Source: Rebecca billardiae RCC1528
Taxonomy: Eukaryota; Protista; Haptophyta
Assembly: GCA_965240325.2 (NCBI GenBank)
Contig: OZ251251.1
Span: 496,001-560,000 of the forward strand
DNA length: 64,000 nt
Direction of reading: 5' to 3'
This document shows positions 1 through 64,000 of this stretch, one piece after another. A program made the position numbers and the translations under genes. The notes under the pieces were generated by a model, which was given only the letters and a program-made list of their open reading frames with translations, was not told where the DNA came from and did no database searches. The number at the start of each line of letters is the position of its first letter. Positions within the stretch are counted from its first letter, which is position 1.

Positions 1-1671
1 GCGTCGCTGGGCCCGGCGGCCCGGCTGAGGTGCGTGGCGCGACCGTGCGATTATCGGGGCGCCTCGTACGCGCTTTGTCGGGGGGGGCAAGGCGCGCCGC
101 CGCGCAGCACACGCCTGTGCGGGCGCGCCGAGAGTCACTCAGCGGCGGCTCGCGCGCGAGCGGAGGGGGCGTAGCCCATCGTTATCAACCGTCCGGGGCC
201 CGGTGGCATCCTCCTTCTTCCCGGCCAACGGGCTCCCAAGCTGGTGGGGGCCGCGCTGCAGGCGGCTGATTTAGTGCCGCAGCCTCAGAGGTGTAATGCT
301 TGCTTGCGGTGGGGCGTCCAGGGCGTGTTGATTGGTGATACAACAGTGTCGCCCTGCGCCACGCCCACGCTCCGTCCGGCGCCGTGCTCACGCAGAGACC
401 GTGCGCCGCACACGGTGCCGCACACAATGCGGCGCTCGGCCTCTACGCGGTTGATGTGGCCCGTCACTAGGTCGGTGCGCACTGTTACACTGGGACCGCA
501 AACTGCCGCAGTCACTAGTGTGAGTCAGCGAGGCGACGTGACTACGTCTCAGGATACTGATGCGCATGCGCATATATATAATGCAGCGGCTTACCCAGCC
601 CCAGCATGGGGACCGTGCGAGTGATACCGTGATGACGTAGCATATATCATAAGACGGCTAGCCACTCTGGCGTCACTGTGTGACAGTCCGTGCTCATTAT
701 ATATAAAATTTAAAATAAGAATAAGAATATATATATACGCACATATATATTGAATATATAATAAGCAGTAATATATTGATAGTTAGTACGTGATACAGCA
801 GCAGTGATGATACTATGATGACTAGTCATCAATATGAGTACGTCGTACTACATGCATGCTGCCGTTACCGCGCCGTCTCAATTCAGTCAAATTATATACG
901 CCGTACTGCAGGCAGACAGAGTGCAGGGGGGTCCAAGTGAAGTTTCCCACTTCCGGGAAAGGAAGCCATGTCGATCCCACGGCGATCCAAGGCCCCAGCG
1001 CCACGGCCGGGTCACCGGGGCGTGGCGTAGGCAGGTTGGTGCGGTCCTACGAGCGCATGGGCGTGAGTGTAACAGCTTCCTCAGTCAATAGTTGATTGCG
1101 CGGTAGTCGTGCGACCGCCGTCCGACACGGCTGCCGTGCGAATAGGATAGCGAGCTGATCAGGACTAGTGACAACCTTCGGTCTGGGACCACGCCACGCC
1201 ATTTGGCGACCTCGGCACCGCTCATTGCTCAATGATGCCCGTCCAGAGGCACGGACGTGCCGCACTTAACCTGGCCAGCCTGGCTAACTGGCTCCACCCG
1301 GCCACTAAGTAGTAAGTGGGGCCCGCCCCGCTGCCACCTGGACCCCTCTGTAGCCTTCGGATACTGGTAGTATATCGCGCGTATAGCTACTATGCTACTG
1401 ACTCAGAATATAAGGATGTCATATCGTCATCAGCAGACGCCTATATATTCGGTATACGGTGGCCGGCCTGCGCCCGGATGGTCAGCAGCGTGGTGACCTA
1501 CGTCGATCGCTCAGCTGCCGGAGCGGGGGTGCGCGCCGTCTCGCGCCGCAGTCCGGGCGCGTGGGAGAGCCCGCCACCGACGCCGGGCCCGGGAGCGCGC
1601 CGCGCTTGAGCAGCGCGAGCGGAGCCGCACCCACCACGCCCGCCGCGCGTGCCACTGTGCGGTGCGCGCCG

Positions 1672-2286
1672 TCACGCCGGGAGCGCGCCGCGCTTGAGCA
1701 GCACGAACGTCCCCTTGTCCTCGGTGCCGCGCACCTCTCCCCACGCGATCGCCTTTGCAAAGTCCCAGCGCTTCACCTTGCGCGCGGCGGCGTTGCGCTT
1801 GACGCGGCCGGAGATGGCGAGCGAGCCGGGCTCGCCGCCGGGGCCCACGTCGCCCTCGAACACCAGCTCGTCGCCCGACTTCTTCGAGAGCATCGACGCG
1901 CGCACCGCGCGCACGAGCGCGCCGCCGTCCGAGCTGGCCGCCGCGACCGACTTGGCGCCGAGCGGCGCCCACTTGCCCCCGCGCCAGATCTCGGAGGGCG
2001 GCGCGTACTTGACGCCACCGGAGCCGTCGAGCGTCAGCGTCGCGCCGACGAACGGGCCCGAGAGCATCTCCCACGTGCCGACGAGCGCGGCAGTCGGCGC
2101 GCCCTCTGCCGCCGGCGCGGCGGCGCCGTCCATCCGAGCGGCGGGGGGCGCGGCGCAGCGCGCGCCGGGCGCCGGCGCGCGGGCGGATGGGTGCCAGGCC
2201 CACGCCGCCGGCACGGGCACGGCGACCAGCGCGAGCGCGAGCGCGCGCGGTACGCGCGCGCGCGGCGTCCACGCGGCGGAGCGCAT
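1672..2286 (-). CDS. Unknown protein with signal peptide plus transit-like leader (putatively plastid-targeted)
   Basis: gccgccATG at 2286. Hydrophobic leader ALALALVAVPVPAAWA|W, then Arg/Ala/Pro-rich segment ending AARM. Globular-looking core (LVGTWEMLSGPF...KGTFVLLKR). Upstream ATG at 2307 is possible. Confidence 0.75.
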   Translation of the reverse strand: MRSAAWTPRARVPRALALALVAVPVPAAWAWHPSARAPAPGARCAAPPAARMDGAAAPAAEGAPTAALVGTWEMLSGPFVGATLTLDGSGGVKYAPPSEIWRGGKWAPLGAKSVAAASSDGGALVRAVRASMLSKKSGDELVFEGDVGPGGEPGSLAISGRVKRNAAARKVKRWDFAKAIAWGEVRGTEDKGTFVLLKRGALPA

Positions 2287-2991
2287 GGCGGCGGCTCGTT
2301 GCGTCATCGTCGGCGAAAATTACGTCCGGCCGCGGCTTCAGGACTCACTTGTGCATCCGGACGCACGCAAACGCTGAACTAGCTGCCCGTCGCTGCCCGC
2401 GCGCGCGCGGCGCGCGGGCCGGGGCGCGGCCCCACCCAACGCGGTGGTGCGAGGCGCGAGCACCCGCCCTAGAGGGCCACGAACCCGATCGGATCGGTGA
2501 AGACGCCGGGCCGGCTCGTCCCGACCCGCCGTCCAGCACTCCGACGCCGGGCCACGAGTGGCCGCGCGTGCTCAGGCAGGCGGAGTCGGACGTGGCCTCG
2601 GTTCGCAGACCATCGTCACTCGGCTCGCGGGCTGCATGCGCGCGCTCGAGGGCCATGGTGCGTGAGCCGCACCGCGCGCTGCGCCACGCTCAGCACGCGC
2701 CCGGCCCACGCGATGCTCTCCGCGGAGCGAGGGACCCGTACCGCCCGTCCGCCATGGCAGGCACGCCGGCCGGCAGCAGTGCTGCCGGCCGCGTGCCGCA
2801 CTGTCTGTCTGCCTGCGCACGCCGTGAATGAATGAATGCTGCCATGGTCGACCGCCGCCGTTTCCTCGAGTGCGCCGGCCGCCTGTACCGCGCAGGGGAC
2901 CCGGTCGCGGTAAGGCGTAAGACTAAGCCGCCGTCGCCGCATGCGGCATGATGGTGTGCAGGCCTGCTTGCTCTCTTGGCGGCCGTCGCCA

Positions 2992-3064
2992 GCGCGGGCG
3001 CGCGCTCGCCCGGGCTGCTGGTTGAACGCGCGCGCGCCCGCCTGCTATGTGTGCCGGCCCCGCG
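2992..3064 (+). repeat. Left copy of ~72-bp direct repeat flanking the 3065-5950 element
   Basis: gcgcgggcgcgcgctcgcccgggctgctggttgaacg...gtgtgccggccccgcg recurs at 5952-6022 with one 2-bp indel and 2 substitutions. Confidence 0.9.
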
Positions 3065-3499
3065 CCTCAAAGATGTGCGGGTGCCTTTTCCGGCCACGTT
3101 CCACGAGATTTTCTTAAAACTGCACTAGCAACCGACGGCCAATCAACGCCCGGCCTGCACCAGGGGCGGTGGAGGGCATGAATAGGTTTTTGAGCAACCG
3201 CCGAGCCTGGTTGAGTCGCTCCGTTCCGGCTGAGCGCCGGTCGAACGGCCCCTCGCGGTTTGTCGAAGTCATGGACGGAGCGGGGAGCTCCCGCCGGCCA
3301 CCGCGCCGGAGCTCGTCACCGCCGCCACGCGGGGAGGACGATTGCGGAATGTCGGCGTCATCTGGCGCGGCATCAATATCGGAATCGGAGACCATGTCGT
3401 CGTGCAGTGGCTGCAGAAGAACGGCAGGCCTTCGGAGCGCGCCGGGCTCGCGCAGGTGCGCCGCGTCGTCAAGAAGTCGTCGCGGGGTCAGTGACCCTC

Positions 3500-4755
3500 A
3501 TGGACCTTGCGGAGTTCATCGCGCGCGGGGGCGCACTGGACTTCTTCGTGAATGCATGGACCGCGTTCAAGCGCCCGAGGTGCGCCGCCCCGCCCGCGAT
3601 CCCTCCCTGCGCGCGCATACCCGCGGCGCGCCAACACCGCGTGTCGTCGTCCGCCCCGTCGTCTGTGATGCCAGGCAGGGCGAGTCCGAGCCGCAGCCGT
3701 TCAAGGCCAAGCGCAACGTGCTGCATGTGGCGAACATGAATCTGACCGAGCCACCCGAGGAGGTCATCGCGCAGCTCCCGACCGCCCGCATGCCATTCGA
3801 GTTCGGTGTCGGCCTGAAGGCCTGGAAGCAGCCGGACGGCGGCATCGTGCTGCCGACGACGACAGGGGCTGCGGAGGACGGGCAGCAGCGCGGCTACCCG
3901 CTGCGGCCGTGCTTGCTCGGGGAGGCGGACGAGCACGTGCTCGATCTCGGTACGATCGGATCCCGCTGCGCGCGCGCCGTGCCCGCTCCCCCCCGCCGCC
4001 CGTGTTGACGCGCGTCCTGCGCGCGTGCCCGCGCGCGCCGCGCAGGGCGCGATGAGATTGGCATCGCCGCGGACGCCGATCTGGTTGCGGCGTGCGTCGA
4101 GTCCGAGCGCCGTGTCGCGGGCTGCCTCGCCGGCAGTAAGGTGTATCGCCACGTCACCATCGTCGCCATCGAGCACGGCGCGAAGCTGTACCGCCCGCCG
4201 GCGGAGGCTGTGCACAACCTCGTCGCGCGGTACCGTGAGTTCCTGTGGCGGGAGCCGATGCACATTCGCGTCCGCCAGCAGCAGCAGGCGGCGATCTTCG
4301 ATCGGCTGCTCACGCGCGTCGTCGCGCACTGCCGAGGCTTGCACGCAGCCGAGCGCGCATCGGTCCAGGTCGATGCCACCGCGTACGATGCTGCCGTCAT
4401 CGACCTCTTCGCCGAGGACCGCCTGGGCCGCTGGCTGCGCGGCCGGTACGAGCTCGAGCTCGCATCTCACGCGAGCTTGCCGCTCGCCCCCGGCTGGCCC
4501 TTCTTCTCGATCGCTCCGCTGAACGGCAACGCGTCGGACAACTACGCCGAGATCTTCTCTCCCGCCACGACGCTCGCCGAGAGCCCGCACCAGCTCGTCC
4601 TGTTCACCGACTTCCAGTCGGTCATCGGCCTGCGCTTCACCTGGCGTAAGTGGAAGGATGTCACAGCGACCGGCGGGACAATCATCGGCGGCTCGCCGCC
4701 GCCGACCGCGGGCTACCATCCGAATAGTGGGCGGGGATGTACGTACGGCTGGTAG
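3500..4755 (+). CDS. Three-exon orphan protein (~354 aa) inside the TIR element; N-terminus may extend upstream
   Basis: Exons 3500-3579, 3675-3949, 4046-4755 join in frame across GT-AG introns of 95 and 96 nt (MDLAEFIARGG...FKRPRQGESEP...VLDLGRDEIG...CTYGW*). No motif recognised. Confidence 0.7.
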
Positions 4756-5853
4756 GCATGACGTAGTCAGTCACGGCTCAGCACTCCAGTCGCACTATCC
4801 CGCATTGGCGCCATATTCGTTCGTGATACTCGTCAGTCTTATTCGTCGGATGAGGCCCGCGCTCGCGGGCCGCGCGGCGGCGCGGGCCGCGCGGGCTGCG
4901 CGGGCCCGACGCGTGCCACCGCCACCGGCCACTGTGGCAGCGCGCGGCGGCGCGGGCCGGATACGGTCGTGCCAGGCTCCGGTTCGGGCGGGCGGCCGGC
5001 TTAGACCCCCCTGCAAGCCCGGCGACGCCACTGCGGGTCACGCTCAGGGACGGCGGCAGAGCCGGCCCACTGACTGGTCTCGCCGCCCGCGGGTGCGCAA
5101 CCGTGACCGTCAGTTCCGCGCGGGCACCAGAACTGCGGAGCACGGCCGCGGCGGCGCGGCCGAGTCGCTGTTACTGGCTGCTCGCGATTGGGATGCAGCA
5201 GCTCTACCAGCGACCAGCCACTTGAAGCATGTACACACTCACCAAGCCTTGCCGCGCGGCAGTCACGTTTGCCCGCCCACGCGTGGCCCGTGGCCGTGCC
5301 CGTGGGGCGACCGGCTCAGGCAGCGCAGCGGGGCGGCTCGCGCTCCCTGACTGTCGTTGCGAGCTAGCACTTCTGTGGTCTCCCTGCTTCCTCTCGAGAC
5401 CTTGCCCGCTCCTTCAGACGTGCTCGCGCAGCACCCGTGTCGCGAAAGCTCTCGGGCTCGCGCTTGGATGGCGCATCGCATTCGTGTCGGCTGCCCGCGT
5501 GCAGTACAGCCCACGCGAGGCGCAGCCACGGCCCCTTGTCGAGAGGCTCGGATACCCCTGGGATGGCCCAACGACCCCGCTGCCGCCGCGGCCACGGCGG
5601 GCGCGCGCCAACGCTCGCCTCCCCGAGTCGCCGCCCCGGCAGCCGGGGCGCGGCGGCCCCGGGCCGCCCGCAACCAGACCGGGCTCAGAACGCGTATTAC
5701 CGGTTTGGCGGCCGTAGGTAGAGGGCCCACCCCTTGCCCTCGCGAGTCCAGGATTTGATGCAAGACCGCCAGACCAAGGGCCGTGGCCAGACGAGAGGAT
5801 AGGGATTTCGTGCAAGACGGCGCCTAGTCGTGAGGAGCCTTGATTGAAGAAAA

Positions 5854-5879
5854 AGTTTAGTCAGTCGACTGACTAAACT
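5854..5879. repeat. Perfect 26-bp palindrome
   Basis: agtttagtcagtcgactgactaaact equals its own reverse complement. Confidence 0.9.
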
Positions 5880-5951
5880 CATCTCCCCTACAAATGTTCA
5901 GGAGATCAAGGCTAGAAGCGTCCAGAAACGGCACCCGCACATCTTTGAGGT

Positions 5952-6022
5952 GCGCGGGCGCGCGCTCGCCCGGGCTGCTGGTTGAACGCGCGCGCGCCCC
6001 TGCTCCGTGTGCCGGCCCCGCG
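5952..6022 (+). repeat. Right copy of ~72-bp direct repeat
   Basis: Matches 2992-3064. Confidence 0.9.
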
Positions 6023-6359
6023 CGCAGCCGTCGCGCCGCCACCGGGCCCGGCGGCCACGTCCGCCGGCGCCGCCGCCGCCCGGCGCCGGCGCCACCGCCG
6101 CCCGGCGCCGGCGCCGCCGCCGGTGGATGGAGGCGCCTGGCGCCACGGCGGCGCCCGGCGCCACGGCGGCGCCCGGCGCCACGGCGGCGCCGAGCCGCGC
6201 CGCATCGCCGAGCCGCGCGCCGCATGCCGTGCCGAAGCGCATGCCGTGCCAAGCCAGGCTGCCAGCGCCGAACCGCCGCGTCCCGCGCGGCAGGCAGGGC
6301 CGCAATGCTCACGAGCGCGCGCGCAGGGCAAAAAAGCACAGGCGCGGAAGGCAAAACAA

Positions 6360-6433
6360 TTGTCCCTGGCCGGCTCGAACGGCCGACCTCGCGATTAACA
6401 GTCGCACGCTCTGACCAACTGAGCTAAGGGACA
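6360..6433 (-). tRNA. tRNA-Asn(GTT)
   Basis: Cloverleaf: acceptor TGTCCCT/AGGGACA, D arm GCTC-AGTTGGTCA-GAGC, anticodon arm TGCGA-CTGTTAA-TCGCG, T arm GGCCG-TTCGAGC-CGGCC. T4 and T6 runs downstream fit Pol III termination. Confidence 0.95.
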
Positions 6434-7109
6434 CGTACGTCGGTGCAGCTAGTTGGTGCGTAGTGATAGCCTCGGACGGCGCATTTGCTCTAATTCCGAC
6501 GCGCCCTCAAACTCATGTGTCACGAGCAAGCTTAAGACGCGCTTGGTCGGTGCGCATGTCCATCACGCAAGCGGCCGACGTGATCGAGTGCGCAGATGCG
6601 GTGCGTGAGGTGAGATTATTAGTGAGTTACGGCTACGACATCACGGGTGGCACCCTGACTCAAGGCTCGGGGACTGGCGGTCTGCTCAGGCCTCAGTCGG
6701 CGGAGTGCGGACGCGGTTAGTCGCGGGCCGCCGCCGGCGGCATTAGTGCACTCGGACCGCGCGCGTGCAGTGATGACGACACCGGGGCGCATATTCCGCA
6801 TGCCAGTAGGCCCAGTGGCAGATGGCTAAGCCGGCGGGCCCTGATGACGGTGACAAGTGCTACTACTCAGCCTACTGACAGCATCGGACAGTCGACCCGC
6901 GTGTCTAGTTAGCTGAGCAGGCTGTGCCTCCGAGTGACGACATCATCAAGACGGGCCAAGGGGTTGACCCCCTTGGACGGGCCTGGCGCCCGGGCCGGCA
7001 GGCCGATCCGGATCGGGATGGGCTCACTAATGACTAATCACTCCGCTCAGGACTCACTCACGTCCACGCATGAGCGGCGAGCGTCGTCATCACGCGGCCG
7101 CCAGCCACC

Positions 7110-9171
7110 ATGCGGTCGGCCGCCCTGCGCCTGGCGGTAGCGGCCGTGCTGCTCGCGCAGCTCGCGCCACCGTGCAGCGCCTACCGCGCCGCGCGCGTGC
7201 GCACCACCGGCCCGCACCGCACCGGACCGCACCCGGCCGCCGCGCCGGCCGACCCGGACTCCGAGCTGGTTGAGCTCGCGCGCGCGAGCGCCGCCGGCGG
7301 CGCGGCGGCGTCGGTGCGTGGGCTGGCGTGGGCGCGCGACGGGCTCGGCACGTGGCGGCGCGCGCTTTCACGCGGGCTCGTGCCCTCCACGCTCCCCGCC
7401 CCGCTTGCTCCCCTACTCGTCACCACCGCCGTCTCCGAAGCCGTGGCGGCGGACGCCGCCGCCGCCGCCGCCGCCGCAACTGACTGCTGGCCTGGCGAGC
7501 CGCTGCGCTCGGCGCTCGAGGGCGCGTGCGAGGAGCTGGCGCTGCCGCCGCTGTGCCGGCGGCACCCCGCACTGATCGGCGTCGTGCTGCGCTCGCTCGT
7601 CCGCCTGGCCGAGGCGTACCAGGCGGCCGTACGCGACAGCGACGCCGACGACGACGACGGCGGCGGCGGCGGCGGCGGCGGCGCGGCGCGGCGCGCGCGC
7701 GCGGCGGAGCGGACACGCGCCGCGGCGGTCGAGGCGTGGCGGGAGCGCGCGCGCGGGCTGACCGAGCTCGACGCCGCGCTCGGCGGCCGCCTGCCCCCCG
7801 CGGCGCTCCCGAGCCTCGCGGACGTCGACGCGGACGGCGGCGGCGCGGAGGCGGCGGGCGGCGGCGGCGGCGGCGAGGGCGGCGGCGGCGCGGCGGCGGC
7901 GGCGGCGGGCGCGGCGGCGGCGTCCGCGGGGACGCTCGAGCCCGGCGCGGGGCAGGGCGCGTGGCACGCGCCCGAGGGCGCGTGGCGCGCGCTCGCCGCC
8001 GCGCGCGCGCGCGTCGAGGCCCTGCCCGAGCTCCGAGCCTTCATGGCTCACGTGGGCCGGCGCGCGGCGCCGGCCGGGCGGCGGCGCGCGCGGCTCGCGC
8101 GCGGGGTGCGCTCGGCGCCGCCCGCCGCGGCCGGGGTGGCGTTGGAGGTGCGCGCGCCGCCGTGCGACGCGGGCGGGCTCTCGCGCGGCGCCGACGCCGC
8201 GCGCGCCCTCGCCTCCGAGCGCGCGCTCCTCGCCGGCGGGCCGCGCGCCCGCCGCCTCTTCTTTGCGCGATGCGCATCGGCCGAAATTGCTTCGCACGCG
8301 ATGGTGGGATGGGGCGCGCCGCCGGCGCGCCCGCCGCGCCGCGCGCGCGCGCCACGGCGCGCGCCGGTGGCGGAGGGCGCGGGCGCGCTCTTCGTGTGCG
8401 TCGACACCTCCGCCTCGATGGCCGGCCCGCGCGAGGCCATCGCCAAGGCCGCCGTCCTCGGCGCCGCGCGCGCGGCCGCGCGCGAGCGGCGCGCGCTGCA
8501 GGTGCTGGCCTTTGGCGGTCCGGGCGAGCTGGCGCTCTTCGGCGAAAGTCCGGGGAGTCCGGGGAGTCCGGGTAACCCGGGGGGTCCGGACGGGCCCGGT
8601 CCGGGGCAGGACCTGCTCGGCGGGCCGGACGGGCTGCGCCGGCTGCTCGCCTTCCTCCACGGCTCCTTTGGCGGCGGCACCGACGTGGCGGGCGCGGTGC
8701 GCCGCGGGCTTGATTCGATCGAGGCGGCGGCGGCGCGGCCCGGCGGCGGCGGTGGCGCCGGCTCGGGCGGCGGCAGCGGCGGCGGCGGCGGTTTGGGTGG
8801 CGGCGGCGGCTCAGGCGGCGGGTATGGCGGGATGGACCTGGTGCTGGTGTCGGACGGCGAGGTGCGCTCGCCGCCGGCGGACCCGCGCACGCTGGCCCGC
8901 CTCCGCGCGCTGCGCGAGCGCGCCGGCGTGCGTGCACACGCACTGCTTGTCTGTAGCCGCGAGGAGGCGGCGGCGCGCGCCGCGCGGCTCGAGCCGCTTG
9001 TGGGGTGCGGCGCGGACGGCGGCGGCGTGCGCACGTTCCTGTGCGACGCGCTTGACGCGGCGTACGCGCCGTCGCGCGCGGGCGCGCGCGGGGACCGCGC
9101 CGCCGCGCCCATCACGCGCGCCACCGCGCGGCGCAGCGCATCCGCGCTGCGCATGGCCGCCGCCGCCGGCG

Positions 9172-9237
<66 letters not shown>

Positions 9238-9845
9238 ACGACGCGGCCGCGCTCGCGCGGCTGCGCGCGCTTGCGCCGGCGCTGCACCGCGCGCGCGCGC
9301 AGCTGAGCGCGGGCCTGCTCGAGCGCGAGTCGCAGTGCGGCATCCTCCTCCTCGCCGCGCTGTGCGCCGAGCACGTGTTGTTGCTAGGGCCGCCCGGCAC
9401 GGCAAAGTCTGAACTCGCGCGCCGGCTGGGCGCGGCGGTGGGCGGGAAGCAATTTGAGACGCTGCTCTCGAGGTTCTCGCCGCCGGACGAGCTGTTCGGC
9501 CCGCTCTCGCTCGCGGCGCTCGAGGCGGACCGGTACGAGCGCGCGACGCGCGGCTTCCTGCCCACCGCGACCGTCGCGTTTCTGGACGAAGTATTTAAAG
9601 CGAACGCCGCCGTGTTAAACTCGCTACTAGGCGTCTTGAACGAGCGAACATTCTCAAATGGCGGGCCCACGCCTGAGCGCGTGCCGCTGCGCACGTGCGT
9701 CGGCGCGAGCAACGAGCTGCCCGAGGGCGAGGAGCTCGACGCGCTGTGGGACCGCTTCCTCTTCCGCCTCGCCGTCCCGCCGCTCGGCGACGACGCGCTG
9801 CGGCAGCTGATCGGCGCCGCGCCGCCGCCGGGCGCGGCGCCGGGC

Positions 9846-9879
<34 letters not shown>

Positions 9880-11381
9880 GCGCGGCGGGCGGCGGTGGCG
9901 GCGGCGGCGCGGCGGCAGCCGCCGACGCCGCCGATGCGGCGGCCCTCGACGCGCCGGCCGCGCTCGCGGCGGCGCGGCACGCGCTCGGCCTCGACGAGCC
10001 GCACGCCGCCGACCCGTCACACTCACCACCGCCGTCGCCCGAGCCGGCGCGCGGCGCGGCGGCGGCGGCGGCGCCGCCGCCGCCGGTGGCGCCGCCGCGG
10101 CTTCGCTCGCTGCGCGCCGCCGTGGTGCTTCCTACTCACGTGGGTAATTTACTCGTGGGCGCGCGGCGGTTCGTCGAGGAGGAGCTGGCTGCGGCGGAGG
10201 GCGGCGGCGGCGCGGCCGGGCTGGGCGTGGTGGGCTCGCGCCTCTCCGACCGCCGCCTCGCGCAGGCGGCGCGCGCGCTACGCGTGTGCGCGGCCGCGCA
10301 CGGCCGCGCGCGCGTCGGCGCGCTGGACTGCTTGGCTGTGCTGCCGCCGACGCTGAGTCCGGAGCCGGCGCAGTCCGGCGCGCTGCGCGAGTGGGTGGCG
10401 GCGCGGTGCGTGCCCGAGCCCGCGCTCGGCCCGCTCGCCTTCGTCCTGCGCGAGCTCGCCGACGAGGCGCGCTCCGAGCTCCGAGCCACCGGCGGCGAGC
10501 TTCTTGCAAGCCGCGGCGCGCCGGCGCGCGCCGCGGCCGCGCTGCGCCGACTCGGCGCGAGCGCACGGGAAGTGTGCGCGGCGGTGCGCGCGGAGATGGG
10601 CGAGCTCGAGGCGTGCGTGGACGAGCTCGAGGGCGGGGCGGGCGGGACCAACGCCGCCTCGCCCGCCGACGCCGCGCCGCCCGCCGACGCCGCCGACGCC
10701 GCCGCAGCCGCCGCACCGCCCGCCGCCGCCGCCGCCGCCGCGCCGCCCGCCGCCGCCGCCGCCGCCGCCGCTTCGGCCGCTTCGCTCCCGCACCTGTTCC
10801 TCGAGGCGGCGGAGGCGGCGGCGGCGGTGGCGGAGCTCGGCCCGCGCGCGCGCGCGCGGCTCGCCGCCGCCGCCGCGCTGCTCGAGCAGGCGCGCCGCGC
10901 GGCAGACGCACTCGACGGCGCCGCCGCCGACGCGGCGGCGGCGGCCGCCGCCGACGCGGGCGGCGACGGCGCGCGCCGCGCGGCAGAGGAAGCGGAGCGG
11001 CGTCTGGCGCGGATCGAGGCGCTGGCGGCGGAGCTGGCGGACGGCGGGGGCACGGCGGAGGGGCGCGCGATGCGCGCCGCCGCCGCCGCCGCCGCCACCG
11101 CCGCTGCGCCGCCGCCGCCGCCCGCCGCCGCCGCCGCCGCAAGCGCGGCCGGTGGCACGGCCGCGGCCGCGGCCTCGGCCGCCGCCGACGCTGACGCTGC
11201 CGACGCCGCCGCCTCGGCGGAGCCCGAGGCCGGGCTGGGCGAGTTCTCGGAGGAGGAGCTGCGGATGGGCGTGAAGGAGGCGCGCGCCACGTTCTCGCCC
11301 GCGCTCTTCCGCACGTGGAAGCGCGCCAAGCGCGCGGCGGCCGCCGCCGCGCGTGAGCAGGCGGCCGCCAGGCGCCAGTGA
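7110..11381 (+). CDS. ViaA-like VWA domain fused to RavA-like MoxR AAA+ ATPase, with N-terminal signal/transit-like leader
   Basis: 1423-aa uninterrupted ORF. VWA MIDAS VCVDTSASM (8403), FGGGTD, DLVLVSDGE. AAA+ Walker A GPPGTAKS (9387), SRFSPPDELFGPLS, Walker B FLDEVFKA, LNSLLGVLNER, GASNELP, ALWDRF, SDRR, all matching RavA-subfamily signatures. Confidence 0.9.
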
Positions 11382-11657
11382 TGCCGGCCGAATAAAGACT
11401 TGCATCTGAGTTGCATGACTTGTGTAACCGTCAAGGTCGTTACTGTACGCGACAATAACTCGAGGAAAAAGATCCGCGGCCCCGGCCGTGCTACGCAAAC
11501 GATATCCTCACCGGTGACTGGCACCCTTGCTGGCACTACGGTGGCAAGTGGCAGACTGACTGGCTACCACTCTCACAACTCACTGTCTGAAACCGACACG
11601 GTGACGGTGACCATTTAGACCAACTTAGCCGACCGGGCATCTGTTGAGGAGACTGAG

Positions 11658-11889
11658 TGACGACCAGCCGGGGTCATCGTGCGGCGCTGAAGGCGAGTGA
11701 AGCCTGGCCAGACCTGTGACTCGGGCAGTGACTGAGTGGTCACTGCACCTGACCACCCGTACGGCCCGCCTCACCAGCACGGCCGATGACGACCAGCCGG
11801 GGTCATCGTGCGGCGCTGAAGCCTGGCCAGACCTGTGACTGAGTGGTCACGGCACCTGACCACCTACGGCCCCCTCACCAGCACGGCCG
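11658..11889 (+). repeat. Imperfect tandem duplication (~128 and ~103 bp)
   Basis: tgacgaccagccggggtcatcgtgcggcgctgaa...ctcaccagcacggccg at 11658-11785 and 11787-11889. Confidence 0.9.
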
Positions 11890-13074
11890 TAACGGGCGTC
11901 TGTACAGAGTAGTGCGTCCGACCGGGCCGCCCTCCAGCACGAGCCGCACGCTAGGTGGCGCGCTCCTTCCGCTTCCCTGCCGATTCAGATTTGACACCTG
12001 GCATCATTGGTCCCGTGAGCTGCGGCTGCTGCAGCCGCAACGTGCTGGCGCGGCGAGACAGCCTGGAGTGAGTGCGGACCAAGACCGTGACACTAAGCAC
12101 CGTGGCTTACTCGTGCAGCATCCGCACCGTGCGCGCACAAAGAGTTCATAGCGTAACGCAGGGCGACGCGCGCGCGCGGCGAGCGAGCCGGACAACCACC
12201 GCCCGCCTCCACATGCAGCCCCCGCGCGCGCGGCGCGCACCATGACCATCCGCCCCAGAGTGCCGCATAGCGCGCAGCGTGCGCGGTCGCACCTGGGTCG
12301 TTGGACGTATGCCGTGGCGCGGGCACGGCGCGGCGATGCCGCGCTTGCTTCTCCCGGGGGCCTGAGGCCCCCACGCGCGGCGGACTTCGTGCGCGCGCCC
12401 CGCCTGATGAGCGCGCGGCGCGCGGCCATCGAGCCTCCATGTGCTGGGCCGTTGCGCGTGCCGCCTGGTGCGTATTCGGTCTCGTCAGATGCGTGCTCGG
12501 TCTCGTCAATCGTTACCCGCGTCGCTTGCGGCAGGCAGCCCCCCTTCTAGCGGTTCTCGAGGCCAAACCATCGACGCTTGGACGCCTACGGCCGCGCGAA
12601 GCGACGGCGCCGAGCGGGCGCGCGCGCCCGGTACGAGAGGTAGACTCCCACATCGTGCCTCCACACCCCGCCCGCGCCAGCGCACCCGCCCCTGGAGCTC
12701 TTCCCGCTCGTCGACGGCGCTCGGCACCCGAGCCGAGCCGAACGTGTGCACGGCGCACGACGCAGCGCGGCGCAACGGGCGCGGCGCGGCGCGCTCGGGC
12801 GAAAGTCCCCCGGGGCTCCGAGCGTACGGGCCGACGCGCCCACTCGCGGCGCGCTCCGCGCGCGCCCCGCCAAATGCGAGGTGACACACGAGGCGCGGGT
12901 CGAGACGCTCGGGGTGCTCGGCGCGGCCGTCAAACAGGGCCCCCCGCGAGTTGAAGAGCGTCCCCGGATTCCATTTTCCGGACTCTCCTTGATGCTGCGC
13001 AAAGCCGCGGGGGCGGCCGTCCCGTCGAAACGGACGTGCCCCCCCCGCGGAAAAACGCGCAAGGACAAGTGACG

Positions 13075-13456
13075 ATGGCGGATGAGGCGGACATTGACGG
13101 CGTAGGCGCCCCGCCCGCGCCGCCGTCGCCGCGCCGGCCGGCGCCGGCGTGCGACGAGTGCCGCGCGCGCCCGGCGACGCTGGAGGACGCCTCGCGCGCC
13201 GACGGCCTCCTCTACTGCGCGCCGTGCTGGGACGACGTGCGCGCGCGGCTCGCGGGCGCGGCGACGCTGCGCGCGCACGCGGTCGGGCCGCTCTCAGCGC
13301 GCCGCCGCACGCGCGCGCGCGAGTGCCGCAACCACCCGGCGCACACGCTCGAGCTGGTGGTGGGCGATGCGGTGCGCCACGCGCACCCCGCCGCCGACGC
13401 GCCCGGCGCGCCCACCGCCGCGCTCGCGGAGCACGCGCTGCTGTGGCCGACACCAG

Positions 13457-13497
<41 letters not shown>

Positions 13498-14293
13498 TCG
13501 GAGTCGGGCGAGGACGGGCGGCCGGTGGCGCAGCCGGCGCTCGACATGGCGCGCAGCCTGAGCCTCGCGTGCGAGCGCTGCGTCTCCGACGGCCTCGCCG
13601 ACGGCCGCGCGCCCCCTGTGCCACTTCTGCGCGCCGCCGCCGCCGCCGAGCTCCGAGTGCTGCGGTGGTCGGAGGCCGCGCGCGGCCGCGCGGCCGAGCT
13701 CGCGCGCGCGGCGGGCGCGGCGCGCGCGCGGCGCGCGGAGGCGGCGGCGGCGGCGGAGGCGGCGCGCGCGGAGCTGCGCGCGCGCTTCGCCGCGCTCCGC
13801 GCCGCGCTCGACGCGCGCGAAGCCGAGCTGGCCGCGGCGATCGATTCGCTCGACGAAGGCCGCGGCCGCGCGCTCGGCGCGCAGGCGGCGGACTTGGATG
13901 CGGCCGCGGCGGCGGTACGCGCGGAGGCGGAGCGCGCGGAGCGCGTGGCGCGCGCGTACGACGCGTACGAGCAGCTCGAGCACCACGCGGCGCTCTGCGC
14001 CCGCCTCGCCGCCGCGCGCCGCGCGCGCGCCGGACGCACCGCGCCGCGCGCGCGCGCCACCGTGCGCGTTGCGCTGAGCGCGCGCGCCGCCGGCGCGCTC
14101 GCGCGCTCCGGCGCTGTGCTCGGCGCGCCCGCGGCGCCGACGGTGGTTGGCGTGGCGCCGGCGGTGCTGCCGGCGCACGGCGAGGTGCTGCTCCGCGTCG
14201 AGCTCGCCCACGCCGCCGGGCTCGACGCCGCGCGCCTCGACGTGCGCGTCGGCGGGCTGCGGTGCAGAGAGGTGCGCTGGGCCACGGCCGAGC

Positions 14294-14325
<32 letters not shown>

Positions 14326-16071
14326 GAGGAGGAGGAGGGCGCGCGGCGCGTGCTGACGTGCATCGCGCCCGCCGGCGCGGGCGTGCAGCGCGTGCGCGTG
14401 CGCCTGCTGCCCGACGACTCCGGCGCAGACGGCGGCGCCGCCGACGCTGACGGCCGGCGGCGCGGCGCCGCGGCGGACGCCGCCGAGGCGGCGGGCGCGG
14501 CGGCGGACGCAGCGGACGGCGCGCCGGCCGAGCACGGAGGCGCGGAGGCGGCGGTGACGGTGCGGTATGCGCCGCCGCCGCTCGTCTGGTCCGCCGTGCC
14601 GCCGCCCGCCGCCGCAGGCGGCGCCGACGCCGGCTCCACCTCCATCGTCGTCGCGTCCGCCGCCGCGCCGTTCCCGCCGCCGCCGCCGCCGCCGCCGGCC
14701 GCCGCCGAGGATGGTGGCGCCTGGTGGCTGGGGGGCGGCGCGCTCGGCGGCGGCGGCGGTCGCATCGTGCTTTCGCGCGGGCGCACGCGCGCGCGCGTCG
14801 ACGCGGAGCGCGACGGGTGGCAGAGCGCCGTGTGCGAGGGCGCGTTCGCCGCGCGCGGCGACCACTTCTGGGAGTGCCTCGTCGAGCGCAGCTCGCATGG
14901 CGCCATTGTGGTTGGCGTTGCGTCGGCCGCGGCGTGCGGCGGCGGCGGCGCGGATGCGGGCGGCGGCGGCGAGGGCGGCGGCCGCGGCGGCGCGCGCGGC
15001 GGAGGGGGCGGCGGTGGGACGGTGGTGCACGCAGGCGGCGGCGGGCTGTGGACGCGGCCGGACGCGTGGGGTCTGCACTGCGGCACGGGCAACGCCGTCA
15101 CGAACGGCCACTGCGCACTGCCACCGGGCGCGCCGCCGGCCGAGGCGGGCTTGGCATATGCGCCGCCACTGCTGCGCCCGGCGGCAGCGGCGGCGGCGGA
15201 GGTGGGCGGCGGCCCGCAGCAGCCGAGCCGGCGCGGCGCGGCGCGGCCGGCGCTCGCGCGCGCGCTGTGGGCGACGACCGCGCCCACGCCGGGCGGCGCG
15301 CACACCGCCGCGCGCGCGCCGCCCACACCGTCCGCCGCCGCCGCCGCCGGAGGCGCCGTGCGAGTCGGCTGCGCGCTTCGAATCGGCGGCGGCGGTTTCG
15401 CCAGCCTCGGCTTCTGGGCGGACGGCCAGCCGCTGGGGCTGGCGTTCGGCCGGATCCCGGTGGGGACCGGGCTGGTGCCCTTCGTCGATCTGGCGCACGC
15501 GGGCGACTCGGCCGTTCTGCTCAGCGAGGCCGACGGCCTTGCGCTTCTCGCCGGCGGCGCGGCGAGCGCAGCGGGCGAGCGCGCACGCTCGCAGCTCCGG
15601 CCGGCGGCGGAGCGCGCGCCCGCCTCCAACGCTGCTCTTGCGCTCTCGAGGCTGCGGCTGCCGCCGCCGCTCGGAGGCGCGCGCGCCGCGCCTCCGAGTG
15701 GCGGCGCGACGACGCCGCACGCCACGCCCGCGAGCAGCCCCTTCGCGCACAGCTCAGCGTCGCTGCTTTCGGCGGCGGCGGCGTCGCCGCTTTCGGCGGC
15801 GGCGGCGGCGACGGCTGAGGCGCGCGCCCCACCGTGGGCCGCGGCCGCAGGCGAGTGTGTGAGTGCGAGCGCCGCCGCGGCGCGCAGCGGCAGCAGCCCG
15901 CACCGCGGCGCCGCTGGCCAGGGCGCGAGCACCCTCGACTGGGCGGCAAGTGCGCGCTCGACGGGCGGCGTAGCGCCGCCGCGCGGCGCGCTGCTGCCCA
16001 GCAGGGCGGACTACGATGCGGACGAGGAGGGGCTCGCGCGCGCGTGGGCGCGCGCGCTGCCGGCGGCATGA
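13075..16071 (+). CDS. RING-less TRIM-like protein: B-box-like Zn fingers, coiled coil, IPT/TIG-like domain, SPRY/B30.2
   Basis: CDEC...YCAPCWDDV..H; CRNHPAH...CERC; heptad region ELRARFAALRAALDAREAEL; PTVVGVAP...VRVGG..C...LTCIAPAG; GDHFWECLV, IVVGVAS, VRVGCAL, LGFWADGQPLGLAF, LVPFVDL. Confidence 0.8.
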
Positions 16072-16222
16072 TCGTCGAGGTAGCACGGCGCATGTATACG
16101 GCACGGCGGTGGCCGGCGCGCGCAGATCACAGGCTACCAGCCTGCAAATAGTAGAATCTGAATTGTACTGCTAGCGCGCAGTAATACAGTCAGTAAGTGG
16201 GCACCGCAGCGCGGACACTGCC

Positions 16223-16291
16223 TACGCAGGGCCACGGCTGCTCCGAATCTTGACTCAAGATTCGGAGCAGCCGTGGGCGTGGCCCTGCGTA
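16223..16291. repeat. TA-bounded near-perfect 69-bp hairpin (possible micro-MITE)
   Basis: tacgcagggccacggctgctccgaatcttga-c-tcaagattcggagcagccgtgg[gcgtgg]ccctgcgta. Confidence 0.85.
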
Positions 16292-17427
16292 TCGATCCTG
16301 CGCTGATGGCTGATGAATCGTTCTATATATCTGTCCGGGCTATTCGTCACGGATCCGGCGGGCAGCACTTGCCTGCGGCTCATCATCACACCGCTTCGGC
16401 GGCAGCGTACCGTGGCGTGAATGATGAATTTATTACCGACGCCGCGCCATCTGAAGCGCGCGCGCGACGCGGTACCGACGGTACGGGCCGAACCGCACCC
16501 GCGGCACCGACGGTGGTGGGCGCGACGGTACTGCGGAGTGCGGCCCGTCACGGGCCGCGCGGCGCGCCAGGCATGCTAGCCTAGCTCGCCGCGGGTGTCG
16601 GACGGGCCGCTGGCCGCGTCCGCCCGAGCGCAGCGGCATCGCCCGATCCGCGTCGGTGCGGTGCTCGCGGATACACTGTACTAATCCGCGTGCGTCAGTG
16701 ACTACGAGCGAGTATGACACTAGTGCCCATCAGTGACAGCACCAACTCAGCAGAAAGTGGTCAGTCGATCGGCCACTCGGCGGACCCGGATCATCAGTTG
16801 ATTGCGCGGGCCGGCTGAGAGTGCCCGCCCGTGGCAGGCGTCGTGCCACGCCGGCTCGGGCTGGCCTTCCGAGTAATCTACCGGGTCATCTAACGGCAGC
16901 CATGAGAACGTCGTACAACCAATGCATACGATTTGCCCGGTGGAGCGCGCGCTGAAGCGCGGCGTTGTGTACGGAGCTCCCTGCCGACGCGCTTAGCCGA
17001 CGCGGGCGGCCCGTCGCGGCGCCGGAGCAGAGCACGCGGCCTCGACACAGGACGACTCGGTGGACATTGACTTTGATTCCCTGCCACCCGCTCATTCGCC
17101 CACCGCGCGACGAAAGACTGGGCTCTGGATGCAAAAAGGAAATTCCGCCGGTTCCGCGTGGGTCCAGGCCTCGTCCGCCATTGGGGCTCGACGAAGCAAA
17201 AGCTTGCGCCTTTGCCTCGGCTGGAGAACATGACTAGAGGTTCGGGCTCGACCTGACCGGCCGATGCCTCCAGATCGATCAATCAGAGACCGCGATTGGC
17301 GAAGTCGAGTGGAGCCTTCCACTTTCACGGGGAAAGCTAGCGGAAAGCCGAAAGCGTCTCGACCGCAAAGCCGCACGCCTCGATCCGACCCAACCCGTTC
17401 GCACACGACCCCACCCGCCTCGCTGCG

Positions 17428-17757
17428 ATGACGATCAGCGACCAGCTAACATCAAGCCCGCCGCCGCACCCGCCAAAGGGCTCGCCAGAGCTCGCGCCGA
17501 CGATGCACGCGCCCCGGCACCACACGTTCAAGAAGCAGTCCTCGCTCGAAGACGTGCTCGGAGAATCTCGCGAGAAGCGACCGTCGGTCTCCGAGCTCGT
17601 GTCCGAGGAGTTCCGAAAGCCGTTCACGCTCGCGGTGGACGCGCGCCTGAGAGAAGGTGCGCGCATCGGCAACAGTCGCACCGCGGCCGCCGCCTCGGCT
17701 GCGTCTAAGACGCGCCCGCCCGCGCCCCGCGCCAACGCAGCTGCGCGCGTCGCCTAG
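17428..17757 (+). CDS. Small hypothetical protein (109 aa)
   Basis: ATG-initiated ORF with coding-like codon pattern (ttc aag aag cag tcc; gag ttc cga aag ccg ttc). No motif. Confidence 0.5.
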   Translation: MTISDQLTSSPPPHPPKGSPELAPTMHAPRHHTFKKQSSLEDVLGESREKRPSVSELVSEEFRKPFTLAVDARLREGARIGNSRTAAAASAASKTRPPAPRANAAARVA

Positions 17758-18734
17758 GTGCCGTCGATCACTCGCCCAGCCACTCCTCGGGCCATCCTGC
17801 GCCCGTCCCGGGTTGCGCGCCCGCTCGTGAGTCGTGAGAGCGACGCGCGGGGACAGCATGCACACCAACTGAGGCGCTCGAGCTTGCGCTTCCGCGCGAT
17901 GGCTCGCCGATGGCCTCGGCACGGTGTGCCGTGATCGCGGCCGGCGCCGGCGGCCGTCAACTCCCGGTCCCGCGGCCGGCCGGACCCGAGCCGCAGCCGA
18001 TGAGGCTCTGCGCCGAGCTGCCGCCCGACGGCCCGAACGAGAGCTGGCTCGTGCAGGGGCGTCCGTGAGCAACGTCGATGTAGTGGTCGGGCGCATCAGC
18101 GCTTGACCGCGCCGCCACGCCGCCACAAATCGTCGTTGATGCTCGGCGCTTACGGACCCTACGCGCGGGACTCGGGACGGTCCTGTCCGCCGGGCGCCGG
18201 GCCGGCGGGCCGGGGGCGGGGGCCCGGGGCCAATGCCAGTGCCGCGTATTACTTGTCATCGGTATCGTCTAGTAGCGCATCAGCAGCATCGATCATCATA
18301 CGCCACAGCGCGGCGCGCGCGCGCCGACCGTCTACTAGTCGGTAGTACGGCCGCCACGACTCGCTGCACGGTACCCGGTAGCATTACTAGCAGCTGCTAG
18401 TCGTGCGGTATCCTGATCCGAGCTCGTCATCAGCGACCGGAGCGTCTGCTCAGCCAGTAGCAGCGCTGCAGCGCGGTCCAGCCGTGAGGCGTAACGACTG
18501 ACGAGTCAGCACGCAGTCGTCATCATCAGCTGCAGCAGGCATCCGCCGCACGCGGGCACCAGCATCATCATCCCTGCTGTGCACTGAGCCGCAGCGCCAT
18601 CCGTGAATCATCGCTGCGATGCGCACTGGGGCACGCGAGGCAGCCCGCGAGGCGCAGCATCGGCGCGTGCCGAGCACCGTCGCCCTCTCAGGATGCTGCC
18701 GGCGGCGGCCCCAACTTGCGGCCGACGGCGGCAG

Positions 18735-19060
18735 AGCCATGGGCGCACGCGTGCACGCAGCCCGGTCGGCCGTGACGTACACGGCGCGTGGCTGGGCGAG
18801 AGCACACAGGCGGCTGACACGCGCCGGCCGCCCAGAAGCTCTGCCACGCGCCCCGGCACGGAGGGGTCTGCCGACGCTGGGCGGCGGAGCTGCGCGTACC
18901 GGTTCTCCCCGAACGTGTGCACGCTGCCGTCAGCGCCCAGCACCGCGCTGCCAGCAGGCCCAGAGCTGGCACTCACAGCGCGCACACCGCCGAGTGAAGC
19001 GATGGGGCGTAGGCAGGTGCTGCCCGAGTGTAGAGCCATCGCCGAGCTGGCCGCAAAAGC
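18735..19060 (-). pseudogene. Frameshifted RCC1-repeat gene fragment
   Basis: GQLGDG, IASLGGVRAVSASSGPAGSAVLGADGSVHTFGENRYAQL and VYVTAD fall in different frames and are colinear with the C-terminal blades of the 58073-59560 protein. Confidence 0.75.
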
Positions 19061-19291
19061 GTGCGCACGCGCGAGCTGGAGGACGTGCAGTCTGCAGACC
19101 CGGACTGCGCCCCGGACCACTCCCCCGACAGGCGACAGGCGACACGCTGTGGGTTGGTCCGGTACGGTCCGGCTGCAGACTGGGAGGAGGCAGCGCGCGC
19201 TCGTGGCCGCGTGCGCGCGCGCGCTCGCGTGGCTAGCGTGGCCACTCGGCGTGGCCACTCGCCACAACGCCCCCCGCCGGCCGCCCCGCGC

Positions 19292-22200
19292 CTACTCCTC
19301 GTCGCCACTGCTCTCCGCAGCGGCCGCGGCGGCCATGGCCGAGCCGCACGCCGTCTGCGCGGCGCAGAGCGGGCGCGCGCGCCGGAAGGCGAACACCTCG
19401 TCGACCGTGCGCAGCTCGACGAGGGGCGGCGGCACGCTCACGCTGGGCGGCGGCGCGGCGGCGGCGGGCGCGGCCGCGGCGGCCGCGGGTGCCGCCTCGG
19501 CGGGCTCGGCGCCGCCGGCCGCCGCGCGCGAGCCCGCGTGCACGCACACGATCATCTTGCGCCGCCGCGCGCCGCCGGGCGCAATGTACCGCTCCCAGAA
19601 CGCGGCGATCTCCGGCTGCGAGATCGTCGCGAGCGCCTCCGCCTCCTTGCGCGCGCGCGCAAAGTCGAGCGTGCCCGAGAAGATCTCGGCCCAATCTCGC
19701 GTCGTCTCGTCGGCCATGGCCTTGTCGCGCTGCAGCCTCGACTCGATCAGCGAGGTCGCGAAGCGGCGGAACTCTTCCGCGGGCAGCGCGCGCAGCACGG
19801 CGCCGAACCCCGCGAGGAACGTCTGCGCGGAGGCGCCGCGCGCGCAGGGGCGGGCGGGCGGGCGGGCAAGGGTGGGCGGGCGCGCGCGCGCGCGAGGGCG
19901 AGGGCGCGGCGGACGGAGGCGAGGGCGCGCGCTCGGCGGCGATGCCGCAGCGGCACCGCGGTGAGCTGGGGCCAGGCTGGCGCGGCGGCGGCGCACAGCC
20001 AGCGGCGGCTGCGGCGGCGGCTGCGGCGGCTGCAGCGCGCGCACCTCCGTCCGCGCCTCGAGCTCCTGCGGCGGCTGCACCTTGCTCTGCACGACGAGGC
20101 GGAGGCAGCGCACGCCCGCGACCGAGCGCTCAAGCGTTGCCACGATATAGCCAAGCTGCTCGGTTGTGCGGAGCTGCGCGTACGCGCGCGGTTCGCAAAT
20201 GGCGGCGGCGAGCGCGAGGAGCGCGTCGCGTCTCGGCGTGGAGCGGCCGATCTGGAGGGTGAGGTCGATGGCGGCGTTGCCCTCCAGCTCGTTCGCCGCG
20301 GCCGAGACGTGGCGCACGCCCGCGCGGCCGGCGGAGGGCGCCGCGCGCGGGAGCCACACGCAGCGTGACATGGGCGCGCGCGCGTCGTCGAGCGGCGCGC
20401 CGCCCGCGTCGCCGGGCGCGAGCAGCGCGCCGCCGACGACGCGCGCGAGGGCCGCCGCCTCGTCCGCGGTCGCGTTGCCGTGGACGAGCATGTCGATCGC
20501 GACGCCGTCGGCGAAGAGCCGCGCGCCGACGAACTCGCGCAGCGCGTGCGCCGTGCACGCGCCCGTGTCTGCTAGGAACGCTGCGTACTGCCTCAGGTGC
20601 CATTTGCCAGAGTCGAGCGCGTGAGCAGCGTGGTAGTCAGCGGCGCCGTACGGCGCGCCCTTCCAAAAGTTGGCGTAGTCGAGCGCCTGCTGCTCGCGGT
20701 AGATCTCGAAGCGCTCCGGCTGGATCGCCTCGCCGCGCATCGCCGCCATCTTGCCGACGATCCGCTGCAGCAGCAGCGGCAGCTTGTGACTAAACCCGGC
20801 CAGCTTGAGCGTCAGCCCGCGCGCGGTGTTGTAGAGAGTGTAGTGCAGATCGGCGACCTCGGCGTGGTACGCGAAGCACTGGAGCGCGTCGGAGAGGAGG
20901 CGCGTGTACAGGTTGCACAGGACGGTCGCGCTCGGCGACGCGTACGCCGCCGCCATGCGCAGCTGCACGTACACGGCTGTTGGGCACGCGGCGGACGCGG
21001 CCGCGCGGGCGGCGCGGGCGGCGCGGGCGCGGCGGCGGCGGCGGCGCGCGCGGCGCGGCGCGCGCGCGTGAGCACGGGCTGGCCGAGCGGCGCGGCGCGC
21101 GCGCGGCGAGGCGCGGCGCGGCGCGGGTCGCGCGCGCGCGCGCACCGAGCCGCGGCTTGAGGAAGGTCCGGTCGAGCTTGTGCCACAGCTGAATGCCGGC
21201 GGGCAGCGGCGGCGTCGGGCTCAGCTCGGTCGGCGGTCCGGGCAGCGAGCGGCCGCCGAGCACGGCGGCGAGCGCCTCGGCGGCGGCGGGCGCGAGCTCG
21301 GGCGGCGGCGGCGGCGCGGGCGGCGGCGGCTCGTCCGCCGCCGCGGGCGCGAGCGCGCGCACGCTGAAGTCCGTCGGCACGAACGGGTTCGGCTCGGGCA
21401 TCGCGAGCGGCGGCGATCGGCCGGCGCCGTCCGCCGCGCGCGCGTCCACGTCAGCCCAGCGCGAGATTGCATCTGGCTCGAGCGGGCTCAGGCGGAAGGG
21501 CGTGCCGTACCAGCGCTCGCGGCGCCACGCGCCGTCCGCGGGCGGCGGCGCGCTGCCCGACGTCGCGGACCCGCCCCCCGCCGCGCCGCCCGCGCCAGCC
21601 GCGCCATCCGCGCCATCCGCGCCCGCCGCGCCGCCGGCCGCGCCGGCACCCGCGCCGGCCGCGCCGCCGGCGCCGGTCGCGGCGCCGCCCTCCGCCGCCT
21701 TCACCTCGCCGTCGCCCACGCCCTCGCCCACCGCGGCGGCGGCCTCGTCGGCGTAGCGGCGCGAGACGTGCGTGGCCATCGCCTCGTGCGGCGCGAGCGC
21801 GTCGAGGAACGGGCCGAGCACGCCCGTGCCCGCCGCGCGCGCCGTGTGCAGCGCCGGCCCAGTCAGCACCTCGGCAGGCGGGTAGTGGCACAGGGCAAGA
21901 GACAGCGACTGCGCGCGCGCGAGCGGCTCGCCACGCTCCTCGAAGGCGAAGGCGAGCTGCGCGAGGCCGACGAGCTCGTCCTCCGCGCGCTCGTGCGCGC
22001 CGCCCCGCACGGCGCGCACCACCGCCACGTACTCGAACAGCGCGTCCAGGACGTCGCCGATCCGACCGTCTCCCTCCTCCGTAAGTTCGACCGAGACAGC
22101 AAACATCGCCCAGCCGTCGAGGCCGAGCCGCTCGCCGGCGGAGAGCGACTCGGCCCAGCCGCGCGCCTTGAGCAGGTGCAGGAGCGAGCCCTCGGACTCG

Positions 22201-23195
22201 TGGCCGAGCACGTGCCCCAGGTACGCCAGCGGCTTCGCGCGCCAGTGCGGCCGCGCCGGCGGCATGAGCCACGCAACTGAGAGTAGACGTAGCGACATCA
22301 CCGGCACGACTCGACACAGCGTGCCGCGCGCGCCGCCGTGCGCGCGTGGCGCGTACGGCGGCGTGGCGCTGGCGGCGACGAGGCCGCGCGGCACGCCGAG
22401 GTCGCGGTCGGGCACGCCCGCGAACAGCTCCGCCACCCAGCCCTGCAGCTCGTCCAGCGACTCCCGCCCGTACACAGCCAGGCTCATGCGGTTAGCCGAG
22501 TAGTGCGCCGCGTAGAATTGGACGAGCGCCGCGCGCACGTCGACGCCGGCGGCGGCGGGGCGGTCGCGCAGCGTGGCGAGCGAGCCGGTGGCGAACTGCG
22601 CCGCCGGGTGCCCCGGCGTCGACAGCGCGCGCTGCAGCTGGAACAGCCGCCACGTGTCCGACTGCAGATTGTTGGAGTGTTCAGAGTCGACGGCGTGCAG
22701 CTCGCGCGACGTCGCGGCCTCGGTGAAGAGCGGCGCGACGAAGAACTGGGCGAAGCGGTCGAGCGCGCCGCGCAGCGAGGTGTGCACCACGTCGAAGAAG
22801 TACACCGTGTCCTCCAGCGCGGTGTACGCGTTGTGCGCGCCGCCGTTCGCCGCGAGGAAGTCGTGGTACGCCGACTCGTCCGGAAACTTCTCGGTGCCGA
22901 GGAAGAGCATGTGCTCGAGGAAGTGGGCGAGTCCGGGGAGGGAGTCCGGGTCGGCGAGCGAGCCCGCGCGCACGGTCATGCACGCCGCGCCCTTGTCCGC
23001 CTCCGCGTCGTGCACGAGCACGCACGGCAGCCGGTTGGGCAGCGTGACGTGGCGGTACTGCCGCTCGTCCGACGCCGGCTTGCCGATCGGCTCGGCGAGG
23101 ACGCGGAGCGGCGGGGCGGGCGCGGAGGCGGGCGTGGTGGGGCCGGGCGGAGGGGCGGCGCCCACGCCGCCGCCGGGCTCCATCGCGCCAGGCAT
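19292..23195 (-). CDS. IDE: Insulin-degrading enzyme-like M16A metallopeptidase (3 exons)
   Basis: KPASDERQYRHVTLPN, GLAHFLEHMLFLGTEKFP (HxxEH), NAYT, VDSEHSNN, GHESEGSL, QLRTTEQLGYIV. Exons 23195-21146, 20976-20045, 19822-19292 with GT-AG introns. Confidence 0.93.
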
Positions 23196-23526
23196 CGCGA
23201 GCTCGGGGAAGGGGGAGAGGGAGGCGGCGGCGGCGGCGGCGACGAAGGCCGCGGACGCAGCAAGGCGCGCGCTTTGCTGGGCGAATGAATGGCGCGAGCC
23301 GCGCCCCGGAACCACTGCTTTGGCCGGGGGCTCTCCCGGACTTCCAGACCTTCGTCAGAACTGCTCACCAGCTCTCGCTTTGCTGCTATGACTGCGCTCC
23401 GTCTAGTCGTGGTCTCGTGGTCGTCGTATGCGCCGTATACTACTTTTATACTATACTTTCTCCAGCAGCTGCAGCATACTGTATATGCCGCGTGCATGCG
23501 CCACTGATGAATCATGACGCTGCTGG

Positions 23527-24764
23527 TCAGATGTCGAGGACGGGGCGGCGCACGACCGGCTCGTCGGGCTCGTCGGCGGCGGGTGCCCTGCTGCGGCGCC
23601 CCGCGGGCAGCGGCGCCGTGCCGAGCGTCTCGACCGAGTCGACGATCACCACGTCCGCGTCGCCCGCGCTCTCGTTGTCCGACGAGCCGTTCGCGCCGTT
23701 CGCGCTCTTCGCCGACGTCTGCCGCCGCACGCCGGGCTCGTCAGTGCCGTCCACTAGCCGCGCGGCCGCCTGCCGGCTCGCGGCCGCGGAGACGCGCGTT
23801 TGCGCCGCCGCCGCCGGCGGCGCGGGCGCGGCGGCGCCGGCGCCGAAGCTGTCAGCCGTCGAGGCGGCGGCGACACCGGCGGCGGCGGCGGCCTCGGCCG
23901 CGGGCGGCACGGCGGCGGGGCCACCGATCGCGCGCGCGATCGCGAGCAGCTCGAGGTGCGACGCGCGCGCCTCGACAGCGATCCGCTCCGCATCCTGCGC
24001 CGTCGCGGCCGCGCGCGCCTCGGCGCGCCTCAGCGCGTCTTCGACCGAGTCCGCCACACCGCCGGCGGCGGCGGCGGCGGCGGTGGCGGTGCCGTCGGCG
24101 GCGGCACGCGGCGGCGGCGCGGCGAGCGGCGAGGGCTGTGCGCCGCCGCCCGGCGCCCTGCGGAAGCGGCTGCCGCTGAACGAGCTCGCGCAGCTGCCGA
24201 CGCCGCTGCCGGCGCCGGGCGCGGCGCCAGCGGACGCCTGCCGCCCGACCGCGCACGCGCCGCCGCCGCCGCCGCCCGCCGCCGCCGCCGCCTCCGCCTC
24301 GAGCAGCTGCTGCCGCACAAAGGCGCACGATGAAAGATCGCAGATGGCTGCGGCGGCGGTTGGGTCGATGAGTTGCGGCGTGGCCGCGCCCGAGGCCGAG
24401 CCCTCCATGAGCAGGCTGCGCGCGCGCGAGGGGGCGAGGGAGCGATGGCAGCGGCGCGGCGCGGGCGGGCGGGCGGGAGGCGCGCGGCGGCGGCGGCAGT
24501 GCGGCGCGGCGGCGCGCACGGCGCGGCGCACGGCGGCGGCACAGACGCGGGGCGTGAGTGCGCGCAAGCGCGGGCGGCGCGCGGCGCGCGGCGAGGCGCG
24601 CGCGTGAGCGGCGCGCACCGCTGCTCCACCGACGGCGGCGCGCGCGCGCCGCCCGCGCCCGCGGCGTCGCCCGACGCGGCCGAGAGCACCGTCGCGGCCG
24701 AGCCCGATTTTTGGAATTCCGAATTCTTCGAGTTTCGGAACCGGAGCGCGCCGCCGCCGGTGGC

Positions 24765-24798
<34 letters not shown>

Positions 24799-25325
24799 GG
24801 CGGCAGGCTGGCGATCGCGTCGAGCTCGGCGCCGCCGATCGGCGAGAAGACCGGCGACGCGCCGGGCGTCGCGCCCTCCACCACCACCTCCGTCTCCGCG
24901 CCGCTCGTCGAGCCGGCGCCGGTCCGCTTCGATATCCGCTTCCACTGCCGCCCCGCCACCGCCACCGACGCGGCCGCTGTAACCGCCGCCGCGTCGGACG
25001 TAACGGCCGAGAGGGGTCGAAGCGGCGGCGTGGCCGCCCCCGGCGTGGCCGGCGCGGCCACGCCGCCGGCCGCCGCGCCCGCGCCGCCGTCCGCGCCCTC
25101 CCCCGCCAGCTCGGCCGCCGCCGTCTTCACCTGCTTCCACAGCTGCGCCGTGTCCGCTTCCAGTGCAGCGGTGTCCTTGCCCTGATGCTGCGTCTTGTCC
25201 CGCGCGGTTGCGTGCGCCTGCAGCTCGCGCAGCGCGCGCTTCTTCACGCTGCGGGGGGCGCGCAGGGAGGGCGGGGGCGCGTGTGCGCGTGTGTGTGTGC
25301 GCGTGCGCGTGTGTGTGTGTGTGTG

Positions 25326-25357
<32 letters not shown>

Positions 25358-28300
25358 CGTGCGTGCGCGTGCGTGTGTGTGTGTGTGTGTGCGTGTATGT
25401 GCGTGTGCGTGTGTGTGTGTGTGCGTGTGTGCGTGTGTGTGTGCGTGTGTGCGCGTGTGTGTGTGCGTGCGTGCGCGTGCGTGTGTGTGTGTGTGTGCGT
25501 GTGTGTGCGTGTGTGTGTGCGTGCGTGCGTGTGGCGTGTGCGTGTCGCCAGCGCGCCGCCGGCTGTCGCCGCGCCGACGCGGCGCGCCGCCCGCCCGCGC
25601 GCCCGCGCGCCCGCGCGCCGCGCCGGCGCGCGCACCGGTTGACAAAGTCGGGAAACTTCCGCGCCACTTCCTGGAAGTCCTTGGTGGTGCAGAGGAAGAG
25701 CACGCCGTCCGCCAGCGCCTGCACGGAGTAGAGGTGGTGGCACTGCGTCAGCATGGCGATCTCGCCGAACGAGGCGCCTGCACACGCCCGGCGGCGCGGC
25801 GGCGCGGCGGCGCGGCGGCGCGGCGGCGCGCGGCGCGGCGGGGGCGGCGGCGCGGCGGCGCGGCGGCGCGGCGGCGCGGCGTGGCGCGGGGATGTGCGCG
25901 CGCGTGGAGCGGGGCGGCGTGGCGGGGCGGGCGAGCACGCGGTGAGCGCCCGCACGGCACGCGGCGCGCCGCCGCGCCGCGGCCACCCGGCGCGCGTGCG
26001 GCGCGACTGTCTATTAGTCGTCGCACAGCTTTACCCACCTGGGTAGAGCGTGCTAATCACCAGCGGCGCGTTCGGGTCGACCTCCGCCTCCGGCCCGGCG
26101 GCGGCGGCGAGCCCGCCGCCGACGCCGCCGACGCCGCCGCCGCCGGCCCCCGCGCTGCCGCCCTGCTCCTCCTTGCCGCCGCCCATCGCGCCCGCGCCGC
26201 CGCCGCTCGCGCGGAGGCCAAATCCAAACCCGCCGAGGCTGCCGCGCTGCCGCTGGCTCCGAAGCTTGGAGCGCCACGAGAGCGACTTGGACGCGCCCAC
26301 CTGCACGCCGTCGAGCACGGGCAGCGCCGCGCCCGAGCGGAAGTACGAGCGGCGGCGCGCCTGCTTCCGCCGCTCCGCGACCAGAGCGAAGATGCCTGTG
26401 CGCGGCGCGGCGCGGCGCGGCGCGGCGCGGCGCGGCGCGCGCGGCGTGCGCGGCGTGCGCGGCGGAGGCAAAGGCGGAGGCAACGGCGCGTCTCAGCACC
26501 GCGCGGCTCCGCACCGCGCTGCTGTGCGCTATGCGGCGCATCGCCCGCCGCCTCGCGTCCCCGCGCTCCCGCCCGCGGCGTGCGCGCGCCGCGCGGTGCG
26601 TGCGCAGGCGCGCGGGCGCACGCCGCGCACTCACTGGCGCGCGCGCACAGCACACGGCGCACAGCACACGGCCCGCGGCCCACACACACACACCGCACGC
26701 ACCTCTCTGCACGAAGTACATCGCGGTGGGCATGGCGCCCTTCCGGAAGATGAAGTCCCCTTTGAGGCACACCTGAGGCCGCAGCCGCCTCACGACCACG
26801 TTCAGAAAGTCGACGGACGAGTTGGCGAAGACGGGCACGTGCTCGAGGAAGGGGAGGTACACCTGCGGGCAGCGCGTGTGTGCGCGCGTGTGTGTGTGTG
26901 TGTGTGTGTGCGTGTGTGCGCACGCACGCACGCCAGCCGTGGCGGTCCGCGCGCGGTGTTGACCCCCCCCCACACGCCACACACACGCACGCAACACGCG
27001 CGCACGCACGCGCACGCACGCACGCACGTACACACACGCACACACACACACACACGCACACACACACACACACACGCACTCGCACACCTGCATGTACACG
27101 TCCTGCTGCACCGCCTCGGGCATCTTGCCCACGATCTCGTGCGGGTCGATCCCGCGGTTCAGGTTGTACAGCGACGCGGTGTACGAGGCGATCTTCTTCG
27201 AGAGCTCAGAGTCGAGGCCGTATGCGTGCGCGAACTTGTCGACCTGCGGCACAGGGCGGGCGGGGGGCGGCGTGTGTGTGTGCGTGTGCGTGTGCGTGTG
27301 TGTGCGTGTGCGTGTGTGTGTGCGTGTGCGTGTGCGTGTGTGTGCGTGTGCGTGTGTGTGTGTGTGTGCGTGTGCGTGTGTGTGCGTGTGTGTGTGCGCG
27401 CGTGTGCGTGTGTGTTGTGTGCGTGCGTGTGCGGGGGGCAGCGGGCGGGAGCCGTGTGCACAGAGAGAGAGTGGGGGGGGCGGGATGGCGCCGGGGCGGG
27501 GCGTCCGCTCGCACTGGCGCTGCCCGCGCGCCCCTTGCGACACACGCACGCACACACACACGCGCACACACACGCGCACACACACGCACACGCACACGCA
27601 CGCGCGCACACTCACCCTCTGCAGCCGCTGCGTGTGCTCCGCCTCGATCCGGTCGCGCGTGTTGATCGACGCGGTGATTGTGCCGAACACGGCCGCGTAC
27701 ATGACCGCCCCCGTCATCTGCACGCAGATGGTGTACATCTTCTCGGCGTTCGAGATGGCGAAGATGCCCGCGTACCTGCGCGCGCGGCGGCGGCGTCAGG
27801 GCGCGGGCGTGCCGGGCGTGAGCGCGCGCGCGCCCGAGGGCCGCCGTGCCGCGCGCTGCGCCGCGCGCTGCGCCGCGCGCTGTGCCGTGCGCTGCGCCGC
27901 GCGCTGCGCCGCGCGCACCCCATCGGCGTCATCGTGGCGAACGCCCAGTACAGAGACTCGACGTACTCGGTGGTCTGCCAACACAACACACACACGCACG
28001 CACACGCGCGCACACACGCATGCACGCGCACACATGCACACGCGCACACGCGCACGCGCGCGCGCGTGTGGGCGCGCGCCACAGAGGCGGAGGCGTCAGC
28101 TGTGGGGCACCGGAGCAGAACACGCGCTCGAGCGCGCGCCTGCACGCATGCGCGGGCCAGCCGGCGAGCCGCGGCAGGACGCACACGCGCGCGCGCATGC
28201 ACGCGCACGCGGCACGCGCACGCGGCACACGCGCATGCACACACACACGCGCGGGCACATGCCAGCGCGCGGCGCCGCGCCGCCGCGCGCCGCCGCGCGC

Positions 28301-29732
28301 CGCCGCGCCGCCGCCGCGCGCCGCCGCGCGCCGCCGCGCGCCGCACCGTCTCCCGCGGCACGCTGAAGGCATCCAGCCAGTTGGACGAGCCCCAGCCCGA
28401 GCGCGTCGCGGCGAGCAGGTGCCAGATGCACGCGACGAAGTGCGCCCACCACGCCCAGCACACGAGCAGCGCCAGGATCCGGGTGGGCAGCGGTCCGGTC
28501 GAGACGAGGTCGCCAAGCCGCTCGAATCGGACCAGCCTGAAAATCCGTAGCAGGGTAAATTCGGGGTAGGCGCCGGCGAGCAGCAGGATGAGCGGCGTCG
28601 GGATGCCGAGGAGGTCGACGAGCAGCGTGCGGCTCGCGTAGTGCCGCGCGATCTCCGAGCTGCGCGCGTGCGGCGCGACGGCGGGCGCGCGGCACGCACC
28701 CACGGCGGCGGCGCGCGGCGCGGCGGCGCGCGGCGCGGCGCGGCGGCGCGCGGCGGCGCGCGGGCGGGCAGGCGGCGTGCGGCGGAGGCGGGAAGGGCGC
28801 AGGTCGGCCGACCGGCCGCACCGCCGGGCGGGCGGGCGGGCGAGTGCCACGGCCCCCAGGGCCCGCGCGCAGGCGCGCTCGCGCGCCGGGCACCCATCCG
28901 CGCCGCGCTCCCGCCGCGCAGACCGCGCGCGGGCGGCGGGTGCGCGCGCGCGCGCGCTCGCGCGCCCGCGGCGCGTCGCGCCGCGCGCCGCCGCGCGTCG
29001 GCGCGCGCCGCCGCGCGCACCGCCGCGTCTCGACGGCGCCGTACGACATGTAGCCGACGTTGAAGGTGAAGAGGAGGTCGAGCATGAAGACGGCGTCGCC
29101 CGTCTGCGGCCGCGGTCGCGAGGGCGGGCGGGCAGTCAGCACGGTCCGGGGGAGTCCGGGGGAGTCCGGGGGAGTCCGGGAGAGTCCGGGGCTTGCTGGC
29201 GCGCGCCGCGCAACCGGCTGGGTGTCTGGCACGAGGAGCGCGGCGGGCGCGCGCGCCCCGCGCGGCACGCTCTGGCGCACACGCACGCACACACACACTT
29301 GCACACACGCGCGTGCACACGCACACGCACGCGCGTGCACGCTTACACGCGCGTACGCACTCGCGCTTACACACACACACATGCACGCACACACACGCAC
29401 ACACACACACGCACACACACGCACACACACACACACGCACACACGCGCACACACACACACACGCACACACGCGCGCACCCACTGCGTGACGTTGAGCGGC
29501 ACGCGGAAGGTCGACCTGTCGAGCCACGGCCCGTGATCGTCCTGCTCGTACGGGTACGACGCGTCGAACGGCGAGTACAGGCCCGCAAAGAGCGCGACTG
29601 TGGGGCGCGTGCGCGCGCGCGGGGCGTGCGGGGCGTGTGTGTGTGTGCGTGTGTGCGCGCGTGCGTGTGTGTGTGTGTGTGTGCGTGTGTGTGTGCGTGT
29701 GCGTGTGTGTGTGCGTGTGTGCGCGCGTGCGT

Positions 29733-29763
<31 letters not shown>

Positions 29764-29810
29764 CGTGTGTGCGCGCGTGCGTGTGTGCGCGTGTGCGTGT
29801 GTGTGTGTGT

Positions 29811-29843
<33 letters not shown>

Positions 29844-31401
29844 CGTGTGTGTGTGTGTGTGTGTGTGAGTGTGTGTGCGCGTGTGTGTGTTGTGTGTGTG
29901 TGCGTGCGTGCGTGTGTGCGTGCGTGTGCGTGTGTGCGTGTGTGTGCGTGCGTGTGTGTGCGTGTGTGTGCGTGCGTGTGTGTGTGTGCGTGCGTGCGTG
30001 TGTGCGGGGCGCGTGCGCGCGCGGCCGGAAGTCGTCGGCACCCCGGCGCAGCGCCGGCTCAGGTGGCACCCACCCCGGCGCAGCGCCGGCTCAGGTGGCA
30101 CCCACCCCGGCGCAGCGCCGGCTCAGGTGGCACCCACCCCGGCGCAGCGCCGGCTCAGGTGGCACCCACCCCGGCGCAGCGACGGCCGCTAGGCGCGCAC
30201 ATCCGATCACGACCGCATCCCAAAGCCGCTTCATCGGATGGTCCGGGCGGATGATCAGCCGCTGCGCGCGCTCGAGCGACTCCGCCGCGTGGCCGAGCTC
30301 CGCATACGCGCGCTGCGGGCGGCGCGCGGCGCGCGGCGCGCGCGCGCACGCACGCACGCAGCGCGCGCAGCGCGGCGCAGCGTGGCGGCGTGAGCGCGGC
30401 GGCGCGCACACAAGTATGCGCGATCGCGCGCGCACCGCCGCGGGGCCCCACTGCCCGCGCTGGCGCACTCGGCCTGCGCCAGCGCAGCCGGCCGGGCCGC
30501 CACGACCCACCGGGCCGGCGGCGGCCCGCGCGACGGCGGGCGGCGGCGGCGGCGCGCGGAATCGGCCCGCCGGCCGGCGGCACCGCAGGCACACGCGCAC
30601 CTGTTCGAGCAGCGCCTCGTGGAGGCGCTGGCCGCGCACGGACTGCTCGTGCTCGACGGGCAGCTCGGGGAGCGGCAGCGCGCCGCCCGTGTCCACGCCG
30701 AAGATCGAGCGAGGCGCATTGGACTCGCGTGAGGGTGTGATCGGCCGGTCTGCGCCGCCGCCGCCCTCGCCGCCGCCGCCGCCGCCCGCGGTGAGCCGGA
30801 GGGCGTTGCGGATCTGCGAGGCGCCGCCGAGCGCGTCGGTGGAGGAGGGGCGCGGGAGCGCCGGCCCGCCGCACACCGAGCCGCTGCGCTTGCGCTCCGC
30901 GCCGCCCGCGCCCGCGCCGCCGTTCGCCGGCGGCACAAGTTGGTTGCCGGAGCCGCGGCGTCCGGGGCCGGGCGCCGCGCCGCCGCCGCCGCCCTGCGCG
31001 CCGGGGAAGCCGCTGCTGCCGGCGCGTCGGGTGGGCGTGGTGGGCGTGCCCACCGGCACCCACGTGGGCGCCGAGTCGTCCACCAGCGCCGCCGGATTCG
31101 CGACGAGCGGCCCGGACTCGGACTCGCGCTTGCGGCGGCTCGGCGTCGCCGGCTCCTCTGCACTCGACTGCGGCGGCACGTGGTTAGGCCCGCGCTTGGG
31201 CGTGGTGGCGTAGCTCACGCGGGAGACCGGGTCCATCTTGTCGCCGCTCGACCGCGCCGCCGCCCTCGGCGCCGACGCCGACGCCGACTCGACGGGCACG
31301 GCGACGTCGGCGTCGGTTCCGCGGCCGCCCGTCTCGATCGGCTCGGGCGCGACGGTGCGCTTGCTGTGCGGCGGGAAGCCGCGCCACGGCGGCTCGGCCA
31401 T
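23527..31401 (-). CDS. 6TM cyclic-nucleotide-binding(-homology)-domain cation channel, ~13 exons
   Basis: IIRPDHPMKRLWD, DAVFMLDLLFTFNVGY, IARHY..LVDLLGIP, S4 LLRIFRLVRFERL, AHFVACIWH, YVESLYWAFATMTPMGYAG, C-linker, CNBD VCLKGDFIFRKG..MYFVQRG...SFGEIAML. C-terminal exon boundaries approximate. Confidence 0.9.
30037..30181 (+). repeat. Intronic minisatellite, 32-bp unit x ~4.5
   Basis: ggcacccaccccggcgcagcgccggctcaggt repeated almost perfectly. Confidence 0.9.
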
Positions 31402-32218
31402 GGCGTCGCGGGGTGCGCGTGGGTGTGGGGCCTGCGCCCCGACGCGCGCGAGGGGGAGGAGCCGGGGCTCGTGTGCGCCCGCGCTGGCGGCGGCGCCGAT
31501 GCCTCCGGCGGCGCGCGGGGGGCCGCCTGGGCTCCTTGGCTCAAGCAGCGAGCCGCGCGGTGCGGTGGGCGCGGCCTCGCGGGGCGCGGCCTAAAAAAGA
31601 GTGATGCACAGCCCGCGAAACGGAACTCGTTTCTGGTCATCACGTCGCGAATTGATGAATGGAGCCCCCGAATGGTAACCGTACTCACCTGTACTCACCT
31701 ACGCCAGGGGCGCCGCAAAGCGAATCGCGAGACCCTGAGTGCCCCAATCAGGAGGCTGACGGTAATAAGTACACGAACCCGGCTGGCTTGCATGATTGCA
31801 TCAAGCATTACCATGTTCTCGTTATGGGGGCATCTACTGGCGAGCGGCAGGTCACCCTTGCAGGCCATGGACACGGGCTGAACGACGCCCTCGGCCGTCG
31901 GCCGAGACGCGTTGACGCCGAGTAACACTGGACACATCAATACAGACGTACGCATGCGTTGGTAGGCGAGTGGGTGCGCGCTCCAATCCTGCTGTTGGAG
32001 TCCCGCCACGACGCCCCCCGCCCCGTGGACAGCGCGCGGCACGCGGCCCGGGCCTGCCGGCTGGCCTGTAACCTCGCGCGGCACGGCGACTACTTCAGTC
32101 AGACCTCCGGAGACAGCGCCTCGTAGACACTTGAAAACGCAAAGGCCTCCTAGGAGCATCTCGCTGCGTGCTCGGCGTAGCGGGGCGCGCGGCGCACCCT
32201 GGACTGCGCGAACTCATA

Positions 32219-34174
32219 CCAGGTCGTTCCCCCTCACCCCTGCACTGGGAATCCGCGGTTTGGACATACGAGAAAAACAGCCGCAGGACGCACCCGTCGC
32301 TACCCGCGAATAAGATTTTCAGGTCTCGCGGGTGCGGATGTGCGTCAATCGATGAGCTGGTCTCGCAATCCCAAAATTGAGCCGCAACGAGATAGAAGGC
32401 AGGGCGGAGCCCCCGGTGGCGGCTCGGCAGGCGAGGGCCGACCAAATCTTGACCTTTTGCCCTCGGCGGCAGGCGGGCAGCGGCAAGGCGGCCGAGCGCC
32501 GTTGGCGGGGCGCGCCCGGGGCACGCCGCACGGCGCTGCGGGCGCGGATGTGCTCGCGGAGCCGGCTTGCGTGGACAGGCTGTCGCGGGAGAGTATCTGG
32601 CGCCCTCCTGCGCCGCGCGTCTCGCGCCACGCCTCTTTTCGCCGCGGCTCAGGGCAGCGCGCACGCGCGCGCCGCCTCGAGGCCCGAGCACTGCCGCGCC
32701 GCAGCCAACCGCGCGCGCGCCGTGCGCGGCGTGGTCGGGAAGGAACGGGGGGTGCTGCCGGGCGAGATGACGACATCATGTGCGCACGCCATGCCGCCCC
32801 GCGGCGCCGCGAAAGGGCACGATAACGGATCCGCACAGCTGTTGACGAGTGCTGCTTTCTTGTCGTGCCTGAAGCCAGACCTGAGCTCGAAGAAGATGAT
32901 GAAAGTGCATCCGCGCGAGGAAAGCGTCGCACCCAGCACTTCTACATGACCACGCAGTGATGAACATTCATGTAAGAGTTTCCCGCGTGCCCGTCTGGCA
33001 CTGTTCTGTGTCTCAATGATCGTCCCGACAAGGCGGTCACGACCGCGAGGCCGCGTGCACACCATTTGTGACAACTCGAAGAGGCGTGCAAACGGACCGG
33101 CGACACGCTCGGCAAGGCGTGGCGGGGCGGCATGGCGTGCGCACATGATATCGCCATCTCGCCCGGCAGCCGCGCCCGTTCCTTCCCGACCACGCCGCGC
33201 ACGGCGCGCGCGCGGTCGGCTGCAGCGCAGGCAAGGCTGGCCTTGAGGCGGCGCGCGCGCGTGCGCGCTGCCCTGAGCCGAGGCGAAAGAGGCGTGGCGC
33301 AAGTCGCGCGGCGCAGGAGGGCGGCAGATACTCTCCCGCAACAGCCCGTCCACGCACGCCGGCTCCGCAAGCACATCCGCGCCCGCAGCGCCCTGGCCCG
33401 GGCGCGCCCCCCAGCGGTCACGACCGCGAGGCCGTGCGGCACACCTGACACCATTTGTGACAACTGGAAGAGGCGTGCAAACGGACCGGCGACACGCTCG
33501 GCAAGGCGTGGCGCGGCGGCATGGCGTGCGCACATGATGTCGCCATCTCGCCCGGCAGCACCCCCCGTTCCTTCCCGACCACGCCGCGCACGGCGCGCGC
33601 GCGACCGGCTGCGGCGCAGGCAAGGCTGGCCTTCGGAGGCGGCGCGCGCGTGTGCGCTGCCCTGAGCCGAGGCGAAAGAGGCGTGGCGCAAGTCGCACGG
33701 CGCAGGAGGGCGGCAGATACTCTCCCGCAACAGCCCGTCCACGCACGCCGGCTCCGCGAGCACATCCGCGCCCGCAGTGCCCTGGCCCGGGCGCGCCCCC
33801 CAGCCGGGGCCAGCGGCATCGCACTCGTGCCCGGCCGCAGCCGCAGGGGGCGGGTCAGAATCGGTGCTCCGCACCCGCGGCGGAGGGCTCCCGCCTCCAG
33901 GTTGCACACGAAGAACTCATTTCCAGCGCATCGATTTCGTGAGCGGACTATCGCTGACGAGGCTGATTACTGCGTTCCACGGCTTTGCCGCGCTCGGGAT
34001 TTGGCTTCTCCAATGGATGGATCTAGTTTCGTCATTTTCAATTGGAAAGCTCGATTAGATCGTTCAAGTGGTCTGATAGACGAAGCGGAAGACTAAATCT
34101 GCGTTGCTATGCCGCGGCCTCGCGCTCTGAATAGGGCGAAACCGCGGATTCCCAGTGCACGGGGAACGACCTGG
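32219..34174. mobile_element. TA-flanked Tc1/mariner-like non-autonomous element containing a nested foldback element
   Basis: TA|CCAGGTCGTTCCCC..TGCACTGGGAATCCGCGGTTT at 32217-32261 is the inverse of 34139-34176, which ends ...CGACCTGG|TA. Confidence 0.75.
32401..33900. mobile_element. Older diverged relative of the 53838-54944 foldback element, with one arm tandemly duplicated
   Basis: Left arm ~32500-32801, spacer ~32802-33122 (inverse homolog of 54233-54549), right arm present twice (units ~33035-33413 and ~33414-33800). Ends approximate. Confidence 0.8.
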
Positions 34175-34582
34175 TACCGCCAAGCCGCGGGCGCCCCAAT
34201 CGGCATCACCTGCGTGCGCGCGTGTATGCCCAGGCGAGCGTGTTGACGTGCCTGCCGGCCGATCGCGCTCGAGTGGACGGGCGCTGGTGCCCACATCACA
34301 CGATGGGGTGGATTTGCGTGATGAGATTGCGCGCGACTCGGCCACCGCACCGCGCACGCATTCATCTCGTCGGCGCGTCGTCCGCATTTTTTTTCCGGCG
34401 GGAGCCGGGAGCAAGATCGCGGCTACCACAAATCCATAAGCCGTTACTTTTGTGGGCCGAGCGGGCGGCCGGGGCGGCCATCGAGCTGTTTCGGGGCGCT
34501 CGGATCGATCGACCGCCATCGCTCGAGCACGCGCCGGGCTGCCCGAGGGGCCGCTGGCGCGAGCCACGCGCAGTCGGGAGCG

Positions 34583-36992
34583 ATGGCGCCGGCGGCGAGT
34601 GGGGGTGGCCGAGATGGTGCCGTGCGAGCCGCGCGGCCGGGCTCGTCCGCCTCGTCGGCGGGCGGCGGCGCGCGCGGCGTGCGCGCGCTTGCCGCCGAGC
34701 GGGAGCAGGCGGGCGGCAGCGCTGGCGGCGCGGCGGACGGCTCGCTCGCGTCGCGGGAGCGCGGCCTGGAGGAGGGCGCGAGCGTGGACCTGAGCGCCAA
34801 GGCGCTCGGCGCGCGGGCCCTCAACGCGCGCAACGCGCGCATGCGCGCCGAGGAGGATCGGCAACTGCTGGCTGTGCGCGCTCGGCGCGCGCCGCGCCGA
34901 GCGGCGCCGCGCGCCGCGCGCCGCGCCCGGCCTCGCGCGCGGCGGGGCTCGCGCGCACACCCCCTCCTTGACGTGCGTGCGCCCTCGCGCGCCCGCCCGC
35001 CCCCGCCCGCTCCCTCCCGCCGCCCCCAGAACCGGATCAAGCGGCTGCTCACGGAGCAGGACAAAGCGACCAAGCGCATTGCGGAGACGCGCAAGCGCAC
35101 TGAGCAGGTATGGGCGCGCGCGTCTTTTTCTCTCATTATATTTGTTTCTTTTCTTGCACGCACGTGCTTGCTGGCTGGCTGGCTTGCGCCGCCGCGCACT
35201 GCGCGGGGCACGCGCGCGTGCGTGCGTGGACGTCGTCCTCACCGTCGATCCATCCATCCCCGCGCTGCATCCGCCGCGTGTGCGTGTGTGCGTGTGCGTG
35301 TGTGCGTGTGCGTGTGCGTGTGTGTGTGCGTGTGCGTGTGCGTGTGTGTGTGCGTGTGTGTGTGCGTGTGCGTGTGCGTGTGTGTGTGTGCGTGTGTGCG
35401 TGTGCGTGTGCGTGTGTGTGTGCGCGTGTGTGCGTGTGTGTGCGTGTGTGTGCGTGTGTGTGTGTGCGTGTGTGTGCGTGTGTGTGTGCGCCGCGTGTGA
35501 CCGCACAGATCAAGGCGATGCGCGACCGGAACGCCCAGCACGCCTCCGCGCAGCAGGAGGCGCAGCTGTACCTGCGGATGGAGCGCGACCTGCAGAAGCA
35601 GCACGCGCTGCGCACGCGCGAGGACAGGCAGAGGCGAGTGGCGGACGCGCGCGCGTCTGTGCGCGAGCAACGGTGTGTGCGGCGGCGCGGCGGCGCGGCG
35701 GCGCGGCGGCGCGGTGGCGCGTGCGGCGCGCGGCGCGGCCCGCGGCGGCACGCGCGCTGCACGCGGCACCGCGCACCCGCGCGTGTGGCGTGTGTGCGCC
35801 GCGCCTCACCCGCGCACCCGCCGCCGCGCCGCGCCCGCGCCCGCCCGCCCGCCCGCCCGCCCGCCCGCTGCCGCGCCGCGCCGCGCCGCGCCGCGCCGCG
35901 CCCGCAACAGTGCTCTAGACTCGGCCTCTGTGAAGGCGGCGCGCGCGCAGACGTCCAGTCGGCTGTCCCAGGAGCGCGCGGAGGTGGAGGCGGCCGCGGT
36001 GGCGAAGCGGAACGAGGTGCGCGCGGCCGAGCTCGAGCTGCTGGCGCGCAAGCAGGAGGAGCGGGCGGCGCAGCTCGAGGTGAGATTGCAATCTCGGCGC
36101 GCGAGATTGCGCGCGAGATTGCGCGCGCGATTGCGCGCGCGGCGCCGCGCAAGCAATCTCGCGAGCCGAGATTGCGCGCGCGCGCGGCTCGCGCGCGTCC
36201 CGCGCGCGGATCTCGCGAGCGGCATGTCGCGCACGCCGCGCCGGGCGCGCGCCCTGCTCGCCTCCCGCGCCTCACCGCCTCAGCCCCCACCCCGGCGCCG
36301 CGCCCACCGCGCACACACGCGCGTGCCCCTCTGCGCCCCCCGCTGCGGTGCCACGGCGCGCGTGCGCGCGCGTGTGCGTGCGTGCGCAGCGGCTCGCGGC
36401 CCGGGAGGAGGCGAAGCGGCAGGCACTGGCGGAGGAGATGAAGCAGCACGCGGCGCAGCTGGCGGAGATGGAGGTGGAGGAGCGGAGGTGCGCGCACGCC
36501 GCGCTGCGCGGAGGCGGCGCGCCGCGCACGCCTCTGCGCCGCCTGACCCGCCGCCGCCCGCCGCCCGCCGCCCACGCCCGCTCACGCCTGCCCCCGCCCC
36601 CTGCGCCGTGCCCGCCCTGCGCCCCCGGCTGTCTTCCCTCCCTCCGCGCCCATCGGCCGCGCCGCCGCAGACTGATCGGCTCGCTCACGCAGTGCCAGGA
36701 CGACCAGCGCTCCGCCTTCGTCGAGCTCGAGCAGCTGATTCGCGAGGGGGTGACGCCGGCGGGGCGCGTGCGCACGCGGCGGCGCGGCTCGGCCGCGGCC
36801 GCGCGCGCCGAGGCGGAGGAGGAGGTGCGGCGGGATTTGGACGCGGAGCTGGCGCGGCAGGCGGACGCGGACGCGGGCCCGACGGGCGGCTCCGCCGGCC
36901 GCCGGCGTGGCGGCGGCGGCTCCGACGTCACCATGCCGCCGCTCGCGCTGACGCACACTCAGAAAGCGGCGGGCGGCGGCGGAGGGCCGTAG
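34583..36992 (+). CDS. Multi-exon coiled-coil protein of unknown function
   Basis: About 6 exons splice via GT-AG to ...[12 protein letters not shown]|[26 protein letters not shown]|IKAMRDRN...|[23 protein letters not shown]. Continuous charged heptads. Confidence 0.8.
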
Positions 36993-37488
36993 CGAGCGCA
37001 GCGCTGCGCACGACCAGCCAGACTCTACTGCCCCAGGCGTAACCGGCGTAACCATCGTCCAGCACTGTGCGGATATGCGTGCGGCGGGCAGTACGACGCC
37101 GACCACCTCCGCCGGGGGCATGGTGCCGTCACGCGGCCTGCGAGTGCCATTGCGTATGACCTCGGACCCGGGAGCATCCCGGCGTCAATCAATAATAGTA
37201 GTAAGCAGACAAGTCTCACGGAGGGAGGGAGCTCGACTGCTCGAGTCAGCATCATCCTGATTCGCCATTACCAAGCTACTACTATCAGACCATAATCGTC
37301 GCAAAATTAATGTTTCAACAGATTAACCCTCATTCAGTATCGCGTCCACACGATCCGGGCCGTTCCTGACTCGCCCAGCCAAGGGCGGCGGGCCACTGCT
37401 GATCAACAACGCCGCCGCCGCCGCTTGCCGAGCAGGCACTCTTCGCGGAAGCACGAGGCGGCTACTGGGGAACCGCGCGACGAGCCCG

Positions 37489-39864
37489 ATGGCGCGCCCG
37501 CGCACGCCGAGCGGCGAGGACGCGGCGGCGGGCGGCGGGCTCGGCGGCGACGGGCCGAACCTGAGCCTGCAGGAGCTCGACGTCGACGGCGTGTGCGCCC
37601 TCCTCGCCGCGCTGCAGTGCGACGCCCTCCTGCCCGCCGTGCGGCGCGACGGGCTGACCGGCCGCGACCTGCCCTTCTTAGAAGACGCGGAGCTGCAGCA
37701 GATGGGGCTGACGCTCGCGGTGCGCCGGCGCCGGCTGCTCGCGGAGATCGCGCTGCTCGCGGAGGAGGGCGTGCCGCCCGAGCACGCCGCGGCGCTGCTG
37801 CCGCCCGGATCCGCCGCCGCCGCCGCCGCCGTCGGCTCGGCCGACGCCGACGCCGGCGACGCGGACGCGGACGCGGACGCGGACGCCGAGTTCGCCGACG
37901 CGCCCGAGTCTCCGCGCCGGCGCGTCTCGTCGTCGGACGTGCCTCCGCGCCGGCGCGCCGCGTCGGCCTCGCCGCACTCGCTCGCCGCGCTCGCGGCGCG
38001 CGCGGCAACGACACATCGGTCTTCCTCCAACTCCCCGAGTCACCCGCAGTCGCCCAGTCGGTCTGCGCCGGGCACGCCGCCGTCGGGGTCGCGCGTGTAC
38101 GCGCCTCCCGGGCCGTCGCCGCCCGGGCCGTCGCTCACGCCGCCGCCCTCGCGCCGCCCACGCACGCCGCCCGAGATGCCGCGCGGCGCGGGCGGCGCCG
38201 CCGCCGGCGCGCGCACGCCGCCGCCGGGTCGCACGCCGCCGCGCGCGCCGTCGGCGGCGGCGCACGCGGCGCCGCTCACGGCGGCGGCGGCGGCGCACGA
38301 CTCGCTGGTGGCGGACGCGGTGGCGGACGTGAGCGCGCGCGCGCGCGGCTGGCCGCAGCTCGTGGTGGCGCTGGCGGACGCGGCGGACGTCGGCTCCGAC
38401 GTCCTAGCAGAGTCGCCAGCGCACGCCGCCGCCGAGCGCGCGCGCGCCGCCGCGCGCGCGCTCGGCACTGTGTTCGCCCGCACCGCGCGCGACGGGTGCG
38501 AGCAGGCGGCCGCGGACGCGGGCGTGCTCGAGGCGGTGGTGACGGCGATGCGCGCGCACGTGGCCCACGCGCCGGCGCAGGAGGCCGCGTGCGGCGCGCT
38601 CGTCAACATCTGCTTCGGCGGCGACGCGGCCGGTCTCGCGCGCAAGCAGCGCGCCGCGGACGCGGGTGCGCTCCCGGCAATCGTCGCCGCGCTCGCAACT
38701 CACGAGCGCGACGTGGGCGTCGCGGAGAACGGGTGCTGGGCGCTGGTGAACGTGACGGGCGGCACGGACGCGTCCGGGCTCGCGCGGAAGCAGCGCGCCG
38801 CGGACGCGGGCGCGATCGGCGCGCTCGTCCGCGCGCTGCGCGCGCACGCGCCAACGCACGCCGGCGCTGCCGAGTATGGCTGCGGCGCTCTGCGGAACAT
38901 TTGCCACGGCGACGACGCGGCCGGGCGGCGGCGCGCGGCGCACGCCGCGGGCTCGGGCGCGCTCGCCGCCATCGCGCGCGCGATGGAGGCGCACCCGAAG
39001 AGCCTCGGCGTGCAGGCCAACGGCTGCGGCGCGCTCAGGAGCGTGTGCGCCGCCGGCGCCGCCGCCGGCGCCGCCGCCGCCGACGACGACGTCAGCCTTG
39101 GGGCCGAGCCGCGCGCCGGCGCCGCCGCCGCCGCCGCCGAGCGTGCGCAGCACTCGGACGGGCACACGGACGGCGCGCGCGCGGCCGCGCTGCGCGCCGT
39201 CGTGCGCGCGATGGACGTGCACCTCGCGCACGCGGTGCTGCAGGAGCAGGCGTGCTGGGCGGTGCGCGCACTGTGCACGGGCACGGACGCGGCCGGGCGC
39301 GCGCGCAAGGCCAGAGCGGTCGAGGCGGGAGCACTCGGCGCCGCCGTGCGCGCGATGGCGGCGCATGAGGGCTCGGCGCAGTTGCAGGAGGCGGCGTGCC
39401 GCGCGCTGGCGAACCTGTGCAACGACGACGGCGGCGCGGACGGGGCGGGGCCGCCGGGCCGCGCGCACGCCGCCGCCGAGGCGGGCGTGATCTCCGCACT
39501 TTTGCGCGCCATGCGCGCGCACCCCTTCCACGCGGGTGTGCAGGAGTGCGGTTGCCGCGCGCTCGCAAACGTGTGCGTCGGCAACGACGGCGCCGGCCGC
39601 GCGCGCAAGCAGCGCGCGGCCGACGCGGGCGCGCTCGGCGTGATCGTGCGCGCGATGGGCGCGCACCCGCGCTCGCCGGCCGTGCAGGAGCACGCGTGCA
39701 TCGCGCTCAACAACATCTGCGTCGGCGCCGACGCGGCCGCGGACGCGCGCCGACGGATCGCGGTTGAGGAGGGGGCGCGCTCGGCCGCGGCCGCGCTGCC
39801 CGCCGCGCACGCCGAGCACGCTGGCGTGAAGCGCTGGGCGGCGGTGGTGCTCGGCCTGCTCTGA
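37489..39864 (+). CDS. SAM domain + armadillo-repeat protein
   Basis: LDVDGVCALL...DGLTGRDLPFLEDAELQQMGL (SAM), a Pro/Ser linker, then ~7 repeats of type AGAL.AIV.AM.AH...VQE.AC.AL.N.C. Single exon. Confidence 0.88.
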   Translation: MARPRTPSGEDAAAGGGLGGDGPNLSLQELDVDGVCALLAALQCDALLPAVRRDGLTGRDLPFLEDAELQQMGLTLAVRRRRLLAEIALLAEEGVPPEHAAALLPPGSAAAAAAVGSADADAGDADADADADAEFADAPESPRRRVSSSDVPPRRRAASASPHSLAALAARAATTHRSSSNSPSHPQSPSRSAPGTPPSGSRVYAPPGPSPPGPSLTPPPSRRPRTPPEMPRGAGGAAAGARTPPPGRTPPRAPSAAAHAAPLTAAAAAHDSLVADAVADVSARARGWPQLVVALADAADVGSDVLAESPAHAAAERARAAARALGTVFARTARDGCEQAAADAGVLEAVVTAMRAHVAHAPAQEAACGALVNICFGGDAAGLARKQRAADAGALPAIVAALATHERDVGVAENGCWALVNVTGGTDASGLARKQRAADAGAIGALVRALRAHAPTHAGAAEYGCGALRNICHGDDAAGRRRAAHAAGSGALAAIARAMEAHPKSLGVQANGCGALRSVCAAGAAAGAAAADDDVSLGAEPRAGAAAAAAERAQHSDGHTDGARAAALRAVVRAMDVHLAHAVLQEQACWAVRALCTGTDAAGRARKARAVEAGALGAAVRAMAAHEGSAQLQEAACRALANLCNDDGGADGAGPPGRAHAAAEAGVISALLRAMRAHPFHAGVQECGCRALANVCVGNDGAGRARKQRAADAGALGVIVRAMGAHPRSPAVQEHACIALNNICVGADAAADARRRIAVEEGARSAAAALPAAHAEHAGVKRWAAVVLGLL

Positions 39865-40648
39865 AGCCGGGCTCGGAGCCGGAGCCGGCCGCGCCGGGCG
39901 GCCCCGACTGCGGCGCGATGGCGGAGGCTGCTCGCCAGCTGCGGCAGCCGGCTGCACGCGGAGCCGCCTCGTCGGCGCGCGGCGGCCGCTGCGGGCTGCG
40001 AATCCGACGGCGACGATTCGCGCGCGGCGGGGATATCCCGGGACTCGCTGTACGACTCCCGAGTAGTGTCGTCGCGTAGTATGATGTATGTATATCGACG
40101 ATATTCGTCCGCCGCGCTATATAGCTGCGCCCTGCTGCAAGTCTAGTGCCAGTGGCGGCCGCGGCTGGCACGCCGCCCGTGGCCGTAGTGCCGTACTCCG
40201 TACGCCCGTACGGTCCGAGCGGGCGGCTCCGCCGCGTCAGCCTGACGCGCCGGCGGCTCGTCATCATCAATCACCGACGACACCGGGACTCATTCGGCAC
40301 GACCACGGACAGGCACTATACTCAGTGACTCGGTACTGATGGCGCGCGCATGTGATATGCCGCGCGAGTCGTAGTGTCCGCCGTACTCACAGCACTGACT
40401 GATGACACGGCGCTGTGACCGACGCTCCGCGTAGGTAGGCGGGCGAGTAGCCCGGCTCGGACGGCCCGCGCCGGGGCCGTAGCGGGCGGCCTCGGAGCCG
40501 GCCCGAGTGCGGAGAGTGGCGAGTACGACTCGCGAGTGATGACACATCGTGACATCGTCCGACTCGTCCGAATATCATCGGGATTAAGTCCGTGCTGAGT
40601 ATTCATTATTATATATATAACGACGGCAGGACGACCGTAATTATACTA

Positions 40649-41499
40649 CAGTCCCCTCGTCATGCTAAACAATTGGTTACCCTTGTGTTTGGCTGTCTAT
40701 ACCAGCTCCGTCACTGTTTGAGGCCCACTGCTGCATGCTATCTGTTACTGCACCTATAGCCCTCACAGACCAGGTGGGTATGAGCTGGGCGGGTGTGTGG
40801 GCTGAGTCAGTCAGATAAATTGAATGCAGGTGCGCAACCGGCTGACGGGTGCTGCGCGGGGGTGCTGGACCACCACGAGGGCAGGCAGGGATGGAAATTC
40901 ACCCCCTGAGCAGGCTGTGGGCTGGCTGGCTGGGAGTGTAGCAGCTGTATAGTGGGCCCTGGCGCTGCAGCTGGATGGCCTTTGATACTGCCTAGCAGCC
41001 AGCCTAGCAGTATAGTCTGGCGTGAGCAGTGCGGTTTCAGTGACTCACAGTGCGCAGGCCACGTCTCTGCGGGTGGTGGTCGGGGAATGGCCACCACAGT
41101 GCACCAGATGCACCTAGCCTGCCAGCGGCCCACCTGCTGATTAAGTATGATGCCCTGAGTAGCACAGCACACGAGGCTCCGCCGAAAATCAGCGGATTCA
41201 GCGGCGGCGCGCTGTGCTACAAGCTGGGCTGAAAGGGGTGTGGGAGCCAGTCGAGAGCCTGTCGGCCACTGTCACGTCCGAGCTGGCCGGCTTCACGTGC
41301 TACCCAGAGAAGTCCTCCAATGGTCACCCACCCGGCTGAAGTCATGATGGGTGGGTGCAGCTCGACCGAATGGAGAGTGCTCAGGGGCCGCAGCAGGTGC
41401 CCGCCATGCAAGCCTACTGGCGGCCAAGATGAACGGGTGTGATGTGCAGGTGTGCTCCGTCCATATAGGGTAATCAATTGTTGATTGAGAGGACTACTG
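40649..41499 (+). mobile_element. Non-autonomous Tc1/mariner/pogo-like element, copy 1 (degraded by small insertions)
   Basis: TA|CAGTCCCCTC...GAGAGGACT(ACT)G|TA. Colinear inverse match to 57193-57986. Confidence 0.9.
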
Positions 41500-41850
41500 T
41501 AATGACCGACGACTGTTACGCGGGCGGCCCCTCAGGCGCGGCGCGGGTGACCGTCACTGTCAGGTACGGTACTGCTCGGTAGTCTCACGGGATCAGTCCG
41601 CGCCGAGTAAGTGAGTACTCGTCGTAGAGTGATCGGACCCGCCATCAGACTGGGACGCTGCATGCTCGCCTTCGATCTGCCTTCGCCTTTGGCGTCAGCG
41701 CTCATACGCTAGCAGCACTGATGCTGATGCAGCACGCGCGGCCCAGCCGGGCAGAAGTCAGGGCGGCTGCGGGCCCGCCGACGGTGATGTAGTTACCGAA
41801 GATGCGGCCTCGCTGCAGCGAGCCCCACGGTGGCCACGGCTCGCCACGCC

Positions 41851-42773
41851 TCACCTCCGCTGGGAGGCGCCGCGCCCGCCGCCGCGGCTGCTACCACTGT
41901 GGCTGCGCGCGCCTCTGCCGGCACCGGCGCCGCGGCCGCGTGACGCGGCGGCAGCAGAGGCTGGCTTGGAGGCGGCGCGCGGCGCGGCGATGCTAGCCAG
42001 CGTGGGCGTGCGAGTGCCGCCGCCGGCCCCGCCGCCCTCCCTCGCGCTCGCGCTCGCCTTCGCACTCGCACCCGCCTTCGCACTCGCACTCGCACTCGCA
42101 CTCGGCTGCTGCTGCTGCTGCGGCTGCCCCTGCCCCGCCTGCCCGTTCTCCGCGTAGGTGGACGGCCGGATCCCCGCCTGCAGAATCAGCTGTCGCAGGC
42201 GCCGATTCTCCTCCTCTAGCCTCTCGTTCTCCTCGAGCAATTCGGAGGCGACGGACTCGGGGCGGCCGGACTCGGAGCGGAGGCGGAAGCGCGAGGCCTC
42301 GGAGTACGTGCTGTGCCGCCAGTTGACGTGGGCGGCGCGTGCGCAAGGGCGCGAGGGCGTGAGGGCACGGCGCGCGCGGCGGCGGAGCGCGCGGCGCGCG
42401 CCGCGCCGCACCGTGTGGCGACGCTGCGCTTGTCGACGTCGCCACCGTCGTCGTCGGAGGCGAGCGCGACCGTCGAGCGGGCCGTCGACGACGCAAGCCC
42501 CGTCGCCCGCGAGCGCGACGCCGCGCCCGCGCTCGCCGCGTCGTCAATGCCGGGGATGGCGCGGCCGCGGCGCGCGTGCAACGCCTGCACTTCCCACCCG
42601 CCGGCGGCGGGCGAGACGCTGAGGTAGTTGAGCGGCACGTTGCGCTCCTGGCGGTCGAGGTTGCTCACCAGGTTGAAGAGCGCGCGGTCCTCCTTGTCCG
42701 TGCGCTGCTTCCAGAAGAAGGCGTCGTTGTTGGGCAGCTCGCGCTGCACGATTGCAGCCCGCCCTTCGGCCAT
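41851..42773 (-). CDS. Two-exon hypothetical protein with short coiled coil
   Basis: MAEGRAAIVQRELPNNDAFFWKQRTDKED... joined through a GT-AG intron (~42411-42311) to TYSEASRF...ELLEENERLEEENRRLRQLI. Confidence 0.7.
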
Positions 42774-43900
42774 GCTGCCGCGCCGTCCTTGCGCTTTGTG
42801 ACGTGTGTAACCGATCCGCCGACGCTGATTCCGCATCAACTCGTTCGAGTTTCTTTCGAAAGTCGCCCGACGATGGCGGCAGGGCACGATGGCGGCACGG
42901 CAGAGTCCGCCACACGGTCGTCGCTACTGACTGAACGTGGTGGCGGGGCCGCCGAGCTCCGTAGAGTGTGCGTCATCTAATAATGACGTAGCTGCAGCAC
43001 GACTCACGGCAGATCGCCCTGGAGCTGGGACCGAGAAGGCCGCGCTGGGGAGCCTGCCGCCCTGCGGCGCCCGCCGATTCTTCGACTTCATCCGACTGGA
43101 CAGCGAACCTAAGCCGCCGAGTGACTCGCGCCAGGAGTAGCCACCTGGTACCGGCGCTGGCGTTGGCGTCCTGCCACTTCAGGTTGCGGCACGTCCCACA
43201 TGACGGGCACGAACTTGACCCACTCATGATGGCCGTGAACACGCGTCGAGCCGGGCGGCTGACTCACGCAGTCCGCGCGCCCGGAGCGCCCGACAGAGCC
43301 CACCACGGCTGGCGCGTGCTATGGGCAGCAAGGAGCGCGCCGACGAAGAGGAGCGACGCCCCGGCGCCATCAATGAGGGCGGGGCTCAGCCGCGATCGGC
43401 CTGGACGCCAGCCGAAGGCCGAGTGCATGGGCAGCCGCTCCGCAGCCGTCCGACCGCCGCTACCCGCGCTACCGCACGGCGGCACTGGCCGCGCTGCGGG
43501 CCAAATCCCGTGCTGGACCTGGTCAAGACCCATCGAACGGTCAATACCGCGACGATTATGTGATGCTGTTGCGTAGCACAGTAGCAGCCTCTCAGCCGCC
43601 CCGCCACCGGCGGATGACGATATATCATCATCATCCGGATCTGCTGGCGGCATATATGCGACTCCGCTGAGGCGCTCGGTCACTCGACTCGACGGCTGCC
43701 TCTCACAGTCACAGCAGACTCAGACTCACTCGAGCACTCTCTGGCTGTGAGTCATGAGTGACTCTGCATGTCAGTATAGAAGCAGGCCGTTACGCGGTAT
43801 AGTTATACTACTGATGAGGAGAGAGTCGACGACGCGAGAAAGCAGCCGCTCCACCATCGCAGGCGACCAGCGCCGTACTATAACTACGGCTACAGTCTAA

Positions 43901-44824
43901 CTACTCGCCCATGAGCGTGGAGTGGATGGTGTCCAGCCGCGCAGGGAGGGGCCCAGACCCTGAGACGATGCCGAGAGCAGTCTCACCCTGCGTCACGACC
44001 TCGAGCGCGGGCGTATCGTCTGCCAAGCCGAGCTGGGTTCGCACGTCACGTGCCTTCTCGGCGAAGCCCTTCTTGCCGCCGCCGCTGGGCGGCGGTGTCG
44101 GCTGGTACGCTGGCGGCGGAAGCACTTGAGGAATGTCCTGCTGCTGGTGCTCAGGGGTGGCAGGCGCGCTGCCGAGGTTGATGGTGACACTGTTGGCGAC
44201 GATCCTGGCTGAGGGCTCCGCAGCACCCTCCTGGGCATCGTCGACCTGGCTGGTGTTCTGGATCGGCGCGGGCGAACTCGGCGCCGGGTGGACAACGGCA
44301 ACAGTATGAGTCCTGCCATGATCGTCGCACGAGCAGAACTTGTTGAGGCACCACAAGACGAAGAAGACGCTCGCGAAGGCGAAGATCAGCCCAAATACGA
44401 GGCCAGCAACGTTCACGTCTTCCTCACACCTTTCCGGGGTGAAGCCCCCGCTCGTGCGGAGTTCGCACGAGAAGAAGTGGTTGTTGCTGGAGATGGCCAG
44501 GTTCATCCCGCGCCCGTCCGCGCATTGGCAGTCGTCAGCACACAGCTGCTCATCCACGCTGAGGCTTGCGGTCCTCTCCCCGCCGAGCTTAGTGTAGTGC
44601 CTGAACCGACGGCCGTTTGCGAGCTCTTCGTACTCGTCGTCTTCAAGGGCATACACATTGAAGGTGCATTCGCTCGAGCCGCCGATCGCGTCGATCGAGT
44701 AGTCGAGAATGCCCTCGCCCTCCCACGAGAGGATCTTGTACACGCCGTCCGGAGGCAGCGTGAGGTCCTCGCACGCCACCCCGTGGAGCAGTGCGTAGCC
44801 GAGAGCCCAGAGACGGGGCCTCAT
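43901..44824 (-). CDS. Type I membrane protein (signal peptide, Cys-containing ectodomain, TM helix, PPAY motif)
   Basis: MRPRLWALGYALLHGVAC leader; TM VAGLVFGLIFAFASVFFVLWCL; cytosolic LPPPAY; intronless 307 aa. Confidence 0.8.
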   Translation of the reverse strand: MRPRLWALGYALLHGVACEDLTLPPDGVYKILSWEGEGILDYSIDAIGGSSECTFNVYALEDDEYEELANGRRFRHYTKLGGERTASLSVDEQLCADDCQCADGRGMNLAISSNNHFFSCELRTSGGFTPERCEEDVNVAGLVFGLIFAFASVFFVLWCLNKFCSCDDHGRTHTVAVVHPAPSSPAPIQNTSQVDDAQEGAAEPSARIVANSVTINLGSAPATPEHQQQDIPQVLPPPAYQPTPPPSGGGKKGFAEKARDVRTQLGLADDTPALEVVTQGETALGIVSGSGPLPARLDTIHSTLMGE

Positions 44825-45104
44825 CGAGCCGCGTTTGGGTGGGTGCAGATCACCTCGAGCAGTGGGTGCGCGTCCAGGCGCGGCGCGATGGTCGCAAGGT
44901 TGCCCTGTCCTCGCTCCGTCGGGTCGTTCGTCGGCTGGGGCCCTTCCGTTTGGTCGCCAGACGGTGAGAGTCCGGACGCGGGCCCTCCCGGACCACGGTT
45001 TACAGCCCCACTCGCTCAAGGCGCCACACAAGGGGGGGACGCTCGCTGAGCCGTTGCTGCTGCGGGTTGGCGTGGGCGGAGCCCGCCACCCCGCTTCGGC
45101 CGCC

Positions 45105-48100
45105 ATGATGCTCACTAACAAGGCGAAGCAGCAGGGCGCGCGCCCGGTGGCGCAGCGCAAGGCCACCGAGCGGCCCAAGCTCGACGACCTCATCACCCGC
45201 CGCGACTACGTCGGCGCGATTACTCTGATCGAATTCGAGCTGCAGCAGCGGCGGGAGGCCAAGACCGCGTCGGGCTGGCAGCTCAACCAGCAGACGGGCG
45301 AGTACGAGTGGGTGGCGGGCGGGCCGCAGCCCGAGACCGCCGACGACGCCGACCAGGTGCGCGCGTCGCCGCCGCGCCGCCGCACGCGCCCGCGCGCGCC
45401 GTACGTGCGCGCCCGCGGCGCGGCCTCAGCGCATCCACCCGGAGGCCGCCGGCGGGCGGTGTGCGGGCTGCGCGGCGCGCGCGAGCGGCGCGGTGGGGTC
45501 GTGGAGTGCCCACCAACCCCGTGTCCTCCCCGCGCGCGCCTCCGCGCGGCACGCCTCCGCCACCGCCGCCGCCGCCCGCTGCTTCCGTCCGCTCTTGCCG
45601 CGCCGCCCGCGCGCCCGCCCGCGCGCCCTCCCGCTCGCCGCGCCCCCGCAGGACGTGGAGCAGCTGCGCTGGCTCGCGTTCGCGGCGTTCCACTCGGGCG
45701 ACTTCAAGAAGGCACTGGACACGTACACCCGGCTGATCGAGGCGGTGGGCGAGGCAGACCCCACACTGCACGTGTACGCGGCGTGCTGCCTGCTGGGGCT
45801 GGGCTGGTACACAGAAGCGGAGGAGAAGGCGCAGGTGCGCGCGAGCCCTAACCCGAACCCTAAGCCTAAGCCTAACCCTAGCCCTACCCTGCACGACCGA
45901 GGCGCGCCCTCTCCGCGCGCGCGGGGCGCGGGGGCGGGCGCGGGCGGAGCGGCGCCCGCCCTTGCCGCGTGTGACTGACTGTGCCGCCCCCACCGCCCCC
46001 ACCGCCCCCACCGCCCCCACCGCCCGTCTGTCCGCCCCCCCGCCGAGCAGAAGGCGCCGGTCTCGCCGCTGCAGAACCGGCTGCTCTTCCACCTCGCGCA
46101 CCGCATGAACGACGAGTCCAAGTTGATGCTGTACCACCAGAAGCTGCACGACACCACCGAGGTGCGTGTGTGCGCGCTGTGTGCGCGCTGTGTGCGCGCT
46201 GTGTGCGCAGCTGCTGCTGTGTTGCGTGTGTGCGCGCGCGGGCGGGCACAGAGGCTCCGGGGCGGGGGCTGTTCTTGGCCGGGCGCCGCGTGTGGGGGCC
46301 CGGTGGGGCGCGCTGCACGCGACGCCTCCGTGCCCGCAGGGCAGCGTGCCCTGGGCTCCGCTCCTCGCGCCCGCGCCTCACCGCCCTGCTGCGCTTGCGC
46401 CCCCCTCCTCCCCTCTCCCGGCCAAACCACCACCAATAAACCCTTTTTCTTTTTTCCCGCCGTCCTTTTTTTTCCCGTCCCCTGTTCTTGCCCTTGCGCT
46501 CGTGCACATCCCTCTTGTGCTTGCAGGACCAGCTCTCGCTCGCGTCGATTCACTACCTGCGCAACCACTTCCAGGAGGCGACGGACATCTACAAGCGGCT
46601 GCTGCTCGAGAACAGGGACTACGCGGGTGTGTGCGCGCGCGCGCGCGCGCGCCGGCGTCGGGCGCCGTGCCATGCGCGCCCGGGGCGCGCCACGCGCGCG
46701 GCTCACGCCCCGCGCCCCCGCTCGCGCCGCCCCTCTGCCCGTACGCAGCGCTGAACGTGTACGTGGCGCTGTGCTACTACAAGCTGGACTACTACGACGT
46801 GTCGCTCGAGATCCTCAACTCGTACCTCTCGCAGCACGCGGACTCGGCCGTCGCGCTCAACCTCAAGGTGTGTGCGGCGCGCGGCGCGCGCGCGCCGGCG
46901 CGCGGCGCGCGCGCGCCGGCGCGCGGCGCACGCGCGCGGCCACGGCGCACGTGCGGCGCCGCGGGCGCGGGCCGCGGGGGCTGGGCGCGGGGTCGTGTTC
47001 TGTGCGCGGGTGGGCGCGTGGGCGCATGCGCGGCGGTGCGGGCGCGTGGCTGGCCCTTCTGGGCCGCCTCGTCGCCATGCGAGAGCGCAGCCGTCCGCAC
47101 GGCGCCGCGGCTGCGACGGCCGCGCGCTGACTTTGCGCCGCCGCGCCCGCGCCCGCGCCTGCGGCGCCGTGGCGCGCGCAGGCGTGCAACCAGTTCAGGC
47201 TGTACGACGGGAAGGCGGCGGAGGCGGAGCTGGCGCCGCTGCTCGGCGGCGCCGCCTCCATCGAGAAGATCGAGTTCGACCTCGTCAGGTGCGGCGCACG
47301 CACCCGCTGCCGCCCGCGCCGCGCCCCCCGCGGCGCGCACGGTGCCGTGGCAAGCGGCGCGACACAGCCGCGCGGCCCGTTAGCGCGGCGGCGCGCGCGG
47401 CGGAGGAAGCGGGCGCTGCTCTGCGCACGCACGCGCCCGGCTGACGGACCGCGCGCGCCGTGGGCTACGCCCGCCCTCCCCGCGCCCGTTACACCCGCGC
47501 CCGTTACACGCATGGCCGTTACACGCGTGGCCGTTACACATGTGGCCGTTACGCGGCCGCAGGCACAACATGGTCGTGTTCCGTAACGGCGAGCGCGCGA
47601 TGCAGGTGCTGCCCGCGCTCATCGACGTGATCGCCGAGGCGCGGCTCAACCTGGTGATCTACCACATGCACCACGGCGAGGTGGAGGAGGGGTACAACCT
47701 GATGAAGGACCTCGAGCCCACCTCGCCTCAGGAGTACATCCTGAAGGGCGTCGTCAACCTCGCCATGGGGCAGGCGCTCGACTCGCGCGAGCACCTCAAG
47801 GTCGCGCAGCAGTACTTCCAGCTGGTGCGCGCGCACACCCTGGGATGGCTGTCTTCCGCGCCCCTTCTCTTTCCTTTCTTTTCTGCTCTTTTCTGCCTAT
47901 TTTTCGCGGCGGGTTTTGCGTGAGAGCGGCGCTGGGCAGGGCGCGCGGCGTGCGCCGTCCCCGCCGTGCCCTCCGCTCGAGAGAGCCCCACCCTGCCCTC
48001 CCCCCCGCTCCTCACGCCTACCACGCACCCGCTGCACACTGCACACTCTCACTCCACGCACACACACACACACACGCACACGCACACACACACGCACACA

Positions 48101-49687
48101 CGCACACACACCACACACACACACGCACACGCGCACACACACACACGCACACACACACGCACACGCACACACACACGCACACGCGTTGGCAGGTGGGCGC
48201 GTCCGCCTCCGAGTGCGACACCATCCCGGGGCGGCAGTGCATGGCGTCGTGCTTCTTCATCCTGCGCCAGTTCGACGACGTGCTGATCTACCTCAAGTCC
48301 ATCGACGCGTACTTCCCCAACGACGAGGTGCGGGGGGGCGGGCGTGGGGGCGGCGCGCGGGGGGCGGAGGGAGCGCGCGGACGGGCGGTCGTGGCGGTGC
48401 GGTGCGGTGCGGTGCGCGGTGTCGGCCGGGGCGGCGCGGCGTAACGGCGGTGTAACGGTGTAACGGCGGTGGAACGGTGGAACGGCGGTGGAACGGTAGT
48501 GGTGACACAGTGTCGCCGTGGCGAGCGCGCGCGCGCAAGGCTGACGTCCCACGCACCCGCCCTCCGCGCCCTCCGCGCCCCGCCGCGCCCCTCGCCGCCT
48601 TCGCCCCCGCGCGCCCGCCTCCGCCCACCACAAATTCCCCAAGCAGGTGTTTCTGTACAATTATTCGATCGCGCGCGCGGCGGCGGGCCAGACGCGCGAC
48701 GCGGAGCAGGGGCTGCTGCAGCTGCTGCAGACGCCGAACGCGGAGCAGTACCGGTGCGCGCCAGCGGGCCCGGCGCTGCCCGACCCTCCCCGGCGCATAC
48801 CCGCGTGGCCCACCTGGGGGGGCGGGGGTGCGGCCAAGCTGCGCGCGCGCGCGGCGCGCGTGTGGCGCGCTTGTGCGCGCGCGCGTCCCGTGCGCGGCCT
48901 GGCATCGGCGCCGCGCGCGCACGCGCGCGCGCTGACCCGCGCCCGCCGCGCGCGCGCGCGCGCGCGCTGCGCGCAGCACCGACTACGTCTTCAACATGTG
49001 GCTGGCGCGCTGCCACGTGATGAACGGCAAGAGCCGCGCCGCGTGGGAGCTGTGAGCGCGCGCGCCGCCAGCGACCGATCGCGCGCCGTCTGTGCGCCGC
49101 GCGTGCGCCGCGCCGCGCCGCGCCGGCGCGCCGCGCGTGCCGGCGCGCGCGTGCGCCGCGGCGGCTGGCGGCTGGCTGACCGCCCCTGTGCGCGCGTCGT
49201 CTGCGCGCGCGCGCAGCTACCTCAAGCTCGAGTCGTCGCAGGAGTCGTTCGCCATGCTGCAGCTCCTCGCCAACGACTGTTACAAGGTCGGAGCGTTTTT
49301 GTATGCCGCCAAGGCCTTTGACACGCTCGAGCGGCTCGACCCGAACCCGGAGTATTGGGAGGGGAAGCGCGGCGCGTGCGTCGGCTGCTTCCAGGCGGTG
49401 TGCGCGGGGCGCGAGCGGAAGGAGGTGCTGCGCGACGTGCTCGCGATCCTCAAGAGCACGCGCAACCCGCAGGTGGGCCGCACCCCGCGCCGCGCGCGCG
49501 TGCGCACGCCCCTGCTGCTGCGCGCGGCAGCCACGCAACAGCGCGCGCGCGCGCGCTCACGCGCGCCGCGCGCACTGCGCACGCGCGCGCGGCTGCACGA
49601 TCGCCGCTGCTGCCCGGCCGCTAGGTGGAGTACCTCGTGCGCGTGATGAAAAAGTGGGCGCGCGAAAACGGCGTCAGCGTCTCCTAG
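45105..49687 (+). CDS. IFT56: Intraflagellar transport protein 56 (TTC26/DYF-13), 12 exons
   Basis: [144 protein letters not shown]. Confidence 0.97.
45846..45890 (+). repeat. Degenerate telomere-like (CCCTAA)n tract in IFT56 intron 2
   Basis: ccctaa cccgaa ccctaa gcctaa gcctaa ccctag ccctac cct. Confidence 0.8.
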
Positions 49688-50308
49688 GCCCGCCGCCGCG
49701 GGCACGCGCCGGCCAGAGCCCGGCCCCACCGCAGGCGCGCCGCCGCCGCCGCTCGGGCCGCGCGCGCGTGGACTCGGCGCGCGGCCGGGGCGCCGCCGGC
49801 CCGGCCGCCGCGCCGGTGGCCTCAGGGCCGTGAGGCCGGGGCCGCCGGGCCGCGGTGGCAGCGGCGAACCCAGCGACTGAGCCAGCGCACAGCGCCGCGG
49901 GCGTGTCGGTGCCCAACGCCGAGCGGCACAGCCTCCGCTTCCGAGGCCCCGAGGCCGGACTCCGGACGACTCGGCAGCGCCGGCCGTGCAGGTTACGCCG
50001 TCACGTACAGACGATCGTGTGTCGTCACGACGAATATGCTGATGCTGCGCTGCTGCTGATGATGATGATGACTGCGACGCCGCTGCTATACGCCTGCTAT
50101 ATATGATCGACAGTACGAATAATAATAGGCATCATGCTGAATTCATATATATTATTTCAAATTTTCATGACGGCCCGAGTTAGGGGGGCCAAAGTGGCAC
50201 TGTGACGTGACTGACGGCTACGAGCGCTGGTCCTAGCGAGTGTTTAGCGCTGATTTCGGGCTGGATCATTTGCCCTCTGGAGGGGTCTGGGCCAGCCAAG
50301 TAAAAATA

Positions 50309-51190
50309 TCAGGTGACCCGTTGCACGCGTGAGCGCCGAAAAAACGACACTTTGGCAGTGATAGTCATCAGCACCGTCGCCGCATCGTGGGCATGCCGCT
50401 GCCGCCGCCGGCGGCGGCAGCGGGAGCGTGGCAGCAGATCTACCACCTTCCGCGTTACGCGCTGCGTCGTGCGCGCCAGGTGGCAGGTTTCCCAGGTCCG
50501 CCGCGCGGAAGGCAGCGTGAGCGGTCGGCGAGCGCACGGAGATGAGAAGTAAGCGCGCATCGTGAGAGCTTCAGCAGCTTGCCCACGCGCTTCACGAAGG
50601 CGGTGTGGTTGCGTGCGCACGCCTTCTGTACCCGTACCCGCGATCAAAGCGTGAGCCACTCCCTAGGTCTTGCCTGCGCATCGCGGGCCGCGCCTCGTCT
50701 CCTGAATCCTCGTTCACGAGGACAGCACGTGTATCCGTGTACGCGCTCGCGGCCGATGGCGGCTCCCCGCGTCGAGAGCCGTTTGGCTGGAGCCGCATCC
50801 AAGGGCATGTATCCTCACGGCCCCACCCGATGCTGACGCTGAGGTGGCGTGCTTGCCGAAGGTAGCCGCATTGGCTGATCTCTCTGCCTTTGGGCAACCC
50901 TTTGCAACCGCGCCGGCTCACGCTGCCAGCGCGCGCGCGGCGTGGCTTCGTGGTGGACACCTGCCCTGGGTTTTGTCGTTCGTTCTCAGCGACGGTTGGG
51001 TCGATTGACATGCGGATTGGATTGGTGCATTGCGAATCGGCTTCGCAATGCACCATTGCGCTCGGATCGGCGCGGACGTCAGCCATGCGGCAGCGCGAGC
51101 GACAAAACCGCGAGATTTCATACGCTTGTCGTTTTTTCATACGCTCACGGTTACTCACCCGTGCAACGGGTCAGGTGCACATACCCTGAA
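50309..51190. mobile_element. Degenerate TA-flanked mariner-like non-autonomous element
   Basis: TA|TCAGGTGACCCGTTGCACGCGTGAGCG..GAAAAAACGACA (50307-50349) matches 51127-51192 inversely once two ~10-nt insertions are removed. Confidence 0.65.
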
Positions 51191-53364
51191 TATAGGGCGT
51201 AACGGCTAGCAGATTTACTTATTAGAATGAGCCTGAACTTATTGGAAACGGCATGTAACGGCCGTCTTATATGTGGCATATAGACCATGTCGACCTCACT
51301 TTGATAGAGCATCTCAGCAAGATTGTTCTGAGTCCCCAGCAGCAGCAGGTCCCAACATGCGATATAGGCTGTGTACCTGGCAGGCTGTCAAACACGTAGT
51401 TTCCCGGAAGCCACTGGTCGTTACATACCCACCGTGTATATAGCCGCCATGCTGATGAATACAGTCTCGTCGGATCTCGAGCTGCGAGATACGTTTTCAG
51501 ACTGTGTATACGGCCATGCGTACGGCGTATTGCAGACATGATGGACTCAAAGCACCGGCCCCATGTCCTCAGCCCGGGAGTACTCTCGGTCATAGTCAAG
51601 GTTTAAAGTCACTCGAGCCAACCGTCACCGCTCCCTGGCCGAGACCTACGAGGCAGGTCAAATCTGTCGTCGTCGCAGTGCGGCACAGTGCCGAGGCATG
51701 CGATTCGGCAGCAAACGCCTGCTCCAGGTGGTGGCTGGCGTCTCTGCACCAAACCAGGCTGCATAGGATCGGTCCATATAGGTACACCCTACCCTGTTCC
51801 GCGCTATTTCTGGGCTTTGGGGCGGATATTCGGCCTACAGAGGCTGATCCGGCGCTGTTTCGTGCTCCTGGCTGGCTGCGCGGGGCCCAACGGCAAGCGC
51901 CGGCGTGTGCAAGGTGTCAAGATTGAGACGGTCTCTGACGCTCCCGCCGGTCTTGGGCGCACCAGGGTGCATGGGGGCCCATCTGCATCTGCTTCTGCAG
52001 GCATGCGCGTCACAGGGGCGCGCTTGCAGGCACGGTCGAGTGCACGTCGGACCTGTCGAATGAGCCATCCGCTGCCTGCGAGCACGTCCGCGACGTCCTG
52101 AGAGGCGAACGGGAGGCGCCCCGACGCCATCTGGGGGCACGTGTGACCCATACCCAACGTGCTGACCATCGCAAGTGCCACGGCAGGTGCAAACACGGGC
52201 CCTACGAGCGGAACATGACAGTTGCGGGCTCCGTGGAGGTGTTGTGCGCGAGCTCGCGCCGGTCTGCTGACGGCGATTCCGGCCCAGCAGGGCAGGTTAG
52301 GCGAGCTGGGCATCCACGGATACACATGAACACTTGGGGCGAGTATCGATCTCGCCGGGGCGAGTTGATCTTGAGCCACAAGGAGCGGTAGCGTGACGGG
52401 CGTACGCAGCGCGACAATGCAAGCCGGCCGACGCGCGCCGCGCACGGCGCGAGGTGGCCAAGAACCGGGTGGTGAGCCGCTGGTGGCGCAAAAACAAGGG
52501 TCAGAAGCGCCCACCAGCGTCACGCGCGCGCGCGCCCGAGACCATCTCGGCGTCTCATGGGATGCGAGCGCGCGGCGGTCCACTGCCTCCGGCCGCTCGT
52601 GCTCGAGCGAAACCGAGCTCTGAGCGCCCGAAGGCGTCGGAGCTCGATTTTCGAGCGAGGTCCGAGAAAAGGCTCCGGCGCCACCCCAAAAGGCCGAGGG
52701 TGGAGCGAAAATGCGCCGCGGCTTTGATTTTCTTTTTCAAATGGGCGGTTTGGCCCCCCTACCCGAGTCGGATGAGCCGCCGTAGAATGGCAGCGTAGTA
52801 TAGGCGCCGCAGCATCAATGCTGGCAATATAGTATAGCAATAATGGCGGTGTCAGTGATGAGTGAAGGGCCGACAGCGGCACAGCGGGCCCGCGCCGCCA
52901 GCGGCCACAGCGCAGCGCGACGCCGACAGCGTGAGCAGCCGTTACGGCAGCTTAGCTGAATAACGAGCTCGCGGCGCTCACATCCGCTCACGGCGCCGGT
53001 TCAGAACTTCGGTCGTTGCGGCGGCGGCAGCAGTCCGCGCGCTGCTGCACGGGCGATGGCAGCCGCTGGCAGGCCGCCGTCATGTCATCATGACGCGGGC
53101 ATGCACCAGCCACGCGCCGAAGCACGGTAAGCGCCGCACGCGCGGTTGGCAAGGCTGCGGCGCCTGCGGCCAGGCCCAGCGGTCGCGCCGCGTGCCTCGG
53201 CGGCTGCGCACGGCGCAGGCTCGCTCGGACCGAGGCAGCGTCTCTGCAGCGAGCCGCGCCCGGTGGGCTCCGGGCGGGGCGCAGCTGGCGTGCGTGGCAG
53301 GCCTGGCCCACGTGCACGCGCCGCGCCGCGCGTCTGGACGAGCGCGCGAGAAAATCTGCGCCCG

Positions 53365-53643
53365 TCACTCGTCGAGGCGGGATGGATCGTTGTCGGGAGC
53401 GGCCGCCCACCCAGCGGACGGGTCGGGCAGCGCAGGCCCGTATTCCAACGCGACTGCATCGGCGGGCGAGGAGTTGTGGCTGCCGCCGCGCGTCGGCTCG
53501 CCGTCGCCGCCGATCAGGCCCTGCAGCTCCGAATTCTTCGCGAGCAGCTTGCGCGCCTCGTAGACGGAGGCGAAGCGCGCGACGGCGATGAGGATGATGA
53601 ATGCCCCGAGCTCCACGAGGGCCCACTTGAGCCCGTTGCCCAT
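53365..53643 (-). CDS. Small single-TM hypothetical protein (92 aa)
   Basis: gtcgccATG context; WALVELGAFIILIAVARF hydrophobic helix; GC3-rich codons. Confidence 0.6.
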   Translation of the reverse strand: MGNGLKWALVELGAFIILIAVARFASVYEARKLLAKNSELQGLIGGDGEPTRGGSHNSSPADAVALEYGPALPDPSAGWAAAPDNDPSRLDE

Positions 53644-53837
53644 GGCGACGTCGCCGCTGCCTGGCCCGCTCGATTCGACGTGGCCTCAGCGGCGCATGGT
53701 GCGAGGGCGCCACCCTGCTGGCTCCTTGTTTTGACAGCAATGCACGCCGCACGGAAGCCCACGCCGAGTCCGGGAGTGAGGATCCATGGGCGCCCGGACG
53801 ACTCAGAGTCGCAGCTCGAGGCACTTTGGGCCGAGGC

Positions 53838-54944
53838 AAGGGAGGTCCGGGCCGGGAGCTCCCAGCGAGCGGCCAGCGCGACGTCACTGCAAAGTTTTCC
53901 CTGAGCGCCGGGCGGCGGCAGCGGCGAGGGCGAGTACTCCGCTGGCGGGGCGCGCACGGGGCACAGCGCTGCGGGCGCGGATGTGCCCGCAGAGCCGGCG
54001 CGCGCGGACGGGCTGTTGCGGGAGAGCACTCGGCGCCCTCCTGCGCCGCGCGTCTTGCGCCACGCCTCTTTCGCCTCGGCTCAGGGCAGCGCGCACATGC
54101 GCGCCGCGTCAAGGCCAGCCTTGCCTGCGCCGCAGCCGACCGCGCGCGCGCCGTGCGCGGCGTGGTCGGGAAGGAACGGGCGCTGCCGCGGGGCGAGGTG
54201 GCGACACCATGCGCGCACGCCATGCCGCCCCGCCACGCCTTGACGAGCGTGTCGTCGGTCCGTTTGCATGCCTCTTTGACTTGTCACAAATGGTGTGCAC
54301 GGCCGTGCGGTCGTGACCCTTGTCGGGACGATCATTGAGACGCAGAACAGTGCCAGACGGGCGCGCGGGCTACTCTTACATGGATATTCATCACCGTGTG
54401 GTCAAGTAGAGGTGCTGGATGCGACGCTTTCCTCGCGCTGATGCTCTTTCATCATCTTCTTCGAGCTCAGGTCCGTGGCTTGGCACGACAAGTGATCAGC
54501 ACTCGTCAACAGCTGTGCAGATCTATTGCCGTGCCCTTTCGCGGCATCACGGGGCGGCATGGCGTGCGCGCATGGTGTCGCCACCTCGCCCCGCGGCAGC
54601 GCCCGTTCCTTCCCGACCACGCCGCGCACGGCGCGCGCGCGGTCGGCTGCGGCGCAGGCAAGGCTGGCCTTGACGCGGCGCGCATGTGCGCGCTGCCCTG
54701 AGCCGAGGCGAAAGAGGCGTGGCGCAAGACGCGCGGCGCAGGAGGGCGCCGAGTGCTCTCCCGCAACAGCCCGTCCGCGCGCGCCGGCTCTGCGGGCACA
54801 TCCGCGCCCGCAGCGCTGTGCCCCGTGCGCGCCCCGCCAGCGGAGTACTCGCCCTCGCCGCTGCCGCCGCCCGGCGCTCAGGGAAAACTTTGCAGTGACG
54901 TCGCGCTGGCCGCTCGCTGGGAGCTCCCGGCCCGGACCTCCCTT
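53838..54944. mobile_element. Foldback/MULE-like non-autonomous element: 395-bp TIRs, 317-bp spacer, 9-bp TSD
   Basis: 53838-54232 and 54550-54944 read as exact reverse complements. GGCCGAGGC is duplicated at 53829-53837 and 54945-54953. Confidence 0.93.
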
Positions 54945-55136
54945 GGCCGAGGCGTCGTTGGCCGGCGCGACGAGTGGCAGCACTTTGAACTCGACACAGC
55001 AAGCAGGGCGGCGCTCGCTCGCTGGAGCAAGGTGAGCCGCCAGCCTCGGCGAGGCGCAGCCACGCCGCGCCGGCGCGCGCGCGCTCAGCTCCCGCGCCCG
55101 GTGCGCGCGCGCGGCTCGTGTACGCGCCTCTGCAGC

Positions 55137-56360
55137 ATGGCTCCCAAGCGCTCACGCGCGTCCAAGGTGGCCGCGGCCGCGGTGGCGACCGAGAACGCGG
55201 CCGCCAACGCCGCCGCGGCCGAGGGCGGCGGCGAGGGCGGCTCGTCCGTGAGCGCGTTCGACGAGTTCAAGGCGCACGTGATGAAGCGCTCGCGCGTCCT
55301 CGCCTCGCAGTCCGAGGCCGCGCCCGCCGCCGACGACGAGCCCGCCGCCTCCTCCGAGCTGGACACGGTCCGCGCGCGCGACGGCCGCGTCTGGCGCGCC
55401 CCGCGCACGCGCCGCGCGCTGCGCGCTCGCCCGGAGCTGATCGCGCGCGCACGCCGCGCCGCGACACCATCTGCCCCGTTTGATGTGCGCCCGATGCTGC
55501 CGGGCGCCGCCGCCGTCCAGCTCCGCGAGTCGTACGAGCGGCTGCGCGCCAAGCACGACGCGCTGCGCGACCTGCGCCAGACCGAGCAGGAGCGGCTTCT
55601 GACCGAGCTGCGCGCGAGCGCCGCGCGAGCGGCCGAGGCGTCGGAGGGCGTGATCGCCAAGCTGCGCGCGGAGAAGGAGGGTCTGATGCGCGACCTGGGC
55701 GAGCTCACCGGCGCGGCGGCGGAGATGGAGGCCGTGGTGAAGCAGCGCGATGAGGCGAGCGCGCGGCTCGAGCGAACGGAGGCTGCGCTCAAGCGCGAGC
55801 GCGAGGCGGCGGCCGCGCAGCCGAGCGCGCGCGCCGCCGCCGCGCCCGCGGGCGCGGCCGAGCGCGCCGCCACCGCGCCGCCCGCCGCGGCCGAGGCCGA
55901 GGGCGCCGCGGCGGCCGCGCTGCGCGCGCGCGCACTCGAGGTACTGACGGGTGCGACCGTGCGCGCGGCGACGACGGAGGAGGGCGAGCCTGCGGCGATC
56001 GTGAGCATGCCACAGCGCGGTGCGCCCGCCGGCGCGTCGATCGAGTTCTGCATGGTGCTCGACGAGCCGGCCGACGAGGTCTACATCTCGACCGTCTCGA
56101 ACACGATGGTGGGCGTGAGGCCTGAGGAGATCCCTGAGCCACTGCGCGCGCCCGGCGGTCCGAAGCCGCAGGCTGGTGCCGAGGCCGCCGGTGCGCCGGC
56201 GGCGGCAGAGGAGGAGGAGGAGGAGGACAATGCGATCACAGCGCCGGTCGCCCAGGCTCCCGTCTTCTTCTTCGACTGCCTCGCGGCCACGCTGCGCGGC
56301 CGGCCCGCCGCGGCGGCTGGCGCTGCGGCACCGGCCGCGGCTGCGCCCACGCAGCCGTAG
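55137..56360 (+). CDS. Csm1/Pcs1 (monopolin)-like coiled-coil + RWD-type protein
   Basis: Probable in-frame 153-nt intron 55368-55520. KHDALRDLRQTEQERLL coiled coil, then LEVLTGATVR...IEFCM...IPEPL...ITAPVAQAPVFF, resembling the Csm1/Spc25-type RWD pattern from memory. Confidence 0.6.
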   Translation: MAPKRSRASKVAAAAVATENAAANAAAAEGGGEGGSSVSAFDEFKAHVMKRSRVLASQSEAAPAADDEPAASSELDTVRARDGRVWRAPRTRRALRARPELIARARRAATPSAPFDVRPMLPGAAAVQLRESYERLRAKHDALRDLRQTEQERLLTELRASAARAAEASEGVIAKLRAEKEGLMRDLGELTGAAAEMEAVVKQRDEASARLERTEAALKREREAAAAQPSARAAAAPAGAAERAATAPPAAAEAEGAAAAALRARALEVLTGATVRAATTEEGEPAAIVSMPQRGAPAGASIEFCMVLDEPADEVYISTVSNTMVGVRPEEIPEPLRAPGGPKPQAGAEAAGAPAAAEEEEEEDNAITAPVAQAPVFFFDCLAATLRGRPAAAAGAAAPAAAAPTQP

Positions 56361-57192
56361 ATGTAGATGAGTCTGGCGGCGCGTCCCGCGGCCGGCGACC
56401 ACAACCGTCGACGGTGCCCCCGGGCTCTGGTCTCCGCCATCGGTCCAGTGTGGCGCGGCCGTGGGCTCGGGGCTGCCACAGCGGTGTGGCTTTGGCAGGG
56501 CTGCGCAGCAGCACGCGCCACGCTGCCAGTCATCGCGCGGGTGCAGGCCCGGCGCTGACACTCGTGTCTCGCCTCGCGGTCCGCGCTGGCCGCTCTCGGC
56601 TCTCCCGTCTCCGGCGGCCCGTCCATCTCGCCCTCTCACGGGTCCGCAAGTCGCCGAACGCAGCAAACGTGCCCCGGATCGGCGTCTCGAGTCGCACTCG
56701 CGCGGTGCGTGCCGGCAGGCACGGTTTCACACTAACAGTTCAAGCAGCGGAGCCGCACGCACGGTGGCGCTGCTGCCGCTCAGCCGTTCGCAGTCATGGA
56801 CACTGGACGGTAGGACACGCCGCACGTGCTCGGCGGACGGCTGAGGAGTCAGCTGCCAGTGAGCCACTGTTCAGCCATCAGATGCATCATGATCAGGACC
56901 GAGGTGACGGCGTGACGCGGACGCAGTATTAGTGATGTTCACCGTGATGAGTATTCAGTGATTGAGATGATTCACCGCATTAATCGTATTATTGTCTATT
57001 GTAGTCTGTATTGATCACGGCGGCTGTGAATGACTACAGTCTGAGTGTGATGAGTCAGATGATATAGACGAATGGTCCGCCATTGCCCATTGGTCGTCGC
57101 GCGTGTACAGTTTACTAAGAATAAGAGACGCACACAGCTCAGGCAGGCGAGATTGACGCCCGCCAACTGAGTGGCAACTGTCACCGCCCATA

Positions 57193-57986
57193 CAGTCCTC
57201 TCAACAATAAATTACCCTATGGACAGCACACCTGCACATCACACCTTCTCCTGGCCGCCTAGGCTTGCATGACGGGCACCTGCGGCCCCAGCACTCTCCA
57301 TTCGGTCGAGCTGCACCCGCCCATCATGACTTCAGCCGGGTGAGTGACAATTGGAGGACTCCTCTGGGCAGCACGTGAAGCCGGCCAGCTCGGACGTGAC
57401 AGTGGCCGACAGGCTCTCGACTGGCTCCCACACCCCTTTCAGCCCAGCTTGTAGCACAGCGCGCCGCTGATTTTCGGCGGAGCCTCGTGTGCTGTGCTAC
57501 AGGGCATACCCAATCAGCAGGTGGGCCGCTGGCAGGCTAGGTGCATCTGGTGCACTGTGGTGGCCATTCCCCGACCCCCACCCGCAGAGACGTGGCCTGC
57601 GCACTGAAACCGCACTGCTCACGCCAGGCTGTGCTGCTAGGCTGGCTGCTAGGCAGTATCAAAGGCCATCCAGCTGCAGCGCCAGGGCCCACTATACAGC
57701 TGCTACACTCCCAGCCAGCCAGCCCACAGCCTGCTCAGGGGGTGAATTTCCATCCCTGCCTGCCCTCGTGGTGGTCCAGCACCCCCGCGCAGCACCCGTC
57801 AGCCGGTTGTGCACCTGCATTCAATTTATCTGACTGACTCAGCCCACACACCCGCCCAGCTCATACCCACCTGGTCTGTGAGGGCTATAGGTGCAGTAAC
57901 AGATAGCATGCAGCAGTGGGCCTCAAACAGTGACTGAGCTGGTATAGACAGCCAAACACAAGGGTAACCAATTGTTGAGGGGACTG
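57193..57986 (-). mobile_element. Non-autonomous Tc1/mariner/pogo-like element, copy 2 (794 bp, intact ends)
   Basis: TA|CAGTCCTCTCAACAAT ... ATTGTTGAGGGGACTG|TA. No transposase ORF. Confidence 0.92.
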
Positions 57987-58072
57987 TAGAAGCCAATCGT
58001 AGTGGACCACAGATGTCGTGGATCGTGATGGAAGCAGAGCAGTGACGAACTACTACCGCCGCCGTGAGCACG

Positions 58073-59560
58073 ATGGCGGCGGAAGACGCGCGCTCGCTGA
58101 ACGACCTGCCACCCGAGGTCATCGGTCGCGTGCTCGGCTTCCTGGAGCACTGGCGGGATCTTGGAGCCGCCAACGCCGCCTCGCGCCTCTTTCGCGGTGC
58201 GCCGGGCGGCCACTCGCCCGTCGAGCACGCGCTGCGCGAGCGCGCGCGCTCGCGTGGCCACGCGCGTGCGTTGCCAGGCGAGGTCCCGGCTGTTGGCGAT
58301 CACACGTGGACGGCGGAGCTGCTCGCCCGTGAGTGCGTGCGCGAGCTCGCCTGTGCGCACGCGCTGCCCGTCGCTGCGTGCAGCTTCAAGCTCGCGAGCG
58401 CGTTTGTCGACGCGGACGGCGCGCTGCTGACGTGTGGCGAGCAGGAGACGTCGGCAGCGACCGAGTGCCCCGCGTCGATCGGCCAGCCGGACGCGCACGG
58501 CGCGAGCGTGCGCGTGCCGACGCGTGTGAGCTCGCTCCAGGCGGTGCGCATGTGCGCGGTCGCCGCGGGCCACGACCACCTGCTCGCGCTGAGCGCCGCC
58601 GGCACCGTGCACGCATGCGGCGCCAACCGCCACGGCCAACTGGGGCTGGGCGACAGCGAGCCGCGCCGCTCGTTCGCGCCACTGCGCTCGATCGCCGGCG
58701 AGCTGCTCGTGGCCGTGGCCGCGGGGTCCCGCCATAGCCTCGCGCTCACCGCGGCGGGCGGCGCGTACAGCTGGGGCTACAACGACTGCGGCCTGCTCGG
58801 CCACGGCGACAAGGAGGAGCGGTGGGAGCCGACGCGCATCGAGGCGCTGGACGGCGTGCGCGTGGGCGGGATCGCGGGGGGATACGCACACACGCTGCTG
58901 CTCGAGGGCAGCGGCGACGTCTACTCGTGCGGCGTGGGCCACTCGGGGCAGCTCGGGCACGGCGAACTGAGGGAGGAGCGCACGCCGCGGCGCATCGAGG
59001 CGCTCGCGGGCGTGCGCGCAGTGCACGTGAGCGCAGGCACGCGGCACAGCCTGGTGGTGGACGCGGAGGGCGGCGTGCACTCGTTCGGCAGCGGCTCGGT
59101 CGGCTGCCTTGGGCACGGGCAGGTAGAGCCGCCGTCCAACCAGCCCGAACCCATGCGCATCGCGGCGCTGGCACGCGTGCGCGCCGTGCGCGCCAGCGCC
59201 GGCGGCGGCACGAGCGCGGTGGTGAGCGCAGACGGCGCCGTGCACACGTTCGGGTACAGCCGGCTCGGCGTGCTCGGCCAGGCCAACTGCGGCAGCATGC
59301 ACTTTGCCCCCGCGCCCGTGCTCGCGCTGGCGGGGCAGCGCGTGCTGGGCTGCTCGCTCGGCGACTACCACGCGCTGTACGTGACGGCGGACGGGTCGGT
59401 GCACGCGAGCGGCAGGCAGTCGGCCGCGCTCGGCCGAGGGCTGAGCGCTGCGGGTGGTCGCTCCGATCGCTGCCTCAAGGAGCCGGCCCGGGTCACTGGG
59501 CTGCTGGTGGCGTGCGTGGCAGGCCTGCCGGCGCGCGGTGCGTCCGGTATAGGCTACTAG
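58073..59560 (+). CDS. F-box + RCC1-repeat protein
   Basis: SLNDLPPEVIGRVLGFL F-box. Repeated VAAG..H.LAL...G.V...G.N..GQLG.G blades. Confidence 0.92.
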   Translation: MAAEDARSLNDLPPEVIGRVLGFLEHWRDLGAANAASRLFRGAPGGHSPVEHALRERARSRGHARALPGEVPAVGDHTWTAELLARECVRELACAHALPVAACSFKLASAFVDADGALLTCGEQETSAATECPASIGQPDAHGASVRVPTRVSSLQAVRMCAVAAGHDHLLALSAAGTVHACGANRHGQLGLGDSEPRRSFAPLRSIAGELLVAVAAGSRHSLALTAAGGAYSWGYNDCGLLGHGDKEERWEPTRIEALDGVRVGGIAGGYAHTLLLEGSGDVYSCGVGHSGQLGHGELREERTPRRIEALAGVRAVHVSAGTRHSLVVDAEGGVHSFGSGSVGCLGHGQVEPPSNQPEPMRIAALARVRAVRASAGGGTSAVVSADGAVHTFGYSRLGVLGQANCGSMHFAPAPVLALAGQRVLGCSLGDYHALYVTADGSVHASGRQSAALGRGLSAAGGRSDRCLKEPARVTGLLVACVAGLPARGASGIGY

Positions 59561-60407
59561 TATATATATATATAGCAGTTCGATCGCCGGCGGCACTTAT
59601 TATTCAGCGCGCGACGATCCGGAGAGCCTTATTGCCCTTATTCATGCTGTGAAGTGTGATGCCACTAGTGTGCCACTCAGACTCAGCGAGCCAGGGCAGA
59701 CCGATATAGGCGATATACGTACGCCGCCGTGCCCGTATACTACGGAGTGATGACGGAGTCTATAATGCCAAGTACACTGCTATACTGCAGAGCGGTAAGG
59801 CTCCGTCACACGCCTAGAGAGTAGCGCTGAGAGGCTGCAGAGGCGAGAGAAATCGAGAGACGGAGAGTAAGCAGTAGTACTGATGTAGCAGACGAGATGA
59901 GAGACGACGAGGCAGAGGCAGAGCTAGAGTACGACTGAATATCGGAGTTTAGAGTTAGTGATAGAGTAGTAGCAGACCGTAGTCGTGAACTGAGCGGCGC
60001 AGCCTCGGCGCCGCGCAGCAGCAGCCTTATACGACTCAAGACGGTCACGGCGGATGCGCTGGCAGCTGCGCGCGGCCGGCGGACGACTCTGCATGCGCGC
60101 GCTGCTGGCTAGTAACTACCAGTGATGATATGCTGCTGTAGTGAAGTAGCAGCAGTGTGAGATACATCGGCCCCGGGACGCGGCGCGGAGCGGAGTGAGG
60201 CGCTCGTCCGCTCTGCGGGCACCGAGTGTCGGCCCGGTCAGCGGAGACGGCCGTCAGAGGCCGGACGATGCTAAGGTCGGAGTAGCTGACGAGCACGCAA
60301 ACCTGCTGAAGCAGTATAGCAGTCCGGCTTGCTATGCCTACGCTACATCACTAGCTGCTATACTGATTAGTCTGCTCGTCTTACGTGTGCCGTACGACGT
60401 CAGCAGC

Positions 60408-61550
60408 TTACGGCGACGTTGCCGACGGCACATACACGGGCGCCGGCCCGACGGGCGTCGTCTCGAGCGCCCAGTCTCGAGGATCGTCGACCCTTCCCTG
60501 CAGCGCGAAGAAGCCACGTGGGGGCCGCCCAGGCTCGCCGCTGAACATCGTGGCGTTCGCCTCGGCGATGAGCCGAGCGAGGGCCAGCGGGCTCCAGCCA
60601 AGGCGCGCCGGGGTGCCGACCCGCGCGTGCTCCTCAGGCAGCGGGCTCGGGTGCACGCGCGGGTACCACGGGCCGGCGAGGGGGTCGCCCTCGCGGAGCC
60701 CGTGCGGCGCGAGCGCCGGCGCGTGCGCGAAGGTCCACGGGATCGGCCCCGTGAGCCGGTTGGGCCCAAAGGCGAAGCGCACACCCTCGCTCGCGACATA
60801 TCGAAGCTGCACGCTGCGCCGCCGCCAGCACGCGCGGCCGGCGGTGGTGTGGTTGACGTCCGCGTGGTGCACGAGCACGTCGCCGATGCGCATCCGCGGC
60901 TCGACCAGCTCGCCCGGCCTGCGCACGCCGCCCGCCTGCGAGCCCGCCTCGTAGATCAGACCGTCAGAGTCGCCGTCGATCGGCGCCAGGTACACATTGA
61001 ACACAGCGCTGCGAGCCTCGGGGGGGAAGGGCGCGGCGACGGAGTCGCGGTGCCATGCGGGCTGGCACGTGGGCGAGTCGGCGCCCGCGTGGAAGATCAG
61101 CTCGGCGTTGTACAGCCGCACCTCGGGCGCGCGCAGCAGCTGCGCCGCCCACGCGCCGAACGGGCCATGGACGGCAAAGTCGCGCATCAACGCCGAGCGC
61201 GTGTGAATCATGTGCTCGTAGCGGCGGTAGAAGCGGAGGACGTAGCGGGCGATGAGCGAGGTCATGAGCGTGTTCGGCAGGGCCTCGAGCTCGCGATCCA
61301 GCTCGGCGACCAGCTCCCGCGACAGCCGCGCGGGCAGCACGACCGCGCCATCGCGATCAAACGCCGCGAGCTCGTCGGCGGTGACGGCGCGCGCGCTCAC
61401 GTTGGACCAGTCGACGCTGGGCTGGCAGCCCGGGCAGTTGGCGAGGTCGAAGGTGCACCACCACACCGACCTGCCCACGCCGACGACGGCGAGTGCCGCG
61501 GCCAGCGTGATCACCCCGCCGCAGCCTGCGAGCCTTCGCGCGACTCCCAT
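60408..61550 (-). CDS. PhyH-family Fe(II)/2-oxoglutarate dioxygenase with N-terminal anchor
   Basis: ELAAFDRDGAVVL, WHRDS (HxD), GDVLVHHADVNHTT (distal His), RRRSVQLRY. Confidence 0.88.
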   Translation of the reverse strand: MGVARRLAGCGGVITLAAALAVVGVGRSVWWCTFDLANCPGCQPSVDWSNVSARAVTADELAAFDRDGAVVLPARLSRELVAELDRELEALPNTLMTSLIARYVLRFYRRYEHMIHTRSALMRDFAVHGPFGAWAAQLLRAPEVRLYNAELIFHAGADSPTCQPAWHRDSVAAPFPPEARSAVFNVYLAPIDGDSDGLIYEAGSQAGGVRRPGELVEPRMRIGDVLVHHADVNHTTAGRACWRRRSVQLRYVASEGVRFAFGPNRLTGPIPWTFAHAPALAPHGLREGDPLAGPWYPRVHPSPLPEEHARVGTPARLGWSPLALARLIAEANATMFSGEPGRPPRGFFALQGRVDDPRDWALETTPVGPAPVYVPSATSP

Positions 61551-61695
61551 GGGCTCGAATGCTCGATTCTCGGATTCCGTCCTCGCGCCCACTTCCGGTG
61601 CTGCAGTGTGCACCGGTCGCTCGTCTCCCCTGCGTCGCCTCGGCGAAGCCTGCGCCTGGCGAGCGGTGGGGAAGCCGCAGACAGTTGAAGGCAGC

Positions 61696-62229
61696 ATGGA
61701 AGACGGCGGCGCGCACATGGACGACGGCGACATGGCGATGCCGATGGGAGACGACGGGATGATGATGGACGGCGACGGCGGCGGCAGCATGGGGATGTAC
61801 TTCCACGCGAAGGTGCCCGAGGTGCTGCTCTTCCGGCAGGTCGTTCCCGCCAGCATGGCGCAGTACGTCGGCGTGTGCTTCCTGCTCGTCGCGATCGCGT
61901 TCGGCAACGTCGCGCTCAAGGCGTGGCGCGTGCGGCTGGAGGGCGCGCTGCTGCAGGCGCAGCTCAGCAGCACCACGTCAGCGCTACTTCCCAAAGAGCG
62001 CCCCTCCTTCCCCGCGGCCGACAACGCGCGCCGCGCGGCGCTGTCGCTCGCGGTGATCACCACCGACTACTCGCTCATGCTCGTGGTGATGACGCTCAAC
62101 GTCGGCTACTTCTGCTCGGTGGTCGCCGGGCACGCGCTCGCGACATTCTGCCTGGGCCACATGTTCATCACGCCCGGCATCGGTGCGAGCAACGCGCTCA
62201 TCGAGCACAACCTGCCGTGCTGCGAATGA
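61696..62229 (+). CDS. Ctr/COPT-family copper transporter
   Basis: Met/Asp-rich N-terminus, MGMYFH, LLF, three hydrophobic helices, YSLMLVVMTLN (MxxxM), C-terminal CC. Confidence 0.92.
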   Translation: MEDGGAHMDDGDMAMPMGDDGMMMDGDGGGSMGMYFHAKVPEVLLFRQVVPASMAQYVGVCFLLVAIAFGNVALKAWRVRLEGALLQAQLSSTTSALLPKERPSFPAADNARRAALSLAVITTDYSLMLVVMTLNVGYFCSVVAGHALATFCLGHMFITPGIGASNALIEHNLPCCE

Positions 62230-62810
62230 CACGGGCGGGGACAGGCTGGCGCACAACCTGTGCGGGGGACGGGTGTGCGGCCGTGGCTGCTGAGGCGAGG
62301 ACTCGGTGGCGTACTGCGAGTGCAGCGGGTCTTGGATAGGCGGGCGCATGGTGGTGGCACCAGCGGCGCTGCGCAGAGCAACGCATGCAACCAGTGTGCA
62401 GCAGCGGGAAGGCGTGCGCGTCCGCGCGCCCCGTCTCGCCGGTCACCGTGACCAGTGAGTACTCCGCGCCGCCCGCACGGCTGGACTGAAGTCACGACGG
62501 CCTTATTCGACCATACACCAGTGCCGGGTGAACATTGAAGCTGCCTCAGATGCTGCGGCACGCCACGCTACTCAAAAGCAGCGTGCGCAGCACCCGCGTT
62601 GTCAGCAGCACTGCGCAGTGCATTCTGTCACTCATCTACGGTGCGGCTTCACATCGAGAGGAAACATTGCGACAGCACTGGCACGTCATCGTCCCGCCGC
62701 CGAGCGACCCCCCGCACGCCAGGGCACAGTCGTTTTCTACGACTTTTCTTTTCAACGGCCGCCCGGTACAGATCTACGATCGGGACGACGAAGCCGCGCG
62801 GAACCCGCCG

Positions 62811-64000
62811 ATGGCGATGGGTCGGCACACGCCGCGCTGCAACGCGTTCCCGTCGTCCTGGACCCTGCACGTGCGGCCGAACCTGCAGCGGCGCCGATGG
62901 AAGCACGCCGAGGCGCAGCGCGCGGCGGGCCTCGGCAGCGCCATCTCCTTCGGCGCCTCCACCGAGCGCCGCCTCGAGACGCTCGCGGTCTTCACGTTCT
63001 CGCTCTACCTGCTGCTGCCGCTCATCGCGCTGTGCTGGAGCGGCGCGGTGTTCGCGCTGCTCGACGCGCGCGTGCTACCGGTGGTGCTGACGTACCTCGT
63101 CTGGGTCTTCCTCTTTGACACCTCGCCGACCGACGGCTCGCGCCGCGCGGTCCTGCGCGGGCGCGGCGCCGCCGGCAACTGGTGGCGCCGGTACTGTGAC
63201 TACTTCCCAGTCACCCTGGTGAAGACGGCGGCGCTCGATCCGAACGGGCGGTACGTGGTCGGCTTCCACCCGCACGGCGTCATCTCCATCGGCGCGTTCG
63301 CCTGCTTCGCGACCAACGGCGCGCGCACGCTCGACCTCACGCTCGGCGAGGGCACGGCGCGGCTCGACCGGCGCGGCCCGCTCGCCCTCTTCCCCGGCGT
63401 CGAGTTCAAGCTGCTCACGCTCGCGATGAACTTCCTCGTGCCGTTCGCGCGCGAGTACATCCTCTGGCTCGGCTGCCTCAACGCGTCGAAGCGCACCTTC
63501 CGCAGCGCGCTCGCCGCCGGCCCGCCCGGCCGCGCCCTCGTCATCGTGCCCGGCGGCGCGGCCGAGTCGATGGAGGTCGAGCCTGGCGCCATCTCCCTCG
63601 TGCTCAAGAACCGGAAGGGCTTTGTGCGCGAGGCCGTGCTCGCGCGCGCGGCGCTGGTGCCGTGCCTCGCGTTCGGCGAGACCTCCCTGTACAACGTGTA
63701 CCACCCGGCGCCCGGCTCGTGGCTGCACTGGCTGCAGGATGGCGTCTACAAGCGCACGCACGTCGGCATGCCGCTCTTCAGCGGCCGCTCCATCTTCTAC
63801 AAGGACGCCGGGCTGATGCCGTGCCGCCGGCCCATCGTCGTCGTCGTGGGCGCGCCGCTCGCGCCCCCGCCGCCCGCCGGCGACCTGCGCGGCGCCGTCG
63901 ATGCGCTGCACGCCCAGTACGTCGCGGCGCTGCAGGAGCTGTACAACCGGCACAAGGACGCGCCATGGAACGTGCCCTCCCTACAGCGCACAGGCTCCTT
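62811..64000 (+). CDS. DGAT2: Diacylglycerol acyltransferase type 2 / MGAT family (3' end beyond window)
   Basis: Open frame absent from the ORF track because no stop is reached: RRLETLAV, DYFPVTLVKT, GFHPHG, PGGAAES, LKNRKGFVR, LVPCLAFGE, RPIVVVVGAP. Confidence 0.93.
   Translation, partial: MAMGRHTPRCNAFPSSWTLHVRPNLQRRRWKHAEAQRAAGLGSAISFGASTERRLETLAVFTFSLYLLLPLIALCWSGAVFALLDARVLPVVLTYLVWVFLFDTSPTDGSRRAVLRGRGAAGNWWRRYCDYFPVTLVKTAALDPNGRYVVGFHPHGVISIGAFACFATNGARTLDLTLGEGTARLDRRGPLALFPGVEFKLLTLAMNFLVPFAREYILWLGCLNASKRTFRSALAAGPPGRALVIVPGGAAESMEVEPGAISLVLKNRKGFVREAVLARAALVPCLAFGETSLYNVYHPAPGSWLHWLQDGVYKRTHVGMPLFSGRSIFYKDAGLMPCRRPIVVVVGAPLAPPPPAGDLRGAVDALHAQYVAALQELYNRHKDAPWNVPSLQRTGS

Follow-up and report, generated by a model that had tools for sequence, protein, structure and literature searches.

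In the bacterial IS1549 and IS1634 families, long flanking repeats recur at most insertions. Among eukaryotic transposons bounded by terminal inverted repeats (TIRs), Tc1/mariner elements are cut at the 5′ end two nucleotides inside the element, and in their footprints the donor site retains 2 to 3 nt from each transposon end. Spy elements insert between AAA and TTT and encode a DDE_Tnp_4 transposase. They belong to the PIF/Harbinger-ISL2EU-Spy (PHIS) superfamily and are eukaryotic TIR transposons that insert without a target-site duplication (PMC4482050). Flanking duplications or deletions next to a retained element are described for P-element hybrid element insertion (Gray, Tanaka and Sved 1996; Preston, Sved and Engels 1996, as cited in PMC3744419), and alternative transposition of Ac yields comparable rearrangements (PMC3744419). 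In flies and maize, experiments have shown that alternative transposition gives rise to small duplications and deletions.

We analyzed a window of 64 kb (64,000 nucleotides) from the 72-Mb, very GC-rich genome of Rebecca billardiae RCC1528. The window carries one copy of a TIR element, which we assign to a family A (3063-5952, + strand, 2,890 bp) and which was delimited by alignment with 14 other copies and by whole-genome DNA search. Its inverted ends are perfect over 21 bp, with CCTCAAAGATGTGCGGGTGCC at 3065-3085 and the exact reverse complement at 5930-5950. When the terminal CA/TG is included, the family-A TIR is perfect over 23 nt, and it extends to 31 nt at 94% identity. Host DNA of about 72 bp is directly repeated on either side of the element (both copies on the + strand): the left copy (2992-3064, 73 nt) abuts the left inverted end, and the right copy (5952-6022, 71 nt) starts with a G that is at the same time the element's final base. 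The two repeats match at 69 positions and differ by 2 substitutions and one 2-nt indel (95% identity), all differences being clustered at 3040-3050. Their local alignment score is 125, whereas 500 shuffles gave 33 at most. This is far beyond chance, so the direct repeats that the first-pass annotation placed against perfect 21-bp TIRs are real. The 1-nt offset noted on the right side corresponds to a T that is indeed present at 5951 but belongs to the element's own terminal TG.

Just downstream of the right repeat, the DNA (6036-6200) is rich in short tandem repeats. Farther on lies a tRNA-Asn gene (6360-6433, − strand) at the 410 bp from the right inverted end that had been annotated. We found no tRNA gene within 1 to 1.5 kb of any of the 17 other full-length family-A copies or of a single older copy. 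Since none of these 18 copies has such a neighbor, the proximity is incidental and targeting to tRNA genes is ruled out.

The 72-bp unit was found only at its two places in the window in a search of the whole 72-Mb genome. It is thus locus-specific host DNA, as had been supposed, and not a part of the element or a dispersed repeat. The locus contains exactly 2.0 units with the element exactly at their junction, and the 90 nt outside each repeat showed neither similarity to the unit nor any trace of a third one, which rules out that the element lies within the decayed remains of a longer array. Elsewhere, the 64-kb window contained no two-copy tandem duplication with a period of at least 50. 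Together, these observations tie the duplication to the element. They also bear on the idea that two units were already there and that the element inserted precisely between them. Such an older duplication would fit repeats that are 95% identical around an element that is identical to a sister copy, and short tandem repeats are abundant just downstream; however, given an insertion inside 144 bp, landing within 1 to 2 nt of the single junction is a ∼1 to 2% event, and the flanks of family A show no target preference that would favor the junction of the units. With exactly two units, no remnant of a third, and no comparable duplication in the window, we regard a pre-existing duplication as very unlikely.

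Genome-wide, family A comprises 17 further full-length copies (3,036 bp, 99 to 100% identical, ends CACC...GGTG) and the older copy. The 19 copies delimited by the inverted repeat are spread over 16 contigs and have unrelated flanks, as is generally the case for class II TIR transposons, and the prediction of a eukaryotic TIR element with further copies was thereby confirmed. The terminal dinucleotide is CA in 33 of the 34 ends of the 17 other full-length copies, and one copy ends in TA. None of these 17 copies is flanked by a direct repeat, long or short, and the same holds for any direct repeat at the 10 complete copies of a related family B; the short target-site duplication of fixed length that is typical of class II elements was accordingly seen at none of them. 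In family B, copy L047 sits in a 236-bp tandem array, the uninterrupted units of which are paralogous empty sites. Comparison with these sites established that the insertion produced zero target duplication and that the CA/TG belong to the element. Family A is best explained as a young, unclassified TIR element of the cut-and-paste type that normally integrates without duplicating host DNA.

A long flanking duplication therefore occurs in 1 of 19 family-A copies, the one in the window, and in 0 of 10 family-B copies. Since the 17 sister copies lack flanking repeats and the family-B empty site reveals zero duplication, the 72-bp repeat is a one-off local accident, and neither a trait of the family nor a new, very long target-site duplication. 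This does not bear out the first-pass annotation, which had seen in it a property of the element reminiscent of the long, variable duplications described for IS1549/IS1634, and had named long flanking duplications at other copies as support: none recur. It had also reasoned that ordinary short target-site duplications elsewhere would speak against its proposal. Taken literally, these are absent, as the other copies have none at all, but the point of that argument applies, in that long duplications are not repeated at the other copies.

We then compared the window copy with its sisters. It matches the contig-20 copy exactly, with 0 substitutions over 2,889 nt, except for a terminal CG in place of CA and for a 147-bp internal deletion. 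A private 1-nt insertion common to these two copies in the alignment identifies them as parent and offspring. The deletion, whose junction lies at 3503-3504 (+ strand), is found only in the window copy, is in frame, and removes 49 codons of exon 1; its junction showed no microhomology. A perfect 26-bp palindrome ∼70 bp inside the right end (5854-5879) was detected by self reverse matches and is present in all copies. The two junctions of the window copy are asymmetric. The right TIR (5930-5952, − strand) has the canonical TG tip, and GAGGTG is followed directly by the flank, whereas the left TIR (3063-3085, + strand) has the tip CG in place of the CA present at 33 of 34 other ends. Directly outside the left direct repeat, we noticed after the fact a CA followed by G (2990-2992, + strand), which may be a donor-site footprint composed of the element's CA and the G of its TG. 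In the window, CA has a chance frequency of 0.053 and CAG one of 0.017; CA alone would be expected by chance in ∼5% of cases, and the CA-G, although compatible with a footprint, may instead be native DNA. The contig-20 copy did not reach the window by homology-directed repair, which is ruled out because the junction would then have CA.

The element's lack of substitutions relative to the contig-20 copy, set against three clustered positions at which the repeats differ, means that ordinary divergence cannot explain the differences between the repeats. They could be explained by an origin on two different chromatids (homologues) or by repair synthesis. One alternative that invokes such synthesis is a true, single long target-site duplication, in which the ends of an incoming copy, probably from contig 20, attacked strands 72 bp apart and gap filling duplicated the 72 bp, with synthesis errors giving the clustered differences. 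The repeat is unique to the locus and abuts both ends to within 1 to 2 nt, and the parent-offspring relationship with the contig-20 copy suits an incoming element. However, the two attacks normally occur at a spacing dictated by the geometry of the transpososome, and no stagger is seen at the 17 other family-A or the 10 family-B copies. The canonical CA is missing from the left tip, and chance (P of about 0.02 to 0.05) would have to account for the CA-G that borders the left repeat on its outer side. We consider this scenario unlikely.

Equally unlikely in our judgment is a capture by host end joining, whereby an excised linear copy would have been ligated, by the nonhomologous or the polymerase-theta route, into a chromosomal break whose long overhangs stemmed from two nicks spaced by 72 nt or from fork collapse, the duplication being produced by fill-in. 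The loss of the terminal CA on the left and the 1-nt ambiguity (G) on the right are the usual marks of end joining, not of strand transfer, and error-prone fill-in would account for three clustered differences in otherwise brand-new repeats. Yet the junction microhomology of only 0 to 1 nt is weak for polymerase theta, a break staggered by 72 nt is an ad hoc requirement, both ends of the element are otherwise intact to within 2 nt, and the CA-G coincidence is still needed.

We also considered whether reads or haplotypes had been misjoined at the 3-kb repeat. The element is a 19-copy, nearly identical repeat, the differences between the two 72-bp units look allele-like, and the family-A copy on contig 29 adjoins a scaffold gap where a block of 11.9 kb is suspiciously duplicated. 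The window itself has no N runs, though, and the private 147-bp deletion together with the CG tip shows that the copy is not a collapsed consensus. Moreover, a simple misjoin of a locus with a single 72-bp unit cannot put that unit on both sides of the element, so an assembly artifact is highly improbable. As for the contig-29 copy, it has a noncanonical TA tip at its junction with unique DNA, and its other flank duplicates 8.9 kb of a contig-34 locus at 99.99% identity. This copy is a possible second case of an aberrant event, but the parallel breaks off at a 100-N scaffold gap and may reflect an assembly problem.

The explanation that we tentatively prefer is that the 72-bp repeat arose by a single aberrant transposition involving two chromatids, either sisters or homologues. 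The element would first have been inserted canonically between ...GTCGC and CGCGGG.... The transposition machinery would then have taken the left end from one chromatid and the right end from the other. Rejoining of the donor flanks would have created the CA-G footprint at 2990-2992, and the left end, once released but not separated from its own right flank, would have been joined ∼70 bp downstream on the other chromatid. With X standing for the 72-bp unit, the expected product is flank - footprint - X - element - X - flank, and the reciprocal product without X would have passed to the other daughter cell. We infer from this one locus the order of these events, the reading of CA-G as a footprint, and a cleavage leaving the 5′ CA on the donor flank.

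Several features are consistent with this two-chromatid event. As in the products of P-element hybrid element insertion and of Ac sister-chromatid transposition, whose logic this event shares, the element is retained, the duplication adjoins one end, and one original junction is kept. The CA then G coincides exactly with the outer boundary of the left repeat, and the left tip lacks CA. The contig-29 copy with its TA tip may be a second case. Class II elements acquire internal deletions by interrupted gap repair after transposase cleavage, and the 147-bp deletion is damage of this type. On the other hand, a junction made by the transposase should have CA. Because the tip is CG instead, the two-chromatid event requires either a fill-in error or host end joining at the left junction. 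If the chromatids were sisters, the three differences between the repeats would also need a separate cause. In the single haploid assembly, we found no empty, ancestral, or reciprocal allele and no second copy of the locus; a metagenome search for an empty allele gave a single 24-mer match, which is a chance match to a bacterial gene. The replication-linked integration suggested by the first-pass annotation comes close to the event that we favor, although only as a one-off accident and not as the way in which the element normally integrates.

To characterize the coding capacity of the element, we delineated its only gene (3267-4755, + strand) from reading frames and GT..AG borders; third-codon-position GC periodicity is confined to this part of the element. 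The gene consists of a possible exon 0 (3267-3455), the remainder of exon 1 (3504-3579), exon 2 (3675-3949), and exon 3 (4046-4755), which ends with a TAG stop at 4753-4755. Protein searches were run exon by exon and not on the joined spliced protein. An exhaustive search retrieved 10 environmental relatives, in which one ORF covers the parts that resemble exon 2 and exon 3. Pfam gave no match for any exon or for any of the 10 relatives, a word search recovered nothing beyond the query, and the ESM Atlas contained no match; no BAH domain was confirmed, and exon 1 showed only a weak ubiquitin-like match (E of about 0.2 for a single ubiquitin). A fold predicted from the single sequence was useless (pLDDT of 33), whereas an AlphaFold model built with the 10 relatives, which covers exon 3 only, was confident (pLDDT of 82.8). 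This model had no match in the PDB (best Foldseek E of 0.55, best VIA Z of 3.4). Neither Pfam searches of the exons and the 10 relatives nor the exon 3 fold revealed a DDE/RNase-H-like transposase. Comparison with a 94% identical copy yielded 5 synonymous and 15 nonsynonymous codon differences and hence no signal of purifying selection.

We also looked for an autonomous partner elsewhere in the genome. The two DDE_Tnp_4 genes present have no matching ends nearby, and all that family-B copies retain of the family-A gene is a decayed piece containing stop codons; both candidates were rejected. A search of the genome for Transposase_21 found no match, but it drew a blank in control genomes as well. 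Hence, the suggestion to find an autonomous copy and type its transposase led to no recognizable transposase in the element and to no partner with matching ends. We think it rather doubtful that families A and B form an undescribed superfamily of eukaryotic DNA transposons, mobilized by the conserved family-A protein with cuts 2 nt inside the 5′ ends and a 0-bp stagger, of which the window copy would be a preserved hybrid-end (two-chromatid) product still accompanied by its donor footprint. If this were true, the locus would offer a first view of the cleavage chemistry of the superfamily.

A eukaryotic transposon that routinely made 72-bp target duplications would represent a new integration mechanism, a headline claim that is not borne out by what turned out to be a single accident. 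What remains of interest is a young TIR family that makes no target duplication and whose sole protein has a confident predicted fold without a PDB match. In addition, alternative (two-chromatid) transposition in a haptophyte-type alga may have left a natural record in the window copy and, if the footprint reading is true, the locus hints at where the enzyme of the element cuts.

Among described systems, IS1549 and IS1634 resemble the window locus in that a long direct repeat of host DNA abuts the inverted ends; they differ in the recurrence of that repeat, which here affects 1 of 19 family-A and 0 of 10 family-B copies, and the host here is a eukaryote with spliced genes. Like the Spy elements of the PHIS superfamily, family A is bounded by TIRs and inserts without duplicating host DNA, but its flanks lack AAA/TTT and the element has no DDE_Tnp_4 gene. 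CACTA/EnSpm elements have CACTA termini, a 3-bp target duplication, and Transposase_21, whereas family-A termini begin with CACC and no duplication is made. The CA-G by the left repeat and the missing CA at the tip would agree with a Tc1/mariner-like 5′ cut placed 2 nt within the element, although family A has no TA target duplication and the element encodes no DDE_3/Tc1 transposase. In maize Ac/Ds alternative transposition (sister-chromatid and reversed-ends; PMC3744419, PMC4270019), ends on different chromatids or elements likewise cooperate and leave a transposon at the duplication junction. The Ac cases, however, involve two nearby elements, kilobase-to-megabase rearrangements, and 8-bp target duplications, in contrast to the window locus, where one element is involved, 72 bp are duplicated, and there is no target duplication. 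P-element hybrid element insertion concerns another organism and another family, and our case is read from one static sequence rather than from genetic recombinants, with a new junction that lacks the canonical dinucleotide. Nevertheless, hybrid element insertion as summarized in PMC3744419 combines one end per chromatid, reinsertion nearby, and an adjacent duplication or reciprocal deletion, and this matches the arrangement X - element - X with one old junction.

The genome that holds the window (bases 496001-560000 of contig 35) spans 72 Mb in 41 contigs, has a G+C content of about 73%, and carries spliced genes. The window copy of family A has perfect 21-nt inverted ends (3065-3085 and 5930-5950), and directly outside them lies a direct repeat, here called X, of 73 nt on the left (2992-3064) and 71 nt on the right (5952-6022). 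The two X units share 69 matches and differ by 2 substitutions and one 2-nt indel, all confined to 3040-3050, and the pair scored 125 compared with a maximum of 33 in 500 shuffles. There are exactly two units: the DNA beyond the pair is unrelated to them, and a whole-genome search found no further one. An assembly artefact would be a most improbable source of the pair. The inverted ends and the direct repeat reported by the first-pass annotation are thus confirmed. The right tip of the copy is canonical, the left tip has CG in place of CA, and the sequence abutting the left X on the outside reads CA, then G, then X. GC-rich short tandem repeats with a 16- to 22-nt period (6036-6200) separate the copy from a tRNA-Asn gene (6360-6433, minus strand). 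Since none of the other 18 family-A copies, all of which were scanned, has a tRNA gene nearby, the proximity of tRNA-Asn is incidental.

Family-A copies were collected from the whole genome by pattern search and DNA search, which yielded 17 more full-length copies (3,029-3,037 bp, 99-100% identity) and one older copy on contig 33 (94% identity). The full-length ends run two bases beyond the 21-mer, with CA before and TG after, apart from a single end that has TA instead; with these bases, the inverted repeat is perfect over 23 nt and 94% identical over 31 nt. None of the 17 full-length copies is flanked by a direct repeat, long or short, and the 10 bases beyond the ends revealed no target preference. 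The window copy and a copy on contig 20 are identical over 2,889 nt, two exceptions aside, and have in common a private 1-nt insertion. One exception is a 147-bp in-frame internal deletion in the window copy, without microhomology at its junction between 3503 and 3504; the other is the second base of the left tip, where the window copy has the G of CG.

Every family-A copy contains, roughly 70 bp in from its right end, a perfect 26-bp palindrome (window 5854-5879) that could bind a protein or form a hairpin. Many copies (loci L001, L007, L013, L021, L023, and L034-L036) have long (TA)n or (TGA)n microsatellites within a few hundred bases, which form AT-rich islands in this genome of 73% G+C. 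Stray fragments of the gene region that lack element ends were also seen, as at 403456-404216 of contig 31 and 462055-462298 of contig 33; one has 98% DNA identity across 584 bp, and the rest have diverged further. Old copies or aborted repair may have left them behind.

A second TIR family, family B (2,425 bp), has ends that start CACCACGACG (CACC, as in family A) and comprises at least 10 complete near-identical copies, found at L037:7194-9619 on contig 3, at loci L042-L054, and, on the window's contig but outside the window, at 935150-937574. Each carries a decayed, stop-ridden 430-bp piece of the family-A gene, 74% identical at the DNA level, and no flanking repeats were found at these copies. 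At locus L047 (contig 1, 192545-195775), a family-B copy interrupts a GC-rich tandem array with a period of about 236 bp, parts of which lie on either side (L047:1-400 and 2826-3231). The uninterrupted units serve as paralogous empty sites: no host bases were added on insertion, and CA and TG are the element's own. The repeat-free flanks and these empty sites show that families A and B normally integrate without target-site duplication. The first-pass annotation is supported in part: the window holds a real transposon with a real, locus-specific, insertion-linked duplication, but very long target-site duplications are not a trait of this family.

How, then, did the repeat of the window copy arise? 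Three differences within 72 bp, against none in 2.9 kb of element, exclude ordinary divergence between the units. The element might have landed at the junction of a pre-existing two-unit tandem duplication, but this is very improbable, as it needs an insertion within 1-2 nt of the sole junction of that repeat, and the 64-kb window contains no other such duplication. Because divergence fails and so precise a hit is implausible, the duplication is tied to the element. A one-off integration with a wide stagger is unlikely, and equally unlikely is the capture, by end joining, of an excised copy where the DNA had broken with a stagger.

Most of the details would be accounted for by alternative transposition using two chromatids, the reading that we tentatively put forward. 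The element would initially lie between GTCGC and CGCGGG, and cleavage would free its left end from one chromatid but its right end from the sister or homologous one. The donor flanks would be rejoined, leaving behind CA plus G, and the left end, carrying element, X, and distal arm, would be attached to the rejoined chromatid at a point about 70 bp farther downstream, giving flank-CAG-X-element-X. The two-chromatid reading would explain the canonical right junction, the non-canonical left junction, and the CA that borders the left X on its outer side; homologues, if involved instead of sisters, would give the two X units their allele-like look. However, the putative CAG footprint is a post hoc observation, given that CA by itself has a frequency of 0.053; the CG tip must be put down to either erroneous fill-in or end joining; and genome and metagenome searches found no other allele of the locus.

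The contig-29 copy has a TA tip at its junction with unique DNA, and its other flank duplicates a contig-34 locus over 8,901 bp at 99.99% identity, a family-A copy being included on both contigs. These twin blocks (contig 29, 1145170-1157098, loci L019/L020/L056; contig 34, 355065-366994, loci L027/L028/L058) may offer a lead to a second end-associated rearrangement or may reflect an assembly or scaffolding problem; the contig-29 block stops at a 100-N scaffold gap.

By third-position G+C periodicity, the family-A element has just one gene, which lies in its left half; the right 1.3 kb is non-coding. Reading frames and GT..AG borders gave a model with a possible exon 0 and exons 1, 2, and 3, exon 1 being partly deleted in the window copy. 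The exons were searched one by one. They had no Pfam match, and a word-indexed protein search returned only the query itself; exhaustive HMMER searching recovered ten environmental relatives (30-40% identity) on short contigs. In two related proteins from the environment, P0003 and P0012 (which clusters with P0004), a single reading frame covers regions resembling exon 2 and exon 3; this supports the splice model. Exon 1 showed no more than a weak ubiquitin-like match, and the searches did not confirm a BAH domain. The exon-3 domain belongs to a small family (P0002-P0011, alignment A1), seen only in environmental contigs, with the conserved motif LFTDF..S..GLRF.RRKW.D. Given an alignment of these relatives, AlphaFold modeled the domain confidently (pLDDT 82.8, pTM 0.80; m8484f7ed196e), and no solved structure in the PDB resembled the model (best Foldseek E value, 0.55; best VIA-align Z score, 3.4). 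Across the genome, no CACTA-type transposase was found, control genomes being equally silent. Two single-copy genes encode an intact PIF/Harbinger-type DDE_Tnp_4 domain (contig 15, 1907816-1908247; contig 7, 714907-715338) in open frames of 422 and 569 aa; ends of neither family A nor family B lie within 5 kb of them, and they may be domesticated or parts of other elements.

Family A behaves as class II TIR transposons do, except that it lacks both target duplication and a recognizable transposase. Among known groups, Spy alone also has no target duplication, but its target and transposase do not fit family A. The comparison with IS1549/IS1634 drawn in the first-pass annotation fails, because the long repeats do not recur in other family-A copies. 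The flanking duplications most like the 72-bp repeat of the window copy are those of hybrid-end transposition by P and Ac: PMC3744419, citing Gray 1996 and Preston 1996, describes duplications and deletions flanking the retained element after P-element hybrid element insertion, and comparable products of Ac alternative transposition.

Follow-up and report, generated by a model that had tools for sequence, protein, structure and literature searches.

A conserved eukaryotic ViaA–RavA fusion protein with a predicted plastid presequence and a transit-peptide-like linker in haptophytes and other algae

Background

Among pairs of MoxR ATPases and VWA-domain proteins, NorQ–NorD functions in metal insertion and CbbQ–CbbO in Rubisco activation; the cellular job of RavA–ViaA is still debated even in Escherichia coli. 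The known plastid polyproteins are mostly tandem copies of one protein. MoxR ATPases are described in PMC3893208 as bacterial and archaeal proteins. ViaA consists of two domains, a helical N-domain and a VWA domain, and in E. coli carries a C-terminal Arg-rich amphipathic lipid-binding helix (R476/R479) (PMC9489729).

The window analyzed here, a stretch of 64,000 nucleotides from the haptophyte Rebecca billardiae RCC1528, encodes, within a single ORF, a true eukaryotic fusion between a ViaA homolog and a MoxR ATPase of the RavA subfamily (Table 1). The alga is very GC-rich (80% GC in this DNA), and the gene opens with an ATG in the context gccaccATG.

Table 1. Features of the fusion gene and its product (nucleotide positions in the window; arrows mark predicted cleavage)
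Feature	Position	Strand	Evidence
ViaA–RavA fusion precursor, 1423 aa + stop	7110..11381	+	ORF, GC3 periodicity, colinearity with 7 homologs in the family alignment
Signal-peptide-like N-terminus, aa 1-24, predicted cleavage CSA↓Y	7110..7181	+	heuristic hydrophobicity and -3/-1 rule
Transit-peptide-like segment, aa 25-48, Thr/His/Pro/Ala-rich	7182..7253	+	read directly from sequence
Alpha-helical ViaA-type N-domain, aa about 50-395, with low-complexity Gly/Ala inserts	7257..8294	+	hhalign against bacterial ViaA; AlphaFold helices
VWA domain, aa 425-660, intact MIDAS	8382..9089	+	alignment, profiles, AlphaFold, fold matches, hhalign
Linker, aa 661-714, transit-peptide-like, candidate processing site	9090..9251	+	linker composition, motif counts against shuffles
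MoxR/RavA-type AAA+ core, aa 715-905	9252..9824	+	profiles, alignment, PDB sequence search, fold search, hhalign
Low-complexity Ala/Gly/Pro insert between AAA core and lid, aa 906-1040	9825..10229	+	pLDDT below 50; homologs without conservation there
AAA lid (AAA_lid_8), SDRR sensor-2 motif aa 1046-1049	10230..10409	+	profiles, alignment, PDB sequence search, hhalign
Family-specific all-helical C-terminal region, aa 1101-1423	10410..11378	+	alignment, AlphaFold model, hhalign

Domain architecture and relationships

The N-terminal half is colinear with E. coli ViaA. An hhalign comparison with bacterial ViaA, the template being built from genes that come after ravA in their loci, detects similarity with the probability of 100% (E 6.3e-87, 438 columns, query 55-539 against template 28-473). 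This alignment spans both the N-domain and the VWA domain and thus indicates end-to-end homology with the gene that follows ravA in bacteria. BLASTP finds a ViaA-like gene adjoining a bacterial ravA (2e-12), and the NCBIfam ViaA profile matches this half with an E-value of 1.2e-8 and all 19 of the 19 N-halves of the family (best 2.2e-37); Pfam VWA_2 alone is weak (E 0.16). In the AlphaFold model, the helices of the N-domain have pLDDT of 80-95, and the model matches VWA folds, the NorD VWA and the Rea1 MIDAS among them, so that model and alignment together display the two-domain ViaA layout. The MIDAS residues D432-x-S434-x-S436 (nt 8403-8417), T524 and D582 occupy columns invariant across the family, in agreement with an earlier sequence-only reading of this DNA, which had noted a VWA domain with intact MIDAS; a poly-Gly insert interrupts the domain at aa 541-575. 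The VWA domain ends in a helix (aa 643-659, AlphaFold), which is followed by the Arg-rich linker.

The AAA+ module of the C-terminal half is intact, with Walker A (GPPGTAKS, aa 760-767, nt 9387-9410), Walker B (D826/E827, nt 9585-9590), sensor 1, Arg finger and sensor 2 all present; the family alignment shows no variation at Walker A, Walker B, N868 of sensor 1, R882 or R1048/R1049. Pfam searches identify bpMoxR (3.6e-56), AAA_5 (1e-23) and AAA_lid_8 (1.4e-5). In a sequence search of the PDB, nothing but E. coli RavA matches at E <= 1e-3 (1.8e-45), and in a Foldseek fold search RavA is by far the best match (1.6e-15 compared to 1e-7 for the next; BchI is a distant match). The hhalign comparison with bacterial RavA-like proteins (E 4e-114) covers the AAA+ module, lid included, and stops at about aa 402 of this half. 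The module is accordingly nearer to RavA than to the other MoxR subfamilies (MRP, NorQ/CbbQ and others). Unlike E. coli RavA, the algal protein lacks a LARA beta-domain after the lid (zero Pfam matches; the model is all-helical) and has a different helical region in its C-terminal 320 aa, for which hhalign finds no counterpart in the C-terminus or helical bundle of bacterial RavA and whose last part is a conserved basic helix (FSEEELRMGVKEA..FRTWKRAKRA, nt 11244-11333). The NCBIfam RavA equivalog (NF010054, cut-off 681) scores 176 bits, with profile positions 4-177 of 498 matched, and the ViaA equivalog (NF008230, cut-off 500) scores 34.7-37.4 bits. Judged by these scores, which are far below the cut-offs, the two halves are members of the respective families rather than orthologue-grade RavA and ViaA. 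The earlier description of a complete MoxR AAA+ module with RavA motifs holds for the motifs and for RavA as the closest relative but has to be amended with respect to the missing LARA domain and the missed equivalog cut-off. That ViaA and RavA are joined in one protein, as the same reading maintained, is borne out by profile, profile-profile and fold matches of both halves.

Further differences from E. coli RavA–ViaA are the eukaryotic origin, the plastid-type presequence and the long low-complexity inserts. With NorQ–NorD and CbbQ–CbbO the protein shares the combination of a (predicted) MoxR hexamer with a MIDAS VWA adaptor for one dedicated target, but its N-domain is of the ViaA type, unlike those of NorD and CbbO; neither NorQ nor CbbQ is a PDB sequence match at E <= 1e-3, and no connection to NOR or Rubisco, genomic or otherwise, came to light. 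Identity as a CbbQ–CbbO Rubisco activase was rejected, with zero CbbQ/CbbO matches in PDB, Pfam and NCBIfam searches, and a link to Rubisco (CbbQO-like) or Fe-S complexes, which the earlier reading had named as known contexts of such pairs, received no support from any test made. ChlD/BchD, of plastids and cyanobacteria, is likewise one chain that works in plastids and in which a charged linker connects AAA+ with a MIDAS VWA, and ChlD of Mg-chelatase is a language-model neighbor of the algal protein in the ESM Atlas; however, it has the opposite order, AAA then VWA, and belongs to another AAA+ family. A Mg-chelatase-like identity was rejected (Pfam Mg_chelatase, E 0.011, under the cut-off). 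Midasin/Rea1 and VWA8, also eukaryotic, combine dynein-related AAA_5 modules with a MIDAS domain in one chain but differ in their six or more tandem AAA modules, nuclear or mitochondrial location and unrelated architecture, and lie outside the RavA/ViaA lineage.

Distribution and gene order

The ViaA-then-RavA order recurs in about 35 distinct proteins, with the MIDAS located 250-480 aa upstream of Walker A. They come from Pavlovales and prymnesiophyte haptophytes, a synurophyte, diatoms and dinoflagellates; homologs of the N-half were sought with a cleaner homolog as the query, as low-complexity words swamp the alignment of this half (2 matches). The fusion is not peculiar to the R. billardiae genome but is conserved in haptophytes, ochrophytes and dinoflagellates. 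Its database entries bear automatic names only, no description of a eukaryotic ViaA–RavA protein was found in the literature searched, and within that scope the family appears to be undescribed; where “RavA” occurs in diatom papers, it is an author name. Possible leads from the literature are two Phaeodactylum “Von Willebrand factor” proteins reported to be induced by ppGpp and the Chlamydomonas “moxR ATPase” Cre13.g603225 reported with chloroplast ribosomes.

Among the 80 best GTDB matches to the RavA-like half, 68 loci contain ravA followed by viaA as separate genes, consistent with the earlier statement that the two are separate operon partners in bacteria, and none of the 80 has a reversed or fused arrangement; the algal protein differs on both counts. 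These nearest bacterial genes belong mostly to Pseudomonadota, with no cyanobacteria among the 80, a sample confined to the most similar sequences. Green algae encode RavA-like and ViaA-like proteins as separate genes with chloroplast-transit-like N-termini, and a feature-based and a structure-based search each revealed a cluster of standalone ViaA-like proteins in Chlorophyta. A 1041-aa gene adjoining the green-algal RavA-like gene was considered as the ViaA partner and rejected, being unrelated to ViaA. In the tree, a branch with SH-aLRT 99 separates all algal RavA-like sequences from 37 bacterial ones.

The linker and the fate of the chain

The linker consists, in this order, of an Arg/Ser/Thr/Ala-rich, acid-poor stretch, the motif ALR↓M (aa 679-682, nt 9144-9155) and a run of poly-Gly and poly-Asp; the candidate site reads SASALR↓MAAAA. 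A linker rule was written after the sequences had been seen, with its terms taken from the published diatom consensus for stromal processing sites (Huesgen et al. 2013; PMC3774753). In its strict form, the rule is satisfied by 13 of the 35 family proteins compared to 1.9 in shuffles, and in its relaxed form by 21 of the 35 compared to 5.4 (sd 2.2, maximum 14); the prymnesiophyte homologs P0002-P0004 fail it. Sites are 4-9 times as dense in the linkers as elsewhere in these proteins. On these sequence features, the linker resembles a transit peptide kept from a RavA gene that was once separate, and the chances that the stromal processing peptidase cuts it near ALR↓M, between aa 681 and 682, appear close to evenly balanced.

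The protein, with its transit-peptide-like linker and candidate processing site, may resemble the plastid polyprotein precursors of dinoflagellates and Euglena, in which one presequence imports several proteins that are separated after import. Unlike these, it would comprise a heteromeric pair, adaptor and motor, in haptophytes and ochrophytes, and its cleavage is predicted. Internal plastid-targeting signals have been treated by Hirakawa and Ishida (2010), as cited in PMC3774753.

The sequence-only reading had assumed that the fusion forces a 1:1 stoichiometry of VWA and AAA+. Given a transit-peptide-like linker with published features of stromal processing sites, such a forced single chain becomes doubtful, as the halves may separate after import. 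Permanent fusion, in which every AAA+ protomer would carry its own tethered VWA (6:6 per ring), nevertheless deserves the most attention among the alternatives, even if it is unlikely. The ORF is continuous, ChlD of Mg-chelatase provides a precedent for an AAA+/VWA chain in plastids, and its maintenance in lineages that are very distant in evolution suggests that the fusion itself has been under selection; as the fusion has persisted across several phyla, the intact chain could equally be the functional form. Against this stand the linker pattern, namely an acid-poor Ser/Thr/Arg-rich stretch, L-x↓A/M/S and an acidic run, as in diatom stromal processing and about 4-fold enriched over shuffles, and the poor fit of a 6:6 assembly to characterized MoxR/VWA pairs, where, according to PMC13036017, one VWA finger fills the central pore of the hexamer. 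Import as a precursor, followed by cutting into adaptor and motor, seems more likely than a permanent chain.

The presequence and plastid targeting

The N-terminus reads MRSAALR-LAVAAVLLAQLA-PPCSA↓Y. Signal peptide and cleavage sites were called by a heuristic of our own (hydrophobic core, -3/-1 rule), which predicts a charged n-region, a 12-residue hydrophobic core and small residues at -3 and -1. Tyr25 would occupy position +1 after CSA, where ASAFAP-type presequences of red-lineage complex plastids have Phe or else Tyr, Trp or Leu; Tyr is reportedly accepted there (Gruber et al. 2007). The following segment (aa 25-47) contains four Arg, three Thr and no Asp or Glu, the first acidic residue being D48. 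In nine ochrophyte-type homologs (P0017, P0020, P0021, P0022, P0024, P0027, P0030, P0034 and P0036), Phe immediately follows the hydrophobic, signal-peptide-like region (xxA/S↓F). Phe at +1 of the transit peptide (the ASAFAP motif) is crucial for plastid import according to PMC4329603, where the features of transit peptides are also defined.

Plastid targeting, as the sequence-only reading had suggested, is the best reading of this presequence: it agrees with the CSA↓Y site and is supported by the ochrophyte homologs with a signal peptide followed by Phe and by the unfused green-algal homologs with chloroplast-transit-like N-termini. The N-terminus could instead be a mere secretory/ER signal or membrane anchor, with the protein residing in the endomembrane system, the periplastidial compartment or mitochondria. 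In P0002-P0004 the N-terminus is hydrophobic but the +1 residue is not aromatic, and the connection of bacterial RavA–ViaA to respiratory complexes, as reported in the literature, would suit mitochondria. Still, a non-plastid location is improbable given the exact placement of the Phe in the nine homologs, the Tyr at +1 followed by an acid-free, positively charged stretch in the R. billardiae protein, N-termini in green algae that are of the chloroplast-transit rather than the signal-peptide type, and the photosynthetic nature of all taxa so far identified for the family.

Integrity of the reading frame

Across the gene, GC3 is the highest of the three codon positions in 20 of the 23 bins of 180 nt, including the linker (9090-9270), and stops are present in the lower-GC flanks (0.62-0.63). 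As this signature is kept throughout, nothing points to a frameshift or an intron, and the earlier claim of one intronless 1423-aa ORF withstands scrutiny. Random ORFs of 300-550 aa are present in other frames of the region. On contig L087 of a relative, a ViaA-like ORF stops and, about 610 nt later, a RavA-like ORF with its own good signal peptide begins; enumeration of splice sites yields a single canonical GT donor and two candidate acceptors through which the halves could be joined, an outcome that fits either an intron or two tandem genes. Neither a dinoflagellate spliced leader nor poly(A) was found on contig L003, a contig of possible RNA origin.

An artefact of gene model or assembly, with adjacent viaA-like and ravA-like genes (the latter with its own presequence) read as one through a chance lack of stops in 80% GC DNA or a stop removed by sequencing error, for which the random ORFs and the L087 arrangement could be invoked, is highly implausible in view of the GC3 periodicity that runs through the linker while true intergenic flanks drop to 62% GC, the roughly 35 independent fused ORFs, which differ in phylum, source and GC content and include AT-rich ones that are unlikely to be open by chance, and the occurrence of several of them on contigs of transcript-like length (4.3-4.5 kb).

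Proposed mechanism

The protein is probably a nucleus-encoded, plastid-targeted precursor of a complete bacterial-type RavA–ViaA system, whose linker may be cut to release an adaptor and a motor that would remodel a plastid target. The order along the polypeptide would be signal peptide, transit peptide, ViaA (helical N-domain and MIDAS VWA), transit-peptide-like linker and RavA-type MoxR AAA+. The precursor would enter the ER via the signal peptide and cross the inner plastid membranes via the Tyr/Phe-initiated transit peptide; in the stroma, the stromal processing peptidase may cut the linker near ALR↓M, releasing adaptor and motor in equal synthesized amounts and not as a permanently tethered chain. 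By analogy with other MoxR/VWA pairs, for which the general mechanism is described in PMC9489729 and PMC13036017, the RavA-like part may form a hexameric ring on which the ViaA-like part docks, with the MIDAS site holding the target and ATP hydrolysis remodeling it. The target is most plausibly a plastid, probably membrane-associated, metal-containing complex that would be acted upon during maturation or repair.

More speculatively, haptophytes and ochrophytes might import a heteromeric polyprotein in which the retained RavA transit peptide serves as an internal processing site and sets free the adaptor and motor of a plastid MoxR chaperone system, this system being ancestral to green and red-lineage plastids and acting on a photosynthetic or other plastid metallo-complex.

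Implications

Algae have kept a RavA–ViaA system, probably in their plastids: green algae encode it in two genes, and a single fusion of reversed order encodes it in diatoms, golden algae, haptophytes and dinoflagellates, groups to which the main marine primary producers belong. Such conservation points to a conserved plastid client that is not known to have been sought. Among diatoms, Phaeodactylum and Thalassiosira can be transformed. If the proposed processing is correct, complex plastids would use an internal transit peptide to import a two-part machine as one precursor.

Domain architecture and coding evidence

The C-terminal half of the 1423-aa window protein is a RavA-like MoxR ATPase. 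A Pfam search identifies bpMoxR at aa 725-903 (E 3.6e-56), AAA_5 (1e-23) and AAA_lid_8 at aa 1045-1088 (1.4e-5); the NCBIfam RavA model matches the core only, with an E of 1.5e-51, far under the equivalog cut-off. The only PDB sequence match of this half is E. coli RavA (1.8e-45), which also stands out in a fold search, with 1.6e-15 versus about 1e-7 for MCM, BchI and other MoxR proteins. The family shows no variation at Walker A (760-767), Walker B (D826/E827), N868, R882 or the SDRR motif (1046-1049). The sequence-only reading was right to propose a complete MoxR AAA+ module with RavA-subfamily motifs. Bacterial RavA-like proteins can be aligned to this half by hhalign (E 4e-114), but only to a point shortly past the lid. 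The last 320 residues are all-helical and particular to the algal family, and no LARA-type beta domain is found among them in the structural model; the basic C-terminal helix (see the table) may bind lipids or a partner and could in this way replace the LARA domain.

In the N-terminal half of the window protein, VWA_2 is marginal (Pfam, E 0.16) and the ViaA match (NCBIfam, E 1.2e-8) is far under the equivalog cut-off. Across 19 N-halves of the family, the NCBIfam ViaA model matches all 19 (best 2.2e-37), VWA_2 matches 18, and VWA_CoxE, one of the models proposed earlier as a check, matches 11. A BLASTP search with the window N-half identifies a bacterial gene (2e-12) whose reading frame overlaps that of a ravA-like gene at the latter's end, and the profile of 18 algal N-halves aligns with that of 22 bacterial ravA-adjacent ViaA proteins with the probability of 100% (E 6.3e-87) over 438 columns that cover both the helical N-domain and the VWA domain. 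In the AlphaFold model (pTM 0.66), the helical N-domain is confident and the VWA domain is Rossmann-like; the best solved-structure matches of this half are VWA/MIDAS domains, Rea1-MIDAS and NorD among them. Together with this fold, the invariance of the MIDAS columns (D432, S434, S436, T524 and D582 in the window protein) bears out the intact MIDAS noted earlier.

Given that spurious ORFs of 300-550 aa are present in other frames of this GC-rich window, ORF length by itself is no proof of coding, and codon-position composition was therefore examined. The GC content of the ORF is about 80%, compared with 62-63% in the flanks on both sides, which contain stops in every frame. When the ORF is divided into 23 successive bins of 180 nt, GC3 exceeds the GC content of the other two codon positions in 20, among them the junction bins 9090-9270, and the remaining bins are Ala/Gly low-complexity runs. 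By this measure, nothing points to a frameshift, an intron or a concealed gene boundary in 7110-11381, so that the single intronless ORF stands, and the earlier description of the sequence is correct for every element testable here. Other window ORFs of 790-1011 aa (13036-16071, 20790-23315, 23527-25986, 26050-28569 and 37489-39864), many of which overlap opposite-strand ORFs, are present in this window, which has a GC content of 75-83%.

Coordinates of the features discussed (window positions unless a contig is named)
Feature	Position	Strand	Remarks
ORF, 1423 codons, uninterrupted	7110-11381	+	start is the first in-frame ATG downstream of a stop, context gccaccATG
Poly-Gly low-complexity insert inside the VWA fold	8730-8835 (aa 541-575)	+	absent from homologues; pLDDT <50
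Ala/Gly/Pro low-complexity insert between AAA core and lid	9825-10229 (aa 906-1040)	+	absent from homologues; pLDDT <50
Conserved basic C-terminal helix, F-S/T-x-E-E-L-x-x-G-x-K-E-A-K-A...F-K-x-W-K-K-A	11244-11333	+	common to haptophyte members and P0046; high model confidence
Standalone green-algal RavA-like gene	L004:10001-11674		picoalgal contig, compact and apparently without introns; neighbors are PsbP, SNARE and EH-domain genes
ORF of the nearest homologue, P0010 (JGI sample 3300017285)	L086:826-5457		extends upstream to ATG at 826, omitted by the gene caller
Contig from a relative that groups with the window protein in the tree	L087:1-3233		Logan SRR30664515

Distribution of the fusion

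An exhaustive HMMER search started with aa 340-1100 of the window protein against 1.84 billion representatives yields 6891 matches. In roughly 50 of the best 150, a ViaA-like match precedes the AAA+ match, and about 35 distinct proteins carry a DxSxSM MIDAS 250-480 residues ahead of Walker A. Fusions of 1087-1422 aa with the identical ViaA-RavA order were recovered by a search limited to proteins of similar length, and eight sequences align colinearly all the way from the beginning of the ViaA N-domain to the conserved basic C-terminal helix. The nearest cluster includes an MMETSP transcript fragment from Pavlovales sp. CCMP2436 (45% identity to the window protein). Taxon labels are available for a minority of database members; the source labels include prymnesiophytes (Isochrysis galbana and related), the synurophyte Mallomonas annulata, and the dinoflagellates Polarella glacialis and Effrenium voratum, and diatom fusions were found via an ESM Atlas cluster, “ATPase RavA family protein”, with 61 members, all eukaryotic. 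The same fusion, which the sequence-only reading suggested looking for in algae, is thus present in haptophytes, a synurophyte, diatoms and dinoflagellates; this is a widespread family.

In dinoflagellates, a Clp_N (Clp R) domain is present within the linker between the two halves (P0007 on contig L003, P0044, P0045, P0058, P0073 and its cluster). A single 2.5-Mb contig of E. voratum holds four paralogues, and their accession numbers are consecutive.

Bacterial and green-algal counterparts

The 80 most similar bacterial loci among GTDB species representatives are mostly from Pseudomonadota. In 68 of them, the RavA-like gene is immediately followed by a ViaA-like gene of the same orientation; a ViaA-like gene is upstream in none, and none of the 80 contains a RavA-like ORF fused to VWA. 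The algal order is the reverse of the bacterial one, so that the fusion is not an operon read-through. A metagenomic bacterial protein, P0006 (L001:8001-10862), is a fusion in the bacterial order, RavA then ViaA; its neighbors include flagellar and PutA-type genes, and given that several adjoining genes appear split, this fusion could be a frameshift artefact.

In green algae, the RavA-like protein is unfused (about 557 aa), with an N-terminal extension resembling a chloroplast transit peptide (e.g., ...RCRA|AAEPD). Its gene is present on the picoalgal contig L004, where no ViaA-like gene is found within 10 kb; further examples are a protein of Edaphochlamys debaryana (KAG2487131.1) and an Atlas cluster with 239 chlorophyte members. 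Nearest to the window N-half, by a feature search and by an independent structure search, is a chlorophyte-only VWA_2/VWA_CoxE cluster of 718-aa proteins (TM 0.56 over 428 residues, both domains covered). In a 436-column tree, a branch with SH-aLRT 99 separates all 37 bacterial sequences from all algal ones, fused or not; the branching among algal groups is poorly resolved. The bacteria included are the most similar ones, and on this sampling no conclusion is drawn about the donor.

Predicted plastid targeting

The N-terminus of the window protein, read heuristically from the sequence, comprises a charged n-region and a hydrophobic core of 12 residues, after which come PPCSA and Tyr. The next 24 residues include four Arg and lack acidic side chains. 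In nine ochrophyte-type homologues, Phe directly follows an xxA/S site behind a hydrophobic N-terminus (CDA|F, VES|F, VNA|F, SIS|F, VDA|F, INA|F, VNS|F, TNS|F). These predicted junctions are of the ASAFAP type, in which Phe at +1 is described as crucial for import into complex plastids (PMC4329603). The extended N-terminus of P0010 holds an ASAFAP-like junction, ...DALVDALA|FSGAP; the prymnesiophyte homologues have no aromatic residue at +1. All labelled sources of the family are photosynthetic. Given the predicted presequence (CSA|Y), the Phe junctions, the chloroplast-type N-termini of the green-algal proteins and these sources, targeting to the plastid, as originally suggested, and there to the stroma, is the best inference from sequence.

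A candidate processing site in the linker and a proposed history of the fusion

The segment that joins the last VWA helix to the first RavA helix (the linker) is variable, with a recurring layout across the family: an acid-poor Ser/Thr/Arg-rich stretch, then Leu-x, Ala/Met/Ser and an acidic run (e.g., STALY|AKR...DDDDD, TALF|ARRRKFDD and SRLY|MS; in the window protein, ...ITRATARRSASALR|MAAAAG followed by G17 and D6). N-terminomics of Thalassiosira defines a stromal site with Ala/Ser at -3, Leu at -2 and a small or charged residue at -1, followed by Ala, Ser or a later-removed Met and then net negative charge, and preceded by a Ser/Thr-rich, acid-depleted, positively charged transit peptide (PMC3774753). 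A rule coded from these features, after the family sequences had been inspected, detects a linker site in 13 of 35 distinct fusions in its strict form (1.9 in shuffled linkers, maximum 8, 200 shuffles) and in 21 of 35 when relaxed (5.4 in shuffled linkers, sd 2.2, maximum 14, 300 shuffles), and sites are 4-9 times denser in the linker than elsewhere in the same proteins. Because the rule was written post hoc, the enrichment for predicted stromal-processing sites is moderate evidence, not proof. Provided that the site is still in use, the product would be a polyprotein cut after import. The 1:1 stoichiometry that the sequence-only reading considered forced by the fusion would then fall away in the complex; equal synthesis of both parts would stay.

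The unfused RavA-like proteins of green algae start with the layout seen in the linker: transit peptide, cleavage site, acidic stretch, helix and then AAA+. On contig L087, a ViaA-like ORF stops at 820-822 and is followed by about 610 nt of lower-GC DNA and, from 1431, by a RavA-like ORF (P0046) that begins with a good predicted signal peptide and ...SLVR|MSPRASS. This arrangement represents either an unfused tandem stage or an intron, and splice-site enumeration is compatible with both. In the simplest history, two plastid-targeted genes would have been brought into the order viaA, ravA and then fused, with the second signal peptide lost and its transit peptide kept as the linker.

Possible function and implications

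MoxR ATPases work as hexamers with a VWA partner; in NorQD, a finger of the VWA inserts into the ring pore, and ATP-driven motion remodels the partner, leading to metal insertion into the client (PMC13036017). In E. coli, the N-domain of ViaA binds RavA and its C-terminal helix binds anionic lipids, whereas RavA binds lipid via LARA (PMC9489729). Compared with this system, the algal proteins keep all catalytic and MIDAS residues and the ViaA N-domain; LARA is missing, and a conserved basic helix has been added at the C-terminus. Given this combination, the algal protein is expected, by analogy, to use ATP for remodelling or maturing a dedicated plastid client, possibly at a membrane. The links to Rubisco and Fe-S proteins drawn in the earlier reading are analogies only, and none of the tests here points to a client. 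A Chlamydomonas “moxR ATPase” has been co-recovered with chloroplast ribosomes (PMC8894945).

The MoxR family is presented in the literature as bacterial and archaeal (PMC3893208), and the papers searched contain no account of RavA-ViaA in a eukaryote or a plastid. The sequences are already public, all under automatic names only (“MoxR-like ATPase”, “VWFA domain-containing protein”, “Clp R domain-containing protein”). What appears to be new is a known machine in a new, predicted compartment, with a reversed, fused architecture and a probable internal processing site in the linker. Being widespread, the family is less exceptional yet more tractable than first thought, with orthologues in transformable diatoms.
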